From contig CBDCOH010000002.1 of assembly GCA_965219685.1 (NCBI GenBank), positions 3,712,001 to 3,776,000 on the forward strand: a stretch of DNA of 64,000 bases. Reading direction: 5' to 3'. The notes below the pieces were generated by a model, which saw only the letters and a program-made list of their open reading frames with translations, was not told the origin of the DNA and ran no database searches. The DNA comes from Candidatus Spongiisociaceae bacterium. GTDB lineage: Bacteria; Actinomycetota; Acidimicrobiia; Spongiisociales; Spongiisociaceae. Positions 1 to 64,000 of this stretch are shown in pieces (within the stretch, counting starts at the first letter, position 1; each line of letters begins with the position of its first letter). The translations under genes and the position numbers were made by a program.

Positions 1-5
1 ATCTC

Positions 6-3000
6 GTGGACGGCCTTAAGGGAATCGGGGTGGACGCGCCTGTCCTGATCATGCAGTCCTCCGGTGGCGCGATGACCGCCGCCGACGCGGCCCGGCGACC
101 GGTGTACGCGCTCGAGTCCGGGCCCGCCGCCGGGGTGGTGGCTGCCCAGGGGCTGGCCAGGGAACTGGGAATCGAGAATGCCATCTCCTTCGATATGGGT
201 GGCACCACCGCCAAGGCGTCGCTCATCGAGGAAGGTCGGGTCACTCTCAGCAGGGAGTACGAGGTGGGGGCGGACCTCTCGGTGGGCACGAGGCTGCTGC
301 GAGGCTCCGGGGAGTTGCTGAGGGTGCCGAGCATCGACATCGCCGAGGTCGGGGCGGGCGGAGGGAGTATCGCCTGGGTCGATTCGGCCGGTGGTCTGCA
401 GGTAGGTCCCCGCAGCGCCGGCGCGGTCCCCGGTCCTGCCTGCTACGGCCTGGGAGGTGACGCCCCGACAGTCACCGACGCCAACGTGGTGCTCGGCTAC
501 GTGCGGTCCGGACCGCTCGCCGGGGACGCGGTCTCGATATCGCCCGATCTGGCTCGGCGGGCGGTCGAGACGGTGGCCGATCCGCTCGCCATCCCGCTGG
601 CCGAGGCCGCCCGTGGTGTCCACGATCTGGCCAACGCAAGGATGATGCGGGCTCTCCGGGCCGTGTCGTCCGAACGGGGACGCGATCCCAGGGAGTTCGC
701 GCTGATAGCCTTCGGCGGAGCTGGCCCGATCCACGCCGCCAGCCTGGCCACGGAGTTGGGGATCGACACGGTGGTGGTGCCTCCCAATGCGGGGGTGTTC
801 TCGGCGGCCGGCCTGCTCTACGCCCGGCCCGAGTACCACGACGTACGGTTCTGCGAGTTGGATGCCCGGGATCCGTCGGTCGTCACCACCATTTCCCGAC
901 TCTTCGATGAACTGGAATCGCAACTCGCGTCGAGCATCGCCGGTGGGGTCATCGAGTGGGTTCGGTCGGCCGATGTGCGCTACAAGGGCCAGAGCTTCGA
1001 CATCGAGGTGACGACTACGGACACGGAGATGACCGCGGCGGCGCTGGTGGATCTGGTCGAGGCCTTCGAGGACCGCCACGAGCAACTGTACGGCGTGCGC
1101 AAGGATCCGGATGACCCGATCCAGGTGCGAGCGGTCCGCCTCGCTGCCCTCGGACCCCTACCGCGAACCGGGCGCGTCTCGGAAGGTGAAGTTCGCTCCG
1201 GTCCGAGCCCGGGAACCGGCCGGCCGGATGGCTCTCGCCCTGCTCTCTTCGCCCTCGCCGACGGCTACCTGGACGCCCCGGTACGGAGCCGGAGGGACGA
1301 CGTCGGCCCTGACGGGATGGCCGGTCCGCTCCTCATTGACGAGTACGACACCACGATCGTCGTACCTCCCGGCTGGATCGCCCGGTGGCACGACTCGGGG
1401 GCTCTTTACCTGGCCCGCCAAGAGGTCGGCAAGGCGGCGGTGGAGCACACCGATGTCGTCACCCGCCAGATCGTGGCGAACGCTCTGGCATCGGCAGCGG
1501 ACGAGATGGCCACCACCATCTTCCGGACCGCCCACTCCACCGTGGTCCGGGACGCCATGGACTTCTCGGCCGCTCTTCTCGGTCCCGACGCCCAGACCGT
1601 GGCGCAGGCGGTGACCATCCCCTTCCACCTCGGAGCCGTGCCCACCGCGGTCGCGGCCCTGCTGGCCCGGTTCCGGGACAGGATGCGGCCCGGTGATGTC
1701 TTCATAATGAACGACCCGTTCGACGGCGGGATGCACCTGCCCGATGTCTTCGTCATCAAACCGGTCTACTACGAGGACACCCTCATCGGCTACGGCGTCG
1801 CCACCGCCCACCACGGTGACATCGGCGGCCGCTTGCTCGGCAGCTCCGCGACCGACAACACCGAGGTGTTCCAGGACGGTCTCCGTATCCCGTGGATGCA
1901 CCTGTACAAGGAGGGACGCCCGGTGGAGGAGGTCCACGCCCTCATCAGGGCCAATGTGCGCGTGCCCCACATGTTGTTCGGGGATCTCGGCGCGCAGGTG
2001 GCTGCCTGCTCGGTGGGCGAACGGGCGTTGCAGGCCATGGTCGAGCGGTACGGGATCGAGCGGTTGGCCGAATTGATGGACGGGCTCATCGACTACACCG
2101 AGGCTCTGATGCGCCGGGAGATCTCCTCCTGGCCCGACGGGACCGCCAGCTTCACCGACTACATGGACTCCGACGGCATCGAGAGCCGCGATGTGGCCAT
2201 CAGCGTGAAGGTGACGATCGACCGCGACGAGGTAGAGGTCGATCTCTCAGACTCGGACCCCATGGTGGCCGGCTCTCTCAACGCCACCCGTTCCTTCATC
2301 ATCGCTACCGCGTACCACTGCGTCATGTCAGCGTCCGCTTCGGAGTTCCCCAACACCGCAGGGGCCTTCCGCCCGGTGCGCATCGTCACCAAGCCTGGGA
2401 CCGTCACCCACGCGGTCTATCCGGGCGCGAACTCGATGAGGGGCGTCACCGGCTTCCGGGCGTTCGACGCCATCAACGGCGCCCTGGCCCAGCTGGTTCC
2501 GGACCGGGTTCCCGCTGCGGGGGAGGGCGGAAACACCGTGGTGATACTCGGGGGTCATCACGAGGACGGGGAGCCGTTCGTCTACTTCGAGTTGCTGGTC
2601 GGCACCTGGGGAGCCACACCCGGGAACGACGGGAACGACGGGCTCAGCAACCCGATCGCCACGGCGGCCAACGTCCCGATCGAGGTCGCCGAGGCCGAGT
2701 TCCCGATCATCATCGAGCGGTACGGCCTGGTTCCCGACAGCGGAGGCGCCGGCCTCCACCGTGGAGGCCTGGGTCTCCAGAAGTCGTGGCGACCGCTGGT
2801 GCCCACTTCCCTGCTGATCCGATCCGACCGACAGCGCCACCCGCCCTTCGGCCTGATGGGCGGAGCGCCGGGCGGCTTTTCCAGCAACACCGTCTACCGG
2901 CTGTCCGGGGATGAACAGGTGTTTCCGCCCATGTTCAGCGACGGTCTCGCCGCCGGCGAGCGATACCACCATGTCCAAGCGGGCGGGGGCGGCTGGGGAG

Positions 3001-3161
3001 ATCCCATGGAGCGGGATCCCGAGCGGGTGGCCGACGACGTGCGGAACGGGAAAGTCGATCGCAGAGCGGCGCTGCGTTACTACGGGGTGGTCCTCGACGA
3101 TGGATACTCGGTGGATGCGAAGGCCACCGCCTCCGCCCGCCTGGAGATGAGGTACCGGTGA
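6..3161 (+). CDS. Fused hydantoinase A/B (5-oxoprolinase / N-methylhydantoinase-like), 5' end outside the window
   Basis: HyuA motifs ESGPAAG, DMGGTTAKAS, IGAGGGS-like and GPACYG, followed by HyuB motifs RTAHSTVVRDAMDFS, NDPFDGGMHLPD and GGGGWGDP. Confidence 0.9.
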   Translation: MDGLKGIGVDAPVLIMQSSGGAMTAADAARRPVYALESGPAAGVVAAQGLARELGIENAISFDMGGTTAKASLIEEGRVTLSREYEVGADLSVGTRLLRGSGELLRVPSIDIAEVGAGGGSIAWVDSAGGLQVGPRSAGAVPGPACYGLGGDAPTVTDANVVLGYVRSGPLAGDAVSISPDLARRAVETVADPLAIPLAEAARGVHDLANARMMRALRAVSSERGRDPREFALIAFGGAGPIHAASLATELGIDTVVVPPNAGVFSAAGLLYARPEYHDVRFCELDARDPSVVTTISRLFDELESQLASSIAGGVIEWVRSADVRYKGQSFDIEVTTTDTEMTAAALVDLVEAFEDRHEQLYGVRKDPDDPIQVRAVRLAALGPLPRTGRVSEGEVRSGPSPGTGRPDGSRPALFALADGYLDAPVRSRRDDVGPDGMAGPLLIDEYDTTIVVPPGWIARWHDSGALYLARQEVGKAAVEHTDVVTRQIVANALASAADEMATTIFRTAHSTVVRDAMDFSAALLGPDAQTVAQAVTIPFHLGAVPTAVAALLARFRDRMRPGDVFIMNDPFDGGMHLPDVFVIKPVYYEDTLIGYGVATAHHGDIGGRLLGSSATDNTEVFQDGLRIPWMHLYKEGRPVEEVHALIRANVRVPHMLFGDLGAQVAACSVGERALQAMVERYGIERLAELMDGLIDYTEALMRREISSWPDGTASFTDYMDSDGIESRDVAISVKVTIDRDEVEVDLSDSDPMVAGSLNATRSFIIATAYHCVMSASASEFPNTAGAFRPVRIVTKPGTVTHAVYPGANSMRGVTGFRAFDAINGALAQLVPDRVPAAGEGGNTVVILGGHHEDGEPFVYFELLVGTWGATPGNDGNDGLSNPIATAANVPIEVAEAEFPIIIERYGLVPDSGGAGLHRGGLGLQKSWRPLVPTSLLIRSDRQRHPPFGLMGGAPGGFSSNTVYRLSGDEQVFPPMFSDGLAAGERYHHVQAGGGGWGDPMERDPERVADDVRNGKVDRRAALRYYGVVLDDGYSVDAKATASARLEMRYR

Positions 3162-3240
3162 TTGGTATAGAGCCGCTAACGGTTGCGTACACAGGTGGTA
3201 CGGCGGTAGGTTGACTGCTGATCGGAGGAGAAGAGCGACG

Positions 3241-4017
3241 ATGGACTTCAGCGGGAATGGCATGGTAAAGCTGGACGTACAGGACATCTCGATCTACTTC
3301 GATGATCTGCATGTTCTCGACAACATTTCCTTCCAACTCTCGGAAGGGGACTTTGTCTCACTCCTCGGTCCGAGCGGGTGCGGGAAGTCGACGCTTCTCA
3401 ACCTCGTCGCGGGTCTGCTGACCCCAACGGGGGGCACCATCAGCCGGGACGGGAGACCGGTGACGGGTCCGGGTCCCGACCGCAGCATGGTGTTCCAAGA
3501 CGATGCCGTCTTCCCCTGGTACACCGTGGTCCAGAACGTCGAATACGGTCTCAGGGTCAAGGGAGTCGAGAAGACGGAGCGGCGCGTGAAGGCTCAGGGC
3601 TTCATCGACCTGGTGGGGCTGACCGGAAGGGAGGACGCGTATCCGTACCAGTTGTCCGGCGGGATGCGCAAGCGGGTGGACGTGGCCAGAGCGCTGGCCG
3701 CCGAGCCTGATGTCTTGCTGATGGATGAGCCCTTCGCCTCCTTGGACGCCATGACCAAAACCCGTCTCCAAGTCGAGTTCCTGCGTATCTGGGAGAACTC
3801 GCGGGCAACCGTTCTTTTCGTCACGCACGATGTGGAGGAAGCGCTGTACATGAGTGAGCGGGTGTTCGTGATGTCCACCGGACCCGGCCGGCTGTTCCAC
3901 CAGACCGATGTTCCGTTTCCTCACCCCAGGGACGAGTCGCTCCGCACCAGCACTGCCTTCCAGGATCACCGCGCCGAACTCATAGACGCGCTCCACCGGG
4001 CAGGCGCGCAGTTCTAA
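3241..4017 (+). CDS. ABC transporter ATP-binding protein, SsuB/TauB-like
   Basis: Walker A GPSGCGKST, LSGGMRKR, LLMDEPF, VTHD. Confidence 0.92.
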   Translation: MDFSGNGMVKLDVQDISIYFDDLHVLDNISFQLSEGDFVSLLGPSGCGKSTLLNLVAGLLTPTGGTISRDGRPVTGPGPDRSMVFQDDAVFPWYTVVQNVEYGLRVKGVEKTERRVKAQGFIDLVGLTGREDAYPYQLSGGMRKRVDVARALAAEPDVLLMDEPFASLDAMTKTRLQVEFLRIWENSRATVLFVTHDVEEALYMSERVFVMSTGPGRLFHQTDVPFPHPRDESLRTSTAFQDHRAELIDALHRAGAQF

Positions 4018-4076
4018 TGGTCCGCCTGCGAATGCCAAGCGACCGTTTGCACAGAGGCCACTAGCCAGGAGAGGAG

Positions 4077-5135
4077 TTGAAGATGGGGATGGTCCGCACC
4101 GTTCTGGGCGAGATCCCGCCGGAGGATCTAGGAGTCACCCTCAGCCACGAGCACATCATCATCGACAGCGGCGACCTGTTCTGGGAGCCTCCCGGTCCCG
4201 ACGATCCGTCCGAGGTACAGGCTCTGGCCGAGGCCCCGGTGACCCGGGATTCCTACGAGATTCTCGCCGAGCGGCCCTACATATCCCGGGACAACCTCAA
4301 CATGACCGAACTCGACGTGGCGATCCGGGAACTTCAGATGTATGCCGACGCCGGCGGGCAGAGCATCATCGACGTGAGCGGCAAGATACCGGGTTGGTGG
4401 CCGGACGCCCTCGCGGAGGCCAGCCGCGCCACCGGCCTCAACGTGGTGGCCTCGACCGGGTGGTACATCGCACCCTCCCACCCACCGGGTCATGCCACGG
4501 CGTCGGTCGGCGAACTGGCCGAGATGCTCATCAACGACATCGAGGTGGGCATCCAGGGAACCGACATCCGGGCCGGCGTCATCGGCGAGTTGGGCATGTG
4601 CGAGCCCCTGCATCCCCAGGAGGAGAAGGTCCTCCGCGCCGGGGGGAGAGCCCAGGCCGCCACGGGGGTTCCTCTCACCGTTCACCCGATGGTCTTCATG
4701 AAGGAGGCCCATCGCTACATCGACATCCTCGAGGAGGAGGGCGCCAACCTCGACAAGGTGTACATGAGCCACATGGACGGCAGTTGCCCCGACTACAAGT
4801 ACCACGAGTCGGTGATGGATCGGGGCGTGTCGATCGACTACGACCTGTTCCGGGGAACGCCCTGGAACGACTCCCACCTGCTGTTCGGTGGCGACCACTG
4901 GGTCTCGGACCGCGAACGGGTCGAGACCCTGGCCCGGATGTGCGCCGACGGCTACAGCAACCAGTTGATGCTGGCCCACGACAACTGCTTGAAGATCCAC
5001 TTCGTGGAGTACGGCGGCAAGGGCTATGCCTACATCCTCAAGGAGATCGTGCCGCAGCTACGCGAGTTGGGGGTGACGGAGGACCAGATCGACGACATGC
5101 TGGTGAAGAACCCCCGGCGGATCTTCGCGGTCTAG
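4077..5135 (+). CDS. Phosphotriesterase-related protein (Php/PTER-like)
   Basis: TLSHEH, STGWY, GVIGELG, SHMD, AHD, C-terminal NPRRIF. Confidence 0.9.
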   Translation: MKMGMVRTVLGEIPPEDLGVTLSHEHIIIDSGDLFWEPPGPDDPSEVQALAEAPVTRDSYEILAERPYISRDNLNMTELDVAIRELQMYADAGGQSIIDVSGKIPGWWPDALAEASRATGLNVVASTGWYIAPSHPPGHATASVGELAEMLINDIEVGIQGTDIRAGVIGELGMCEPLHPQEEKVLRAGGRAQAATGVPLTVHPMVFMKEAHRYIDILEEEGANLDKVYMSHMDGSCPDYKYHESVMDRGVSIDYDLFRGTPWNDSHLLFGGDHWVSDRERVETLARMCADGYSNQLMLAHDNCLKIHFVEYGGKGYAYILKEIVPQLRELGVTEDQIDDMLVKNPRRIFAV

Positions 5136-5166
5136 ACCTGGACGGATTGCTGACGAAGGAGGCGAC

Positions 5167-5544
5167 GTGAACCTGGGAGCGGTACTGCTCTATGCGGATG
5201 ATTTCGAGGCGATGCTCGCCTTCTACCGGGACGTCCTCGGTCTGGAAGTCATCGAGATCAACCCCGGACCCGAGTACGACGAGGGGGTCGACTTCGTTTT
5301 CCTCGACGCCGGCGGACCGGGGGTGGAGATCTTCGACCGGTCGGTCCACCCCGCCGAACTCCCGATGGCGGTCGGGGGATCGGTACGCGCCGCCTTCCAG
5401 GTGGACGACCTCAACGCCACCCGCGACGGCCTCATGGCCCGCGGGATCGCAGTGGGCGAGTTCGTTAACCGCCAATGGGGCCGCTACGTGGAACTTTGCG
5501 ATCCGGAGGACAACCCCTTGGTCATCTTCCAGGTTGCCGGCTGA
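5167..5544 (+). CDS. VOC/glyoxalase family protein
   Basis: FYRDVLGL, FQVDDL, WGRYVELCDPEDN. Confidence 0.85.
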   Translation: MNLGAVLLYADDFEAMLAFYRDVLGLEVIEINPGPEYDEGVDFVFLDAGGPGVEIFDRSVHPAELPMAVGGSVRAAFQVDDLNATRDGLMARGIAVGEFVNRQWGRYVELCDPEDNPLVIFQVAG

Positions 5545-5546
5545 GC

Positions 5547-5574
5547 CTGGCGGCTGGCGGCTGGTGGCTGGCGG
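5547..5574. repeat. Four copies of heptamer CTGGYGG at the edge of the higBA module
   Basis: ctggcgg ctggcgg ctggtgg ctggcgg read directly. Confidence 0.8.
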
Positions 5575-5588
5575 GTATCGGTGTCGCT

Positions 5589-5879
5589 CTACAGGACCGC
5601 CGTCAGGCGCTCGACCTTGATGTGATCAGCCTTCTGCATCGCTCGGGCGAGGTCGTAGGCCGCCTGGAGTCGGTACCAGGTGTCAGGGCCTCCTCCGAAT
5701 GCCTTGTCGAGCCGGATCGCCATCTCGGGCGAAATGCCTGACCGGCAGTTGACCACATCCGACAACTGTTTGCGACTGACCCCCAGCTTCCTCGCCGCTT
5801 CGGTGACACTGAGACCGAGCGGCTCCAGGCAATCGTGGCGAACGGACAGTCCGGGGTGGGGTGGATCCTTCATAGGCAT
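5589..5879 (-). CDS. higA: HigA-family antitoxin (HTH)
   Basis: [10 protein letters not shown]...[18 protein letters not shown]...ISPEMAIRL...[10 protein letters not shown]; RBS GGAGG upstream. Confidence 0.92.
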
Positions 5880-5892
5880 GTCGTCTCCTCCT

Positions 5893-6172
5893 TCAGTGGT
5901 AGTCGACCAGGTCGACGTCGGTCGCGTGGAGGCCCTCAAACCGGCACACGATCCGCCAGTTGGCGGACACCCTTACGGACCAGTAACCGGAGCGGTCCCC
6001 TTTCAACGGATGGAGCCGGAAACCGGGAAGATCCATGTTCAATGGGGCCGGTCGCCTGATCGAGACGCGCCAAGATCCGTTCGACCTTGGAAACGTGCGC
6101 GGGCGGCATGCGGTGTCGGTCTCCCCTTTCGTAGAGCAGTTTCAGGCCCCCGTGCCGGAAGTGGATGATCAC
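5893..6172 (-). pseudogene. higB: HigB toxin (RelE/ParE superfamily) with a +1 frameshift
   Basis: N-half IIHFRHGGLKLLYERG...ILARLDQA; C-half in another frame [47 protein letters not shown]; shift near the G4 run at 6044-6047. Confidence 0.85.
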
Positions 6173-6178
6173 CCGGGT

Positions 6179-6207
6179 AGTGTAACGTGTCACCACTCAG
6201 GTGACAA
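6179..6207 (-). promoter_or_regulatory. higBA promoter (TTGTCA-17bp-TACACT, leaderless GTG) overlapped by a palindromic operator TGTCACC-N5-GGTGACA
   Basis: Motifs read directly; perfect inverted repeat at 6188-6206; start codon 6 nt after the -10 box. Confidence 0.7.
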
Positions 6208-6394
6208 TAGTATCCGAGATTGCCCATCCAACCTCGAAGCTGAGGGAGTCCTGCGGCGGCTCCTTGGTCATCTTGGGGGGCAGAAGCCTGAACTTGGCAG
6301 CTCGCGGCCAGCCGGTCAACGGTGCAATTGGCAGGCTGTCCCGACAGTAGCGGGGTTATAGTTCGCGAGCGGCGGCGGTTCCGGGAGGTCGGCA

Positions 6395-7345
6395 ATGATT
6401 GAGCAGTTCACCGACGAGCAGATTCAGCAGTACCGCGACGACGGGTTCCTGATCGTGGAGAACCTGATCGACATGGACGCGGTTATGGAACTGCGGGAGA
6501 GGTACGACCGCATCTTCGACGGGCAGCACGATCTGGTCAACTGGCCGGACGAGTACTACTGGCAGAAGGGTCGGGATCCGGTGGACGCCCACCGGGTGCT
6601 GGCCGGGCTGTGGCGGACCGACCCGGTGGTGGCCAAGCACACCTTCGGTGGGCCGTTCGGCAAGCTGGCGTGCCAGTTGGAAGGCGCCTCGAGCGCCCGC
6701 CTCTGGGCCGATGTCGCCATGTACAAGCCGGAGGGGGGCAAGCCCTTCGACATCCACCAGGACGCGGCCTTCATGTGCTGGGTCGACCCGGTTTGGAACT
6801 GGACGTGCTGGATCGCCCTCGACGACACCTACGCCGATGGGGGCACCCTCGTCTACGTCCGGGGGAGCCACAAGTGGGGGCCGCAGCCGGCGCCCGGCAC
6901 CACCCAGATCTCCCGGGACACGATGGAGGGGTGGACCGACTACGTACAGCAGTTCGCGCCCGAGGGTGCGGAAGTGGAGTTGGTCCCCCTGGTCTTCGGG
7001 GCCGGATCGGCCGCATTCCATACCGGCTGGATATGGCACGGCAGCGGGCCCAACACCCGGCCGGGGAACATCCGGCGGTCCTACAGCGTTCACATGATCC
7101 CGGCCACCTCCACGCACCATCCCCGGATCCGGCACCGCGCCTACAGCCGCTACTTCGCTCCTGGCCAGACACAGTTCGACGACAACTTCTTCCCGGTTCT
7201 CTGGTCGGAGGACGGCTACCGGAGCCCGTGGCTGGACGAGTACGCCGCCCAGGAGATCCCGATCGACGCCTTCTCCTCCGATGCCGTGCTCACCCTCGGC
7301 GACGACGGGATCAATGTCGAGCCGTGGGCGACCGCCGCGGGTTGA
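6395..7345 (+). CDS. Phytanoyl-CoA dioxygenase (PhyH) family Fe/2OG oxygenase
   Basis: YRDDGFL, HQD, WIALDD...GTL..VRGSH, WHGSGPN. Confidence 0.88.
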   Translation: MIEQFTDEQIQQYRDDGFLIVENLIDMDAVMELRERYDRIFDGQHDLVNWPDEYYWQKGRDPVDAHRVLAGLWRTDPVVAKHTFGGPFGKLACQLEGASSARLWADVAMYKPEGGKPFDIHQDAAFMCWVDPVWNWTCWIALDDTYADGGTLVYVRGSHKWGPQPAPGTTQISRDTMEGWTDYVQQFAPEGAEVELVPLVFGAGSAAFHTGWIWHGSGPNTRPGNIRRSYSVHMIPATSTHHPRIRHRAYSRYFAPGQTQFDDNFFPVLWSEDGYRSPWLDEYAAQEIPIDAFSSDAVLTLGDDGINVEPWATAAG

Positions 7346-7409
7346 AGGGTCCGGTAGCCGCCGTTCGAGCATGAGCGCCGCTGCACGCGGGTAGTCGGCC
7401 GGCGGGGAC

Positions 7410-8627
7410 ATGTTCGCGAGGGGTCTCCGCTGCACCAGGTGCCGGGCCGAGTGGGACCTCGGCCCCTACTTCCGGGGATGTCCTAGCTGCCATGACGCCC
7501 TCGAGGTGGTCTACAAGGAGGCCGCGGTCCGCTCGGTTGTCTCCTTGGAGATGTGGGCCCGGCGGCCCGCGTCGGTGTGGCGTTTCGCCGAACTCCTCCC
7601 CCTCCGGGCCGGTGGGGAGAGGGTGACGCTCGGTGAGGGCGGCACGCCGATGATCCAGCTTCCCAGGTCGGAGGAGAACCCGCTTCCGTTCCTCTACCTG
7701 CAGAACGAGACCGTGAACCCGACCTACGCATTCAAGGACCGGTTTCACGCGGTGTCGGTCTCGATGGCGCGCCAGTTCGGGTTCGACCGGGTCGTGTGCT
7801 CGACCACCGGGAACCACGGGATGAGCGCCGCGGCATACGCGGCCCGGGCCCGGATGAGGTGCGTCGTGCTGGCCGACCCCCGTGCTCCGATGGTGCAGCG
7901 GGACTGGATGCGCCTGTTCGGGGCCACGGTGATCGTGGAGATGAACCGCAAACCTCCCCTCCAGGCCTTCGTCGAGGAGCACGGCTGGTACCCGTCGACG
8001 TACATGACCCCGATGCCGGTCTCGACGCCGTACGGGGTGGAGGGGTACAAGACCATGGCCTACGAGGCGGTACTCGCCCTGGGGCGGGCACCGGATCACT
8101 ACCTGTTCCCGGTGGCGGCGGGCGACGGGCTGTACGGTCCGTGGAAGGGCTTCCAGGAGTTGTACCGGCTGGGTCTCATCAAGGCCCTTCCCCGCGTGCA
8201 CGGGGTGCAGGCGGCAGGCGCCAACCCGATCGTGGAGGCCATCGGGCAGGGCTTGGACGATGTCCCCGTGCACCCCGGTCCTGACACTGTGGCGCTCTCG
8301 ATCGCCGACGACACGGGAGGGCGGATCGCTCTCCAGGCAATCCGCGACTCGGGAGGCACCGCGGTCGAGGTCACCGACGCGGCGATCATCGAGGCCCTCC
8401 ATCGGGCGGCCAGGGTAGGGATGAGCCCCGAGCCGGCCTCGGCCGCCGCCCTGGCCGGGGCTTGGAGACTGGCCGAGCAAGGGATAATCGAGCCCGGAGA
8501 TTTCGTGGTGTGTTGCATAACGGGCGCAGGACCGAAGTGGCCAGGGGTAATGTCGGGTCGGGTTCCGGGCGAGGAACTCGTCAACCCGGGACGGGCCGCT
8601 CTGCACAGGCTGATGACGGGACGCTGA
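7410..8627 (+). CDS. Threonine synthase-like PLP-dependent enzyme
   Basis: N-terminal CxxC..CxxC, TLGEGGTP, NPTYAFKDR, TGNHG, EGYKTMAYE, EPASAAA. Confidence 0.85.
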   Translation: MFARGLRCTRCRAEWDLGPYFRGCPSCHDALEVVYKEAAVRSVVSLEMWARRPASVWRFAELLPLRAGGERVTLGEGGTPMIQLPRSEENPLPFLYLQNETVNPTYAFKDRFHAVSVSMARQFGFDRVVCSTTGNHGMSAAAYAARARMRCVVLADPRAPMVQRDWMRLFGATVIVEMNRKPPLQAFVEEHGWYPSTYMTPMPVSTPYGVEGYKTMAYEAVLALGRAPDHYLFPVAAGDGLYGPWKGFQELYRLGLIKALPRVHGVQAAGANPIVEAIGQGLDDVPVHPGPDTVALSIADDTGGRIALQAIRDSGGTAVEVTDAAIIEALHRAARVGMSPEPASAAALAGAWRLAEQGIIEPGDFVVCCITGAGPKWPGVMSGRVPGEELVNPGRAALHRLMTGR

Positions 8628-8651
8628 CCGGACGCGCGAGGAGTTGATGCA

Positions 8652-9461
8652 ATGACATCCACCGTTGAAGAGCTGATCACCTTCTTCCGTTCGGACTACT
8701 GGGCGGAGCACATCGAGTTGATGCACCGTCCCGACATAACCCTCCACGAGGTGATGCTGGCGACCAGCGTCCACCCCGTGACTCTCGAGTTCCTGTTCGA
8801 GCGCTACATCGCCGCGGCCGGCAAGAACGTCGTCAACGTGGGCCATGCTGTGGTCGGCAACAGAGGCCTGATCAAGTACTACACGTCGGACCGACCTTCG
8901 TTCTTCCTCATGTGGACCTACGGTGACGAGGCCCTGATCGGTCCGGACCCCGACGGCAGGACCGTCCTACTGGACGACGACGGTGAGCAGTCCTACCTGG
9001 ACGACATCGAGCCGAGAAGGATCTCCGACTCGGACCACGACGTCATCGACCGTTACTTCGCCTCCGAACACTGGGACGAGATGCTCGCAAAGTTTCGGGA
9101 TCCGGACATCGAGCACTTCCACGACTACCTGCTCACCGATATACACCCCTACGACTTGGCGGAGCGGTGCAACGCAGCGATAGCGGATGCCGGTTACGGA
9201 GAGGTCGAGCCGTACTACCTGGCGAGGCCGGACATCGGCTCGATGTGGATCGGTTACGCCCCGCCCGGCACCAAGTCGATGGAGTTCGTGGCGACCCACA
9301 CGCCGGGAGCCGTTTTGGAACCGCAGGAGTTGACCGCCGAGGACCGAGCCTACGGAGGTGACGGTTTCACTATCACCCAGATGAGGGAGTTCGTAGCCAA
9401 GGACCCCTACCGGCCGGTGACCCTCAGCGAAGCGCGAGCCGTCCTCGCAGAAGTCCTGTAG
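8652..9461 (+). CDS. Hypothetical protein with an internal two-fold repeat (paralog of 21334-22149)
   Basis: RBS GAGGAG; clear similarity to 21334-22149 along its length. Confidence 0.8.
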   Translation: MTSTVEELITFFRSDYWAEHIELMHRPDITLHEVMLATSVHPVTLEFLFERYIAAAGKNVVNVGHAVVGNRGLIKYYTSDRPSFFLMWTYGDEALIGPDPDGRTVLLDDDGEQSYLDDIEPRRISDSDHDVIDRYFASEHWDEMLAKFRDPDIEHFHDYLLTDIHPYDLAERCNAAIADAGYGEVEPYYLARPDIGSMWIGYAPPGTKSMEFVATHTPGAVLEPQELTAEDRAYGGDGFTITQMREFVAKDPYRPVTLSEARAVLAEVL

Positions 9462-9555
9462 GAGGGATTCACCCTCCGAGACACTTGTACATCGACGAAA
9501 TACAAAACCGTTGGTGGCCGTCTAGTGTCGGGGTAAGCATGGAGGGGAGGTTGCC

Positions 9556-10605
9556 GTGAGAGACGAGGGCAAGGTCATCACCGTCAATGGTCCGGTCGAG
9601 CCTGAACAGCTCGGGATCACCCTCATGCACGAGCACCTGCTGTTCACGTGCCTGATGTGGTTCCTGGAGGAGAGTCATCGTGGCCTGGGGTCGGATGCCT
9701 ACATGCCGGTGACCGCCCAGAACGCGGCCCTGCTCCGGGAGTTCCCGTATCACAACCGGGACAACCTGATCAACACCGACTGGTATCTCACCGCGATGGA
9801 GGTCAGACGTTTTAAGATGGCGCTGGGCCGCACTGTCGTGGACTCCTCGGACCTCGGCCTCGGCAGGGACGTGTGGGGGTTGCGCAAGATCGCCGATGAC
9901 GTCGGGGTCAACATCATCTCGGGTACCGGGTACTACGTCCACCACGCCCAGCCCTGGTACGTCGATTCGATGACCGAGCACGAGATGGCGGAGGGCATGA
10001 TCCGGGACATCACCGAGGGCGCGGACGGCACTGACATCCGCTGCGGGCTGATCGGGGAGATCGGGACATCGGATCCGGTCGCTCCGTCCGAGTGGAAGGC
10101 TTTGAGAGCCGCCGCCATCACCCACCACGCCACGGGTGCCGCGATCCAGATCCACGCGTTGCATGAACAGAGGCTGATGCCCGACATCCTGGACCTGCTG
10201 ATCGAGGAGATGGGAGTGCACCCCACCAGGGTGATCGCCGGTCACATGGACCTGACCACCGGCGACCGCGGCTACATGAAGCGGGTCGCTGAGTACGGCA
10301 CCTTCTTCGAACTCGACGGATTCGGCCACCCGTGCCCAACCGAAGGGGTGTACGTCACCGACGCTGACCGGGTCGGAGCCGTCGAGTGGATGATCTCCGA
10401 GGGTCGTGAGGACCAGTTGCTGTTCTCCCATGACATCGGGCTCAAGGCGAGGCTGTCCAGCTTCGGGGGGCCCGGCTACGACCACATCATGAACGTGATC
10501 ATCCCCGCGCTGAGCAGGGATGGCGTTCCCCGCGACGTCATCAACAAGATCCTGATCGAAAACCCGCGCCGGGTGCTGACCCTCGCCGAGGAGTCACCTG
10601 CCTGA
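9556..10605 (+). CDS. Phosphotriesterase-related protein (PTER-like)
   Basis: TLMHEHL, SGTGYY, GLIGEIG, GHMD, SHD, NPRRVL. Confidence 0.9.
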   Translation: MRDEGKVITVNGPVEPEQLGITLMHEHLLFTCLMWFLEESHRGLGSDAYMPVTAQNAALLREFPYHNRDNLINTDWYLTAMEVRRFKMALGRTVVDSSDLGLGRDVWGLRKIADDVGVNIISGTGYYVHHAQPWYVDSMTEHEMAEGMIRDITEGADGTDIRCGLIGEIGTSDPVAPSEWKALRAAAITHHATGAAIQIHALHEQRLMPDILDLLIEEMGVHPTRVIAGHMDLTTGDRGYMKRVAEYGTFFELDGFGHPCPTEGVYVTDADRVGAVEWMISEGREDQLLFSHDIGLKARLSSFGGPGYDHIMNVIIPALSRDGVPRDVINKILIENPRRVLTLAEESPA

Positions 10606-10655
10606 CAACCGAGCCGATCATCTCGGTACCGACCAGGAAAGGCGTTTCCATGGAC

Positions 10656-10697
10656 AGAGAATGGCGCTCGGCCTCACGGGGCCAAGCGCCATCCTCT
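10656..10697. terminator. Hairpin between convergent genes, probable terminator
   Basis: ATGGCGCT-cGGCC...GGCCa-AGCGCCAT stem. Confidence 0.6.
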
Positions 10698-10741
10698 TGA
10701 TTCGCGGCGACCTGCGGCGGTGCCGGTCGGCCTTCTACCGC

Positions 10742-11932
10742 CTAGTTGAGCGGTGAGTTCACGTACTCCATCAGGTCTTCCCGGGCCAGCAGCTTGTCGA
10801 GCCACTCTCCGGAGACCTGGAAGGTACGCCAGTCGTCATCCGCGCTGTACTCACCTGCGGCCACACCCCTGTCGAACAGGAACCCGATCGACTTCTCGTT
10901 GTCGAGCGGCGACCCGGTGGTGAAGAATTCGGCTTTGGCGTCCTCGGCCGTCGGGAAGTAGTTCAGGCTGGTCATGATCTCATGGGTGGTGGTGGTCCCG
11001 AGAGTCCCGCCCGTGGCTATCGCCACGTTGTCGTCGACCAGTGGGATGACGACGTCCGGCTTCTCGTGCAGGTAACGCACGGCGCGATAGAAAGCCGCCA
11101 CCGATCGCAGGGCTGCTTCCGGATTGGCGTCGAGGAAGGTCTGGGTGGTTCCCATGGTGCTGAACCACAGCCCTCCCGGACCGAACGCGTTGAAGGGCGC
11201 CGCCACGACGAAGTCCTTCGCCGTCTCAGGGTCGTAGACCATCCGGGCCACCTGTGACAGCGTCCCGAAGTAGATGTCACCCTCGCCTGCCATGAACGCC
11301 AGCCCCGCCTTGGGCAGGTCGGGGAAACCTATCCGGTTCAGATCGTCGGCGGTGAGGCCGCCCTGGTTCATCATGGCTTCCACGAGCGCGATGTCGCCGG
11401 CGTCCCACACGGGGAGGGTCATCCCTTCGATGGACTTGATGAAGGCCTCCGTGGCCGCATCCTCATCGCCGAGATCGTCGAGAAAGTCGTACCAGGTCTT
11501 CATTCCGGGCCTGCCGACCAGGATGAAACCCTTGAACTGGTTGGTGATCATGAAGTCCCGGTACTCGGGGAAGTTCGCCCAGGACGACGCCACGCAGACC
11601 TGGCACGAGAACATCATGTCGAAATCCCCGCCGATCAGTCCCTGCAACGGGAAGTCGGTGAACTTGATGATCTCGATATCGATACCGAGGTCGGTGTCTA
11701 TCCCGAACTCGTCCACCCATATCCAGGGCTCGTCGTCGTAGGACACGCCCTCGGCCACCCGGACCTTGACGATTTCCCCGTCGATGCCGTCACTTAACTT
11801 GGCCGGCGCTGCGGTTTTCGGCGCTGCGGTGGTAGCAGCTGCCGTTGTGGTCGTGGGCTCCTCGTCATCCGCGCATGCCGCGGCAACCAGAACGAAAACG
11901 AGGGCGAGAACCGCCCACTTCGTGTATTTCAT
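10742..11932 (-). CDS. ABC substrate-binding lipoprotein, SsuA/NMT1-like
   Basis: Lipobox VAAAC, Thr/Ala linker, adjacent to an SsuC-like permease. Confidence 0.75.
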   Translation of the reverse strand: MKYTKWAVLALVFVLVAAACADDEEPTTTTAAATTAAPKTAAPAKLSDGIDGEIVKVRVAEGVSYDDEPWIWVDEFGIDTDLGIDIEIIKFTDFPLQGLIGGDFDMMFSCQVCVASSWANFPEYRDFMITNQFKGFILVGRPGMKTWYDFLDDLGDEDAATEAFIKSIEGMTLPVWDAGDIALVEAMMNQGGLTADDLNRIGFPDLPKAGLAFMAGEGDIYFGTLSQVARMVYDPETAKDFVVAAPFNAFGPGGLWFSTMGTTQTFLDANPEAALRSVAAFYRAVRYLHEKPDVVIPLVDDNVAIATGGTLGTTTTHEIMTSLNYFPTAEDAKAEFFTTGSPLDNEKSIGFLFDRGVAAGEYSADDDWRTFQVSGEWLDKLLAREDLMEYVNSPLN

Positions 11933-12011
11933 ATGATCCCCTTCGGTCGGTTGCTTGTCCGGGTCTTCTGCTAGGTCGCTCGTTTAGTTCCTTGGGGGCT
12001 TGCTGTCGACG

Positions 12012-12866
12012 TCAAGACCTGCCGAGCATATCACTCACTATCCCGGTGGGTCGGGTGCGAGGACTCCATCTTGTGGCATGCCGGAAGAAGGACTTGACGA
12101 TCTGATCGAAGATGATGGCGAGGATCCCGAAGATGATCACGATGAGCACAACCCCGGGCGTGTCCAGGTAGGAACCACGGATGAGCATTATGTAGCCCAG
12201 CCCTGTCTGGGAACCGCTGTACTCCGCGGCCACGTCCAGGCCGAACGAGTAGGCAGTGGCAAGCCGGATACCCGCGATCAGGTGGGGGGTGATCGCCGGG
12301 ACGACGATCGTCCTGTACACGTCCCGGCGGGTGGCGCCGAGCGTCAGCGAAGCTCTCACGTAGACGGGCGAGACGCTGCGGATGGCCTCGATGGTGACGA
12401 CCGACAGGAGCAGGAAGACGCCCAGCGAAACGAGGGCTATCTGCGGCGCCTTACCTATACCGAACCAGAGAATGAACAGAGGTATCAGGGCAAAGAGGGG
12501 AATCGGGCGGATCAGGTCGACCGGGCCCTCGAAGAAATCACGGGCTTGGCGGCTCAATCCGAATAGCAGCCCGGCGATGATCCCCAACGAGCCACCGATG
12601 AAGAGGCCTCCGAGGATCATCTGCATGGATATGAGGAACCCCGTCAGCAACTCGTCCCGGATAGCCCAGAACACCTGCCAGATTCGGTAAGGAGACGGAA
12701 GGAAGACCTCGCGGATATCGGTCAGTTCCGTGAGCGCCACCCAGATAACGGCGGCGACGGCCGGGACGACCAGTGTCTTGAGGGTGCGAGCCGAGACACG
12801 GCGAGTTCTCGGCGGCGTCTCTCCTGCGGGCGGTGGGTCGCTCGAGATGTCCTGGCCTACTGACAT
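12012..12866 (-). CDS. ABC permease, SsuC/TauC-like
   Basis: LPSP, RPIP..ALIPLFILWFGIG, EAA-like loop, GLGYIM. Confidence 0.9.
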   Translation of the reverse strand: MSVGQDISSDPPPAGETPPRTRRVSARTLKTLVVPAVAAVIWVALTELTDIREVFLPSPYRIWQVFWAIRDELLTGFLISMQMILGGLFIGGSLGIIAGLLFGLSRQARDFFEGPVDLIRPIPLFALIPLFILWFGIGKAPQIALVSLGVFLLLSVVTIEAIRSVSPVYVRASLTLGATRRDVYRTIVVPAITPHLIAGIRLATAYSFGLDVAAEYSGSQTGLGYIMLIRGSYLDTPGVVLIVIIFGILAIIFDQIVKSFFRHATRWSPRTRPTGIVSDMLGRS

Positions 12867-13031
12867 GGCCTGCTCCGGCGGGTTGGAAGGAGGCGGACCT
12901 CCCCGGCGGTTTGTGAACCGCCAACCCTGTTGGTCTATGACGCGCCGCCGAGTGTATCAGCCGCCACCAGGGCGGTACGGCGGGGACGGGATCGGCTTTG
13001 CCCGATTCGAGATCGGCGCCGCCGCCTGCGT

Positions 13032-14243
13032 TCAGGCGAGTTCGACCACCTGCCGTACTCGATCGGCGACGTGCACTCCGATGGCGAGCGACGACGTTGC
13101 AGCCGGCGACGGGGCGTTCAGCACGTGGACCGATCTGGGGCCGGCCTGGATGAGGAAGTCATCGTGGAGATCGCCGGAGCGGGTCAGGGCCAGCGCCCGG
13201 ACCCCGGATCGACCCCGTCTGAAATCCGCCGGGTCGAGTTGCGGTACGAGCTCGCGCGCCGAACGCACGAACAGGCGGCGGCTTGCCGACCGGATTATCT
13301 CGGCGGCCCCGGACCGCCAGTGCCGGCGCGCCAACCTCAGGAAGCCGGGGTAGGTCAGCGACTGCATCAGTTCCGCGGGCCGCACCGTTCCCCGGCCGTA
13401 TCCCTCGCGGGCCAGCGCGGGCACCGCGTTGGGGCCGGCATGCACCGAGCCGTCCGCCGACCGGGTCAGGTGAAGACCGAGGAAGGGCAGCTTCGGGTCC
13501 GGAACGGGATAGATCGACGAGCGGACGAACCCGGCGCTGGGACCCGTGATGTCGTAGTACTCGCCCCGGAAGGCGACGATCCGGACTTCCGGGGCGAGGC
13601 CCGCCGCCATGGCCAGGCGGTCGCTGTAGAGACCGCCGCAGTTGACGATTGCACGTGCCGTAACGGACCGGTGCGGTCCCTCGACCGTTACGTGTGATCG
13701 GGCGACGTCGATGTGTTCCACGCGGAACGAGGTCGAGATCGTCGCGCCCCGTTCCCGGAGGACCTCCGCAAGAGCGCGGCACACGTCGGCGAAGTTCACC
13801 GCGCCGGTCTCCGGGACATGCAGAGCCTCGACACATACGGCGTGCGGCTCGAGCTCGCGGAGCTGGTCCGGGCCGATGCGCCTCACGTCCCGGAGACCGT
13901 TGGCTCGCCCCCTCCGTTCGAGTCGGGCCAGCGCCGGAAGCTGCGCCTCGGTCGTGGCGACGACGACCTTCCCGTCGCGGGTGTACGCGACTCCTCGCTC
14001 GTCACAGAACCTGACCAGGCGGGCGATCCCGTCCCGGCACAGGGTCGCCCTCAGCGAGCCGGCGCGGTAGTAGAGCCCGGAGTGGATGACCCCGCTGTTA
14101 CGCCCCGACTGGTGAGCAGCAAGCTCGGGCTCCTTCTCCAGCACGATGACGTTCGGGCGCGGAACCCGCCCGGTCAGCGCCATCGCCGTCGCCAGGCCGA
14201 CGATGCCGCCGCCGATGATCGCCACGTCGTATTCAGGCACCAT
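13032..14243 (-). CDS. lhgO: L-2-hydroxyglutarate oxidase
   Basis: GGGIVG, HQSGRNSGVIHSGLYY, FRGEYY, YPVPDP..PFLGLH, NAPSPAATSSL. Confidence 0.88.
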   Translation of the reverse strand: MVPEYDVAIIGGGIVGLATAMALTGRVPRPNVIVLEKEPELAAHQSGRNSGVIHSGLYYRAGSLRATLCRDGIARLVRFCDERGVAYTRDGKVVVATTEAQLPALARLERRGRANGLRDVRRIGPDQLRELEPHAVCVEALHVPETGAVNFADVCRALAEVLRERGATISTSFRVEHIDVARSHVTVEGPHRSVTARAIVNCGGLYSDRLAMAAGLAPEVRIVAFRGEYYDITGPSAGFVRSSIYPVPDPKLPFLGLHLTRSADGSVHAGPNAVPALAREGYGRGTVRPAELMQSLTYPGFLRLARRHWRSGAAEIIRSASRRLFVRSARELVPQLDPADFRRGRSGVRALALTRSGDLHDDFLIQAGPRSVHVLNAPSPAATSSLAIGVHVADRVRQVVELA

Positions 14244-14254
14244 GACGATGATCG

Positions 14255-15238
14255 CTACGGCTTCAAGACCAGCCGACCGGCGACTGCGCCCGCTCGCAGG
14301 CGGTCCAAGGCGGTGTTGGCATCATGCAGAGGCAGCACTTCGACGTGGCACTCGACGTTCCCTCGCTGCGCATGGGCCAGTACGGTCGTGACATCTGACC
14401 GCGATCCCATGATGGAAGTGCTCACCCACGCCTCGTAGGGAATCGTCTCCATGCCCACGCGGATCGTCGCGCCGCCGCCTCCCACTATCACGATCCTCCC
14501 CTTCCGCTCGACCACCGACTTCGCCAACTCCAACGACTCCGGGGTTCCCACGAAGTCGAGCACGACCGGAGCGGGTTCAATGTCGGCTGTGGGCGGGTGA
14601 GCCTCGTCGGCGCCGAGTTCGAGGGCTCGGATCAGCTTCTCGGGGGCCGTGTCCACGGCCGTGACCGAGCAGTCCGCCAGCAGCCGCAGCCACTGGATGG
14701 CGAACTGCCCGAGACCGCCGACCCCGATCACCACCGCCCGCGATGCCGGCATGGCCCTACGGACCGCCCGGTATGCGGTGGCGCCCGCGTCGGCGAGGGC
14801 CGCGGCCACGGCCGGGTCCAGGTCGCCGATGGGGTAGAGGTAGCTTTCGTCCGGGATCACCAGAGCGTCCGCGTAGCCACCGTCCGCATGTACCCCCTCG
14901 ATAACCACGTCGGGGCACATAGCCTCGTCACCCGACCGGCAGTGGACGCAGTCTCCGCATCCCCAGCTGGCATAGACCAGGCACGGCTCCCCACCGGGGC
15001 CGGCCACCACCACTTCGTGGCCGAGAACGTGCGGAGTACGGGTGGCCTCGCTGTCGAGCAGGTCGAGGTCGGTGTGGCAGACCCCGCACGCGAGGACATC
15101 CGCTACGAACCCCGGCGTGGATCGGGGGCTCGGTCGCGGCCGCTCCTCGATCACGAGTGGCGCTCCTGCCGAGCGCATCACGGCAGCCCGCATGCCGGTG
15201 AGGTTATCCAGACCGGTCGGGTCAGCCGGTATTGACAC
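14255..15238 (-). CDS. Zn-dependent alcohol dehydrogenase (MDR family)
   Basis: CGVCHTD, GHE, CGDCVHC..C, GVGGLG. Confidence 0.9.
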   Translation of the reverse strand: MSIPADPTGLDNLTGMRAAVMRSAGAPLVIEERPRPSPRSTPGFVADVLACGVCHTDLDLLDSEATRTPHVLGHEVVVAGPGGEPCLVYASWGCGDCVHCRSGDEAMCPDVVIEGVHADGGYADALVIPDESYLYPIGDLDPAVAAALADAGATAYRAVRRAMPASRAVVIGVGGLGQFAIQWLRLLADCSVTAVDTAPEKLIRALELGADEAHPPTADIEPAPVVLDFVGTPESLELAKSVVERKGRIVIVGGGGATIRVGMETIPYEAWVSTSIMGSRSDVTTVLAHAQRGNVECHVEVLPLHDANTALDRLRAGAVAGRLVLKP

Positions 15239-16112
15239 CGAACAGTCGAGCCGCGTTGTTCCCGATGTAATCGGCGATGTCGTCGTCGGTGATGTCCGGC
15301 AGGCCGGGGGCGATGTTGAGCTCGGCTGCCTGGGCGGGCAGTGACTTGACGAACGGGAGGTCCTCGCGGCAGTCGTAGTTGTCCGTTCCCCACAGCACCT
15401 TGTCCAGCACCATGAAGTGTTTGGCGTATTTGAGGAAGCGGATGTTGGTCTCGAGAGGTTGCAGGAACCCCCACCAACCGGTGTTGGCGTACACGTTGGG
15501 GTTCTTCAACATCATCATCACGCATTCCTCGTAGTAGTTCTCCCCGGCGTGGACCACCACCAGCTTCAGATCGGGGAAACGCACCGCCACGTCGTCGAGC
15601 AGGAGCGGGTGCTGGTTCTTGAGCAGGAAGTATCCGGACCACCCCGTATGGACGAAGATGACCATCCCAAGCTCCTCCGCCTTCTCGTATATCGGCATGA
15701 TCGATAGGTCGTTGAGCGGCATGTCGAAGCTGCTGGCCGGCGAGATCTTCATCCCCACCAGGCCCATGTCGACGATCTCCTCCATCTCGCGCAACGCGGG
15801 AAGGCCCCCGAACAGGTCGACGCTGCCCAAGCCGATGTAGCGGTCGGGGTATTTGTCAACCGCTGCGGCCACGAAGGAGGGCGGCACCTCCGAGTTGAGA
15901 TGGGGCGCCTTGCTGGCGTGGCAGACCGCCATGTCCACGCCCGCCTCGTCCATGCGCTCGATCATCTGCTCGGCGCTCATGCCCTTGACGAGCCCCGTCT
16001 TGGTGCCTAGGCCACGGGAAGCCCACCCCGCGGCGTACATGGCGTCGTCCATCACGCCCTTGCCGCCCCAGTGCTCCCGCTTCGAGAGCCACACATGGCT
16101 GTCGATGATCAT
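15222..16112 (-). CDS. Amidohydrolase_2 family protein
   Basis: IIDSHV, VHTG, RFPDLKLVVVHAG, LWGTD; start reassigned to ATG 16112. Confidence 0.85.
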   Translation of the reverse strand: MIIDSHVWLSKREHWGGKGVMDDAMYAAGWASRGLGTKTGLVKGMSAEQMIERMDEAGVDMAVCHASKAPHLNSEVPPSFVAAAVDKYPDRYIGLGSVDLFGGLPALREMEEIVDMGLVGMKISPASSFDMPLNDLSIMPIYEKAEELGMVIFVHTGWSGYFLLKNQHPLLLDDVAVRFPDLKLVVVHAGENYYEECVMMMLKNPNVYANTGWWGFLQPLETNIRFLKYAKHFMVLDKVLWGTDNYDCREDLPFVKSLPAQAAELNIAPGLPDITDDDIADYIGNNAARLFGVNTG

Positions 16113-16365
16113 GGTCGTCCCCTTTCCTTCCGGCCTCCACACCCTGGCCACGAGGCGTGACGTTGGTGTGATCACCATAACCAGACGACCGATCCCGGCT
16201 CCGTCTCCTGGTCGGCCGTGTCGGCCACGATACGCCATCTCCCAATCATCGTCATCGGATGGGCATGGACACGCGCCGTCCGCCATCCGTAAGCTCGGTG
16301 ATGTCCCATTCGGGCTGCGCCAAACCGCAACCCGAACAGGGGAAGACGCAACGGAGTCCGAGACG

Positions 16366-17505
16366 ATGAACGCAGCATCGGCCGACCGCAATCTGACCAA
16401 CGACTTCACCCACCGGATCCAGCAGCTGAGGCGGAGTATGGAGGCGGCGAACGTCGACGCCCTGGCCGTCCTGAGCCCGAGCAACATCGAGTACCTGACG
16501 GGCATCGATCTGGTCGACTTCCAGCCCATGGAGACATCGCAGGGGATCGGCAAGCTCGTGTACATTGCCGAGGACCGCGCCGAGTTCATCTACTACGCGG
16601 TCACCAGCCCCGGGATCATGAACGCGGTCACCTGGCTGGACCACGTCGTGTACGACGAACCCGAGGACCCGGCCTCGGTCGTCGCACGGCGCGTTTCCCG
16701 AGATGTCCGGGCACTCGGAGTCGAAGGCGCATTCCTTCCGCACAACCTCTCCAAGCGTCTCGAAGACGCCCTCCCCTCTGTCGAACTCGTCGACGCGACC
16801 CGCCTGGTCTACGAGCAACGCATGGTCAAGTCGGCCGAGGAGGTGAACCGATCGCGGAGGTCGGCGCGTATCGCGGACCTCGCGATGGTTGACATCCTCC
16901 CCGGCATCTACGGGATGAGGGAAGTCGATGTCGCCTCGGCCGCGATGGAGTCCATGCTCGGCCACGGCGCCCACAACGTCGCCTATTCCCCGATCGTCTC
17001 CTCCGGGGAGAGGTTCGGGGGCATCACCTACGGCGCCACCGAGAGAAGGATCGGCAGGGGCGACTCGGTCATGATCGACCTGGGCGCCAAATACAAGGGC
17101 TACCGCTCCGACTTCACCCGCACCTCCCACTTCGGGCCGGCTCCGGCGCCATTGAGGAGGGTGCGGAGGGGGATGCTCGAGGCCAGGAAGGCGGCCCTGG
17201 GGGTGATGAAGGCCGGTGTGACCTTCGGGCTGGTGGACCGGACCATCCGCGACGTTCTCCAGGACAACGGTGTCGATCCCGGACACCTGATCCACGCCAG
17301 CCACGGCATCGGGATCGAGGTGGTCGAGATGCCGTGGCTGGCCGATCAGACACCGGATGTAGTCCTGCGGCCCAACGTGGTGATGACCCTGGAGTTGATA
17401 ATGGGCGTACCGGGCGTCGGGGCCTACACGATCGAAGATGTCCTGGTGATAACGGAAGAAGGAACCGAGGTCTTCACCGAATGCCCCGTTCCCTTCTACG
17501 AATGA
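16366..17505 (+). CDS. M24 Xaa-Pro peptidase / creatinase-fold hydrolase
   Basis: RMVKSAEE, IDLG..YKGYRSDFTRT, HGIG, IEDVLVIT; start at ATG 16366. Confidence 0.87.
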   Translation: MNAASADRNLTNDFTHRIQQLRRSMEAANVDALAVLSPSNIEYLTGIDLVDFQPMETSQGIGKLVYIAEDRAEFIYYAVTSPGIMNAVTWLDHVVYDEPEDPASVVARRVSRDVRALGVEGAFLPHNLSKRLEDALPSVELVDATRLVYEQRMVKSAEEVNRSRRSARIADLAMVDILPGIYGMREVDVASAAMESMLGHGAHNVAYSPIVSSGERFGGITYGATERRIGRGDSVMIDLGAKYKGYRSDFTRTSHFGPAPAPLRRVRRGMLEARKAALGVMKAGVTFGLVDRTIRDVLQDNGVDPGHLIHASHGIGIEVVEMPWLADQTPDVVLRPNVVMTLELIMGVPGVGAYTIEDVLVITEEGTEVFTECPVPFYE

Positions 17506-17520
17506 CGGCGCCGGTAGGAT

Positions 17521-18498
17521 ATGGGTATGGCAACCACCGTGATATCCCCTCCTTGTATGGCAGATGCCGAGAGAGCCGCCGAGGCCATCGCTGTCGAAGG
17601 GGTGTCGGAGATCCTGGTCTACGGGTCGGTGGCGCGGGGCGAGGCCGGTCCGGATAGCGATATCGACCTAGTGGCCATCCACGACGACCTGGACTACTCG
17701 ACCCGTGGTGACAGGTCGCACGATCTCAAGGAACTGGCCGGGTCCGCCGTCGCGCACAGGGTGTCCGTTTACGTCACCGACTGGCCGGAGTGGACCCATC
17801 GAGCCACCCGGGTGTCCACTTCTCTGGAGAGCGCCATCACCGCCGATGCCGTCACGCTATACCACCGGGACCCGAACGGGGTGCGCTGGGGGAAGGAGAT
17901 CGGTATGCCCACCACCAACGAGGAGGAGGCTGCCGGCCGGCTCCACAACGCCCGGCGCGCCCTCTTCGGCTTGAGCGATCATCTGATGACGAGCCCATCG
18001 GAAGGGAGCGCGCTCGAGGACCGTGATCCCGGTTACTACCTTTTTGCGATGAGGGACCGGATGTGCCGTCTGTGCGCCGACGCCCATATGGCGATGGAAA
18101 GCAGCCTCAAGGCCCTCATCCATCTTGGTGGTATGCGCCCTGCCCGTACCCACGACTTGGACGAGTTGCTGAGTGCCCTCCCCGCCGCACAGCGGGATCA
18201 CGTTCGGGGGATGTTCGTCGAGGTCAGCCCCGAGCAGGCGTCGAAGTGGCGGGAGGCGGGCGCATACGAGTACGCCGACTGGTCCTTGGACTACCTCGTA
18301 CCCCATGCCTACCACATGGCCGGCGCCGGCATCGCCGTATCCCGCTACGCCGCCGATCTTCTCTCCGGCGTAGAGGCCGCCCGCCTCATTAACAAGGTGG
18401 CGGTGAGAGCTGAGGATGTGCTCGACGGGTGGGATCTCTCCGCCGAAGACCCGTTCGAAGTGGTCGGTCAACCACCCCCGCCCGAGCTGTCCGAATAG
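17521..18498 (+). CDS. Fused minimal nucleotidyltransferase-HEPN protein (TA-like)
   Basis: YGSVARGEAGPDSDIDL (MNT) plus HMAMESSLKAL...RTHDLDELL (HEPN). Confidence 0.8.
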   Translation: MGMATTVISPPCMADAERAAEAIAVEGVSEILVYGSVARGEAGPDSDIDLVAIHDDLDYSTRGDRSHDLKELAGSAVAHRVSVYVTDWPEWTHRATRVSTSLESAITADAVTLYHRDPNGVRWGKEIGMPTTNEEEAAGRLHNARRALFGLSDHLMTSPSEGSALEDRDPGYYLFAMRDRMCRLCADAHMAMESSLKALIHLGGMRPARTHDLDELLSALPAAQRDHVRGMFVEVSPEQASKWREAGAYEYADWSLDYLVPHAYHMAGAGIAVSRYAADLLSGVEAARLINKVAVRAEDVLDGWDLSAEDPFEVVGQPPPPELSE

Positions 18499-18609
18499 CC
18501 CCCGGGCCAATCGACTTCACCCCGACGTCCGGGGGGACGAAGCAGTTGCCATCGGGACAAGGTCCACCGGCACCGGTTAGTGTCGGCCGGACATGACGAC
18601 GGAGGATCA

Positions 18610-19656
18610 ATGAAGGACCTGGGCAAAGTCATCACGGTCAACGGTCCCATCGAGACCGACCAACTCGGGGTGACCCTCATGCACGAGCATCTGCTGTTCA
18701 CCTGCCTGATGTGGTTCCTGGAGGGAAACCACCGGGGCCTGGGTTCCGACTCCTACGTCCCGGTCACCCCCCAAAACGCAGCGCTGCTACGCGAGTTCCC
18801 TTACCGCAGCCGCGACAACCTGATCAACACGGACTGGCGGCTCAGCGCCCAGGAGATCAGGCGGTTCAAGATGGCCCTCGGCCGCAGCGTGGTCGACTCG
18901 TCGAACCTCGGTCTCGGAAGGGACGTGTGGGGGCTCCGCAACATCGCCGACGACGTCGGGATCAACATCATCTCGGGCACCGGGTACTACGTCGACCATG
19001 CCCATCCGTGGTACGTCGATTCGATGACCGCCGAGGAGTTGGCCGAGGGGATGATCGGTGACATCACCACCGGCGCCGACGGGACCGATATCCGCTGCGG
19101 GCTCATCGGGGAGATCGGCACCTCCGATCCCGTCACGCCCAACGAGTGGAAGGTGCTCGAGGCCTCCGCCATCACCCACCACGCCACCGGCGCGGCCATC
19201 CAGATCCATGCCCTCCACGAGCAGCGTCTGATGCCTTCGATCCTCGAGTTCCTGATCGACGACCACGGCGTGCATCCCAGCCGGGTAATCGCCGGACACC
19301 TAGACCTGTGCACGGATGACCGGCCCTATCTCGAGCAGATCGCCGCCTACGACACCTTCCTGGAACTGGACGACTGGGGCCACCCGTGCCCCACCGACGG
19401 CGTCTACGTGTCCGACGACGACCGGATGTCGACCGTTGAGTGGATGGTGGAGGACGGTTTGGGCGACAAGCTCCTGTTCTCGCACGACATCGGCCTCAAG
19501 GCCCGGTTGTCACACTTCGGCGGGCCCGGCTGGGACCACATCATGAACGTGATCCTCCCGTCGCTCAAGGACCGGGGCATGCAGGTCGACCCGCTCTACG
19601 GATTCGTGATCGACAACCCGGCCCGGGCTCTGGCCCTCGCCATGAAGACAGGATGA
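18610..19656 (+). CDS. Phosphotriesterase-related protein, first gene of the BMC operon
   Basis: Closely similar to 9556-10605; HEH, GEIG, GHLD, SHD; RBS GGAGG. Confidence 0.9.
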   Translation: MKDLGKVITVNGPIETDQLGVTLMHEHLLFTCLMWFLEGNHRGLGSDSYVPVTPQNAALLREFPYRSRDNLINTDWRLSAQEIRRFKMALGRSVVDSSNLGLGRDVWGLRNIADDVGINIISGTGYYVDHAHPWYVDSMTAEELAEGMIGDITTGADGTDIRCGLIGEIGTSDPVTPNEWKVLEASAITHHATGAAIQIHALHEQRLMPSILEFLIDDHGVHPSRVIAGHLDLCTDDRPYLEQIAAYDTFLELDDWGHPCPTDGVYVSDDDRMSTVEWMVEDGLGDKLLFSHDIGLKARLSHFGGPGWDHIMNVILPSLKDRGMQVDPLYGFVIDNPARALALAMKTG

Positions 19657-19722
19657 CGCCCTCGGAGCGGGATCGGGGTTGCGGGCTGGCACCGCCGTGA
19701 CGGCGGCCGATAGGATGGGCCA

Positions 19723-20199
19723 TTGATGGACTACAGGGTTGCGAACACGATCGAGTTGCTGAACCGTGCCACCACCGCCATCTGGTACGAGATGCCGGAG
19801 GAGGTGCGCCGCCTGCGTACCCGGAGGGGGACCAAGGGCTACGGCTGGCCGATGATCATCTGCGCCGAAGAGAACACGAGGGCCTTCGCCGACGACATGG
19901 CCGTGTTGCGGAACGCCGGGCGGGACGCCTCGCTCGACTTGGAGACCCTCAAGCAGTTGGTGCGGATGTTCTGCGAGGCCCAGATGGGCATCCTCCACAA
20001 CTGGTACGGGCTGGACGACAGCGTCGATCTGGTCCGCAGTTCGCTCGACGCACTGGATCACATAGAGACGCATGGGGAATACCTCGCTTACACCCACGAG
20101 TTGAGCGTGTACCTGGGACGCCTTCACTGGTGGGCCGACACCCTGGTGCCGTGGGACGACATAAGTGCCAGATACGCGGATATGGACCTAGACCGCTAG
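19723..20199 (+). CDS. Stand-alone cucumopine synthase C-terminal helical-bundle-like protein
   Basis: IWYEMPEEVRRL, AEENTRAF, DLETLK, YGL and YLGRLHWW...VPW match my recollection of the family pattern. Confidence 0.7.
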   Translation: MMDYRVANTIELLNRATTAIWYEMPEEVRRLRTRRGTKGYGWPMIICAEENTRAFADDMAVLRNAGRDASLDLETLKQLVRMFCEAQMGILHNWYGLDDSVDLVRSSLDALDHIETHGEYLAYTHELSVYLGRLHWWADTLVPWDDISARYADMDLDR

Positions 20200-20219
20200 A
20201 CAGGAATCGAGGAGGAACG

Positions 20220-21278
20220 GTGGCCGAACGCGACGGTAACTACAGGGTCGGATGCGTGGGGGCGGGCTTCGCGGCCTCGGTATACCACCTGCCCGTCCAG
20301 CAGCGGGTCGAAGGCGTGGAGACGGTGGCGATCGCCGATCTCAACATGGACCTGGCCCGGCAGCGGGCGGACGAGTTCGGGATCCCGGAGGTCTACGGTC
20401 CGTTCGAGGACATGATCGAACAGGCCGACCTGGACATCGTCTCCGTCTGCGTGCCGCCCTTCCTCCACCTGGCGGTCACCAAGGCGGCGGCTGCCGCCGG
20501 CGTTCATGTCATCTGCGAGAAGCCGATGGCTGCCAGCCCCGAGGAGGTGGCCGAACTGGTCCAGGTGGTGGAGGACAGCGGGATCAGGTTCATGATCGCC
20601 GAGAACTTCTGGTGGTATCCCGACCTGATCGACGCCAAGGCGCGGATCGACGCCGGGCTGATCGGCGACCTCTTCCATGTGCGGGTCGAGGAGTTCATCA
20701 ACGACATCGACCCCACCTACCGGCGGGACCAGGAACGGTTCCTCATGTACGAGCAGGACGTCCACTACGTCGACGTGATCCGGCACCTGGTCGACGACGA
20801 TGTCGTACGGGTCCACGCCATGACCCGCCAGATCGCCACCCAGCAACTAGCCGGTGAGAATTTCGCCATGATCACCATGGAGTTCGCCAACGGAGTGATC
20901 GCTCGCATCGACGAATGCTGGGTCTCCGCCCGTGGCGACCAGTACGTGATGAGGATACGCATCGACGGCACGCTCGGGTCGATCTTCATCAACCAGCCCG
21001 ACCATCCGTACAGGCTCTACACGGACAAGCCCGGTCTGGAGGGCTGGCACTATCCCCCGACCGACACCAAGCCACCGGGCGGGCACGATGTCGGCTATGC
21101 GGCCCCTTGGCCGGCCGACGAACTCAGGGAAGGCACCGTGGGCTGCTACATGGCCTTCCTCGATTACCTGGAAAACGGTGTTCCTCCGGTCACGGTGGCA
21201 TCCGACAACGCCAAGACGATGGAAGTCGTGTTCGCTGCCTACGAGTCGGCCGAGACCCAGCAGGTGATCCACCTGTGA
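20220..21278 (+). CDS. Gfo/Idh/MocA family oxidoreductase
   Basis: VGCVGAG, HVICEKPMA, HYVD; GTG start after GGAGG. Confidence 0.9.
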   Translation: MAERDGNYRVGCVGAGFAASVYHLPVQQRVEGVETVAIADLNMDLARQRADEFGIPEVYGPFEDMIEQADLDIVSVCVPPFLHLAVTKAAAAAGVHVICEKPMAASPEEVAELVQVVEDSGIRFMIAENFWWYPDLIDAKARIDAGLIGDLFHVRVEEFINDIDPTYRRDQERFLMYEQDVHYVDVIRHLVDDDVVRVHAMTRQIATQQLAGENFAMITMEFANGVIARIDECWVSARGDQYVMRIRIDGTLGSIFINQPDHPYRLYTDKPGLEGWHYPPTDTKPPGGHDVGYAAPWPADELREGTVGCYMAFLDYLENGVPPVTVASDNAKTMEVVFAAYESAETQQVIHL

Positions 21279-21333
21279 CAGTTGCGGCGGGACCCGCCTC
21301 ACCCGGTCGGCCGGACTAGACCCGGCACACCTG

Positions 21334-22149
21334 ATGTCCACGGCGTTACGGGACGGGCTCCTCGACTTCTTCCGCTCGGATGCATGGGCAGACGCCCAGG
21401 CTCTGCTCGATGATCCGGGGGTGAGCTTCTTCGAGGCGAAGGTCACCACCGTGGTCCACCCGCTCTCGCTCGAGTTCCTCTTCGTGGAGTACCTGGACCG
21501 TATAGGCCGCCGCGTGCGCAACGTCGGCCACGCGTTCGTCGGGGAATGGGGATGGATCAAGATCTACCCGGAGACCCGGCCGGTTCTCAACGTCGTGTGG
21601 CGCTACGACGATTCGGCGGTGATCGCCGCCCACCACGAGGACTTCCTGGACGTGTGGACCGACGAGGGGGAGCGCGACTACCTGGCTGATGTCGGGCCGA
21701 GAAGGGCCACAGCGGCGGACCGGGAGGGCATCCTCTCCTACATAGCGTCCGACCACTGGCAGCAGGTCCTGGACTGGTACGCCGACCACGAGACCGAGCA
21801 CTTCCACACCTACCTCCATACCGACCTGCACCCCCACGACCTGGCGCCATTCCTGATCGACAGCCTGGCGCAGCGTGGCTTCGAGTTGGGGGTGGCGCCC
21901 TTCTTCCTGGCCCGGCCCGATCTCGGGCTGATGTGGATCGGGCTGGCGCCGGACGGCATGACCTCCCAGGAGGTGGCCTGCATCCACACCCCAGGGGCGC
22001 TCATCGAGCCCAAGGAACTCACCGACCAGGACCGGGAGTACGGTGGCGATCCGTGGACCGTGGCCGACTTCCGCGCCCGCGTTGTCCAGGACCCGTACGA
22101 GGTTCTGACGCTCTCCGAGGCAAGGGCGATAGTCGATGAACTGCTCTGA
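21334..22149 (+). CDS. Hypothetical two-repeat protein (paralog of 8652-9461)
   Basis: Shares FFRSD.W, VHP..LEFLF, NVGHA.VG, EHFH.YL.TD.HP.DL, LARPD.G.MWIG, HTPGA..EP.ELT. Confidence 0.8.
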   Translation: MSTALRDGLLDFFRSDAWADAQALLDDPGVSFFEAKVTTVVHPLSLEFLFVEYLDRIGRRVRNVGHAFVGEWGWIKIYPETRPVLNVVWRYDDSAVIAAHHEDFLDVWTDEGERDYLADVGPRRATAADREGILSYIASDHWQQVLDWYADHETEHFHTYLHTDLHPHDLAPFLIDSLAQRGFELGVAPFFLARPDLGLMWIGLAPDGMTSQEVACIHTPGALIEPKELTDQDREYGGDPWTVADFRARVVQDPYEVLTLSEARAIVDELL

Positions 22150-22161
22150 GGTGAGGGCGCC

Positions 22162-23955
22162 ATGAGACGCTTCGTGACCACCGAGGACATCCGGGAGTTG
22201 GCCGAGGTCGGCGAGTTCGAGTTCATGATGCGGGAGGGGACGGTCCTGACCGATGCGGCCCTTGACGAGGCGCACCGCCTAGGCGTGCGTTTGGTGGAGG
22301 GATCCAGCTTGGCCGCTCCCCGGGCCGCCACCGGTGGCCGGCCCGCTTCCCGCCCGTCCCGGGTCGCGCCTCCGTCGCCCGCCCGCTCGTCGCGGGTCCC
22401 GGCCCGCGATGCTTCGCCGGCCCCGGGAACGAAAACGGCTACCTCTGCACAGCCTCGGTTCGAGGGACTTCCGGACCCCGCCCGGATGCACCCGAAGCTC
22501 CTGGTCGACGGTGAGTTCCGGGATGCCACCGGTGGGGCTACCAACCGTTCGGTCGATCCCGCCACGAGGGAGACCATCGTCCAGGTGGCGTCGGCAGCCC
22601 CCGACGACATCGACGCAGCGGTCCGGGCCGCCCGGCGGGCCTTCCGCGACTGGCGGGTACGCGACCCCGCCGAGCGCGCCGATCTCCTGCTCAAGGTCGC
22701 GGAACGGATCGAGCAGGAGCACGAGTTCCTGGCCAAGGTCGAGAGCCAGGATGTGGGGCGGCCGATAAGGGAGACCACCCTGATCGACCTTCCGGCATCC
22801 TGGGATCCCTTCCGGTTCTTCCAGGGCTTGGTGCGCGCCATCGACGGGAGGGTGCTGGCGCTGCCCCAGGACTCGCTCGACTACGTGCGCAAGGAGCCGA
22901 TGGGGGTCGTGGGCATGATCATCCCCTGGAACTTCCCCCTGCACATCGCCTGCCGCAAGTCGGCCGCAGCACTCGCGGCGGGGAACACCGTAGTTCTCAA
23001 GCCACCGGAGTTGGCGCCGCTGTCCTGCCTGGAGCTGGGGCGGATCTGCCTGGAGGCCGGCCTCCCACCCGGCGTATTCAACGTGGTGCCGGGCGCCGGC
23101 GAGGTGGCGGGACAGGCCCTGGTCGAGCACCGGGGGGTGGACAAGATCGCCTTCACGGGATCGACGGTGGTCGGCCGCTCCGTGATGCGCGGATCGGCGG
23201 CGACGATCAAGAGGGTGTCCCTCGAGTTGGGCGGCAAGTCACCGTCGATCGTCTTCGCGGACGCCGACTTGGACCGGGCGGTGAGCGGCGCCCTGTTCGG
23301 CATCTACCTCGCCCAGGGGCAGGTGTGCTCCGCCGGATCGAGGATCCTCGTGGAGCGGTCGATATACGACGACTTCGTGGAGCGCTTCGCGGCCAGGGCG
23401 GCGTCCATCCGGATCGGGCTGCCGTGGCGGTGGCGGACACAGCTCGGCCCGCTGGTGAACGAGCGCCAGATGGAGCGGGTCTACGAGTACGTGGACATAG
23501 GCAGGGCCGAGGGGGCGACCGTGTTGGGGGGCGGTACTCCGCCCGACGACCCCGAACTCGCCCGGGGTAACTTCATCAGGCCCACTGCCTTCGTTAACGT
23601 CGAGCCCGGGTTCCGCATCGCGCAGGAGGAGATCTTCGGTCCGGTCGTGGTCGTCATGCCGTTCAGCGGTGAGGAGGAGGCTGTCCGGCTTGCCAACGAC
23701 GTCCGCTACGGTTTGGCGGCCGGAATCTGGACCACCGATGTCGGTAGGGCGCATAGAGTGGCCCGGGACCTGGAGGCCGGCTCCATCTGGGTAAACCACT
23801 TCGGTGTCTACCCCAGCGAGGCGCCCTTCGGTGGCTACAAGGAGAGCGGCACTGGCCACGACCTGGGCCTGGAGTCGCTGCACGAGTACATGGAGACAAA
23901 GAACGTGCACGTCAACATCGGGCGTGGATTCAACGACTGGTACGAGGACAACTGA
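22162..23955 (+). CDS. NAD(P)+-dependent non-acylating aldehyde dehydrogenase with an N-terminal EutQ/EutT-like module and a P/A/S/R-rich linker
   Basis: IIPWNFP, FTGST, LELGGKS, GQVCSAGSR, EEIFGPV, PFGGYKESG; about 100 extra N-terminal residues. Confidence 0.92.
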   Translation: MRRFVTTEDIRELAEVGEFEFMMREGTVLTDAALDEAHRLGVRLVEGSSLAAPRAATGGRPASRPSRVAPPSPARSSRVPARDASPAPGTKTATSAQPRFEGLPDPARMHPKLLVDGEFRDATGGATNRSVDPATRETIVQVASAAPDDIDAAVRAARRAFRDWRVRDPAERADLLLKVAERIEQEHEFLAKVESQDVGRPIRETTLIDLPASWDPFRFFQGLVRAIDGRVLALPQDSLDYVRKEPMGVVGMIIPWNFPLHIACRKSAAALAAGNTVVLKPPELAPLSCLELGRICLEAGLPPGVFNVVPGAGEVAGQALVEHRGVDKIAFTGSTVVGRSVMRGSAATIKRVSLELGGKSPSIVFADADLDRAVSGALFGIYLAQGQVCSAGSRILVERSIYDDFVERFAARAASIRIGLPWRWRTQLGPLVNERQMERVYEYVDIGRAEGATVLGGGTPPDDPELARGNFIRPTAFVNVEPGFRIAQEEIFGPVVVVMPFSGEEEAVRLANDVRYGLAAGIWTTDVGRAHRVARDLEAGSIWVNHFGVYPSEAPFGGYKESGTGHDLGLESLHEYMETKNVHVNIGRGFNDWYEDN

Positions 23956-23971
23956 CCGGGAGGTTCGGATC

Positions 23972-24250
23972 ATGGAAGGTGCTCTTGGGTTGATCGAGAC
24001 CCGCGGGCTGGTAGGCGCCATAGAGGCGTCCGACGCGATGGCCAAGGCTGCCCGCGTCGAGATCATCGGCCGCGACGTGATCGGAGGCGGTTACGTCACG
24101 GTCATGGTGCAGGGCGAGGTCGGCGCGGTGAAGTCGGCGGTGGACGTCGGCGCATCGGCTGCCAAGAAGGTGGGGGATCTCGTCGCAGCCCATCTGATTC
24201 CCAAGCCCCATGAGGACTTGGGGAAGGTGAGCGCTCTGCTCGACGGCTGA
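23972..24250 (+). CDS. BMC-H hexamer shell protein (EutM/PduA-like)
   Basis: ALGLIETRGLVGAIEASDAMAKAARV...GGGYVTVMVQGEVGAVKSAV...HLIPKPH. Confidence 0.96.
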   Translation: MEGALGLIETRGLVGAIEASDAMAKAARVEIIGRDVIGGGYVTVMVQGEVGAVKSAVDVGASAAKKVGDLVAAHLIPKPHEDLGKVSALLDG

Positions 24251-24328
24251 CCCCAAGGACTTGCCCGACCGGAATGCGGGGCTGGGCAGCCGGGAGGCAG
24301 TGGGCAGAGCGAGAGCGAGGAGACATAG

Positions 24329-24595
24329 ATGTTGTTGTGCCGTGTTACGGGAAGCACCGTCGCGACGGTGCGCGCCGGCGGTGTGGGAGGCACCAGGCTG
24401 CTGGTCGTGCGGCCGGAGGGCGGCGACCCCGCCTCGTCATTCGTGGCGGTGGACGTCGTAGGAGCCGGATCCGGCGACCTGGTGCTGGTCGCCCAGGGGA
24501 GCGCGGCGAGGATCCCCGACGCCGCCGCGTCGGTACCGACCGATGCGACCGTCGTCGGCATCGTCGACGAAGCAAGCCACGACCCGGGAGGCTGA
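24329..24595 (+). CDS. BMC-P pentamer vertex protein (EutN/CcmL-like)
   Basis: RVTGSTVATV...LLVV...VAVDVVGAGSGDLVLVAQGSAAR...DATVVGIVD. Confidence 0.95.
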   Translation: MLLCRVTGSTVATVRAGGVGGTRLLVVRPEGGDPASSFVAVDVVGAGSGDLVLVAQGSAARIPDAAASVPTDATVVGIVDEASHDPGG

Positions 24596-24596
24596 G

Positions 24597-25226
24597 GTGA
24601 CGAGTCCAGGGCAATCGGGTGGCGGGAGCGGCAACGCCCTGCGCGCCTATGTGTACGTCGACAAGATGCAGCCGACCTGGGCGGCCTATGTGGGAAGGGA
24701 CGACCGGGGAGGCTCCTCATTGGAGGGGATGGCCCAGCTCTACGTGGAGGTGGCGCCGGCCACGCTGGTGTTCTCCCTGGCCAACGCCGCGCTGAAGAGC
24801 ACAGAGACTGCTTCCTCGTTGCTGGTTGCCGAGCGTCGGTACGGGACGCTCGAGCTCCATTCGGCCAACCCCGACGCGGTCCGCCAGGCCGGAACGATCA
24901 TCCTGGCGATGATCGGCAGCTCCTCGGCGCCTGGTATAGCGCCCTCGTCGGTGACCACCCGCATCGTCAACAACGTGACCGGAACCGAGGCCGGCCTGGT
25001 GAACCGGATGGGGGTCCGAGGCCGGCTCAGGAAAGGCGACGCCATGCTGGTCGTGGAGACGGAGCCCGCCGCCTACGTGGCCCTGGCCGCCAACGAGGTG
25101 GAGAAGCACACCTCGCTTCGCATGATCCTCGTACGGCTCCACGGGGCCAGCGGCCGCCTGATCCTCGCCGGGAGCGAAGCCGAGGTGGAGATAGGGCACC
25201 AGGTGGCCCTCGAGGCTCTCGGGTAG
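24597..25226 (+). CDS. BMC-T tandem-domain shell protein (CcmP/CsoS1D-like)
   Basis: LRAYVYVDKMQP, LYVEVAP, ERRYGTLELHS, ETEPAAY..LAANEVEK, GASGRLILAG. Confidence 0.9.
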   Translation: MTSPGQSGGGSGNALRAYVYVDKMQPTWAAYVGRDDRGGSSLEGMAQLYVEVAPATLVFSLANAALKSTETASSLLVAERRYGTLELHSANPDAVRQAGTIILAMIGSSSAPGIAPSSVTTRIVNNVTGTEAGLVNRMGVRGRLRKGDAMLVVETEPAAYVALAANEVEKHTSLRMILVRLHGASGRLILAGSEAEVEIGHQVALEALG

Positions 25227-25237
25227 GGGGAGGAGTC

Positions 25238-25780
25238 GTGCGCCAGATACTTACCACCGATGACATCCGGGCGGCAGTCCGCCGCGGCAAGACCGAGTTG
25301 GTGGTGGAGCCACCTACCGTGATCACCGCGGCCGCTCGGGACGAGGCCAACCTTGCCGGACTCCGGATCATCGAAGGACCCAAGGAACGCAGCTCAGACA
25401 TTGTCATCAAGGTGGCCGGCGAGCGGATCCGGGCCACCTTGCTCCTCGACGAAGCGCCTGTCACCGCGTCCGCCATCCGCGACCTGCTCCCCCTGTCGGG
25501 CACCGTCAACCATGCCCGCCTGGCCGGTGACGAGCTCATGTTCCCGATCCGCACCTACCTGGGTGCCGAGAACCAGTCCAAGGCACAGACGGCCGGCAAT
25601 ATCGCCTACTGGCCCGACCGGATGATCATCGCCATGTTCTACGGAGACACCGGAGGCGTGGGACTCACCAACGTCTTCGCCCAGGTGGTGCCCGAGGACA
25701 TGGACGCCTTCCGCCGGGCCGGCGACTTCGTCTGGAAGAACCAGGGCGTGGAGCTCCTGATAGAGCGTCACCGGGGTTAG
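25238..25780 (+). CDS. EutQ/EutT-like N-terminal module fused to a cyclophilin-like (DUF3830 / McbB N-domain-like) domain
   Basis: ILTTDDIR...TVITAAARDEA, then APVTASAI..LLPL..TVNHARLAGDEL, GNIAYWP, FYG, VVPEDMDAFRRAG. Confidence 0.75.
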   Translation: MRQILTTDDIRAAVRRGKTELVVEPPTVITAAARDEANLAGLRIIEGPKERSSDIVIKVAGERIRATLLLDEAPVTASAIRDLLPLSGTVNHARLAGDELMFPIRTYLGAENQSKAQTAGNIAYWPDRMIIAMFYGDTGGVGLTNVFAQVVPEDMDAFRRAGDFVWKNQGVELLIERHRG

Positions 25781-26030
25781 CGCCCTCATGGTCCGGTCGG
25801 CGCGCCTAAAACCGCCGGATGCCGATCCGGTCATGCGCAGAGTGAAGACCGGATGATGTCGACGGCGTATGGGCACTTCTATCCCGAAGACGGGATGCGG
25901 AACGAGTGCTACCGCCCCTTCCCGGCTGGGAAAACGAACGGCTGGATCGCGCTCACCATGGTGGCGGGCTCAACCGTCCTCGAGGAGCCCCGGGTGATGT
26001 CCTCGACGTGAAGCCAGGACTGGAGGGATC

Positions 26031-28481
26031 GTGAGGTCGCAGTACCGGGTGGTGGTGATCGGGGGCGGCGTGGTCGGTGCCAGTGTTCTGTATCACTTGG
26101 CGAAGCTGGGTTGGAGCGACGCGGCCATTGTGGAGCGCGAGGTGTTGACGGCCGGGTCGAGCTGGCACGCCGCCGGCGGTGTGCACACTCTCAACGCCGA
26201 TCCGAACATCGCGGCTCTGCAGGCGTACACGATCGATCTGCTATCGGAGATCGGGGAGGAGTCGGGCCTCGACGTGGGGATGCATATGACGGGTGGCATC
26301 TCGGTCGCTTCGGTGCCGGAGAGGTGGGAGTGGTTGCAGGCGGCGTATCGGGTGTTCCAGACGATGGGTATCGAGGACGTGCGGCTGATCGGTCCGGATG
26401 AGATCGAGGAGCGGTGTCCGATCATGAACGTCGCTGATGTGCTTGGGGGTCTGTGGGCGGATCGTGAGGGCTATATCGATCCGTCGGCGGTGGTCCATGC
26501 CTACGCCAAGGCTGCCCGGTTGCGTGGCGGCGAGGTGATCGAACACAACCGGGTGGTCGAGTTGCACCCACGCCGTGACGGGTCGTGGAAGGTGGTGACC
26601 GAGTTGGGAACCATCGTCGCGGAGCACGTTGTGAACGCCGCCGGGCTATGGGCCAAGCAGGTGGGGCGGATGGCGCGGCTGGAGCTTCCCGTCTCCCCGA
26701 TGCAGCATCACTATCTGGTCACCGAGGCGATCCCCGAACTCGCGGCGCTCAACTTCGAGGTGCCGATGATGATCGACCTGGAGGGGTACACCTACATGCG
26801 GCAGGAGCTCCATGGGGTGCTGGTCGGGATCTACGAGCGCGATTACCGGCACTGGAACATGGATGGTGCGCCGTGGGACTACGGCTTGGAGCTGATCCCA
26901 CCGGACGTGGATCGGATCTCGGGCGAGCTGTCGTTTGCGATGTCCCGCTACCCGGTCCTCGAGCGCACCGGTATCAGCCGCTGGGTGAACGGGGCGTTCA
27001 CGTTCTCACCGGACGGCAACCCCCTGGTGGGTCCGGTGCCCGGGTTGCGCAACTACTGGTCGGCGTGTGCGGTGATGGCCGGTTTCCTCCAGGGTGGCGG
27101 CGTGGGCAAGTCGCTGGCGGAGTGGATGATCGAAGGGGAGCCGGAGGAGGACATCTTCGCGATGGACGTGGCCCGTTTCGGGTCCTTCGCCCAGAATCGT
27201 GAGTACATCCGCCAGATGACCGGTCAGTTCTACTCGCGCCGGTTTGTGATCACCTACCCGAACGAGCAGCTGTGGGCGGGCCGTCCGCTGCGGATGGCCC
27301 CAGCGTACGATGCGATGACCGCGGCGGGGGCGCAATGGGGGTGCTCGTACGGTCTCGAGGTCCCGATCTACTTCGCCCCCAAGGGCTTCGTGGAGGTGCC
27401 GACGTTGCGCCGCTCCAACGCGTTCGACATCGTCGGCGAAGAGTGCCGGCGGGTGCGTTCCGGTGTGGGGATCCTCGACATTGCCGGGTTCTCCCGGTAC
27501 GAGGTCGCCGGTCCCGGCGCCGCGGCGTGGCTCGACCGGCTCTTCGCCGGCGCGCTGCCCGCACCGGGGCGGATCAAGCTGGCCCCGATGCTGGGCCACG
27601 ACGGCCGGCTCAAGGGAGACCTGACGTTGTTCAACTGGGGGGACGGCACCTGGTGGATCGTGGGCTCGTACTACCTGCGGGCCTGGCACATGCGCTGGTT
27701 CAACGACCACCTCGGCGACGGGGTGACGGTGCGTGATATCTCCGATGCAGTCGTCGGCTTCTCGCTCTCCGGGCCGGGTTCTCGCGAGCTGTTGCAACGG
27801 GTCACGCCGGATGACGTCTCAGCGGATGGCATGCGTTTCATGGCGTGTCGCCAGTTCGACATCGGTATGATCCGCGCCCGGGTGGGCCGGATCTCGGTCA
27901 CCGGAGAGCTCGGATACGAGATCCACTGCCCGGCCGCCGAGCACATCGCCCTGCGCCGCCTCCTTCTCGAGGCCGCCGACGGTCTCGATGCGATCGAGTA
28001 CGGCTACAACGCGCTGCTCTCGCTCAGGATCGAGAAGAGCTTCGGCGTCTGGTCGACCGAATTCCGCCAGGAGTACACCCCGGCCATGACCGGGTTGGAC
28101 CGATGGATCGACTGGTCCAAGGACGACTTCATCGGCTCGGGGGCGGCTCGCAGGGAGCGGGACAACGACAGCGCTACCAGGAGGCTGGTCACCCTCGAGG
28201 TGGACGCCACCGACGCGGACGCCACCGGGTACGAGCCGGTGTGGAACGGCCACCGACGGGTCGGCTACATCACCTCGGGCGACTACGGCCACACCACCGA
28301 CAAGAGCCTCGCCATGGCCCTCATTGACCGGGAACACACCGCAGAAGGAACCGAACTCACAACCCACATCGTCGGTGTCGAACGCCCAGTCCGAATAATC
28401 GCCGCCTCACCCTACGACCCGAACGGCACGGCGATGCGAACCGGCGTCCCGGCCGGCCCGGTCGGTCGGGCAAAGCCATGA
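26031..28481 (+). CDS. FAD-dependent dimethylglycine/sarcosine dehydrogenase-like protein (GcvT family)
   Basis: GGGVVG, GSSWHAAG, FSPDGNPLVGP, TGELGYEI, SLRIEK. Confidence 0.92.
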   Translation: MRSQYRVVVIGGGVVGASVLYHLAKLGWSDAAIVEREVLTAGSSWHAAGGVHTLNADPNIAALQAYTIDLLSEIGEESGLDVGMHMTGGISVASVPERWEWLQAAYRVFQTMGIEDVRLIGPDEIEERCPIMNVADVLGGLWADREGYIDPSAVVHAYAKAARLRGGEVIEHNRVVELHPRRDGSWKVVTELGTIVAEHVVNAAGLWAKQVGRMARLELPVSPMQHHYLVTEAIPELAALNFEVPMMIDLEGYTYMRQELHGVLVGIYERDYRHWNMDGAPWDYGLELIPPDVDRISGELSFAMSRYPVLERTGISRWVNGAFTFSPDGNPLVGPVPGLRNYWSACAVMAGFLQGGGVGKSLAEWMIEGEPEEDIFAMDVARFGSFAQNREYIRQMTGQFYSRRFVITYPNEQLWAGRPLRMAPAYDAMTAAGAQWGCSYGLEVPIYFAPKGFVEVPTLRRSNAFDIVGEECRRVRSGVGILDIAGFSRYEVAGPGAAAWLDRLFAGALPAPGRIKLAPMLGHDGRLKGDLTLFNWGDGTWWIVGSYYLRAWHMRWFNDHLGDGVTVRDISDAVVGFSLSGPGSRELLQRVTPDDVSADGMRFMACRQFDIGMIRARVGRISVTGELGYEIHCPAAEHIALRRLLLEAADGLDAIEYGYNALLSLRIEKSFGVWSTEFRQEYTPAMTGLDRWIDWSKDDFIGSGAARRERDNDSATRRLVTLEVDATDADATGYEPVWNGHRRVGYITSGDYGHTTDKSLAMALIDREHTAEGTELTTHIVGVERPVRIIAASPYDPNGTAMRTGVPAGPVGRAKP

Positions 28482-28576
28482 CACCGGAATCAGCGCAGCA
28501 ATAACTCGCTGATGCTCGGCTACGACCTCAGTAGTGAGTCAAATCCGTTGACATGCCTGGAAATGGGCCTGGTCGC

Positions 28577-29818
28577 TCACCGAGCGACAGCGGGCAGTAT
28601 GGCCTTGGCGTTGTCTCCGAGCACCATCCGGCCGGCTTGTTCGGCCTCCGCCTCGGTCCACTCCAGGTCGGCAGAGAGATCGCTCAGCACGAGTGCCAGA
28701 TGTTTCCGCATCCGGTGTGCGCTGTAGCCGAGCCACTCGGCCGATGCGTAGGAATCGCTGCCGTAGAGCACCTTGTGCGCAGGAGCTATGGACAGAATGG
28801 TGCTCAGAATCGAATTGAGGCGCCCCGGTATCCGCATCGTGTGGGACAGGTCGACGTACACGTTGGGAAACTGCCAGGCCATGTAGGCGGCGTTCTCGTG
28901 GTACGGCGCCCCGGCATGGAGCATGACGAACGTCGTTCCGTTCGAAGCCGGGTCCGAGAAAAGGGAGAACAAGCGTGCCGGATCCGCGGCATGCAGGTTC
29001 TGGTTGGGCGAGTACTGGGCCCCCGTGTGAATCAGCTGCAGCAGGCCGAGATCGCCGGCGCGGGCGACGATGTGGCGGATCACGAAGTCCTCGTATGCCC
29101 GCGCCGCGCGCCCGGTCGCCTCGTCGTAGGTCCCGATACGCCCGTATAGGAACGACTCTTTCACGTCGGCCGGGGGCGTCGCCGCTACCTGGCGCAGCCC
29201 GGAAGCGGCTTCATCGGCGGTGGGCCTCGAGACGTCGAGCGCGCGGTAGTAGCCCATCAGGTTCTTGAACCCGACGCACCCTTGCGCCACGGCAATGTCG
29301 ATCGACTCGTCGACCCACCTGATGGCGTCGTCGAGCGAAGTGATGCCGCTTTCGATCACGGCAAGTGGAGAGAGCAACGGGGTGATTCCGTAGATCCACA
29401 CATAACGGTCGTCCGGGAATCCGGCGGCCCCGTCACGTAACTCGCCGAGCAGGTCGAGCACGACGAGGTCGATACGCTCCCGGTCGAGCACCGACTCCAG
29501 ATACATGCTGAAGCCCTGCTCCATCGTGGCAGAGAGCGTTTCGTCGATCTTCACGACATCGGGCTCGCATCCCAGGGCCCCGGCCACGTACCTGATCAGC
29601 ATGCGGTACTGCGAGTTGAGCGGGTGGGCCCATTGCGCCATGCCGCGCTCGTGGTCGGGGGCCGGTTCAAGATCGTCCCAGCGATATGACTTGCCCGGCG
29701 TGCCGTGGAAGAGGTTCAGTTGCGCGGTCACGTCGCGCCGGATCAACTCGCCCACACCGATCTGGATCGACATGTGGGCATGGAAATCGACTACGCCGGC
29801 GTCGGTGAGGTCGATCAT
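28577..29818 (-). CDS. Amidohydrolase family protein (FluG N-domain-like)
   Basis: VDFHAH, GFKN, IHTG, MLHAGAPY, PNVYVDLS, KVLYGSD. Confidence 0.82.
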   Translation of the reverse strand: MIDLTDAGVVDFHAHMSIQIGVGELIRRDVTAQLNLFHGTPGKSYRWDDLEPAPDHERGMAQWAHPLNSQYRMLIRYVAGALGCEPDVVKIDETLSATMEQGFSMYLESVLDRERIDLVVLDLLGELRDGAAGFPDDRYVWIYGITPLLSPLAVIESGITSLDDAIRWVDESIDIAVAQGCVGFKNLMGYYRALDVSRPTADEAASGLRQVAATPPADVKESFLYGRIGTYDEATGRAARAYEDFVIRHIVARAGDLGLLQLIHTGAQYSPNQNLHAADPARLFSLFSDPASNGTTFVMLHAGAPYHENAAYMAWQFPNVYVDLSHTMRIPGRLNSILSTILSIAPAHKVLYGSDSYASAEWLGYSAHRMRKHLALVLSDLSADLEWTEAEAEQAGRMVLGDNAKAILPAVAR

Positions 29819-30183
29819 CCTGCGAACTGGTAGACCTGTAGCCGGTTGCCTTCGGGGTCGGACACAACGAAGTACGTCCCCCAGTCGCGGGTCTCGGTAG
29901 TGCCCATCGCGTCGAGGCGGTCCCTTTCCGTTGCCAGATCGGCCACTTCCAGCCCGATGTGCACCCGCCCTGCCTCATCGTCCGTGATGCCGGAGCCGTG
30001 GGTGGCGCGATCGAATATCTCGAGCGCTGCTCGGTCCGACGCCAGGAATGCGAAGTCGACCAACGGCTGGTAGCCGGCTCCGGGGTCTATGTCGGCAACA
30101 TCCAGGCCTACGGTGTCGCGATAGAACTCAAGTGCCGTGTCGAAATCGTCGACGTAGAGCATGACCGCGCCGATCTTCATCAT
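29815..30183 (-). CDS. VOC/glyoxalase family protein (paralog of 5167-5544)
   Basis: KIGAVMLYVDDF..FYRDTVGL, EIFDR, SDPEGN. Confidence 0.85.
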   Translation of the reverse strand: MMKIGAVMLYVDDFDTALEFYRDTVGLDVADIDPGAGYQPLVDFAFLASDRAALEIFDRATHGSGITDDEAGRVHIGLEVADLATERDRLDAMGTTETRDWGTYFVVSDPEGNRLQVYQFAG

Positions 30184-30191
30184 CTCAACCC

Positions 30192-30473
30192 TCAGACGGC
30201 GAAGATCCGCTTCGGGTTCTCCACCAGGATATCGTTCAACTGATCTTCGGTGACCCCGGCCTCGCGCAGCATCGGAACCACCTCGGTCAGAGGGTACACC
30301 CATCCCTTGCCGCCGTGCTCGGCGAAGTGCACCTTGAGACAGTGGTCGTGCGCAGTCATGACCTGCTTGCTGTAGCCGTCTGCGCACAACCGGGCGAGCG
30401 TCTCTACCCGCTCCTGGTCCGAGACCCAGTGGTCTCGTCCGAAGATGAGGTGCGACTCGTTCCACGGTGAGTC
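30192..30473 (-). pseudogene. C-terminal fragment of a PTE-related gene (paralog of 4077-5135)
   Basis: [33 protein letters not shown]...NPKRIFAV aligns with the 4077 protein C-terminus. Confidence 0.85.
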
Positions 30474-30554
30474 CCGGAGCGGCTCCTCGATGCTCGGACC
30501 CGGTCGGAACGGGCGTTCGGTCGTTACCGAAGCCTGTGTCCGTGGGGTATCGAC

Positions 30555-30680
30555 CCGCCTGGGGTTGTCAGAGAGCAGCTTGTGCGTGAGCACGCTACCT
30601 GCCGGCGTGCGCGCCACGATGTCGGTGAACCTGCCGCCGCGATCGATCCAGAACCGCCGGCCAGCCAGTTCAGCATCCAT
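30555..30680 (-). pseudogene. 5' fragment of a 5-oxoprolinase/hydantoinase gene, in frame with the PTE fragment
   Basis: [15 protein letters not shown]...THKLLSDNP is the typical oxoprolinase N-terminus. Confidence 0.75.
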
Positions 30681-30821
30681 GAATCGCACCTCGAACGAGT
30701 AACGTCAAGGATGACCAGGCCGCGTTTGCCGCTCTCGTGATCGCAGCGGCCGGCCAGATCTCGTACGAGCTCGGCTGGCTCGGCCCGGACCGGCGATGAC
30801 CACCAAAGGCGGAACGGCGAC

Positions 30822-31526
30822 ATGACCTACACGATCCTCGGATGTGACTCTGCGACGGGCCGCGTCGGCATCGGCATCGCCACCCACTCGATCGCCGCCG
30901 GCGGGTACTGCCAGGTGGTCCGGTCTGGCATCGGTGCGATCGCCAGCCAGGCGTACGCCGACCCCAGGCTGCTCCCCGTGGCAACCGGCATGCTGGAGCG
31001 CGGCCTCTCTCCTGCGGAAGTCGTCACCGGGTTGGCCGACGTCGATCCCGACTACGCCTTTCGCCAGACCGCAGTGCTGACCCCGGACGGGGTCGCCGCT
31101 GCGCACACCGGGGACAGGACAGGCCACTGGTCGGGCCACGTCATCGGCGACGGCTACATCGCCACGGGGAACTCCCTCGAGGGCGAGGGGGTGGTCGAAG
31201 CGATGGCCGATGCGTTCGAGTCGGCGGCGGGTAATCCTGTGGAGGACCGTTTGGTGGCCGGCCTGGAGGCCGGTCGCGATGCCGGAGGCCAGGTCGGGAA
31301 CTACTACGAGCGCTCGGCCACGCTGGTGGTGGCCGAGACGGATACGTTTCCCGACATCGATCTGCGCATCGACTTCCACGCGTCCGACGCCGTCGGCGAG
31401 CTTCGCTCCCTGCTCCATGTCTACCGGCCGTACCTGCACATCTACAACCACGTCCGCACCAAGGAGCCTCGACAAGCCGTCGGGATGACCTACGAAGAGT
31501 GGAATCCGCTGCCCCCGGAAGGTTGA
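30822..31526 (+). CDS. DUF1028 family (Ntn-hydrolase-like) protein
   Basis: MTYTILGCD, GAIASQA, AAHTG, ATGN, GRDAGGQ, DLRID. Confidence 0.85.
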   Translation: MTYTILGCDSATGRVGIGIATHSIAAGGYCQVVRSGIGAIASQAYADPRLLPVATGMLERGLSPAEVVTGLADVDPDYAFRQTAVLTPDGVAAAHTGDRTGHWSGHVIGDGYIATGNSLEGEGVVEAMADAFESAAGNPVEDRLVAGLEAGRDAGGQVGNYYERSATLVVAETDTFPDIDLRIDFHASDAVGELRSLLHVYRPYLHIYNHVRTKEPRQAVGMTYEEWNPLPPEG

Positions 31527-31527
31527 G

Positions 31528-32508
31528 ATGCGCTACCGAAGGCTCGGGCGTACCGGGCTGGAAGTGTCGGAAGTCGGCATCGGGACGTGGGGCATCGGCG
31601 GGCTGGCTTGGGGCGAGCGAGACGACGAGCGGTCCAAGCAAGCCCTCCATCACGCTCTGGACCTGGGCGTCAACTTCATCGACACGGCGTACGGATACGG
31701 CGAAGGCCGGTCGGAGGAGTTGATAGGCGAGGTCCTCGTGAGCCGACCGGATGTCACACCCGTCGTCGCCACCAAGATCCCGCTCGAGACACGTGTCTGG
31801 CCCGCTACCGACGACATGGCGGTCGAGGACTGCTACTCACCCGGGTGGATTCGATCGTGCACCGAGGAGAGCCTGCGCCGTCTCGGCACCGACCACATCG
31901 ATCTCCAGCAATTCCACTTCTGGGCCGACTCCTGGACCGACCAGGGCCAGTGGGCGGACGCGGTGTCGGCGTTAAAGAAAGAGGGCAAGATCCGGTTCTT
32001 CGGGGTGTCCACCAACGATCACGAGCCCGATTCGGTGCTGCGCCTGTTGGAGTCGGGACTGGTGGACACCGTGCAGGTGATCTACAACCTCTTCGACCAG
32101 TCGGCACGCGAGCGCCTGCTGCCCCGATGCGAGGAACTCGACATCGGCGTGATCGCCCGCTCTCCATTCGACGAGGGCGGCCTCACCGGTGCCCTCCGCT
32201 CCGACGCCGTGTTCGCGGCCGGTGACTGGCGCCGCGGCTACTTCAAAGGCGGCCGCCTGGCCGAGACCGTAGCCCGGGCCGGAGCAGTAGCGGAGACCCT
32301 CGCCGAGCACGCCTCCAGCCTCGCCGAAGGCGCACTGCGCTTCTGCCTCAGCGAGGACGCGGTGTCCACCGTTATCCCGGGGATGCGCTCGCCGGCTCAT
32401 GTGGACCAGAATTGCGCCGTCTCAGACGGGCGGCTGCTGGTGTCCGAGGTGCTCGAGAAATTGCGGGACCACTCATGGCCGCGCAACTTCTACGCCGATG
32501 CGTGGTGA
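31528..32508 (+). CDS. Aldo/keto reductase
   Basis: LGRTGLEVS, FIDTAYGYG, SLRRLGTDHIDL, VSTVIPG. Confidence 0.92.
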   Translation: MRYRRLGRTGLEVSEVGIGTWGIGGLAWGERDDERSKQALHHALDLGVNFIDTAYGYGEGRSEELIGEVLVSRPDVTPVVATKIPLETRVWPATDDMAVEDCYSPGWIRSCTEESLRRLGTDHIDLQQFHFWADSWTDQGQWADAVSALKKEGKIRFFGVSTNDHEPDSVLRLLESGLVDTVQVIYNLFDQSARERLLPRCEELDIGVIARSPFDEGGLTGALRSDAVFAAGDWRRGYFKGGRLAETVARAGAVAETLAEHASSLAEGALRFCLSEDAVSTVIPGMRSPAHVDQNCAVSDGRLLVSEVLEKLRDHSWPRNFYADAW

Positions 32509-32519
32509 GGGGAAGACCG

Positions 32520-32590
32520 ATGTTTGACATCGTCGTGCGCGGCGGCTTCGTCGTAGACGGAACGGGAGCTCCCGGCCGCAACGCCCACAT
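32520..32590 (+). pseudogene. 5' stub of an N-acyl-D-amino-acid deacylase-type amidohydrolase
   Basis: MFDIVVRGGFVVDGTGAPG, then runs into an inverted PTE piece. Confidence 0.65.
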
Positions 32591-32591
32591 C

Positions 32592-32703
32592 ACATTGAGC
32601 CACGAGCACCTGCTGCTCGACACCTCTCATCTGTTCTGGGAGGAGCCTTGACGCCGAGGTCATCCGGTGGAATCTCGCCGAGCACGGTACGGACCGTGGC
32701 CAT
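32592..32703. pseudogene. Two N-terminal PTE fragments in opposite orientations
   Basis: Minus strand 32703-32650 MATVRTVLGEIPPDDLGV; plus strand 32592-32648 TLSHEHLLLDTSHLFWEEP; contiguous in the 4077 paralog. Confidence 0.8.
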
Positions 32704-32719
32704 GAGTTAACAGCTTCCC

Positions 32720-33628
32720 TCAGTTCTGCTGATCCTCATCGGAGACGTCGAGTTGGAGGAGGCGGGCTGCGTTGTTGCCGAGGTAGGCGTCGATGTCGTC
32801 GTCGGTGAGGTCGGGGAGGCCGGGGGCGATGTTGAGCTCTCTGGCGAGGCGGGGGAAGGACTTGATGTAGGGGACGTCTTCGCGGCAGTCGTAGTTGTCG
32901 GTGCCCCAGAGACACTTGTCGAGGACCTTGAAGTGCTTGGCGTACTTCAAGAACCGCACATTGGCCTCCAACGGCTGGAGGAAACCCCACCAGCCGGTCC
33001 CGGCGTACATGTTGCGGTTCTTCAGCATCATCATCACGACCTCTTCGTAGTAGTTGAATCCGGCGTGGACCACGATCAGCTTCAAGTCGGGGAACCGAAC
33101 CGAAACTCTGTCCAGATGCAGGGGATGCTGCTGGCTCAACAAGTCGTATCCGGCCCACCCGGTGTGGACCTGGATGATCATCCCGAGCTCCTCGGCCTTC
33201 TCGTAGATGGGCATGATCCGCTCGTCGTCGAGGTTCATGTCGTAGTCAGGCGCCGGTGTGATCTTCATACCGATGAGACCCATGTCTACGATCTCCTCCA
33301 TCTCCCGCAGGGCGGGGAGGCCGCCGAGGAGGTCGACGCTACCCATGCCGATCAGCCGATCGGGGAATTTGGCCACCTCGCCCGCCACGAACTCGGACGG
33401 CACGTGGGCGTTCAGATGAGGCATCTTGATCGCGTGACTAATGGCTTTGTCGACGCCTGCTTCGTCCATACGGGCGACCATCTCTTCGCCGCTCATGCCC
33501 TGGTTCAGGCCCGTCTTCTCACCGATCTCGGTCCAACCGGCGGCGATCATCGCGTCGTCCATCATGGTCAGGTCGCCCCAACTGTTCGGCTCCGATAGCC
33601 AGACGTGGGTGTCAATGATCATGGACAC
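32720..33628 (-). CDS. Amidohydrolase_2 family protein (paralog of 15222-16112)
   Basis: IIDTHVWL, VHTG, RFPDLKLIVVHAG, LWGTDNYDCRED. Confidence 0.87.
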   Translation of the reverse strand: MSMIIDTHVWLSEPNSWGDLTMMDDAMIAAGWTEIGEKTGLNQGMSGEEMVARMDEAGVDKAISHAIKMPHLNAHVPSEFVAGEVAKFPDRLIGMGSVDLLGGLPALREMEEIVDMGLIGMKITPAPDYDMNLDDERIMPIYEKAEELGMIIQVHTGWAGYDLLSQQHPLHLDRVSVRFPDLKLIVVHAGFNYYEEVVMMMLKNRNMYAGTGWWGFLQPLEANVRFLKYAKHFKVLDKCLWGTDNYDCREDVPYIKSFPRLARELNIAPGLPDLTDDDIDAYLGNNAARLLQLDVSDEDQQN

Positions 33629-33707
33629 TCCCCATTCAAGCGATTGCGCGTACTCTGCCCGGATCGCAAGCGCCGATACCGAGCCGCGCTCACCATACCT
33701 ATGTGAT

Positions 33708-33752
33708 TAGTTCCTAGTCGGTAGTCAGTAGTCAGTAGTCAGCAATCGGTAG
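33708..33752. repeat. Degenerate (RGTAGTC)n heptamer repeat
   Basis: tagttcc tagtcgg tagtcag tagtcag tagtcag caatcgg tag. Confidence 0.75.
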
Positions 33753-34281
33753 TTACCGTTAGGTCGGATCACTTGCCATCCTCCATAGCATTGTTCGGGT
33801 CTCGCGGTTTACACCCGGGGGGGTGAGGGGTCCGAGTCCAGAAACAGACGTATAACAAGTTGCAGATGTATTGTACGGCGTTGTATAGCACATAGTAGAG
33901 TACGGTCGCTTCCGGTTAGATCCCTTGGAACTACTCGTCTAGCTCGCATGGGCGGCACGTAGCGGGCAGGTCTGCGAGTGATCACGGAGTCGAAAGTGCA
34001 AGTGGTGGCCACCGGCCTGGACCTCAAGGGCGCCAGACGTCGGGGTTGAGACTGAGACTCCTCCATCCGGATCCAACACTCCGGGCCGGAACACGGGCGG
34101 ATACGCTTGCGTGACCAAGGCGAACTCGACCTCAACGGCCAAAACGCGCTGCGCACCAGGGGAAACCCTCATTGTCAGGGGTCGACCAGCTCGTCGGACC
34201 CGCATCAACCCGTCAAAACCAGTTGCGCGTACTACCTGCCTAGTGGATAATCCACCTAGCGACCCGAGGAGGAGGGTGCTC

Positions 34282-35520
34282 ATGGCAGAAGGCCGCGATC
34301 CGATCAGCAGGAGGGACTTCGTAAAGCTAGCCGGCAAGGGGGCGGTCGTAGCGGGCGCCATGCCGGCCGTGCTGGCCGCCTGCGGTGAGGATGCTCCACC
34401 CGAGACGGTGGTCGTGACATCGATCGTCACCGAGATCGAAGAGAAGATCGTCACCGAGACCGAGACGATTATCGAGACCGTAGTCGAGGAAGCGCCCACC
34501 ACCACCCTCAGCCCGCGTGACGCAGGGTTGGCCGCGGAGAACGGTGCCGACCTCCTCATCTACGCCCCGCCCGGGCGGGAGATCCCGACGCAGTGGCCGG
34601 GTTACCTCGGCAGGTTCCCGGAGCCGCAGTTCGCAGCGACCGCCGGAAGCTTCGCCTCGCTCGGTGAGTTGCAGCTGGGCGCCATCGAGCCTGACATCTG
34701 GAACCCGTGCTTCGCGGTGTTCGATACTGCGGTGAGCGAGGGTTTGGTGCAGGCGTGGGATACGGACCTGATCCCCAACTTCGCGGACCTGAACCCGAAC
34801 CTGACCGCGGCAACCTCGCGCGACGGCAACCAGTACGCCATTCCGCTGCTGTACGGCCTGGCGATCCCCATCTACCGGGCAGACCTGTACACGCCGAAGG
34901 AGAACTCCTACTCCATCCTCTTCGACGAGGATCTGGCGGGGAAGGTCACCTGGACGGACTCGGCCGAGTGGTTCGTGGTAGCCGGCAAGCTTCCGGAGAA
35001 CAACGTGGCCAACCCCCTGGATCCGACCGAGGAGGAACTGGACCGCCTCGTCGAGTTCATGAAGAGAAAGATCAGGATTGTTCCGGCCGCTCTGTACAGC
35101 GATCTGGCCACCAACCAGACCGATCTGGCTACGGGCAACATCGTGGCCTCGTACGTCGCGCCTACCCAGTGGATCGAGTTGACCAAGCAGGGTGTCGACA
35201 TCGCCTTCATCACCCCGGACGAGGGCTTCATCGGGTTCTCGTGCGGCTATTTCCTGATGGCCGGCGCCGATCAGTACTACCACGCCCACGAGTGGGTCAA
35301 TGCGGCGGTCAGTGTCGAGGCGGCCCTGACCATCTCGAACAAGTTCAACTTCGGGAACTCCAACCTGAAGGCGACTGCGGTCGACAACCCGTTGCTGGTG
35401 GACGTGATGGGACTGGGTAACCCCTCCGCTCTGGACGGGGTCTCGCTGCTCGACAAGATGCAGAACATCGACCGGCTGAACGACGCGTGGATCGAGGTTA
35501 AGGCGGCAGCCGGAGTCTGA
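34282..35520 (+). CDS. PotD/PotF-like substrate-binding Tat lipoprotein
   Basis: SRRDFVK Tat motif, LAAC lipobox, IPNFADL, P.EG, next to PotBC-like permeases. Confidence 0.85.
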   Translation: MAEGRDPISRRDFVKLAGKGAVVAGAMPAVLAACGEDAPPETVVVTSIVTEIEEKIVTETETIIETVVEEAPTTTLSPRDAGLAAENGADLLIYAPPGREIPTQWPGYLGRFPEPQFAATAGSFASLGELQLGAIEPDIWNPCFAVFDTAVSEGLVQAWDTDLIPNFADLNPNLTAATSRDGNQYAIPLLYGLAIPIYRADLYTPKENSYSILFDEDLAGKVTWTDSAEWFVVAGKLPENNVANPLDPTEEELDRLVEFMKRKIRIVPAALYSDLATNQTDLATGNIVASYVAPTQWIELTKQGVDIAFITPDEGFIGFSCGYFLMAGADQYYHAHEWVNAAVSVEAALTISNKFNFGNSNLKATAVDNPLLVDVMGLGNPSALDGVSLLDKMQNIDRLNDAWIEVKAAAGV

Positions 35521-35647
35521 TCCACACCCGAGCCAACGAGTTCAGGAGGGTGCCGGGTTACCGACGGTCTCAGGCGACTGGTGAGAACCCGTCTCTGTCC
35601 GGCACCCTCTCGGGTCGGTAGGCCATGAAACCTGCCGACCCCTACCA

Positions 35648-36571
35648 TTGAGTTCCGTGGTCTCAGAGAACGACGCTTCCGGGAAGAAAGGTCGCGTAGC
35701 CAGCCTGGCGCGCCGCCGTCACCGGGTGACGCGCTCCCTGCTGGCGCTGCCGCTCGGCTGGCTGCTGCTGTTCTTCGTGATCCCGGTGTCACTGGTCGTC
35801 CTCTATAGCGTCGGGATACTGGCCACCTTCACCAAGGAGGAGGGGGTCAGCCTGGAGAGTTGGAGGCTGTTCCTCACCGGCGAGAACGTCTACATGCTGC
35901 TGTTCATCAAGTCGTTCCGCATGGCTCTCATCGTGGCGGTGGTCGTGGTGATCCTCGCCTACCCGATCGCCTACTTCCTGGCGATGATCGCCGACAAGTA
36001 CAAGTACTCGTTGTTGCTCCTGATGATCGCCCCCTTCATGACCAACTTCTTCATGCGGGTGATGGCGTGGAAGGTGCTGCTGGGCAGGCAGGGGGTGATC
36101 AACTCCTTCCTGTTCTGGTCGGGTCTGCGCGAGGAGGGGAATCCCATCGAGGGCCTCGCCTTCGGGGAGATCCCGGTCATGATCGTGCTGGGATACGTGT
36201 GGATCCCGTTCGTCATGCTGCCGATGTTCGCAGCGATGATCAGCATGGACCGCCGGCTGCTGGAGGCCGCCGCCGACCTGGGAGCGAGCCGGTGGCGGGC
36301 CTTCTGGAAGGTGACCTTCCCGCTCAGCCTCCCCGGAGTGGTGGCGTCCTTCTTCTTCGTGTTCATCCCGACCATCGGAGAGTTCGTGGTGCCCAAGCTG
36401 GTGGGCGGAACCCGGGGCTACATGTTCGGGAGCGCCATCGACGACCTGTTCGGTATGGGTCTCGACTGGCGGACAGGATCCGTGCTGTCCCTCTGGCTCG
36501 TGATGGCGGTGTTCGTCCTGGCGCTGTTGTTCATGCGCTTGGTGCGTTTCGGGAGGCTGGCCGAATCATGA
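35648..36571 (+). CDS. PotB-like ABC permease
   Basis: LAYPIAY, LLEAAADLGAS, VTFPLSLPG, PKLVGG; start codon uncertain. Confidence 0.88.
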   Translation: MSSVVSENDASGKKGRVASLARRRHRVTRSLLALPLGWLLLFFVIPVSLVVLYSVGILATFTKEEGVSLESWRLFLTGENVYMLLFIKSFRMALIVAVVVVILAYPIAYFLAMIADKYKYSLLLLMIAPFMTNFFMRVMAWKVLLGRQGVINSFLFWSGLREEGNPIEGLAFGEIPVMIVLGYVWIPFVMLPMFAAMISMDRRLLEAAADLGASRWRAFWKVTFPLSLPGVVASFFFVFIPTIGEFVVPKLVGGTRGYMFGSAIDDLFGMGLDWRTGSVLSLWLVMAVFVLALLFMRLVRFGRLAES

Positions 36572-37449
36572 TCGACATCGCCACTTCCAAGCTGGCCAAA
36601 TGGGTCCTGATCGGGATATTCATCCTCGAGATCATCTTCCTCTACGCCCCCGTCACCCTGCTCTACATCTTCTCGTTCAACCAGGGAAGCGTCGTCGGCT
36701 TCCCCTTCTCCGGGTTCACGTTCGACTGGTACGAGACGGCTTTCACCAACCGCGGCCTCCTGCTCTCGATCCGTACCAGCGCGACGATCGCCCTCATGTC
36801 AAGCACCGCCTCCATCGTGGTGGGCCTACTGATGGCCATTCCCCTGGCCCGGCGCAAGTTCAAGGCCAAGACGCCGATCATGGCCCTCGTACTGAGCCCG
36901 CTGGTGGTGCCCCACCTGGTGTTCGGCGTCGCGTTGCTGATCACCTTCCGGAGTGTCTCCCTCGTCACGAACGACGCCATCGAGTTCCCCTTGTCGTTGC
37001 CGGCCGTGGCTATCGGGCATGTTGTCGTCCTGATGCCGCTGATCGTCCTGATCCTGATACCCCGCCTGCAACGTATCGACGCCCACCTCGAGGAGGCGGC
37101 CCAGGACTTGGGGGCCAGCGGTTGGCGGACCTTCCGAACCATCATTCTTCCCCTCATAGCGCCGGCCCTAGCGGCTGCCTACGTGATCTCCTTCATCATC
37201 TCGTTCAACGAGTACGCGGTGGCCGTGTTCGTGAGCGGTCCTACCACCACCTTCCCGATCTACGTTCTGAACGAGTTGCAGGTTCCCGTGAGAGTGCCGC
37301 AGATAATCGCGATCTCGGTGATCGTCGTGACCATCTCGCTGCTGGTAGTGGTCGGCGCCGAATTGATGCGCCGCGTCTTCGAGCGCCGGTACCGGGTACT
37401 CAGCCAGACCGCGGGGTTGCTCGGTGTGGCCGACGCGGATACGGAGTGA
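36568..37449 (+). CDS. PotC-like ABC permease
   Basis: FLYAP...SFN...FTFDWY, LEEAAQDLGA, SFNE. Confidence 0.88.
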   Translation: MIDIATSKLAKWVLIGIFILEIIFLYAPVTLLYIFSFNQGSVVGFPFSGFTFDWYETAFTNRGLLLSIRTSATIALMSSTASIVVGLLMAIPLARRKFKAKTPIMALVLSPLVVPHLVFGVALLITFRSVSLVTNDAIEFPLSLPAVAIGHVVVLMPLIVLILIPRLQRIDAHLEEAAQDLGASGWRTFRTIILPLIAPALAAAYVISFIISFNEYAVAVFVSGPTTTFPIYVLNELQVPVRVPQIIAISVIVVTISLLVVVGAELMRRVFERRYRVLSQTAGLLGVADADTE

Positions 37450-37480
37450 GGATGAGATCGGGGCGAGGGACGGAGGTGTG

Positions 37481-39232
37481 ATGTCGGATCAGGCTTCGTT
37501 GCGCCAGCCCTACTCACGGCGAGTTCACTCCTGGGCGGGCGTGGATCTCGAACGCAACGTCGAGATGCAGACCAGGGACGGTGTGACCTTGCGGAGCGAC
37601 ATCTACCGGCCGCTGGGCAAGGGTCCCTGGCCGGTGCTCATCCACCGCACCCCCTACGGCAAGGACTTCGTGCACGATGGTCACTACCTGCACCCGGGCT
37701 GGTACGTGCGGCACGGTTTCGTGGTGGTGGTGCAGGACGTGCGGGGCAGGTTCGGGTCGGACGGCGTATTCGTGCCGTACCTCAACGAACTGGAGGACGG
37801 CTACGACACGGTTGAGTGGGCGGCCGGCCTGGAGGGTTCCAACGGGCGGGTCGGCATGTACGGGGCCAGCTATCCCGGGATGGTGCAGTACCTGGCGGCG
37901 GTCGAGACTCCCCCGAGCCTGGGAGCGATCTCACCCACGGTGGCCGCGGCCGACCTCTACAGCCACTGGACCTACGAGGGAGGCGCCCTCCGCCTGTTCG
38001 TTCCCCACTGGACGGCTGGTCTCCTGATGGAGATCGGTGTGCGTCGAGGCGACCCGGCTCTGACAACTCGCGGCCGGGGTATTCGGGCAGTACCGGCGCA
38101 GGCGGGGGCCTGGCTGGGCTCGGCTGCGCCGGTCGATCTGGACCCACTGGAGCACGCCGAGTTCTACAGGGAGTGGCTCGAGCACCCCACCAACGACGAC
38201 TTCTGGAAGGAACGCAGCGCCCTTCACCGGATGGACTCGGTGCAGTGCGCCGTGCTGCACATCGGTGCGTGGTTCGACACCTTCCTCGAGGGCGCCTTGG
38301 TCGCCTACCACGAGTTGGCGGCCCGGGCGGACGGTCCCGAGCAGTGGCTGGTCCTCGGTCCGTGGGGACACCTCCCCGGCGGTGAGTGCATCGGGGACCT
38401 GATCCTGGGCCCGCAGGCCAGGGGCACGGTCCCCCTCGACCAACTCCAGGTCGACTTCTTCCATCGCCATCTCGACGGAGAGGCTCCGGAGACCGGTGAG
38501 AGCCGGGTCCGCTACTACGTGCTGTTCGAGAACCGCTGGCACGACGTCCCGTCCTGGCCCCCGCCCGGTGCCGAGACCACCCTTTACCTGCGCTCGGATG
38601 GGACGGCCAACACGGTGGGCGGCGACGGTCGTCTCGACGAGTCTCCCCCGGAGCAGCCGGAGCCGGCCGACCTGTACCACTTCGTCCCCCGGATCCCCGT
38701 GGCGGCGGCGGGCGGGCACACCTGCTGCGACGAGAACGCCATGCCCGCCGGCCCACGTAGCCAGCACTTCCTGGAGAGGCTGCCGGAGATCCTCGTCTAC
38801 TCGACCGAGCCCTTCACCGAGGAGGTCACCATCGCCGGTCCGGTCACCGCCCGTCTGTGGACGGCCACCGAGGCGGTCTCAGCCGACTACGTCACCCGGT
38901 TGTGCCTGGTCCACAACGGCCGGTCGCTCAACATCAGCGACGGGATAAGGCGGATGACGGCGGAAGATCTGGCCGATGCTCGGGACGAGGACGGGGTGGC
39001 CGAGGTGGAGATCCGGATGCAGTCCACCGCCGCGCTCATCCGCCCCGGCGACGAACTGCGCCTCCACGTCACCAGCGGCGCCTTCCCTGCCTTCGACATC
39101 AACCCCCAGACCGGGGATCTGCCCGCCATGACCCCGACCTGGGACGGGATAGCGGCGATGCACGGGATCTGCCACGAACCTGGACGGGAATCATCGGTAA
39201 CCTTCACGCTGCACCAAGGAGAGGGATCATGA
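37481..39232 (+). CDS. CocE/NonD family serine hydrolase
   Basis: RDGVTLRSDIYRP, RTPY, QDVRGR, GASYPG, GAWFD, GPWGH. Confidence 0.92.
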   Translation: MSDQASLRQPYSRRVHSWAGVDLERNVEMQTRDGVTLRSDIYRPLGKGPWPVLIHRTPYGKDFVHDGHYLHPGWYVRHGFVVVVQDVRGRFGSDGVFVPYLNELEDGYDTVEWAAGLEGSNGRVGMYGASYPGMVQYLAAVETPPSLGAISPTVAAADLYSHWTYEGGALRLFVPHWTAGLLMEIGVRRGDPALTTRGRGIRAVPAQAGAWLGSAAPVDLDPLEHAEFYREWLEHPTNDDFWKERSALHRMDSVQCAVLHIGAWFDTFLEGALVAYHELAARADGPEQWLVLGPWGHLPGGECIGDLILGPQARGTVPLDQLQVDFFHRHLDGEAPETGESRVRYYVLFENRWHDVPSWPPPGAETTLYLRSDGTANTVGGDGRLDESPPEQPEPADLYHFVPRIPVAAAGGHTCCDENAMPAGPRSQHFLERLPEILVYSTEPFTEEVTIAGPVTARLWTATEAVSADYVTRLCLVHNGRSLNISDGIRRMTAEDLADARDEDGVAEVEIRMQSTAALIRPGDELRLHVTSGAFPAFDINPQTGDLPAMTPTWDGIAAMHGICHEPGRESSVTFTLHQGEGS

Positions 39233-40347
39233 CGGCTAGCTCCTCGTTGAAGTCCGAGGTCGGGATCCACCTCGAGGGCATCACCAAGACCTTCGGTGAG
39301 GTGGTGGCGGTCGACGACGTCGACATCGTCATACGAGAAGGAGAGTTCTTCTCCTTGCTGGGGCCGAGCGGGTGCGGCAAGACGACCAGCCTGCGCATGA
39401 TCGCCGGCTTCGAGGTACCGGACGCGGGCCGGGTTCTGCTGCGCGACAAGGACGTGAGCGGTGACCTGCCCAGCAAGCGCAACGTCAACATGGTCTTCCA
39501 GCACTACGCGCTGTTCCCGCATATGAACGTCGAGGAGAACGTGATGTTCGGGCTGCGCGTGTCCGGCGTGAGGAAGAAGGAGCGCGTCAGGCGCGTAGCC
39601 GAGATACTCGAGATCGTTCGCCTGCCCGGTTTCCAGAAACGCAAGCCCTGGCAGTTGTCCGGGGGTCAGCAGCAGCGGGTGGCCCTGGCCCGGGCGCTCG
39701 TGAACCGTCCGTCGGCCCTGCTGCTCGACGAGCCGCTGGGCGCCCTCGACGTGAAGCTGCGCCGCGAGATGCAGTTGGAGTTGAAGGCCATCCAGCACGA
39801 GTTGGGCACCACCTTCGTCTACGTGACCCACGACCAGGAGGAAGCCCTCACCATGTCCGACCGCATCGCGGTCATGAACCTGGGCCGGGTCGAGCAGACC
39901 GGGACACCACGGGAGATCTACGAGAACCCGGGGTCCTCCTTCGTGGCCGGCTTCATCGGCTCCCTCAACGCCATGGACCTCACGGTGGAGCAGAGGCCGG
40001 AGGGAACCGGTGTCATGTCGGTCGGCGAAGGCCGGGTAATGGCTCGGGTGGGAGCTTCGGTCCACGTCGGAACCGCGGTCCGGGCAGCGGTCCGCCCCGA
40101 ACGCATAGCCCTCGGCCCGGCGAGCGCCCCCGTCCACCCCGAGGGGTCGGTGGTTTTCGGAACGGTCGAGGAAGTGATCTACCTAGGAGCCGTGAGCCTG
40201 TTCCACCTCGACATCCCGGGCCTGGGCCAGTTGGTGAGCCAGCGCATGTCCCACGAGGACGAGTCTGCTTTCCAAACCGGCGACCCGGTGTCGGCCTCCT
40301 GGGAACCTGCCCACACCCTCGTGCTTGAGGTGAACCCCGACGCCTGA
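39229..40347 (+). CDS. PotA-like ABC ATPase
   Basis: GPSGCGKTT, VFQHYALFPH, LSGGQQQR, LLDEPLGALD, TOBE-like tail. Confidence 0.92.
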   Translation: MTASSSLKSEVGIHLEGITKTFGEVVAVDDVDIVIREGEFFSLLGPSGCGKTTSLRMIAGFEVPDAGRVLLRDKDVSGDLPSKRNVNMVFQHYALFPHMNVEENVMFGLRVSGVRKKERVRRVAEILEIVRLPGFQKRKPWQLSGGQQQRVALARALVNRPSALLLDEPLGALDVKLRREMQLELKAIQHELGTTFVYVTHDQEEALTMSDRIAVMNLGRVEQTGTPREIYENPGSSFVAGFIGSLNAMDLTVEQRPEGTGVMSVGEGRVMARVGASVHVGTAVRAAVRPERIALGPASAPVHPEGSVVFGTVEEVIYLGAVSLFHLDIPGLGQLVSQRMSHEDESAFQTGDPVSASWEPAHTLVLEVNPDA

Positions 40348-40470
40348 CCACCGGTCGGTCCGGCGCCCTCTTCGTCCGGCGCCGATACGAGTTGCCAGAA
40401 CGATGCTTCCGGCTTGTCGGATGACCTGGCTTAGGCCAGAATCCGGACGATCTGTCTGGGGGTCGTGACA

Positions 40471-41439
40471 ATGGGACCGGAGAAGCGACCGGTAGTTGTA
40501 ATCGCCGAGGTGTTGGCGGCAAGTTGTGCGGACTATCTGCAGGAGAGTTGCGAGGTGGTGACGGCGGCGGGAGAGCCCCGAGACCGTCTCATCGAACTCC
40601 TCACGGACGCCGAAGGGCTGGTGGTTCGCAGCGGCACCCGGGTCGACGGGGAACTGATGGCGGCGGCTCCACGGTTGCGGGTCGTGGGTCGGGCCGGGGT
40701 CGGGGTGGACAACATCGACCTCGACGAGGCCACGCGGCGGGGGATCCTGGTGGTCAACGCTCCGCTGGCGAACAGCGTCTCGGCGGCTGAGCACGCCTTC
40801 GGGCTGATGCTGTCCGTGGCCCGCAACATCGCCCGGGGGGACGCCTCCATACGGTCGGGAAGGTGGGACCGGGCCAAGTTCCGGGGCGTGGAGCTGGATG
40901 GCAAGACCCTCGGCCTAGTGGGCCTGGGGAGGATCGGAACCCTCGTGGCCCAACGTGCCCTGGCCTTCGGCATGAAGGTCCTCGCCTACGATCCCTACAT
41001 CACCGCCGAGCAGGCCCGGGCCGCAGGCGGGGAGCTGAGGGATCTCGACTCGCTACTGGCAGACTCCGATTTCATCTCTCTCCACCTCCCGCGCACCCCG
41101 GAGACGGAGAACCTCCTGGGCAGGGAGGCCTTCGCGAAGGCCAAGCGGGGGATAAGGATCATCAATGCATCCCGGGGCGGGATCATCGACGAGGAAGCCC
41201 TCGTGGAGGCCATCCGGGATGGTCAGGTGGCCGGAGCGGCGCTGGATGTCTACGCCGAGGAGCCGATGACGTCCGGACCCCTCACCGAGATGCCCGAAGT
41301 GGTGCTCACGCCCCATCTGGGAGCCTCCACGGTGGAGGCCCAGAACAAGGCCGGTTTGCACGTTGCGGAGTCGGTAGTGGCCGGCCTCGCGGGTGAACAG
41401 GTGATGGCGGCCGTCAATAAGGTAGTCGGTAGTCGGTAG
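40471..41439 (+). CDS. serA: D-3-phosphoglycerate dehydrogenase, catalytic domains only
   Basis: GRAGVGVDNID, SAAEH, GLGRIG, INASRGG, TPHLGASTVEAQ; no ASB/ACT tail. Confidence 0.8.
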   Translation: MGPEKRPVVVIAEVLAASCADYLQESCEVVTAAGEPRDRLIELLTDAEGLVVRSGTRVDGELMAAAPRLRVVGRAGVGVDNIDLDEATRRGILVVNAPLANSVSAAEHAFGLMLSVARNIARGDASIRSGRWDRAKFRGVELDGKTLGLVGLGRIGTLVAQRALAFGMKVLAYDPYITAEQARAAGGELRDLDSLLADSDFISLHLPRTPETENLLGREAFAKAKRGIRIINASRGGIIDEEALVEAIRDGQVAGAALDVYAEEPMTSGPLTEMPEVVLTPHLGASTVEAQNKAGLHVAESVVAGLAGEQVMAAVNKVVGSR

Positions 41440-41504
41440 TCGGTAGTCGGTAGTCGGTAGTCGGTAGTCGGTAGTCGGTAGTCGGTAGTCGGTAGTCGGT
41501 AGTC
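41421..41504. repeat. Perfect (GGTAGTC)x12 tandem repeat
   Basis: Counted directly; supplies the serA stop codon. Confidence 0.95.
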
Positions 41505-41577
41505 AGCGGGATCAGGTACGACTAGGCTACCAAGCACTAACAACTATAGACTATTAACTAGAGCCTACGGATCAATT

Positions 41578-41611
41578 TGCATGAATATGCAGACACACGT
41601 ATGATCATGCA
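41578..41611 (+). promoter_or_regulatory. Tandem ARG boxes (ArgR operator)
   Basis: TGCATGAATATGCA and CGTATGATCATGCA with 20-bp periodicity, directly before argC. Confidence 0.8.
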
Positions 41612-41614
41612 GTC

Positions 41615-42634
41615 ATGGGAGTAGCCGCCGCCGTACTGGGGGCCTCCGGGTACGCCGGAGGCGAGTTGGTCAGGATCCTCGACGAGCATCCGTCGTTCGA
41701 GGTCGCCTATCTGGGCGCCTATACGCAGGCCGGTTCGACGCTCGGCGAGGTACATCCGCACCTGCCCGGGTCGGACCGGCTTCTGGAGCCTATAGATGTG
41801 GATCTGCTCACCGGTGCGGACGTGGTCTTCCTGGCTCTCCCGCACGGTGCGTCCTGGGAAGCGGGCCATCGGCTGGCGGAGGCCGGGGTGGCTGTCTTCG
41901 ATCTTGGAAGCGACTATCGGATGGACACCCCCCAGCGCTACGAGTTCGCCTACGGAGGGCTTCACCCGCTCCCTGACCAGCTGGGAGTCTGGGTGTACGG
42001 ACTTCCGGAGTTGTTCGGAGCCTCTCTCCCCGGAGCTGGAAGGGTGGCGGTACCCGGGTGTTACCCCACCTCGGCGCTGCTCGGTTTGGCGCCCATCGTG
42101 GCTGCCGGGCTCATCGAGGGCCCGATAGTGGTCGACTCGATGTCCGGTGTGACGGGAGCGGGCCGGGGGCTCAAGGCCGGTCTCACCTTCGGTGCGGTCG
42201 ACGAGAGCGTCAAGGCCTACGGTCTGGCCACCCATCGCCACCGGCCGGAGATCGAGATGGGCCTCGAGGCGTTCGCCGGAGGACCGGTGACCGTGCAGTT
42301 CACCCCTCACCTGGTCCCCATGCAGCGAGGAATACTCTCCACCTGCTCCGCCGACCTGGTAGAAGCCGGCAGGATCGGCGGCGCCCTACGGGACGCATAC
42401 GCCAAGTCACCCTTCGTCGATGTCCTGGACCAGCCACCCCAGACCCGCTGGGTGGTGGGATCCAACCGGGTTCTCATCCACGCCGTCGAGGATCACCACG
42501 CCGGCCGCGCGATCGTCACGGTTGCAATCGACAATCTCGGCAAGGGCGCTGCCGGCCAGGCTGTGCAATGCGCCAACCTGGCGCTGGGGTTCCCGGAGAC
42601 GGCCGGACTCACCACTGCCGGGTGGCTCCCGTGA
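41615..42634 (+). CDS. argC: N-acetyl-gamma-glutamyl-phosphate reductase
   Basis: GASGYAGGEL, ALPHG, PGCYPT, HRHRPEI, DNLGKGAAGQAVQ. Confidence 0.96.
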   Translation: MGVAAAVLGASGYAGGELVRILDEHPSFEVAYLGAYTQAGSTLGEVHPHLPGSDRLLEPIDVDLLTGADVVFLALPHGASWEAGHRLAEAGVAVFDLGSDYRMDTPQRYEFAYGGLHPLPDQLGVWVYGLPELFGASLPGAGRVAVPGCYPTSALLGLAPIVAAGLIEGPIVVDSMSGVTGAGRGLKAGLTFGAVDESVKAYGLATHRHRPEIEMGLEAFAGGPVTVQFTPHLVPMQRGILSTCSADLVEAGRIGGALRDAYAKSPFVDVLDQPPQTRWVVGSNRVLIHAVEDHHAGRAIVTVAIDNLGKGAAGQAVQCANLALGFPETAGLTTAGWLP

Positions 42635-43791
42635 GCGTCACCGCGGCCGGGGGTTTCATGGCCACCGGTCTTGCCTGCGGGGTGAAGCCATCCGATGTTC
42701 CCGACCTGGCGCTGATAACCACCTGGGCTCCGGTTCCCGCCGCGGCGGTGTTCACTACGTCCACGACCGCCGCGCCGGTGATCGAGATGGGGCGCCAAGC
42801 TCTGTCCGACGGTCGTCTGCAGGCGGTGCTGGTCGTTTCAGGGTGCGCCAATGCGGTGACCGGAGCCGCCGGGGCCGCCGCCGCCGAACGCGTCGTCAAG
42901 AAGGCAGCCGACCTGCTGGGGATAGACGAAGCGAACGTCCTGCTCTCGACGACCGGCCCGATCGGGAAGCTGCTGCCCGTACTCGAGGTCTACGAGGGGC
43001 TGGAGCGGGCGTTCCCGGCCCTGGGGGAAGGCTCGGATGACGGCAAGGCGGCTGCCTCGGGCATCCTCACCACCGACACGGTCACCAAGGAAGCAGTGGT
43101 GGAGGGGGAAGGCTACGTGGTCGGGGGCATGGCCAAGGGATCGGGCATGGTGCGACCCGACATGGCCACCATGCTGGCCTATCTCACCACGGACGCGGTG
43201 GTCCATCCCGAGGTGCTGCGGTCGTCGCTCCGGGAGGCGGTCGCACCGACCTTCAACAGCCTGAACATCGACGGCTGCCAGTCCACCAATGACACGGTTG
43301 TCGTGATGGCGTCCGGAGCGAGCGGCGTCGAGCCCGACCCGGAGTCCTTCACCGCTGACCTGACGGAAGCCTGCCGGAGTCTGGCAATGCAGATGATGCG
43401 GGACGCCGAGGGCGCATCCCGGGTGGTGACGCTGCGGATTGTGGGGGCGACCGACGATGCCGCAGCCCGGGAGATCGGCAAGGCGGTCGCCGACGCGGCA
43501 CGGGTACGGACATCGTTCTACAAGGAGGATCCCAACTGGGGAAGGTTGGCGGCTGCCGCCGGTGTCAGCGGCCATGAAGTGTCTCCCTTCCACATAGGCG
43601 TCCGCTACGGGCAGACGACGTTGGCCTGGCACGGGATACCCATGGCCCATAGCGTCGAAGGTGTCCGCAGGCAGATGGCCGGGGACTTCACCATCGAGAT
43701 GCGGGTGGGCCTGGGCCTCGGCAAGGCGACCATCCTGACCTGCGACTTGACGCCCGAGTATGCGGTCCTCGACGGTGGGATGCGGGTCTGA
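42631..43791 (+). CDS. argJ: Ornithine acetyltransferase / glutamate N-acetyltransferase
   Basis: SGCANA, ILTTDT, AKGSGMVRPDMATML, STNDT, DAEGA, PNWGR, TCDLT. Confidence 0.95.
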   Translation: MSVTAAGGFMATGLACGVKPSDVPDLALITTWAPVPAAAVFTTSTTAAPVIEMGRQALSDGRLQAVLVVSGCANAVTGAAGAAAAERVVKKAADLLGIDEANVLLSTTGPIGKLLPVLEVYEGLERAFPALGEGSDDGKAAASGILTTDTVTKEAVVEGEGYVVGGMAKGSGMVRPDMATMLAYLTTDAVVHPEVLRSSLREAVAPTFNSLNIDGCQSTNDTVVVMASGASGVEPDPESFTADLTEACRSLAMQMMRDAEGASRVVTLRIVGATDDAAAREIGKAVADAARVRTSFYKEDPNWGRLAAAAGVSGHEVSPFHIGVRYGQTTLAWHGIPMAHSVEGVRRQMAGDFTIEMRVGLGLGKATILTCDLTPEYAVLDGGMRV

Positions 43792-44696
43792 TGGTCACCG
43801 GTCACACGGCCCCGACCGTGCGCCGCTCTCGCATCGCCTCTGCCATGGCCAAGGCCAGGGTCCTCACCGAGGCCATGCCCTACATTCAGGCGTTTTCAGG
43901 GGAGACGGTCGTGATCAAGTACGGCGGATCCGCGATGGTCGACGACGATCTGCGTGCGAGCTTCGCCCGTGACATCGCCCTCCTGGTGCTGATGGGCCTC
44001 AGGCCGGTCGTGGTCCACGGAGGCGGACCACATATCACCCGGGCCATGGCCGACGCTGGTCTGGAGCCGCGGTGGGTGGACGGTCTGCGGGTGACGGACG
44101 AGGCGACGCTCGGGGTCGTGGTGGCGACGCTGGCAGGCGCGATCAATCCCGACATCGTTCGGCTTCTGCAGAGTCACGATACCCCTGCGGAAGGTTTCGG
44201 GAGCCTCGGCAGCGGCTTGTTCACCGCCAGCCAACGGCACCCCGACCTGGGCTTCGTGGGCCGGATCGAGCGGGTGAACGCGCATGGAATCAACGAGTTG
44301 CTAGACCAGAGCATCGTGCCGGTGGTGGCGCCCCTGGCGAGCGGCAAGGACGGGAGTGTCTACAACATCAACGCCGACACCGCCGCAGGCTCTCTGGCCC
44401 GGACGCTCGAGGCGCGCAAGCTCATTTACCTCACCGACGTCGAGGGTCTGTACCGGGATCTCGACGACGAGGACAGCCTTATCGAAGCCATGTTCCTAGG
44501 CGAACTGCGAGAGATACTGGGGAGCGGTAGTATCTCGGCCGGGATGTTTCCCAAGCTGGAGTCCTGCATCGAAGCGTTGGAGAACGGCGTTCCCCAGGCC
44601 CACATACTGGACGGACGGATCCAGCACGCGGTGCTGCTGGAGATTTTCACACCGGAAGGAATTGGAACGATGATCACACCGGGAGAGAAGTGGTGA
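43791..44696 (+). CDS. argB: Acetylglutamate kinase
   Basis: VIKYGGSAM, VHGGGP, GLRVTD, NINADT, GMFPK. Confidence 0.96.
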   Translation: MVTGHTAPTVRRSRIASAMAKARVLTEAMPYIQAFSGETVVIKYGGSAMVDDDLRASFARDIALLVLMGLRPVVVHGGGPHITRAMADAGLEPRWVDGLRVTDEATLGVVVATLAGAINPDIVRLLQSHDTPAEGFGSLGSGLFTASQRHPDLGFVGRIERVNAHGINELLDQSIVPVVAPLASGKDGSVYNINADTAAGSLARTLEARKLIYLTDVEGLYRDLDDEDSLIEAMFLGELREILGSGSISAGMFPKLESCIEALENGVPQAHILDGRIQHAVLLEIFTPEGIGTMITPGEKW

Positions 44697-45868
44697 CCCC
44701 GTCTCCGACCATCGCCGATCGGGAGGCCGCCGCCGTCCTCCAGACCTACGGGCGGGCGCCGGTCACGTTCGTACGTGGCGACGGCTGCCGGCTCTACGAC
44801 GAGGACGGGAAGGACTACCTGGACTGCCTCGCGGGGATAGCGGTGGTGTCGGTGGGCCACGCCAACGCGGCAGTGGCCGCGGCGGTGGCCCGGCAGATGA
44901 CCCGGTTGGTCCACACGTCGAATCTCTACTACACGGTTCCGCAGGTGGAGTTGGCCGAACGTCTCAAGGCTCTGTCGGGGCTGGACCGGGTCTTCTTCGC
45001 CAACTGCGGGGCCACCGCCAACGAGGCGGCTATCAAGCTGGCCCGCCGGTGGGGCCAGAAGCGGCGCGGCCACGACTGTTACGAGGTCATCTCGCTGATC
45101 GACTCCTTCCACGGCCGGACCCTGGCGGCGCTGGCGGCGACCGGCCAGCCCCACAAGCAGGAGGTCTTCGCTCCGCTCCCGCCCGGGTTCCCGCAGGTGC
45201 CGGCCGGTGACATCGACGCCATGGCCGATGCCGTTGGACCGCAGACCGCCGGAGTGTTGATCGAGACCACCCAGGGTGAGGGAGGGGTGGTTCCCCTGAA
45301 CCGGAGGTACCTCCAAGAGCTCAGGGCTCTCTGCGACGAGCGCGAGGTGCTGCTCATGTTCGACGATGTCCAGGCGGGAATCGGCCGCACCGGTTCGTGG
45401 TTCTCCTGGCAGCAGTTAGGTGTGGAGCCGGACATCGCGACGCTGGCCAAAGCTCTCGCCAACGGGCTTCCCATCGGTGCCTGCCTCTCCACGGAGCGGG
45501 CTGCAGCCTTCGACTACGGCGATCATGCCACCACGTTCGGAGGGGGGCCGGTGATCACGTCGGCCGCCCTCGCCGTTCTCGACGAGATCGAGAACCGTGA
45601 CCTGCTGGCCAACTGCCGGGAGCGAGGCGCACAGTTCGTGGAACGTCTCAAGGCAGTGGACGGCGTGATCGACGTACGCGGTCGGGGACTGCTGGTCGGA
45701 GCCGTGCTCGAATCGGACCGGGCCGCCGAGGTCACGCAGACCGCGATGGCCAACGGCCTGCTGGTCAACAACGTGGTGCCGGACACGGTCCGTTTCGCTC
45801 CGCCCCTGACCATCAGTCCCGACGAGGTAGACGAGGCGGTCTCCAAGTTCGAGGCATCCCTCGGGTAG
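44690..45868 (+). CDS. argD: Acetylornithine aminotransferase
   Basis: YLDCLAGIAV, SFHGRT, QGEGG, DDVQAGIGRTG, LAKALANG. Confidence 0.93.
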   Translation: MVTPSPTIADREAAAVLQTYGRAPVTFVRGDGCRLYDEDGKDYLDCLAGIAVVSVGHANAAVAAAVARQMTRLVHTSNLYYTVPQVELAERLKALSGLDRVFFANCGATANEAAIKLARRWGQKRRGHDCYEVISLIDSFHGRTLAALAATGQPHKQEVFAPLPPGFPQVPAGDIDAMADAVGPQTAGVLIETTQGEGGVVPLNRRYLQELRALCDEREVLLMFDDVQAGIGRTGSWFSWQQLGVEPDIATLAKALANGLPIGACLSTERAAAFDYGDHATTFGGGPVITSAALAVLDEIENRDLLANCRERGAQFVERLKAVDGVIDVRGRGLLVGAVLESDRAAEVTQTAMANGLLVNNVVPDTVRFAPPLTISPDEVDEAVSKFEASLG

Positions 45869-46061
45869 CCGACCCGGCTCATTTCCGATTTAGCCTTACC
45901 GGCCCCGTCCTCGGTGAGGCTCCGGGTTACCGGACCGCCCTCAGCAACTCTGTCCGCGGTGAGTATGTCGCCCGCTTCGGGTCAGGAGGGGCGATCGGTC
46001 GTCGGGCTGGATGAGCGCGCGGTATCTCACGGATCGCGACCCTCTACCGTTTACCAGATAG

Positions 46062-46520
46062 ATGAACCTGCCGCCGTTCCAGACGCTCGTCGACGAGCAC
46101 TCCCGTCCGCTCCATCGATTTCTGATCGGGATGGTGGGTCCGGTCGCGGCCGACGACTGCCTCCAGGAGACCCTGCTGGCCGCGCTTCGCTCCTACGGGC
46201 GCCTACGGCATGACCGGAACCTGAGAGGCTGGCTGTTCACGATCGCCCATCGCAAGGGAATCGACTACCTGCGAAAAAGCTCCAGGGAGCAGCCCTTCGC
46301 TTCCCCACCGGACCAAGCGTCGCAGCCTGAGCCGATACGCGACGCGGCACTTTGGGGCCGGGTGGCAGCGCTACCTGACAAACAGCGGGCCGCCGTGACC
46401 CTGCGCTATCTCGGCGACCTTGCATACGCGGATGTCGCAGCCGTGATGGCGATCAGCGAGCCCGCCGCCCGGCAGAACGTGCGTGCCGGCCTGTCCTCAC
46501 TCCGGAAGGAATACTCATGA
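46062..46520 (+). CDS. ECF RNA polymerase sigma factor
   Basis: DDCLQET, WLFTIAHRK, LPDKQRAAV..Y.DL.YADVA. Confidence 0.9.
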   Translation: MNLPPFQTLVDEHSRPLHRFLIGMVGPVAADDCLQETLLAALRSYGRLRHDRNLRGWLFTIAHRKGIDYLRKSSREQPFASPPDQASQPEPIRDAALWGRVAALPDKQRAAVTLRYLGDLAYADVAAVMAISEPAARQNVRAGLSSLRKEYS

Positions 46521-47119
46521 GCAACGTCGCCGAGAGGATCAGGAATCTGGAGTCCGCTTCGACGGAAGATGCCGTCAGGCGCTTCGCCAACCGAGCGTTC
46601 ACGGAAGGAGCGGCGCGAGTCGCCTTCGGCATGGTGCCCTCTCCGATAGGTGATCTGACAGCTCTGGTGACAGGCCATGGCCTCCTCGCCCTGGCCTTCG
46701 AGACGGACGACCTCGATGAGATCATGAGGTCGGTGGCGAGGAAGGTGTCCCCGGCCATCATCCGGTTGCCGTCGGCGGTCGGGCCGGTCCACTCCTGGGT
46801 GGATGCCTACTTCGGCGCCCGGCCCGTGCCCGAACTACCCCTCGATCGTTCTCTGATCACGCCCTTCCAGGACCGGGTCTTGGTAGCGACCGCCGGAATA
46901 CCGCCGGGCGAGGTCCGCACCTACGGGCAGGTGGCGGCGCTGGCCGGGAACTCGAAGGCGGCTCGGGCGACGGGGAGAGCGTTGGGGGCCAACCCGATCC
47001 CCATCGTGCTCCCCTGCCATCGCGTGGTAGCCGCTGACGGCAGCCTCCACGGTTATGCCGGCGGTCTCGACATCAAGAGACTGCTGCTCGACCATGAGCG
47101 GACAATATGTCCGGTCTGA
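46517..47119 (+). CDS. ogt: Methylated-DNA-protein-cysteine methyltransferase
   Basis: TYGQVA, NPIPIVLPCHRVV, GYAGG. Confidence 0.93.
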   Translation: MSNVAERIRNLESASTEDAVRRFANRAFTEGAARVAFGMVPSPIGDLTALVTGHGLLALAFETDDLDEIMRSVARKVSPAIIRLPSAVGPVHSWVDAYFGARPVPELPLDRSLITPFQDRVLVATAGIPPGEVRTYGQVAALAGNSKAARATGRALGANPIPIVLPCHRVVAADGSLHGYAGGLDIKRLLLDHERTICPV

Positions 47120-47445
47120 AGCTCCTATTCGATCAGAACCTATCTGCCGAGCTAAAGGACGAACTGCGAGATCTCTTTCCCGGGTCCCTCCACATTAGTG
47201 ACGTTGGACTCCTAAACGCCGACGACGAGGAGATCTGGGAATATGCCAGGAGTCGTGCATTTGCTACAGCTTCTACGGACTCCGACTTTCGTACACTGAG
47301 TTGCGAGCGTGGACATCCGCCTAAGGCCATTTGGATCCGGCCTGGCAACTTGAAGTCGCAGGAGATCGTACGGATCCTCCGTGAACGGCATCATGATCTG
47401 CTCGCATTCCATAAGAGCGAAGAAGGTCTTCTCGAACTGAGCTGA
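47107..47445 (+). CDS. DUF5615 PIN-like protein (toxin-like, no partner in window)
   Basis: LLFDQNLS, DDEEIWEYAR, DSDF, GHPPKAIWIR; more AT-rich than its neighbours. Confidence 0.82.
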   Translation: MSGLKLLFDQNLSAELKDELRDLFPGSLHISDVGLLNADDEEIWEYARSRAFATASTDSDFRTLSCERGHPPKAIWIRPGNLKSQEIVRILRERHHDLLAFHKSEEGLLELS

Positions 47446-47461
47446 GCTGTTGGCCTGTCGC

Positions 47462-47512
47462 GGCTACGCCGGAGGTCTCGACCGCACACGACTTCTTCTC
47501 GAACACGAGCGG
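47462..47512 (+). pseudogene. Diverged second copy of the ogt 3' end
   Basis: GYAGGLDRTRLLLEHER versus ogt GYAGGLDIKRLLLDHER (47051-47101). Confidence 0.75.
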
Positions 47513-47585
47513 GAAACGACCACCCGCCGCGGACGGTTATTACGCACCCCGGCTGGGCCTGATCGCCGGGCGAGCGTAGCTCCGG

Positions 47586-48848
47586 CTATTCGAACAGGAC
47601 CGTCTCGACCGTCTCGATACGTCCGTCCGGGGTGAAGCGCCAGACCTCGATGTGGCCTCGTCGCAGGTCACCATTCCCGTCCCAATCCAGCGAGGAGGCG
47701 ACTCCTTCGTAGTCGACCTCCCGGCCGTCGGCCAGCAGCCGCAGCGCCTCCGCCACTCCCGCCGCGGTGCCGAGAACGACCTCGCCCGGTGGACCGCCGA
47801 TGTCTCGCAGACGGTCGCGGATGGCGGCGCCGTCGAGACTCCCGGCGGCCTGCGCCGCGAGGGCCAGCGCGACGGTGGCGTCGTAGGTCTCCCTGACGTA
47901 GGTCATGACAGGCAGTGCGCCGAACTCAGCCAGGAACGAGGCCTCCCAGGCGGGGCCGGCGACGCTGTCGGGGCTCGGCGCTCCGGCCGTACCGTACATG
48001 CCCCCCAGCACGTCGCCTCCGATCTCCTCGACCAGCCGGGGCCTCCTGGCGGCGTCGCCGAACAGGAAGTGGGTGAAGATACCCTCGTCGAGGGCCTCGC
48101 GGACGATGCCGAGAGCGTGACTGCCGAAGGTCACGACCACCAGCGCCTGCGCTCCGGCGCTGGCACTCTGTCGCAACTCGGGCAGGTAGGACGGCTGGCC
48201 GTCGACGACTGCCACAGCCTCAAGCCCTCCGTCCCATGCCTCCGCGAAGCTACCCGCCAGCCCTCGTCCATAAGGGTCGTCGAAATAGATGAGGCCAACG
48301 TTGTCGAAGCCCCGATCCCTGGTGACCCGCGCCAGCACCGGGCCCTGGGCCGTGTCGGAGAGGGTGGTGCGGAAGAAGAAGTCGCTGTCCGCAGCTTCCG
48401 TCAGCCGGGGAGAGGTCGCCGATGGGCTGATGGTGGGAATGGCGGCGGGGCCGGTCACGTTCTCCACGACTGCCAGGGACGCCGCACTCGAGTTGGGGCC
48501 GACGATGGCGTGGACGCCGTCGGCGATCAGGCCCTGCGCCGCCTCGATCGCCGGACCCGGGGTGCGGGTTGCGTCCCGGATCAATCCCTCCACCGGATGG
48601 CCGAGCACCCCGCCTCCGTCGTTGATGTGCCGGATGGCCAGGTCGAAGCCGCGCTGCCGGTCGGCCGAGACGTCGGGAGCGCCGGAGTAGTCGAGCATGA
48701 GGGCGATCTTCATCGGTTCGGACCGGTCCGCCCGGTCGCAACCGGGAACGAGCAGAGCGACCAACATGGCGCAGACGGTTACCCAGCGAGTCAGGCGCAA
48801 TCTACCTACGGACACACCCGCCCTCCCGTACGCCGGTTCCGATAACAA
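47586..48848 (-). CDS. Branched-chain amino acid (LivK-like) ABC substrate-binding protein
   Basis: INDGGGVLG, ISPSATSPRLT, FFRT, YDA; start codon uncertain. Confidence 0.85.
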   Translation of the reverse strand: MLSEPAYGRAGVSVGRLRLTRWVTVCAMLVALLVPGCDRADRSEPMKIALMLDYSGAPDVSADRQRGFDLAIRHINDGGGVLGHPVEGLIRDATRTPGPAIEAAQGLIADGVHAIVGPNSSAASLAVVENVTGPAAIPTISPSATSPRLTEAADSDFFFRTTLSDTAQGPVLARVTRDRGFDNVGLIYFDDPYGRGLAGSFAEAWDGGLEAVAVVDGQPSYLPELRQSASAGAQALVVVTFGSHALGIVREALDEGIFTHFLFGDAARRPRLVEEIGGDVLGGMYGTAGAPSPDSVAGPAWEASFLAEFGALPVMTYVRETYDATVALALAAQAAGSLDGAAIRDRLRDIGGPPGEVVLGTAAGVAEALRLLADGREVDYEGVASSLDWDGNGDLRRGHIEVWRFTPDGRIETVETVLFE

Positions 48849-49265
48849 ACGAGGACGCCGAACACCATGATCGCTCCTGCAACTCTAGACGAGTAGTTCC
48901 AAGCCATCCCGGCCGGAAGTGATCACACTAACCTAGCGGTGTACAACGCCGCACAACACAGCTGTGACTCGTATGTGTCAGTCTATCTTGCCACCGGTCA
49001 CCCATCTTCCATCCCGGGGGCTGCCACTTCGTGAAGAGTCACCCGCGGCGCAAGGCGCGAGACCCGAACAGTGCTATGGAGGATGGTAAATAATTCGATC
49101 CAGGTTTAACCATCGGAAACCAACTAGAAACTACAGACTACCGACTAGGAACTATTCATCTAGTTCTCCTACCACCACCCCCTGTGGCCCGAGGTCCGCG
49201 GACATCCGTTCCCCCGGCAGTCGGGGGCGGTCAAGCCTGGCGCATTCCGGCGGTAGCCTGGCGCT

Positions 49266-49901
49266 ATGCGGCCCACCGTGATGATGAAGGCGGCGATGAC
49301 CCTGGATGGTCAGTTGGCCGCCGCCGACGGAACCTCCCAGTGGATCAGTTCGCCTGAGGCCCGCCGCGATGCTCACCGGCTGAGGGCCGAGGTCGATGCC
49401 GTGATGGTGGGAGCCGGCACGGTCAGGGCCGACGACCCACGGCTGACGGTGAGGCTCGATACCAGCAGCGAGAACGGGACCGAGCAGCCGGTCCCGGTGA
49501 TCGTCGCAGGGCGGCAAGGGTTGCCTCCCGGGGCGCACCTGTTCGGGCGGGATCCGATCGTGCTGGCGCCCGGTCCTCTTCAGGTTCCCGGCCGGGTGAT
49601 CGTGGCGCCAGACGACTCGGCCGACAGTGTGGACCTGGCGACGGGTCTGGGCAGGCTCGGCCCGCTCGGCGTGGGGTCGGTCATGGTCGAGGGGGGAGCG
49701 ATGCTGTTCCGCTCTTTGCTGGACGCCGGTCTCGTCGACCGCGGCGTTCTCTATTACGGTCCGATGCTTGCCGGTGGCGTGGGCGCCCCGCTGTTCCGGG
49801 GTACGTGGAAAACCCTGGCGGATGCCCGGCCGGTCCGGGTCAGGGCAATCCGGCGCCTGGGCGAGTCGATCAGGGTCGACATCGAGATCGGGAAGGGGTA
49901 G
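49266..49901 (+). CDS. RibD C-terminal reductase domain protein (no deaminase domain)
   Basis: KAAMTLDGQLA, WISS, VGAGTVRADDPRLTVR, VMVEGG. Confidence 0.88.
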   Translation: MRPTVMMKAAMTLDGQLAAADGTSQWISSPEARRDAHRLRAEVDAVMVGAGTVRADDPRLTVRLDTSSENGTEQPVPVIVAGRQGLPPGAHLFGRDPIVLAPGPLQVPGRVIVAPDDSADSVDLATGLGRLGPLGVGSVMVEGGAMLFRSLLDAGLVDRGVLYYGPMLAGGVGAPLFRGTWKTLADARPVRVRAIRRLGESIRVDIEIGKG

Positions 49902-49996
49902 CAGCGCGACGTGCTGCCCCGGAGGCGGGGCCGATCCCGCTGGGGCGCAATCAACTGCACCAGCCTGCCACGCCTTCCCCAGATGGTCCGTTCTCG

Positions 49997-50908
49997 TCAG
50001 GGGGTGTCCGTCCGTAGGTCGCTTCGTGGCACTCCGGAAGCGGCGGGGGCCGGTCCCGTCGACGCAGCGACGGGAGGGCGAGCCAGGCTCCGGAACCAGT
50101 ACAGGTCTCTTCCCCCGGCCCGCGGCACGCGTTCCGCCCTCACTCCGAACACGGGTTCCAGCACCTCCGGTACCAAGACCGCCTCGGTAGCCCCGGCCGC
50201 TCGGACGCGACCACCCTGCAGCACGACGATGTGATCGCAGTACTCCGCCGCCAGATTCACGTCATGGATCGATATGAGGGTGGTCACGCCCACGGAACGG
50301 ACGAGATCGAGGACCTCCAGTTGGTAGCGGATGTCGAGGTGGTTGGTGGGTTCGTCGAGGATCAAAACGCGCGCCTCCTGGACGAGAGCGCGCGCGACCA
50401 GCGCCCGTTGCTTCTCCCCCCCGGACAGGGTGCCGAACGACCGAATCGCCAGCGCCGCAATGCCCACCTGAGCGAGAGCGTCGTCGACGCGTCTGCGGTC
50501 CTCGGCGGATTCCCCGGCGAAGGCCGGCTGGTACGGGCTGCGTCCCATCGCGACCACTTCCCGCACGGTGAACTCGAAGTCGGTCCTCGGCTCCTGCACG
50601 ACGACGGCGATGCGCCTGGCGGCTTCGAGCGGGCGCAACTCCCACAGGTCGTCCTCGCCCACCACTACGTGCCCGAGCCGCGGTCGCAGCATCCGGTACG
50701 CGGCTCTTAGCAGCGTGGTCTTGCCGCTGCCGTTCGGCCCGACGATCCCCACGACCTGGCCAGGGTCGACCGCCAGGCTGACCTCGGAGCAGATCTCGAC
50801 CGAGCCCACCGCCACCGTCACGCCGGACAGCCTCAGCGACAGTGGGGTGGGCCCGGCATCGTTCGGCGGTGGCTCGGGAATGCCGGCCTCCGAGTGGTCA
50901 CCGGGCAT
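49997..50908 (-). CDS. Iron-complex/B12 ABC ATPase
   Basis: GPNGSGKTT, LSGGEKQR, DEPTNHLD. Confidence 0.9.
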   Translation of the reverse strand: MPGDHSEAGIPEPPPNDAGPTPLSLRLSGVTVAVGSVEICSEVSLAVDPGQVVGIVGPNGSGKTTLLRAAYRMLRPRLGHVVVGEDDLWELRPLEAARRIAVVVQEPRTDFEFTVREVVAMGRSPYQPAFAGESAEDRRRVDDALAQVGIAALAIRSFGTLSGGEKQRALVARALVQEARVLILDEPTNHLDIRYQLEVLDLVRSVGVTTLISIHDVNLAAEYCDHIVVLQGGRVRAAGATEAVLVPEVLEPVFGVRAERVPRAGGRDLYWFRSLARPPVAASTGPAPAASGVPRSDLRTDTP

Positions 50909-52001
50909 GGCCGGATCCTCGTAGCCGGGAGCGGAGGAGCAGGGCGAAGACCGGCGCGCCGACAAGGGCGGTTATCACCCCGATAGGCAGCTCGCGTGGC
51001 GCGATCACCAGCCGCGCGACCACGTCCGACCACAGCAGGAAGAGCGCCCCGACGAGGGCCGCGAGCGGGAGGGCCCGGCGGTGGTCGGATCCCACCACCA
51101 TCCGCGCCGCATGCGGTATGACGAGCCCCACGAACCCCACCCCGCCGGCCAGCGCGACCGAGGTGCCGGTCAGGAGCGCGACGACCACGAAGAGAACGCG
51201 GCGGAGACGATCCGGGGGCACACCCATGCTCGTCGCAGTCTCGTCGCCGAAGAGAAGCAGGTTCAGCGCCCGAGCCCGGGCCAGGAGATAGACGAGCCCG
51301 ATGACGAGGAGAACGGCCGGCAGCCCCAGCCGGTCCCACCGCGCGCCGCCCAGCGCGCCGAGCATCCAGAAGAGCGCGAGGCGTGCCGTCTGGCTCTGCT
51401 CGCTGATGAAGATGAGCATGCTGGTGAGGGCCGAGAAGAGGAAGCTCACCGCGATCCCGGCGAGCACCATGCGCAACGGACTGAGGCCACCCGACGAATT
51501 CGCCAGCAGGAACGCCAGTCCGTAGCCGACGAGGCCACCCGCGAACGCGGCAACCGGCAGCGTGTAGGTTCCCGCAAACGCCCAGCCGAGCACCATGACG
51601 CTCACTGCGCCGACTGCTGCGCCAGACGTCCCTCCGAGGATCGTGGGGTCAGCCAGCGGGTTCCGCACCATCGCCTGGAGCACTGCGCCGACCACGGCGA
51701 GCGTTGCCCCGACCAGCACGGCGAGGAGCGCGCGCGGGAGACGGACGTACCACACGATCCGCTCGTGAGCGGCCAGCCAGTCGGCCGGTACCGCGTCGGG
51801 CCGGAGCTGGTGGATCCCGATCCGCCACGCCGTCCCGGGGGAGATGTCCGCCGGCCCCAGGGTCACTGCCAGCACGATCGACAAGGCCAGGGCGACGCAG
51901 AGCGCCACCAGCACCGCCGCCAAGCCGAGCCCCGCCATCCCGCGACGGCGCCCGACGTCGTCCTGTGAACGGGCCGGCCCGGTTCTCTGGGATGACCTCA
52001 T
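50898..52001 (-). CDS. FecCD-family ABC permease
   Basis: RLPRALLA, RNPLADP, GFVGLVIPH, ELPIGVIT. Confidence 0.92.
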   Translation of the reverse strand: MRSSQRTGPARSQDDVGRRRGMAGLGLAAVLVALCVALALSIVLAVTLGPADISPGTAWRIGIHQLRPDAVPADWLAAHERIVWYVRLPRALLAVLVGATLAVVGAVLQAMVRNPLADPTILGGTSGAAVGAVSVMVLGWAFAGTYTLPVAAFAGGLVGYGLAFLLANSSGGLSPLRMVLAGIAVSFLFSALTSMLIFISEQSQTARLALFWMLGALGGARWDRLGLPAVLLVIGLVYLLARARALNLLLFGDETATSMGVPPDRLRRVLFVVVALLTGTSVALAGGVGFVGLVIPHAARMVVGSDHRRALPLAALVGALFLLWSDVVARLVIAPRELPIGVITALVGAPVFALLLRSRLRGSGHAR

Positions 52002-53329
52002 AATTCGGCCGTCCGCCAGGTCCCCTGGCGGTAGCGCCACCAGGCCCCGGCACTCCGCATCGCGAAGTAGGCGATCCCTGCGATGTAGATGCCGGGAAGA
52101 CCCCAACCGGCCTCGACGGCGAGCAGCCACGCCAGCGGCACCATTACCAGGTAGCTGGAAGCCGTTGACGTGTAGAAGACCCACTTCGAGTCACCGGCGG
52201 CGCGCAGCACCGCGGCCAGCACCATACTCGTGGCCATGAGCGGCACCTGCATAGCCAGGAAGGGAAGGGCCCGCACGGCCTGCGCCACCACTTCTCCATC
52301 GGGGGTCAGCAGGTGCAGGATCGTGGACGGCGCGACGAGCACCGGCGCCAGGACGATCGCCGGCAGCGCGATCATCAGCAGCAACCCGGCCCGCTCGGTC
52401 AGCGCCACCGAGCGCTCGTCGAGGCTGCCGAGGCTCTGCCCGACGAGGATGGACACGCCTGTCGAGAGCGCCCAGATCATCGTCCAGAGAACGTGCTGTA
52501 CGTTGGCGACTACCTGCATACCGGCGATGACCACGGTGCCGAGCGACGCGACGGTCCCGAGCACGAGGACGTTGCTGACGTAGCCCAGGAAGAGCATGAC
52601 CGTCTCGGGCCAACCGATCGACCACAGCCGGGGAAGCACCGTCCGAGCCTCGTGCAGGTGCGCGATTCGGAACAGCTCGTATCTGACCCGGAACCTCGTC
52701 CAGCCGAACCGGGCCATGTAGGCGCAGCCGACGGTCACGGCGATCACGGTCCCGACACCGGCGCCGAGGAGATCCCAGCCGACCACGAAGATCAGGACGT
52801 AGTTCAGCGGGACGTTGATCAGGTTTACGAGGAGCGTCATACGCATTGCCACCTTGGTCTCCCCCACGCCCGCGTAGACGGCGCGGAACATGGCCGTGAC
52901 GGCCGCGAGGGGTGCGGCGAGGGCGAGCACACGGAGATACGGCACACCCTCGGCCCGTACAGCCTCGCTCACATCGAACACTGCGAGGAGGGAACCCGCG
53001 CCGATGCTCAGGGCGAGGAGGACCAGGAGGCCGGCGCCGAGACCGACGACCATCGACACGTCCAGCAACTGCCCCACGGCGGCCGGACGACTCTCGCCGT
53101 ACCGTCGGGCGGCGATCGCCTGTGCGGCGGTCGCCCACCCGCTGAACAGCATGCCCGCCGCGATGTTCACGGACGAGGCGACGGCCGCTGCCGCCAGTGC
53201 CTCGGTGGAGACACGGCTGATCATGGCGGTGTCGACGACTCCGAGCAGGATCTGCGACAGGTTGCCGACGATGATCGGCGAACTCAGGGCGAGGACGCGC
53301 TTCAGCGCGGCTCCCTGAGGCGTCGTCAC
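51998..53329 (-). CDS. MATE family transporter
   Basis: VDTAMI, GETKVAM, NVPLNY, VGQSLG, LRAAGD. Confidence 0.88.
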   Translation of the reverse strand: MTTPQGAALKRVLALSSPIIVGNLSQILLGVVDTAMISRVSTEALAAAAVASSVNIAAGMLFSGWATAAQAIAARRYGESRPAAVGQLLDVSMVVGLGAGLLVLLALSIGAGSLLAVFDVSEAVRAEGVPYLRVLALAAPLAAVTAMFRAVYAGVGETKVAMRMTLLVNLINVPLNYVLIFVVGWDLLGAGVGTVIAVTVGCAYMARFGWTRFRVRYELFRIAHLHEARTVLPRLWSIGWPETVMLFLGYVSNVLVLGTVASLGTVVIAGMQVVANVQHVLWTMIWALSTGVSILVGQSLGSLDERSVALTERAGLLLMIALPAIVLAPVLVAPSTILHLLTPDGEVVAQAVRALPFLAMQVPLMATSMVLAAVLRAAGDSKWVFYTSTASSYLVMVPLAWLLAVEAGWGLPGIYIAGIAYFAMRSAGAWWRYRQGTWRTAEL

Positions 53330-53414
53330 CGTGACGGCGGCTTCGACGGAGGTGGCGAGTGCTCAGTCGTCCGGATGAGCGGAGACTCAGTCCTGCGGTG
53401 ACGCCTGCCGCCGG

Positions 53415-54548
53415 CTAACGAGCGGCGCTCACACTGCGCACCGCGGTCGCCACCTTTGTGAGGCCGTCGAGATTCTGTGGGCCGGGCACGCTCTGGAGAA
53501 ACGTCAGCGTCACGTAATGACCGTTCACGACCGCCGGCATGCCTGACAGGGCCGGGTTGGACTCGAGGAAGTCGCGGTTCGCAGCCGGACCACCGAAGCC
53601 GTAGTCGACGAGAATGATCAGTTCCGGGTCGCCCTCGACGACGCTCTCCCATTCCACCGTGCCCCACGTACCGCTGGCGTCCGCGAGGATGTTCACACCG
53701 CCGGCGCGGCTGATGATGTCCGACATCACGGAGCCGCCGAGCGCTGTGAACGGAGCCTCCTCACCCGAGTCGAAGTAGAAGACGCGGACCTGCTCGCCGG
53801 CGGGGATGGCCGCGGCGACGTCCTCGATCTGGCGCTCCCACGCGGCGATGAGTTCCTCGCCGCGGTCCTCGACCCCGAAGATCTGCGCCACGGCGCGGAC
53901 GTCGTTGAACATGACTTCGAGCGTGACCTTGCCCGCGAAGTCGGGGCAGGCCTCCGTGAACGAGAAACTGTGCACATCGGCGTCGCGCAGGTTCTGCGCC
54001 GTGAGACCCGCGCCCTCGTTGAATCCGTAGCTGAACACCAGATCGGGCCCGGGGGCGAGGACCGCCTCCAGCGAGGGGTACGGGAAGCTGCCACCCAGCC
54101 GCTCGACCAGCGCTGCTCGGGCCTGGTGCTGCGGTTGGAGCCGGTCGGGGGTGCCTCCGAAGTACCCGATGACGTGACCCTGCAACCCGAGAGACATCAA
54201 CACTTCCAGAGCGCTCGTGTCGGTGGCGACCACACGCTGCGGAACCGCGTCGTAGACGGTCTCCACGCTGCAGTTGCTGATCGTCACGCCGGGCGGATCG
54301 GGCATGGCGGTGGTCGTGGTGATCTGCGCCGTAGTCGTTGGCGTCGTCGTTGTGGTCGTCGGCTCGGGCATGGCGGTGGTCGTGGTGTTCTGCGTAGTCG
54401 AGGTCACGGCCGCCGCGGTGGGGGCGGGGGTTGCTGCCGTCTCCTCGCCGTCCGAGCAGGCCGCGGCGAAGAGCGCGATCATCAGGCTCAGCCCTCCCAG
54501 CAGCGCCAGTGGCTTGCGGCCGGATCGGTCCCATACTCTGTTCTTCAT
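53415..54548 (-). CDS. Iron-complex/cobalamin ABC substrate-binding lipoprotein
   Basis: AAAC lipobox, Thr-rich linker, PQRVV, PSLEAVLA..PDLV, AGGVNI, WESVVEGDP. Confidence 0.88.
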   Translation of the reverse strand: MKNRVWDRSGRKPLALLGGLSLMIALFAAACSDGEETAATPAPTAAAVTSTTQNTTTTAMPEPTTTTTTPTTTAQITTTTAMPDPPGVTISNCSVETVYDAVPQRVVATDTSALEVLMSLGLQGHVIGYFGGTPDRLQPQHQARAALVERLGGSFPYPSLEAVLAPGPDLVFSYGFNEGAGLTAQNLRDADVHSFSFTEACPDFAGKVTLEVMFNDVRAVAQIFGVEDRGEELIAAWERQIEDVAAAIPAGEQVRVFYFDSGEEAPFTALGGSVMSDIISRAGGVNILADASGTWGTVEWESVVEGDPELIILVDYGFGGPAANRDFLESNPALSGMPAVVNGHYVTLTFLQSVPGPQNLDGLTKVATAVRSVSAAR

Positions 54549-54628
54549 GTCTCCTCGACTTCGCTGTTGGCACCCCGGCGGCGTCCCGGCTTCCATCGGG
54601 CAGGCGCCGAGGACTGCCGGAGTATCAG

Positions 54629-54643
54629 GAATGATAATCATTC
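54629..54643. promoter_or_regulatory. Fur-like box
   Basis: Perfect palindrome GAATGAT-A-ATCATTC upstream of the SBP gene. Confidence 0.7.
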
Positions 54644-54686
54644 TAAATGATACAGGAAATGGAGGACGGAGGACCAGCGACGGAGA

Positions 54687-55499
54687 TCAACTCCGGCCGG
54701 GGCCGATCGGCAGGCAGATCACCCGACCGGATTCGGGGTCGGTGAAGATCTTCGCTGCTACCCCGAAGACCGTTCGCATCAGTTCGACGGTGAGCACTGC
54801 GGCGGGCGGACCGTCCGCCACGATCCGGCCACTGTCCACCACGACGACACGGTCTGCATAGTTCGCTGCGTGCAGGAGGTCGTGGAGCACCATGACGACC
54901 GTCATGTCGCCGCTCGCGCAGAGGGACGCAACGAGGTCGAGAACCTCGAACTGGTGCCGGATGTCGAGGAATGTGGTCGGCTCGTCCAGAAGCAGGGTGC
55001 CGGCGCCTTGCGCGAGAGCGAGCGCGATCCATGCGCGCTGGCGTTCGCCCCCGGAGAGTTCGTCCACGGGTCGCTCCGCGAAATCGGTCAAGCCGGTAAG
55101 CGTGAGCGCAGACTCCACGGCGAGTGTGCCCTCGGCGCCGAGTCGTCCGAACAGCCCGGTATGGGGGAAGCGGCCCAGCTCGACGAGCTCGCGAACGGTG
55201 AGGCCCGGTGGGCTCGATGGAGATTGGGGAAGGACGGATACCAGGCGGGCGATATCGCGGGATCCGAAGCTCCGGATGTCCTGCCCGTCGAGGAGCACGA
55301 CGCCGCTCCGCGCCGGAAGCAGCCGGGCCATCGCCCGGATCACCGTGGACTTCCCCGACCCGTTCGGCCCGACGATGGCGGTGATAGTGCCCTGCTGCAG
55401 CCCCAGGTCGAGGCCGTCGAGCACGATCCGCTTCCCGTAGCCGGCGCTGACCTGTGCCAGCTTGATGGGTTTGGCGTCGTTGATCCGGGGATGGTTCAT
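54687..55499 (-). CDS. Fe-siderophore ABC ATPase (FepC/FhuC-like)
   Basis: GPNGSGKST, LSGGERQRAWIA, DEPTTFLD. Confidence 0.92.
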   Translation of the reverse strand: MNHPRINDAKPIKLAQVSAGYGKRIVLDGLDLGLQQGTITAIVGPNGSGKSTVIRAMARLLPARSGVVLLDGQDIRSFGSRDIARLVSVLPQSPSSPPGLTVRELVELGRFPHTGLFGRLGAEGTLAVESALTLTGLTDFAERPVDELSGGERQRAWIALALAQGAGTLLLDEPTTFLDIRHQFEVLDLVASLCASGDMTVVMVLHDLLHAANYADRVVVVDSGRIVADGPPAAVLTVELMRTVFGVAAKIFTDPESGRVICLPIGPGRS

Positions 55500-56521
55500 C
55501 TGGTGCTCCGCCGGATCAGGAAAATGAGCAGTGGCGCCCCGAAGACGGCCAGGACGGCCCCGACCGGAAGGCCCACCCGGTAGGCCGAGGAGGGAATCGG
55601 TGGCTTGATGGAGAACGATTGGGCGACGAGGTCAGCCGCCAGCAGGAGCACGCAGCCGATGAGGGCGGCCAGCGGCAGGACACGGCGCGCGTCGGCGCCG
55701 ACGATGGCCCGGGCGGCGTTGGGCGCCATCAGGCCGACGAATGCGATAGCTCCGGAGACACTTACCGCCCCGGCGGCCAAGGCCGCGGCCAGCCCGAATA
55801 GCGCGACTCGGGCAGGCTGCAACGGGAGGCCGAGAGCGCGGCCTGACTCGTCGTCGAGCTGGAGCAGGTTCGCGGCCCGGGCGGCCAGCAACCCGGCTGC
55901 GATGCCGACGGCGGCCCATGGCAGCGCCAGCCAGACGTCGTCCCAGATGCGGCCATGCAGCGACCCGATGAGCCAGGAGAGGATGTTTCCAAGGGCGTAC
56001 GAAGAGCGCAGCATCACGATCGCGGTCAGCGATCCGAGGATCGCGTTGACGATTACTGCCGTGAGGATCAGTCGCAAGGGATCGATGCGTCCGCGCGCCG
56101 AACTCGCGAAGAGCACCAGTATCCCTCCCGCCAGGGCGCCGAGCAGCACGACGAACGGAAGCAACCGGCCGGGTTGAGGCAGGCCCCATGTGCCCGCGAG
56201 GAAGAGGACCGCAGCGAGAATCCCCCCGGTGGAGACACCGGTGAGTCCGGGCTCGGCGAGGCGATTGCGCATGACTACCTGCAGCAATGCCCCCGAGAGG
56301 CCCAGCATGCAACCCACCAGGAGTCCGAGGATCGCGCGAGGCAGCCGCAGATCCCAGACGATGGTCCGGTCCGTGGGGTCCGTCAATCCGTCCACGAGGG
56401 CGAGGATGACACGATCCGGTGGGATCCAGACGGTGCCCAGTCCGAGGTGGAGGATGAAGAGGGCGACTGCCGCAGCGCCGGCCGCCAGCATGAGGGCCAC
56501 GAACGAACGCGTCGATGTCAC
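55496..56521 (-). CDS. FecCD-family permease
   Basis: LRLPRA, RNRLAEPG, AFVGLMAP. Confidence 0.9.
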   Translation of the reverse strand: MTSTRSFVALMLAAGAAAVALFILHLGLGTVWIPPDRVILALVDGLTDPTDRTIVWDLRLPRAILGLLVGCMLGLSGALLQVVMRNRLAEPGLTGVSTGGILAAVLFLAGTWGLPQPGRLLPFVVLLGALAGGILVLFASSARGRIDPLRLILTAVIVNAILGSLTAIVMLRSSYALGNILSWLIGSLHGRIWDDVWLALPWAAVGIAAGLLAARAANLLQLDDESGRALGLPLQPARVALFGLAAALAAGAVSVSGAIAFVGLMAPNAARAIVGADARRVLPLAALIGCVLLLAADLVAQSFSIKPPIPSSAYRVGLPVGAVLAVFGAPLLIFLIRRSTR

Positions 56522-56522
56522 G

Positions 56523-57560
56523 TCAACGGGTCAGTCTCAGATTCGGGCGGCGGAGGAGCACGAGGATCATCGGAGCGGCCAGGAGGGTCGTGCACAGCCC
56601 CACGGGAAGCTCGCCCGGGTAGATCACGACCTTGGCAAGCACGTCGGACGCCACCAACAGCAGCGCGCCGATCAATGTGGCCGCCGGAAAGAGAAGCCTC
56701 GCATCCGGCCGTACGACTATCAGCCGAGCGATGTGTGGCGTCAGGAGCCCGACCCAGGCGATCGGCCCGGCGACGGCCACGATGCTCCCTACGAGCAACG
56801 CCGCCAGCGCGACGAAGACGCCGCGCATCCGCCTTGCCGGCATCCCCAGCGACGAGGTGACATCCTCGTCCAACTGGAGCACGTTGGCGCCCCGAGCGAG
56901 GAGGAAGGCTATCGGGATCCCCGCCAGCACCCACGGCCACACGAGCCGGACATGATCCCATGTCCTGCCCGAGAGGTTGCCGACCGTGAAGAGGAAGAAG
57001 ACCCGCACGGCGCCGGACGAGGCGGCGAGGCCGATTGTCGCCAGGATGATCCCGTGGAGGAGCGCCGCAACCGCGACACCGGTCAGCGCGGCTTCTACCG
57101 GTGATCGCGCGCCCCGCGATGCCACGAGGACGATCAGGCCTCCGCCGAGTCCCCCGGCAAGGGCCACCACGGGATGAAGCGCGAACAGGACCGGTGCGTT
57201 CAGCAGCAGGATGATCGCCATTGCCAGCGATGCGCCGGCCGACACGCCGAGCAGCCCCGGCGAGGCCAGCGGGTTCCTGAGAACGACCTGGAGGATGGCC
57301 CCGGATAGCCCGAGCGCCGCGCCGGCGAGCAGTGCCAGGATCAGGCGCGGCAGCCCCAACTCACGGACCACGAGCCGTTCGATCCGGCCGCCGGACTCGC
57401 CGAGCAGGATGCCGGGAAGTTGCCCTGGCGCCACTCTCGGCTCGACCATGCTCAGGTGGATCACGGCGAGGGCGGCAAGTGCCGCGAGGATCGCTCCGAC
57501 GGCGATCAGCCGTAACCAGGACCAGCCCGGAGCCGCTGCCGCGCCCGGGGGCGTGATCAA
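56523..57560 (-). CDS. FecCD-family permease
   Basis: LPRLIL, RNPLASPG, WVGLLTPH, ELPVG. Confidence 0.9.
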   Translation of the reverse strand: MITPPGAAAAPGWSWLRLIAVGAILAALAALAVIHLSMVEPRVAPGQLPGILLGESGGRIERLVVRELGLPRLILALLAGAALGLSGAILQVVLRNPLASPGLLGVSAGASLAMAIILLLNAPVLFALHPVVALAGGLGGGLIVLVASRGARSPVEAALTGVAVAALLHGIILATIGLAASSGAVRVFFLFTVGNLSGRTWDHVRLVWPWVLAGIPIAFLLARGANVLQLDEDVTSSLGMPARRMRGVFVALAALLVGSIVAVAGPIAWVGLLTPHIARLIVVRPDARLLFPAATLIGALLLVASDVLAKVVIYPGELPVGLCTTLLAAPMILVLLRRPNLRLTR

Positions 57561-58795
57561 GGCAGAGGGGCCGGGAACGCCTCCGGGTAGATCTTCGGCA
57601 TCGCCTCGTCCAGCACGAAGTTCGTACCGTTGATGCCTCGGGAGGTACCCCAGATGAAGAAGTCCACCTCGTGTACCTCGCCATTCTGGACTGCCACGAG
57701 CTCTCTCCAGATCACATTGTCCACGAGCTGCTCGGACACCGGCTCCGGGGGTGTAGGCCCGAATCCGTAGGTCTGGACGAAGATGACATCGGGATCGACA
57801 GCTAGCAACTGCTCCACGGAGAAGCTCACGAACGGATTGTGGACATCACAGCTGGTGAACTCCGGGGGGTATGCCGTTGCGTGAGCCAGCGCATCTATGG
57901 CCGGCGTGCACACCGTTTCGGCGCCGATATTGACATCGGACCCGTACACCACCATGACGGACCTCTCGGTGGTGACTCCCGCAACGTACTGCTCGAGCCG
58001 GGCCTCGAATGCCGCCACCGCGTCCTCAGCCTCGTGTTCCATTCCGAGGAGGATTCCGACCTCGACGACATGAGCGAGCATTCCTTCGACGCCGATCGGG
58101 TTGACGATGAACAGGGGTGCGATGCTCTCGAGGGCGGCGCGCAGCCCGTCATGAACGCCGCCGAGTCCGATGACTATGTCGGGCTCCGCATGCGCGATGT
58201 CTTCCAGGCTCGGCTCGAAGAAGGATCCGCTGATGGGCCCGATCTCGTTCTCGTCCGGTCCCCAGTAGGCGGGATCCCGGTGTAGCAGGTCATTGGCGGC
58301 AACCGGCTTGATCCCGAGTACGAACAGAGTGTCGACGCAGAGTCCCGTGAGGCAGACAACCCGGACCGCCGGCGCCTCCAGCGTGACCATCTCACCGGTA
58401 GCGTCTTCGACGGTGCGGGGCTGATCAGACATCGCCCCATCCGCGTGGTCGTCGTCTTCGTGGTCATGGTCCGCGTGGTCGTCGTCGTGGTCGTCGTCGT
58501 CGTGGTTGTCGTCTTCGTGGTCATGGTCCGCGTGGTCGTCGTCTTCGTGTTCGTCGTCGTCGTCGGCGTGGTCGTCTTCGTGTTCGTCGTCTTCTTCTTC
58601 GTGGTCGTGTTCGTCGGTTGTCGGGGGTGCAGAGGTGGTGGTTGTGGTCTCGGCCATCACGGTGGTTGCCACCGTGATGTCGCTCGCGTCATCCCCGCCG
58701 CAGGCCGTTGCTACCAAGAACAGCGCAAACATCGCGGCGGCGGCCCGGGCAATCCGACCGGGTCCGGCCTTGGGTCCCTGGACACGCGACATCAC
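57557..58795 (-). CDS. Fe-siderophore-type substrate-binding lipoprotein with a His/Asp-rich N-terminal tract
   Basis: ATAC lipobox, about 55 aa of H/D/E, RVVCL, EPSLEDIA..EPD, AVQNGEVH. Confidence 0.87.
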   Translation of the reverse strand: MMSRVQGPKAGPGRIARAAAAMFALFLVATACGGDDASDITVATTVMAETTTTTSAPPTTDEHDHEEEDDEHEDDHADDDDEHEDDDHADHDHEDDNHDDDDHDDDHADHDHEDDDHADGAMSDQPRTVEDATGEMVTLEAPAVRVVCLTGLCVDTLFVLGIKPVAANDLLHRDPAYWGPDENEIGPISGSFFEPSLEDIAHAEPDIVIGLGGVHDGLRAALESIAPLFIVNPIGVEGMLAHVVEVGILLGMEHEAEDAVAAFEARLEQYVAGVTTERSVMVVYGSDVNIGAETVCTPAIDALAHATAYPPEFTSCDVHNPFVSFSVEQLLAVDPDVIFVQTYGFGPTPPEPVSEQLVDNVIWRELVAVQNGEVHEVDFFIWGTSRGINGTNFVLDEAMPKIYPEAFPAPLP

Positions 58796-58840
58796 GACCC
58801 TCCTTCGCTGGGTTTCTCCTCCGCTCGACTATGGTAACGG

Positions 58841-58855
58841 GAGTGATTCTCATTC
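58841..58855. promoter_or_regulatory. Fur-like box in a divergent promoter
   Basis: GAGTGATTCTCATTC (reverse complement GAATGAGAATCACTC). Confidence 0.6.
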
Positions 58856-58904
58856 GCAATAGGGACTCGTGCCGATACCGGCGGCGGAGGAGCGAGGACC
58901 GCAT

Positions 58905-60641
58905 ATGATGATCCACAGGCGAATCGTGGGGCTGACTGCCGGCGTGCGTCGGCTCCTTCTCCTCTCCATCGCGCTCGGCCTGGCCGTCTCCGCGACCTGG
59001 GTCGTCCAGGGGACGCTCATCGCGCTCGTCGTGCGCCGGATCCTCGACGGCGGCGGCTGGGATGCGATCGCCGGCTTCGTCGCCGCCGTCGCCGGCCTGA
59101 CCCTGCTCCGCGCGGTGCTGATCTTTGCCGGCGAAGTCCTGGCAAAGAACGTCTCAGCCGCCGTCAAGACCAAGCTGCGCCGCCGGCTGTTCGCTCAGCT
59201 GCTCCTGCTCGGACCCGGTTACCTGGAGCATACGGAAACGGGCAAGGTTCAAGCGACGTTGGTCGATGGGGTCGAAGCACTCGAGTCGTATGTCGGCTAC
59301 TACCTGCCCCATGCGGTGGTGTCGGTCGTAGTTCCCGTCTGCATCTTCGGCGTCATCGTGTCTCTCGATCCACTCATCGGCGTGGTGGTCCTGGCCTTCG
59401 CGCTGGCTGTGCCGCTCATCCCCCGCATCTGGGACCGCATCCTGGGGGAGTACGGCCAGCGGCACTGGGCGGCGTATTCGTCGCTGGATGCCCAGTTCGT
59501 CGACTCCATGCAGGGCATGGTCACGCTGAAAGCGCTGAACGCGAGCGAACGGCGGGGGGAACAACTCCGCGCTGCAAGCCAGACGCTCTACCGAGCCACC
59601 ATGGCGCAGCTCTCGATCTCGATGATCCGGAATGGACTGGTCGGGTTCGCGATGAGCGCCGGCGTCGCGCTCGCCGTCGGCATCGGGAGCTTCCAGGTCG
59701 TGGCCGGCGACCTGGACATCGCCGGGCTGCTGATCGTCCTCTTCCTCTCGGCCGAGTGCTTTCGACCCCTCGTCGAACTGGATGCCTACTGGCATGCCGG
59801 CTACATGGGCATCTCGGCTTCGACGGGCATATTCGAGCTGCTCGACACCGAACCGGGGATTCGTGACGCGGCCGCCGGGGGGACCGGCGTCGCCACATCG
59901 CCCGGCGGAGCGATCGCCCTGCACGACGTTACGTTTCGCTACTCGAGTGATGCCCGTCCGGCCCTCGAGGATGTATCCCTGAAGATTCGCGAGGGTGAGA
60001 CCCTCGCGATCGTCGGCAGCTCCGGTGCGGGAAAGACCACGGTCGCATCACTCCTGCTCCGGTTCTTCGATCCGCAGGAGGGTCGGCTGACGTTCGGTGA
60101 GACGGACTTCCGCGACATCCCACTGGACGACCTGCGGCGGTCCATCGGCTACGTCTCCCAGGACACGTATCTATTCGGTGGGACCATCGAGGAAAACCTC
60201 CGGATCGGCCGGCCCGACGCCACACCGGAGGCGATCCGGGACGCGGCCGCCAAGGCGAACATCCACGCCTTCATCCAGGCGCTTCCGGACGGCTACGACA
60301 CCATCGTGGGCGAGCGAGGCGCGAAGCTGTCGGGCGGCGAACGCCAGCGCATCGCCATCGCCCGGGCGCTCCTGAAGGACGCGCCGGTGCTCATCCTCGA
60401 CGAGGCCACCTCGAACCTCGACGGCGCCAACGAGGCGGCGATCCGCCAGGCACTCAGCCTCCTCACCAGGGGGCGGACCACCATCATCATCGCCCATCGC
60501 CTCTCGACGGTCGTGAACGCGGACCGAATCGTGGCGCTCGACAACGGCCGGGTCGCGGAGTCGGGCCGGCACGGGGATCTCGTGTCGCGCGGCGGCCACT
60601 ACGCGCAGTTGGTGCGCGCGCAGCGGGAAGGCGTCTCATGA
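58905..60641 (+). CDS. Fused permease-ATPase ABC half-transporter (YbtP/IrtA- or CydD-like)
   Basis: TM domain plus GSSGAGKTT, LSGGERQR, DEATSNLD. Confidence 0.85.
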   Translation: MMIHRRIVGLTAGVRRLLLLSIALGLAVSATWVVQGTLIALVVRRILDGGGWDAIAGFVAAVAGLTLLRAVLIFAGEVLAKNVSAAVKTKLRRRLFAQLLLLGPGYLEHTETGKVQATLVDGVEALESYVGYYLPHAVVSVVVPVCIFGVIVSLDPLIGVVVLAFALAVPLIPRIWDRILGEYGQRHWAAYSSLDAQFVDSMQGMVTLKALNASERRGEQLRAASQTLYRATMAQLSISMIRNGLVGFAMSAGVALAVGIGSFQVVAGDLDIAGLLIVLFLSAECFRPLVELDAYWHAGYMGISASTGIFELLDTEPGIRDAAAGGTGVATSPGGAIALHDVTFRYSSDARPALEDVSLKIREGETLAIVGSSGAGKTTVASLLLRFFDPQEGRLTFGETDFRDIPLDDLRRSIGYVSQDTYLFGGTIEENLRIGRPDATPEAIRDAAAKANIHAFIQALPDGYDTIVGERGAKLSGGERQRIAIARALLKDAPVLILDEATSNLDGANEAAIRQALSLLTRGRTTIIIAHRLSTVVNADRIVALDNGRVAESGRHGDLVSRGGHYAQLVRAQREGVS

Positions 60642-62449
60642 CCACGACGGGCGACCCGAGGACCGCGCCGGCGCAGGCCGGACGGAAGGCGACCCGGTTC
60701 TCGTCCGGGTTCTGGCAACTCCTCTGGATGATCCGGGGTTACTTCGGCCTCATGGCGGTCACGATCGTGACGGGCGTGTTGAACCAGGGCGCCACGATTG
60801 CCGCCGCGGCGCTCGGCGCCTACATGGTCGGCCAGGTTGCGGTCGGCGCCACTGCGGCCGAGCTTCGCACGCCTGCGGTTGCGCTGGGGGCCGCCGTCAT
60901 CCTCCGGGCCGTGATGGCGTGGGCCGAGATGTGGGTAGCGCATGATCTGGCCTACCGGATCCTGGCCGAACTGCGCGGCCATCTCTACTCAGCTCTCGAA
61001 CGGCTCGCCCCCGGCTACCTGATCCAGCGGCGGTCCGGCGACGTGGCGTCCACTGCCATGGCCGACATCGAAACCGCTGAGTGGTTCTATGCCCACACCG
61101 TCGGAACGTTCGTCGTGGCCGTCGTGGTTCCGTTCCTGGCGTTCGCCACCCTGGGAGCGATGCACTGGACCCTTGCGCTCGTGCTTCTGCCGTTCGCGGT
61201 TCTGGTCGCCGGCGCGCCACTCGTGCTGCGGCGTCGCGCCGCCAGGCAGGGCGACGCGCTGAGGGCCGACCTCGGCAATCTGAACGCGGAGGTTGTGGAC
61301 GGCGTGCAGGGCCTGCGCGAGCTGGTGGCCTTCGGCTCCCAGCGGAGGTACCTCGCCAACCTCGAGTCCCACAGCAAGCGGCTCGTCCGCTCGCAACTGG
61401 TCTATGGAATGCGGGCAGGGGTCGAGCAGGGCGCCGTGGTGGCGTTCATGAGCGGTGGCATGCTGAGCGTCGTTGCGGTTGCGGCAAACCACGTTTCGCG
61501 TGGTGACCTCGACCCTGCCTACTACCCCGTGGCGATCACGCTCGCCATCTTTGTCTTCGTCCCGATTCTCGCCGTTGCGAAGGTGGCCCAGAGTCTCGGG
61601 ATCGTCTTCGCGTCGGCCGACCGCGCCTTCCACCTGTTGCGTGAACCGGCGCCGGTCAAGGACGCCCCGGGGGCCACTCCGCCGGATTCCGAGGTGGAGC
61701 CCCGAGTCACTTTCACCGGAGTGACGTTCGGCTACCCCGGCGGCGGGGCTCCCGCCTTGCAGGATGTTTCACTCGAGATCGCGCCCGGGGAAACCGTGGC
61801 GCTCGTGGGCCATTCCGGGGCGGGGAAGACCACTTGCGCGAGCCTGCTCATGCGCTTCTGGGATGTAGGCGCCGGAACCATTGCCATCGGGGGCCACGAC
61901 GTACGCCACCTGCCCCAGCGCTTCCTCCGAGAGATCATCGCGTGGGTGCCGCAGGACATCTATCTCTTCAATACGAGCCTGCGGGAGAACATTCGCATGG
62001 CACGCCCCCGAGCCACCGACGCCGAGGTCGAGAACGCAGCACGGACGGCCCTGGCGCACGAGTTCATCACCGATATGCCCCGCGGCTACGACACCGTCGC
62101 AGGGGAGCGCGGCGTTCAGATGTCCGGTGGCCAGCGCCAGCGCATCGCGATCGCCCGGGCCCTGCTGAAGGACTCACCGGTCCTCGTACTCGACGAAGCG
62201 GTGTCGAGTCTCGACACTCGCAACGAGCAGGAACTCAACCTGGCGCTCCATGCTGTCCGCCAGGGGCGGGCGACCCTCGTCATCGCTCACCGGCTGTCGA
62301 CGATTCGCAGCGCCGACCGGATCGTCGTCCTCGAGGAAGGGCGTGTGGTGGAACAGGGCACCCATGACGACCTCCTTGGTCACGGCCGCGTCTACCGCTC
62401 GCTGATCGCCGCACAGACCGAGGCGGCCCACCGTGTCTCCACCGGGTAG
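60638..62449 (+). CDS. Fused permease-ATPase ABC half-transporter (YbtQ/IrtB- or CydC-like)
   Basis: TM domain plus GHSGAGKTT, MSGGQRQR, DEAVSSLD. Confidence 0.85.
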   Translation: MTTTGDPRTAPAQAGRKATRFSSGFWQLLWMIRGYFGLMAVTIVTGVLNQGATIAAAALGAYMVGQVAVGATAAELRTPAVALGAAVILRAVMAWAEMWVAHDLAYRILAELRGHLYSALERLAPGYLIQRRSGDVASTAMADIETAEWFYAHTVGTFVVAVVVPFLAFATLGAMHWTLALVLLPFAVLVAGAPLVLRRRAARQGDALRADLGNLNAEVVDGVQGLRELVAFGSQRRYLANLESHSKRLVRSQLVYGMRAGVEQGAVVAFMSGGMLSVVAVAANHVSRGDLDPAYYPVAITLAIFVFVPILAVAKVAQSLGIVFASADRAFHLLREPAPVKDAPGATPPDSEVEPRVTFTGVTFGYPGGGAPALQDVSLEIAPGETVALVGHSGAGKTTCASLLMRFWDVGAGTIAIGGHDVRHLPQRFLREIIAWVPQDIYLFNTSLRENIRMARPRATDAEVENAARTALAHEFITDMPRGYDTVAGERGVQMSGGQRQRIAIARALLKDSPVLVLDEAVSSLDTRNEQELNLALHAVRQGRATLVIAHRLSTIRSADRIVVLEEGRVVEQGTHDDLLGHGRVYRSLIAAQTEAAHRVSTG

Positions 62450-62573
62450 GCGCCTCGCCCCCGACGCGACCTGGGTCAGGACGCACAGCCGCGGTGGGCG
62501 AGGAACATCGGTTCCGGGGGCCGTGGCGGCATCCGCCCGGATCGGCCCGGTGTGTAGCCCGGTTGCCGTTACA

Positions 62574-62592
62574 AATGAGAATCATTATCATT
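62574..62592. promoter_or_regulatory. Fur/Zur-like box
   Basis: AATGAGAATCATTATCATT, overlapping NATWAT-type hexamers. Confidence 0.7.
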
Positions 62593-62639
62593 CATTTGCC
62601 TCATGACAGCCGTCGAGTGACCGAGAAGGAGGACTTGGA

Positions 62640-64000
62640 GTGTTGACAATGCCGGATCGTAAGACAGGCTTAGGACGTATGGCCCGGGTATTGACTGCGG
62701 GCCTCGTCATGTTCGTTGTGGCTCTCCTGGCTGCCTGCGGGGATGACCCGGACACGCAGACGACGGAAGCGTCGGCAACAACTGCCGCCGTCGAGAGCGC
62801 CACACCCTCCGGCCCGCCGATCCAGGTGGTGGCAACCACCAACTTCGTGGCTGACTGGGCTCGAGTCGTGGGTGGAGAGAGGGTCGAGGTCTTCGGCCTG
62901 CTGCAACCGGGTGGTGATCCGCACTCATTCCAGCCGGGAGCGCGCGACGTTGCCAGGGTGGCGGATGCGGATGTCGTGTTCACTGTCGGTCTCGGTCTGG
63001 AAGCAGATTGGCTGGACGATCTGTTACGCAGTGCCAGCGCGGATGAGTCCCGGATTGTCGCGCTTGGCGACTTTGTGGATCCCATCGAGTTCGCGGACGA
63101 CATGCACGATGATCATGCGGATCACGACGATGACCACGCGGATCACGCGGATGATCATATGGATCACGATGATCACGAGGATGATCATGCGGATCACGAC
63201 GACCACGCGGATGACGCCCATGGCGAGATGATCGCGGGCCGCCTGGTCGTGGCGGATGCGGCAGAAGCGCACCTTTCGGTCATCGATCTGTCGACTGATG
63301 ACGTTGACAGCGGGATCTTCGAGGTCGCCGCGCCCGGCGCGACCGTGTATCCCAGTCCCACCCATCGCTACGCCATCGTCCTCGCCCGCGGGCCGGAGGA
63401 CAGCGACGACCGCATCCATGTCTTCGACGGCGGGGTGTTCCTCGTCCCGCACGGCGATCACTACGACCTGGTCAGCGAGCCCGTGTCACGCCACTCGCTC
63501 GAGATCGCCGAGGAAATGCCGGTCCATTACGTCAACACCCACGGCTGGACCACGATCTTCGCCGACGCCGAGGGCCACGTGATCCTGATCAACGAGCAAG
63601 ATCTGGCCAACTCGACGGGCGACTATGAACCGATCGTGCTCGAGGCCGGGCCGCAACATGGCGCAGCTCTGGTGATCTCAGAGGGACACATCGCCGTCAC
63701 GACTCCGCATCCGGAGTACGCCGAAAACCCCGATTTCTGGAACATTCTTCCAGAAGGTGTTGAAGTGCGTACGTTTGACAACGAACTCGTCTTCGACGCG
63801 GGCGAATGCCATCGCCTGCACGGCGAATCGCATAACGCGCACGGCGCCGTCTTCGGATGCTGGGACGGGACGCTCTTCCTGGACGCGCACGACGGCGAGT
63901 ACGAGCGTGAGCTCATCCCATATCCACCGGAGGCCGGCGAATACGGAGAGTTCGCGATCGGCCAGTACTTCGGTCATCATCACAGCGACCACTTCTTCGG
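62640..64000 (+). CDS. ZnuA/TroA-type metal-binding lipoprotein fused to an AztD-like domain; runs off the window and is absent from the ORF track
   Basis: Manual translation: LAAC, VVATTNFVADWARVVGG, GGDPHSFQP, His/Asp loop, then VPHGDHYD, QHGAA, CHRLHGE, FGCWDG; no stop before 64000. Confidence 0.82.
   Translation, partial: MLTMPDRKTGLGRMARVLTAGLVMFVVALLAACGDDPDTQTTEASATTAAVESATPSGPPIQVVATTNFVADWARVVGGERVEVFGLLQPGGDPHSFQPGARDVARVADADVVFTVGLGLEADWLDDLLRSASADESRIVALGDFVDPIEFADDMHDDHADHDDDHADHADDHMDHDDHEDDHADHDDHADDAHGEMIAGRLVVADAAEAHLSVIDLSTDDVDSGIFEVAAPGATVYPSPTHRYAIVLARGPEDSDDRIHVFDGGVFLVPHGDHYDLVSEPVSRHSLEIAEEMPVHYVNTHGWTTIFADAEGHVILINEQDLANSTGDYEPIVLEAGPQHGAALVISEGHIAVTTPHPEYAENPDFWNILPEGVEVRTFDNELVFDAGECHRLHGESHNAHGAVFGCWDGTLFLDAHDGEYERELIPYPPEAGEYGEFAIGQYFGHHHSDHFF

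Follow-up and report, generated by a model that had tools for sequence, protein, structure and literature searches.

Separate genes for the barrel and bundle halves of a McbB/KslB fold in a microcompartment operon of sponge-associated Acidimicrobiia

In the window, i.e., the whole 64,000-nucleotide stretch of DNA analysed here, two open reading frames (ORFs) are identified by sequence comparison as halves of a McbB/KslB-fold protein that are encoded apart from each other, with homology detected for both halves. One encodes a helical bundle (19723–20199, forward strand) and the other a cyclophilin-like barrel (25238–25780, forward strand). The two appear to be a real and apparently undescribed cargo pair of a lineage-restricted metabolosome that is found in a subset of sponge-associated Acidimicrobiia.

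The first of these ORFs specifies a stand-alone Cucumopine_C helical-bundle protein without an N-terminal tag. It comprises 158 amino acids if read from the TTG at 19723; the ATG at 19726, downstream of GGATGG, is the likelier start because the orthologues open with MDYR. A Pfam scan matched residues 8–138 to positions 3–138 of the 141 in PF18631 (E = 4.2e-12; 46.9 bits, cut-off 27), and a sequence search aligned the protein with residues 185–333 of McbB (PDB 3x27; E = 0.0018). When its AF2 model (pLDDT 97.5) was compared with the PDB by Foldseek, it matched 3x27_A with a TMq of 0.83 and an rmsd of 2.2 across 156 columns, and KslB (9nst) with a TMq of 0.74; beyond McbB and KslB, no PDB entry was matched with E < 0.2. 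Judging from this model, the bundle fold is represented in the PDB solely within the two-domain McbB/KslB enzymes.

The second ORF encodes 180 amino acids from a GTG located 3 bases past GGAGGA, and its product is assigned to DUF3830 (PF12903; E = 1.6e-12; 48.1 bits, cut-off 26), with further Pfam matches to PF04126 and PF18050. A sequence search matched it to PDB 3kop (E = 1e-6), and phmmer aligned it with residues 35–146 of McbB 3x27 (E = 0.0087), with NHA, YG, and VVPED..A.R.AG..WK as common motifs; the homology to the McbB N-domain is thus drawn from comparison of sequences. The first-pass annotation had likened the two ORFs to the McbB C-domain and N-domain, respectively. Both ORFs are real and as it described them, and the motifs it quoted from the barrel, LLPLSGTVNHARLAGDEL, FYG, VVPEDMDAFRRAGDFVWK, and YGDTGG, are all present in the translation. 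Purifying selection acts on both genes (dN/dS 0.06–0.20 for the bundle and 0.08–0.28 for the barrel), the overall range of 0.06–0.28 being similar to that of neighbouring genes, and each family is represented by a single copy in the genome.

In profile–profile comparison, the barrel and bundle families map to different, non-overlapping halves of proteins in which a barrel and a bundle are fused. In hhalign, the barrel family aligned with template columns 3–126 in the N-half (E = 9e-25, probability 99.6) and the bundle family with columns 145–297 in the C-half (E = 6e-39). A cyclophilin-like/DUF3830 N-half precedes the bundle region in 7 of 10 longer relatives scanned, which were drawn from the 15 of at least 260 amino acids among 115 matches, and fused proteins occur in two domain orders. 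In McbB and KslB the two domains share a single polypeptide, whereas here they lie on two ORFs separated by 5 kb and seven genes, and this split layout is repeated in all 13 long related loci. The bundle gene is present in 13 of 60 relatives, and 12 of these carry a full barrel gene; the assembly of the 13th is fragmented into 440 contigs. Outside the family, the bundle is most closely related to P0011 (51% identity) and the barrel to P0145 (59% identity), and each of these comes from a single Logan contig of 3875 bases; the equal contig size suggests that both genes reside on the same contig, nearer each other than here.

It has to be considered whether the barrel and bundle work independently, their resemblance to McbB domains reflecting shared ancestry only; the barrel would then be a stand-alone DUF3830 enzyme or an EutQ-like adaptor between shell and cargo, and the bundle would have a role of its own. 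Stand-alone members prevail in both families, as 100 of the 115 bundle relatives are at most 215 amino acids long and, for the barrel, the nearest Atlas clusters consist of DUF3830 proteins of 126–139 amino acids. Tandem-bundle proteins without a barrel are found (P0034 and P0065), the Haloferax volcanii control genome contains PF12903 and lacks PF18631, and no bundle ORF lies within ~1.5 kb of three DUF3830 paralogues from relatives, although such flanks fall short of the spacing at this locus. The barrel and bundle genes are also not adjacent, and EutQ, in the accessible text of its description (10.1101/2024.05.17.594633), likewise consists of an N-terminal module and a beta-barrel. We nevertheless regard independent function as unlikely, given the fused proteins in two domain orders, the strict co-conservation of both genes in one cassette, and the confinement of the bundle fold in the PDB to two-domain enzymes. 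In addition, 82 columns of the barrel core are invariant in an alignment of 17 sequences, a degree of conservation more suggestive of a ligand site than of a simple adaptor. The fused relatives and co-conservation point to a putative barrel–bundle complex.

As the first-pass annotation had proposed, the pair sits inside a microcompartment (BMC) operon, a nine-gene cassette that contains shell genes and an aldehyde dehydrogenase (ALDH). The gene order is PTE-like hydrolase, bundle, Gfo/Idh/MocA oxidoreductase, VOC-like protein, ALDH, BMC-H, BMC-P, CcmP-like BMC-T, and barrel, all on the forward strand; all 13 related loci of sufficient length preserve this order, down to 65–76% identity. The shell set comprises a BMC-H protein (23972–24250; PF00936, E = 2.9e-25), a BMC-P (EutN/CcmL) vertex protein (24329–24595; PF03319, E = 2.4e-22), and a CcmP-like tandem BMC-T protein of uncertain start (24543–25226), which matches the beta-carboxysome CcmP model NF053796 at E = 7.8e-43, under the equivalog cut-off, and has no Pfam match at E 0.01. 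With these shell proteins the locus also has the PF00171 aldehyde dehydrogenase of a metabolosome (22162–23955; E = 4.5e-172, covering residues 124–582), whose translation carries ELGGKSP and GQVCSAGSR. Its best NCBIfam and PDB relatives are non-acylating enzymes (betaine-aldehyde and hydroxymuconic-semialdehyde dehydrogenases and ALDH2), including the hydroxymuconic-semialdehyde dehydrogenases 4go3/4go4 (E = 2.9e-140) and HpaE (E = 7e-157), and are unlike PduP/EutE.

The first cassette gene (18580–19656) encodes a PTE-family (phosphotriesterase-related) amidohydrolase (PF02126, E = 2e-62), with 9efa, a 'Phosphotriesterase-related protein' (E = 8e-52), and 3k2g as closest solved relatives; it adjoins the bundle gene in all related loci compared; in the locus L048 it is found 5.6 kb further upstream. 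The Gfo/Idh/MocA NAD(P) oxidoreductase (20211–21278; PF01408, PF22725, and PF02894) matches the NCBIfam iolG-like model at E = 1.6e-37, under its cut-off, and its PDB relatives include 5uhw and DgpA-type enzymes. It is the sole NAD(P) enzyme of the cassette besides the ALDH, and among the nine genes Pfam and NCBIfam detected no phosphotransacylase or alcohol dehydrogenase family as a cofactor-recycling partner.

The barrel had also been credited with a putative targeting module, and such a module (25238–25384) is indeed recognizable. Barrel residues 1–53 match residues 1–54 of the EutQ model NF012001 (E = 5.3e-6, or 1.2e-6 if scanned alone) and share 39% identity with the ALDH N-terminus (module at 22162–22305), which itself matches EutQ residues 1–52 (E = 0.013) and is followed by a Pro/Ala/Ser-rich linker of ~60 amino acids. 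The barrel is not EutQ proper, as 54 of the 233 model positions match and the score is 26.3 bits against a cut-off of 193; beyond the module it is DUF3830, not the C-terminal cupin domain (acetate kinase) of EutQ. Exactly two proteins of the genome, the barrel and the ALDH, carry this EutQ-N-like module, and in P0109, from another lineage, a bundle directly follows a similar module, which is 44% identical across 32 residues (E = 3e-7). Because the homologous region of Salmonella EutQ, helices H1–H2, binds the EutL/EutM interface of the shell according to the accessible text of that report (bioRxiv 10.1101/2024.05.17.594633), the module is a candidate shell-targeting signal on both proteins.

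The barrel departs from the Pictet-Spenglerases at the catalytic glutamate. Essential Glu residues are known from McbB (E97), KslB (where E274Q is inactive; PMC12012969), and Fcs1 (where all 19 substitutions of E100 are inactive; PMC12012969, PMC10372676), the latter two as given in the accessible portions of these papers. McbB E97 is taken as the Glu of YGPLTE, an assignment that uses an inferred SEQRES offset of 21 for the PDB chain, and this is the sole Glu within one position of the site. Both phmmer and hhalign align it with barrel Gly140, a residue that does not vary among the 17 sequences aligned, so that the replacement suspected from the sequence in the first-pass annotation is confirmed; no conserved carboxylate occurs at positions 137–140 of this alignment (137 is D/N/K and 139 is G/D/E). 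Since the catalytic Glu is replaced by an invariant Gly, the sequence identifies the pair as something other than a canonical Pictet-Spenglerase, and the canonical mechanism is disfavoured in either direction. The first-pass annotation had put forward aldehyde scavenging or, in reverse, the opening of a tetrahydro-beta-carboline or spinacine-type ring as candidate chemistries. A forward enzyme that condenses an aryl-ethylamine amino acid with an aldehyde, as a scavenger or toward an alkaloid- or opine-like product, is therefore very unlikely, even though all characterised members of the fold in the accessible literature act in this way (McbB, KslB, cucumopine synthase, and fungal Fcs1/opine synthases; PMC12012969, PMC10372676, PMC12536604). 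Such an aldehyde-consuming enzyme would also compete with the adjacent tethered ALDH, and its surroundings are catabolic (hydrolases, an ABC importer, and dehydrogenases), with no biosynthetic tailoring genes in the stretches examined.

The candidate aldehyde-generating signature enzymes of the cassette are the barrel/bundle pair and, plausibly in view of its modelled fold, the 271-residue, two-module VOC-like (glyoxalase/dioxygenase) protein (21334–22149), a candidate that the first-pass annotation had overlooked. The latter has no Pfam or NCBIfam match, but Foldseek comparison of its AF2 model (pLDDT 94.4) returned weak matches that are all of the VOC fold (TnmS2, glyoxalases, HPPD, and DUF1338; best E = 1.7e-4, TM 0.15–0.20), and H42, H66, E155, H156, H158, and H166 are invariant in 19 sequences. 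A VOC-like paralogue is also encoded upstream at 8652–9461, together with a second PTE-like gene, and the two thus form a recurring pair. It is conceivable that the VOC-like protein makes the aldehyde, perhaps through metal-dependent opening of a ring or C-C cleavage of the kind found in meta-cleavage pathways, with barrel and bundle as accessories for substrate delivery, isomerisation, or product handling. The exclusively VOC-superfamily matches, the invariant His/Glu clusters, the recurring gene pair, and the hydroxymuconic-semialdehyde dehydrogenases among the close relatives of the ALDH favour this possibility. However, the protein carries no EutQ-N-like module, unlike the barrel and ALDH, the structural matches are weak, and its metal site and activity are putative; we consider this reading unlikely.

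We tentatively favour, at somewhat below an even chance, a split McbB/KslB-fold pair that acts as shell-tethered cargo and handles an amine–carbonyl adduct in the cleavage direction, feeding the ALDH; the complex, encapsulation, substrate, and reaction direction of the pair are what we infer here. The barrel half and the ALDH would be tethered to the inner shell face via their EutQ-N-like modules, and the untagged bundle would enter the compartment by binding the barrel. In KslB, Tyr92 from the bundle of the other subunit of the dimer takes part in the active site (PMC12012969). Because each KslB barrel thus has its active site closed by the bundle of the other chain, barrel and bundle are expected to form an a2b2 assembly. 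The Gfo/Idh/MocA oxidoreductase may oxidise the substrate first, after which the pair would act on an amine–carbonyl (iminium) adduct by Mannich- or Pictet-Spengler-type reversal or imine release, and the released aldehyde would be oxidised by the co-tethered ALDH. A more specific version, in which the signature enzyme is a split, Glu-less Pictet-Spenglerase-fold descendant running in reverse on a host amino compound, is distinctly unlikely. The PTER-like hydrolase might release this host-derived compound from an N-acyl form, a PotD/F-like ABC system might import it, and the Gfo/Idh/MocA dehydrogenase would oxidise it first; the shell-tethered barrel/bundle heteromer would then perform a retro-Mannich or retro-Pictet-Spengler-type C-C/C-N cleavage, yielding the aldehyde for the ALDH. 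If this were true, the McbB/KslB fold would be used catabolically, in the lyase direction, for the first time, and an animal symbiont would provide a new class of microcompartment chemistry.

Among known systems, McbB (3X27) and the cucumopine and mikimopine synthases are bacterial Pictet-Spenglerases in which barrel and then bundle form a single chain, and both domains are homologous to the pair described here. This locus differs from McbB in the use of two genes, separated by 5 kb and led by the one for the bundle, in a Gly at the Glu97 position, in a BMC shell-binding-type module on the barrel, and in a setting in a catabolic microcompartment rather than a biosynthetic cluster or T-DNA. KslB (9NST and others) shares the bundle fold and the bundle-before-barrel order of the operon, and a split form is plausible in view of the closure of its active site by the bundle of the other chain; it differs from the locus pair in being a single chain, and Glu274, Arg256, and Lys264 are essential in it. 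EutQ has ~50 homologous N-terminal residues, but its own N-terminus continues into cargo-binding H3–H4 and a cupin domain, whereas the module here is fused directly to cargo enzymes (the DUF3830 barrel and the ALDH). In sequence, the barrel core is matched best by stand-alone DUF3830 proteins (3KOP, function unknown), for which no tag, known partner, or BMC context has been reported. The nearest known kind of microcompartment, as far as the accessible text of the reports goes, is the metabolosome whose AldDh is atypical and non-acylating. An example is the ARO BMC of Actinobacteria, which likewise belongs to Actinomycetota and combines a simple shell with a PF00171 AldDh of the muconic-semialdehyde rather than PduP/EutE type (Sutter et al. 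2021, PMC8217296; PMC10470539). The ARO BMC is described there with one BMC-P, two BMC-H, ring-opening oxygenases of pfam02900, and an AldDh that has no detectable EP, whereas the present locus combines BMC-H, BMC-P, and a CcmP-like BMC-T with a tagged AldDh and the barrel/bundle pair.

The two halves of a McbB-like fold lie apart in a compact cassette of nine plus-strand genes (18580-25780), whose intergenic gaps measure 11-78 bases with one overlap. In order, these genes encode a PTE-family hydrolase (nearest solved relatives named phosphotriesterase-related protein), a 158-aa Cucumopine_C protein (PF18631; 19723-20199, +; the bundle), a Gfo/Idh/MocA oxidoreductase, a 271-aa protein without family, a 597-aa aldehyde dehydrogenase (ALDH), BMC-H, BMC-P, a CcmP-like BMC-T, and a 180-aa DUF3830 protein (PF12903; 25238-25780, +; the barrel). 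Neither a phosphotransacylase nor an alcohol dehydrogenase was found in the cassette, and terminator and promoter scans of the locus returned nothing exceeding shuffled expectation.

Both domain assignments are secure, and the open reading frame coordinates, motifs and families proposed for them in the first-pass annotation proved correct. The bundle scores 46.9 bits against PF18631 (cut-off 27) and the barrel 48.1 bits against PF12903 (cut-off 26), each family being represented by a single copy in the genome. Among solved structures, the sole sequence match of the bundle is the C-terminal part of the Pictet-Spenglerase McbB (PDB 3x27, residues 185-333, E 0.0018), while the barrel is closest to 3kop, a stand-alone DUF3830 protein (E 1e-6), followed by the N-terminal part of McbB (3x27 residues 35-146, E 0.0087). 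The structural match to McbB that had been named as a test was obtained for the bundle by modelling, the barrel being compared by sequence: the AlphaFold2 model of the bundle (pLDDT 97.5) aligns to McbB with a TMq of 0.83 and an rmsd of 2.2 over 156 columns, and to the related enzyme KslB with a TMq of 0.74. Because no further PDB entry fell below E 0.2 in the search with this model, the bundle fold is known only from bacterial Pictet-Spenglerases.

Homology of fold does not extend to the catalytic residue. A single Glu has proved indispensable in each of the three enzymes tested: E97 is described as the core catalytic site of McbB, the E274Q variant of KslB has no activity, and all 19 substitutions at E100 of the third enzyme, Fcs1, abolish activity (PMC12012969, PMC10372676). 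With the position of E97 in the 3x27 chain set by an inferred tag offset of 21, phmmer places barrel Gly140 opposite the only fitting McbB Glu (YGPLTE), and hhalign against the fused family arrives at the same column. Gly140 is invariant in 17 of 17 barrel orthologues, among which the nearby positions 137 (D/N/K) and 139 (G/D/E) hold no conserved carboxylate; the replacement of the catalytic Glu, suggested at first reading, is thus borne out. McbB R72 and H87, which also matter, would face barrel Lys115 and Ile130. Judged by sequence, the pair shares the fold of the McbB/KslB enzymes but falls outside their family as defined by mechanism, since the essential Glu is Gly140 here. The Glu is also missing from several fused relatives, which makes it probable that the fold serves more than one chemistry.

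The proposal that bundle and barrel form one two-subunit enzyme draws on their fused relatives. An exhaustive search recovered 115 bundle relatives at E <= 0.001, comprising 100 of at most 215 aa and 15 of at least 260 aa. When 10 of these 15 long relatives were scanned with Pfam, seven carried a cyclophilin-like/DUF3830 N-half ahead of the bundle region, two were tandem bundles and one had no Pfam match. In profile-profile comparison, the barrel family maps to columns 3-126 of the fused family (probability 99.6, E 9e-25) and the bundle family to columns 145-297 (E 6e-39). A bundle acting in trans is structurally reasonable, as KslB is described as having the opposite domain order to McbB and an active site closed by a tyrosine from the dimer partner's bundle (PMC12012969). 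Complex prediction for the bundle with barrel residues 50-180 gave scores of 0.23, 0.64 and 0.01, which weigh neither for nor against binding. Against the two-subunit reading, the two genes are non-adjacent with seven genes between them, stand-alone forms predominate in both families, and DUF3830 proteins without a bundle are found both in a control genome and, as paralogues, among relatives. On balance, a two-subunit enzyme is a plausible reading of what is a putative complex. A frameshifted or decayed fused gene, or a pseudogene remnant, was also considered and is excluded: compared with McbB the halves stand in the opposite order, seven genes lie between them, and both reading frames are conserved. 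Bundle and barrel evolve at low dN/dS (0.06-0.28), indicative of purifying selection, as do the neighbouring genes.

The distribution of the cassette is narrow and its organization stable. The bundle gene was present in 13 of the 60 relatives searched, all within the same family (13/28) and none in eleven other families of the order (0/32). A full-length barrel gene lies on the same strand about 5 kb away in 12 of these 13, the thirteenth being a 440-contig assembly that is 83% complete. The nine-gene order is intact in 13/13 loci of sufficient length, one of them a metagenome contig with no more than 65-76% identity; two short contigs hold only the PTE-bundle-oxidoreductase segment, and in one related locus (L048) the PTE gene is shifted by 5.6 kb. 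A metagenome scan with a close 8-row alignment yielded 3 loci only. PF18631 was absent from 400 other sampled genomes of the phylum, and a stand-alone-bundle profile had no match among 400 further genomes sampled from the class. The co-occurrence of the two families foreseen in the first-pass annotation stands within one bacterial family plus one 65%-identity relative, but all these kin share one cassette and amount to a single evolutionary observation; the Rosetta-stone fusions are the support for co-occurrence besides them. Since the cassette is restricted, in the genomes searched, to one sponge-associated family (13 of 28 other genomes, and none in about 800 other Actinomycetota genome searches), it may mark the use of a host-specific compound.

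A putative targeting module on the barrel, likewise suggested at first reading, is recognisable as EutQ-like by profile comparison. Barrel residues 1-53 align with positions 1-54 of the EutQ model (E 5.3e-6, or 1.2e-6 when this piece is scanned by itself) and are 39% identical to the ALDH N-terminus, which itself matches the same model weakly (E 0.013). The 49-aa module gave no match when scanned alone against Pfam; searched against the whole genome, it returned exactly two proteins, the barrel and the ALDH. In Salmonella, the H1-H2 helices of EutQ attach to the shell at the EutL/EutM interface, and deletion of the EutQ N-terminus parts cargo from the shell (bioRxiv 10.1101/2024.05.17.594633). 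We infer a shell-tethered core of two proteins, the ALDH and the barrel; the bundle, which carries no tag, would then need a partner to bring it into the compartment. An unrelated metagenomic protein (P0109) combines the module with a bundle in a direct fusion (44% identity over 32 residues, E 3e-7). This protein and a second metagenomic relative, P0092 (313 and 288 aa, respectively), both have a long N-terminal region ahead of a Cucumopine_C-like bundle, that of P0109 consisting of the EutQ-N-like module, with weak PduM and eut_hyp matches, followed by a Cys-rich stretch. The N-terminus of P0092 resembles the module by eye but gains no support from BLASTP (E 12), so that only P0109 is counted. 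EutQ-N-like modules also occur in open reading frames of another BMC-type locus, found in two genomes of the same taxonomic order that lie outside the family carrying the cassette (L053, G040:C3:248500-268400; L054, G029:C23:183000-202900). Its shell genes are 33-54% identical to those of the cassette and adjoin a short ALDH-like match, and neither barrel nor bundle was found there; as only shell genes are held in common, it is not a sister cassette.

Taken together, the cassette enzymes and the surrounding genes suggest the breakdown of an imported amino compound. A second plus-strand module upstream (6395-10605) opens with a PhyH-family dioxygenase (6395-7345) and a threonine-synthase-like PLP enzyme (7410-8627). 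It continues with a paralogue (8652-9461) that is 40-43% identical to the 271-aa VOC-like protein, and ends in a second PTE-like hydrolase (9556-10605); the first three genes are found again ahead of the cassette in six related loci. Downstream, in the segment 34282-40347, a CocE/NonD hydrolase is embedded among genes for a PotD/PotF-like substrate-binding protein, permeases and a PotA-like ATPase. Since a PotD/F-like binding protein and permease come directly after the barrel in eight related loci, this ABC system likely imports the pathway substrate. Between the upstream module and the cassette, the segment 12012-17505 carries a minus-strand TauC/SsuC-like ABC permease (12012-12866), a putative minus-strand amidohydrolase (15222-16100; kept in some related loci, missing in others), two open reading frames resembling by eye an FAD-dependent L-2-hydroxyglutarate oxidase and a Zn-dehydrogenase, and an M24 peptidase that weakly resembles the ectoine hydrolase DoeA (E 5e-26, far under cut-off) and is retained in only a subset of the related loci. 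A 325-aa open reading frame (17521-18498) lying between the M24 peptidase-like and PTE genes, with a nucleotidyltransferase-like GS..G....D.D motif by eye, is likewise present in some related loci and missing in others. Immediately after the cassette lies an 816-aa dimethylglycine/sarcosine-dehydrogenase-like protein (DAO + FAO_M + GCV_T; 26031-28481), which none of the related loci showed at that place.

Within the cassette, the ALDH shows ELGGK and GQxCxA motifs, and its closest relatives are non-acylating (betaine-aldehyde and hydroxymuconic-semialdehyde dehydrogenases, ALDH2). Mammalian PTER is reported to be an N-acetyltaurine and N-acetyl-beta-alanine hydrolase. In the preferred scheme, the substrate would be oxidised by the Gfo/Idh/MocA enzyme, an amine-carbonyl adduct would be cleaved by the barrel/bundle pair, and the aldehyde would be oxidised by the ALDH. 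The aldehyde-forming step has another candidate in the 271-aa protein: its model (pLDDT 94.4) has only VOC-fold proteins as structural matches, all weak, it carries invariant His/Glu clusters, and an Atlas search gave no usable match.

Many AldDh-containing BMC types have no known aldehyde-forming signature enzyme, as stated in the BMC catalogue of Sutter et al. 2021 (PMC8217296), where this locus may already stand under a MIC or MUF label. Literature searches found nothing joining a bacterial microcompartment with cucumopine, only fungal opine synthases for DUF3830, PF12903 and PF18631, and only nomenclature for Spongiisocius/Spongiisociaceae; in the papers examined on Acidimicrobiia, microcompartments and sponges, the word 'microcompartment' occurs in reference lists only. 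For signature-less BMC types, the locus offers a candidate cargo pair open to testing, together with a small shell of three genes. Its EutQ-type shell-binding module, fused straight to two enzymes as their tag, would give engineered compartments a compact targeting device, and a naturally split, Glu-less fold can reveal both its uses beyond Pictet-Spengler condensation and whether the bundle truly acts in trans.

The feature is real: a McbB/KslB-fold pair that is split, tagged and Glu-less, within a metabolosome restricted to one lineage. It has the N-terminal module of EutQ in common with known systems, except that in the cassette this module sits directly on enzymes, the barrel and the ALDH. 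Whereas barrel and bundle are fused in McbB, the halves here occupy separate genes in reversed order with seven genes between them, and where McbB, KslB and Fcs1 depend on an essential Glu, the barrel has an invariant Gly.
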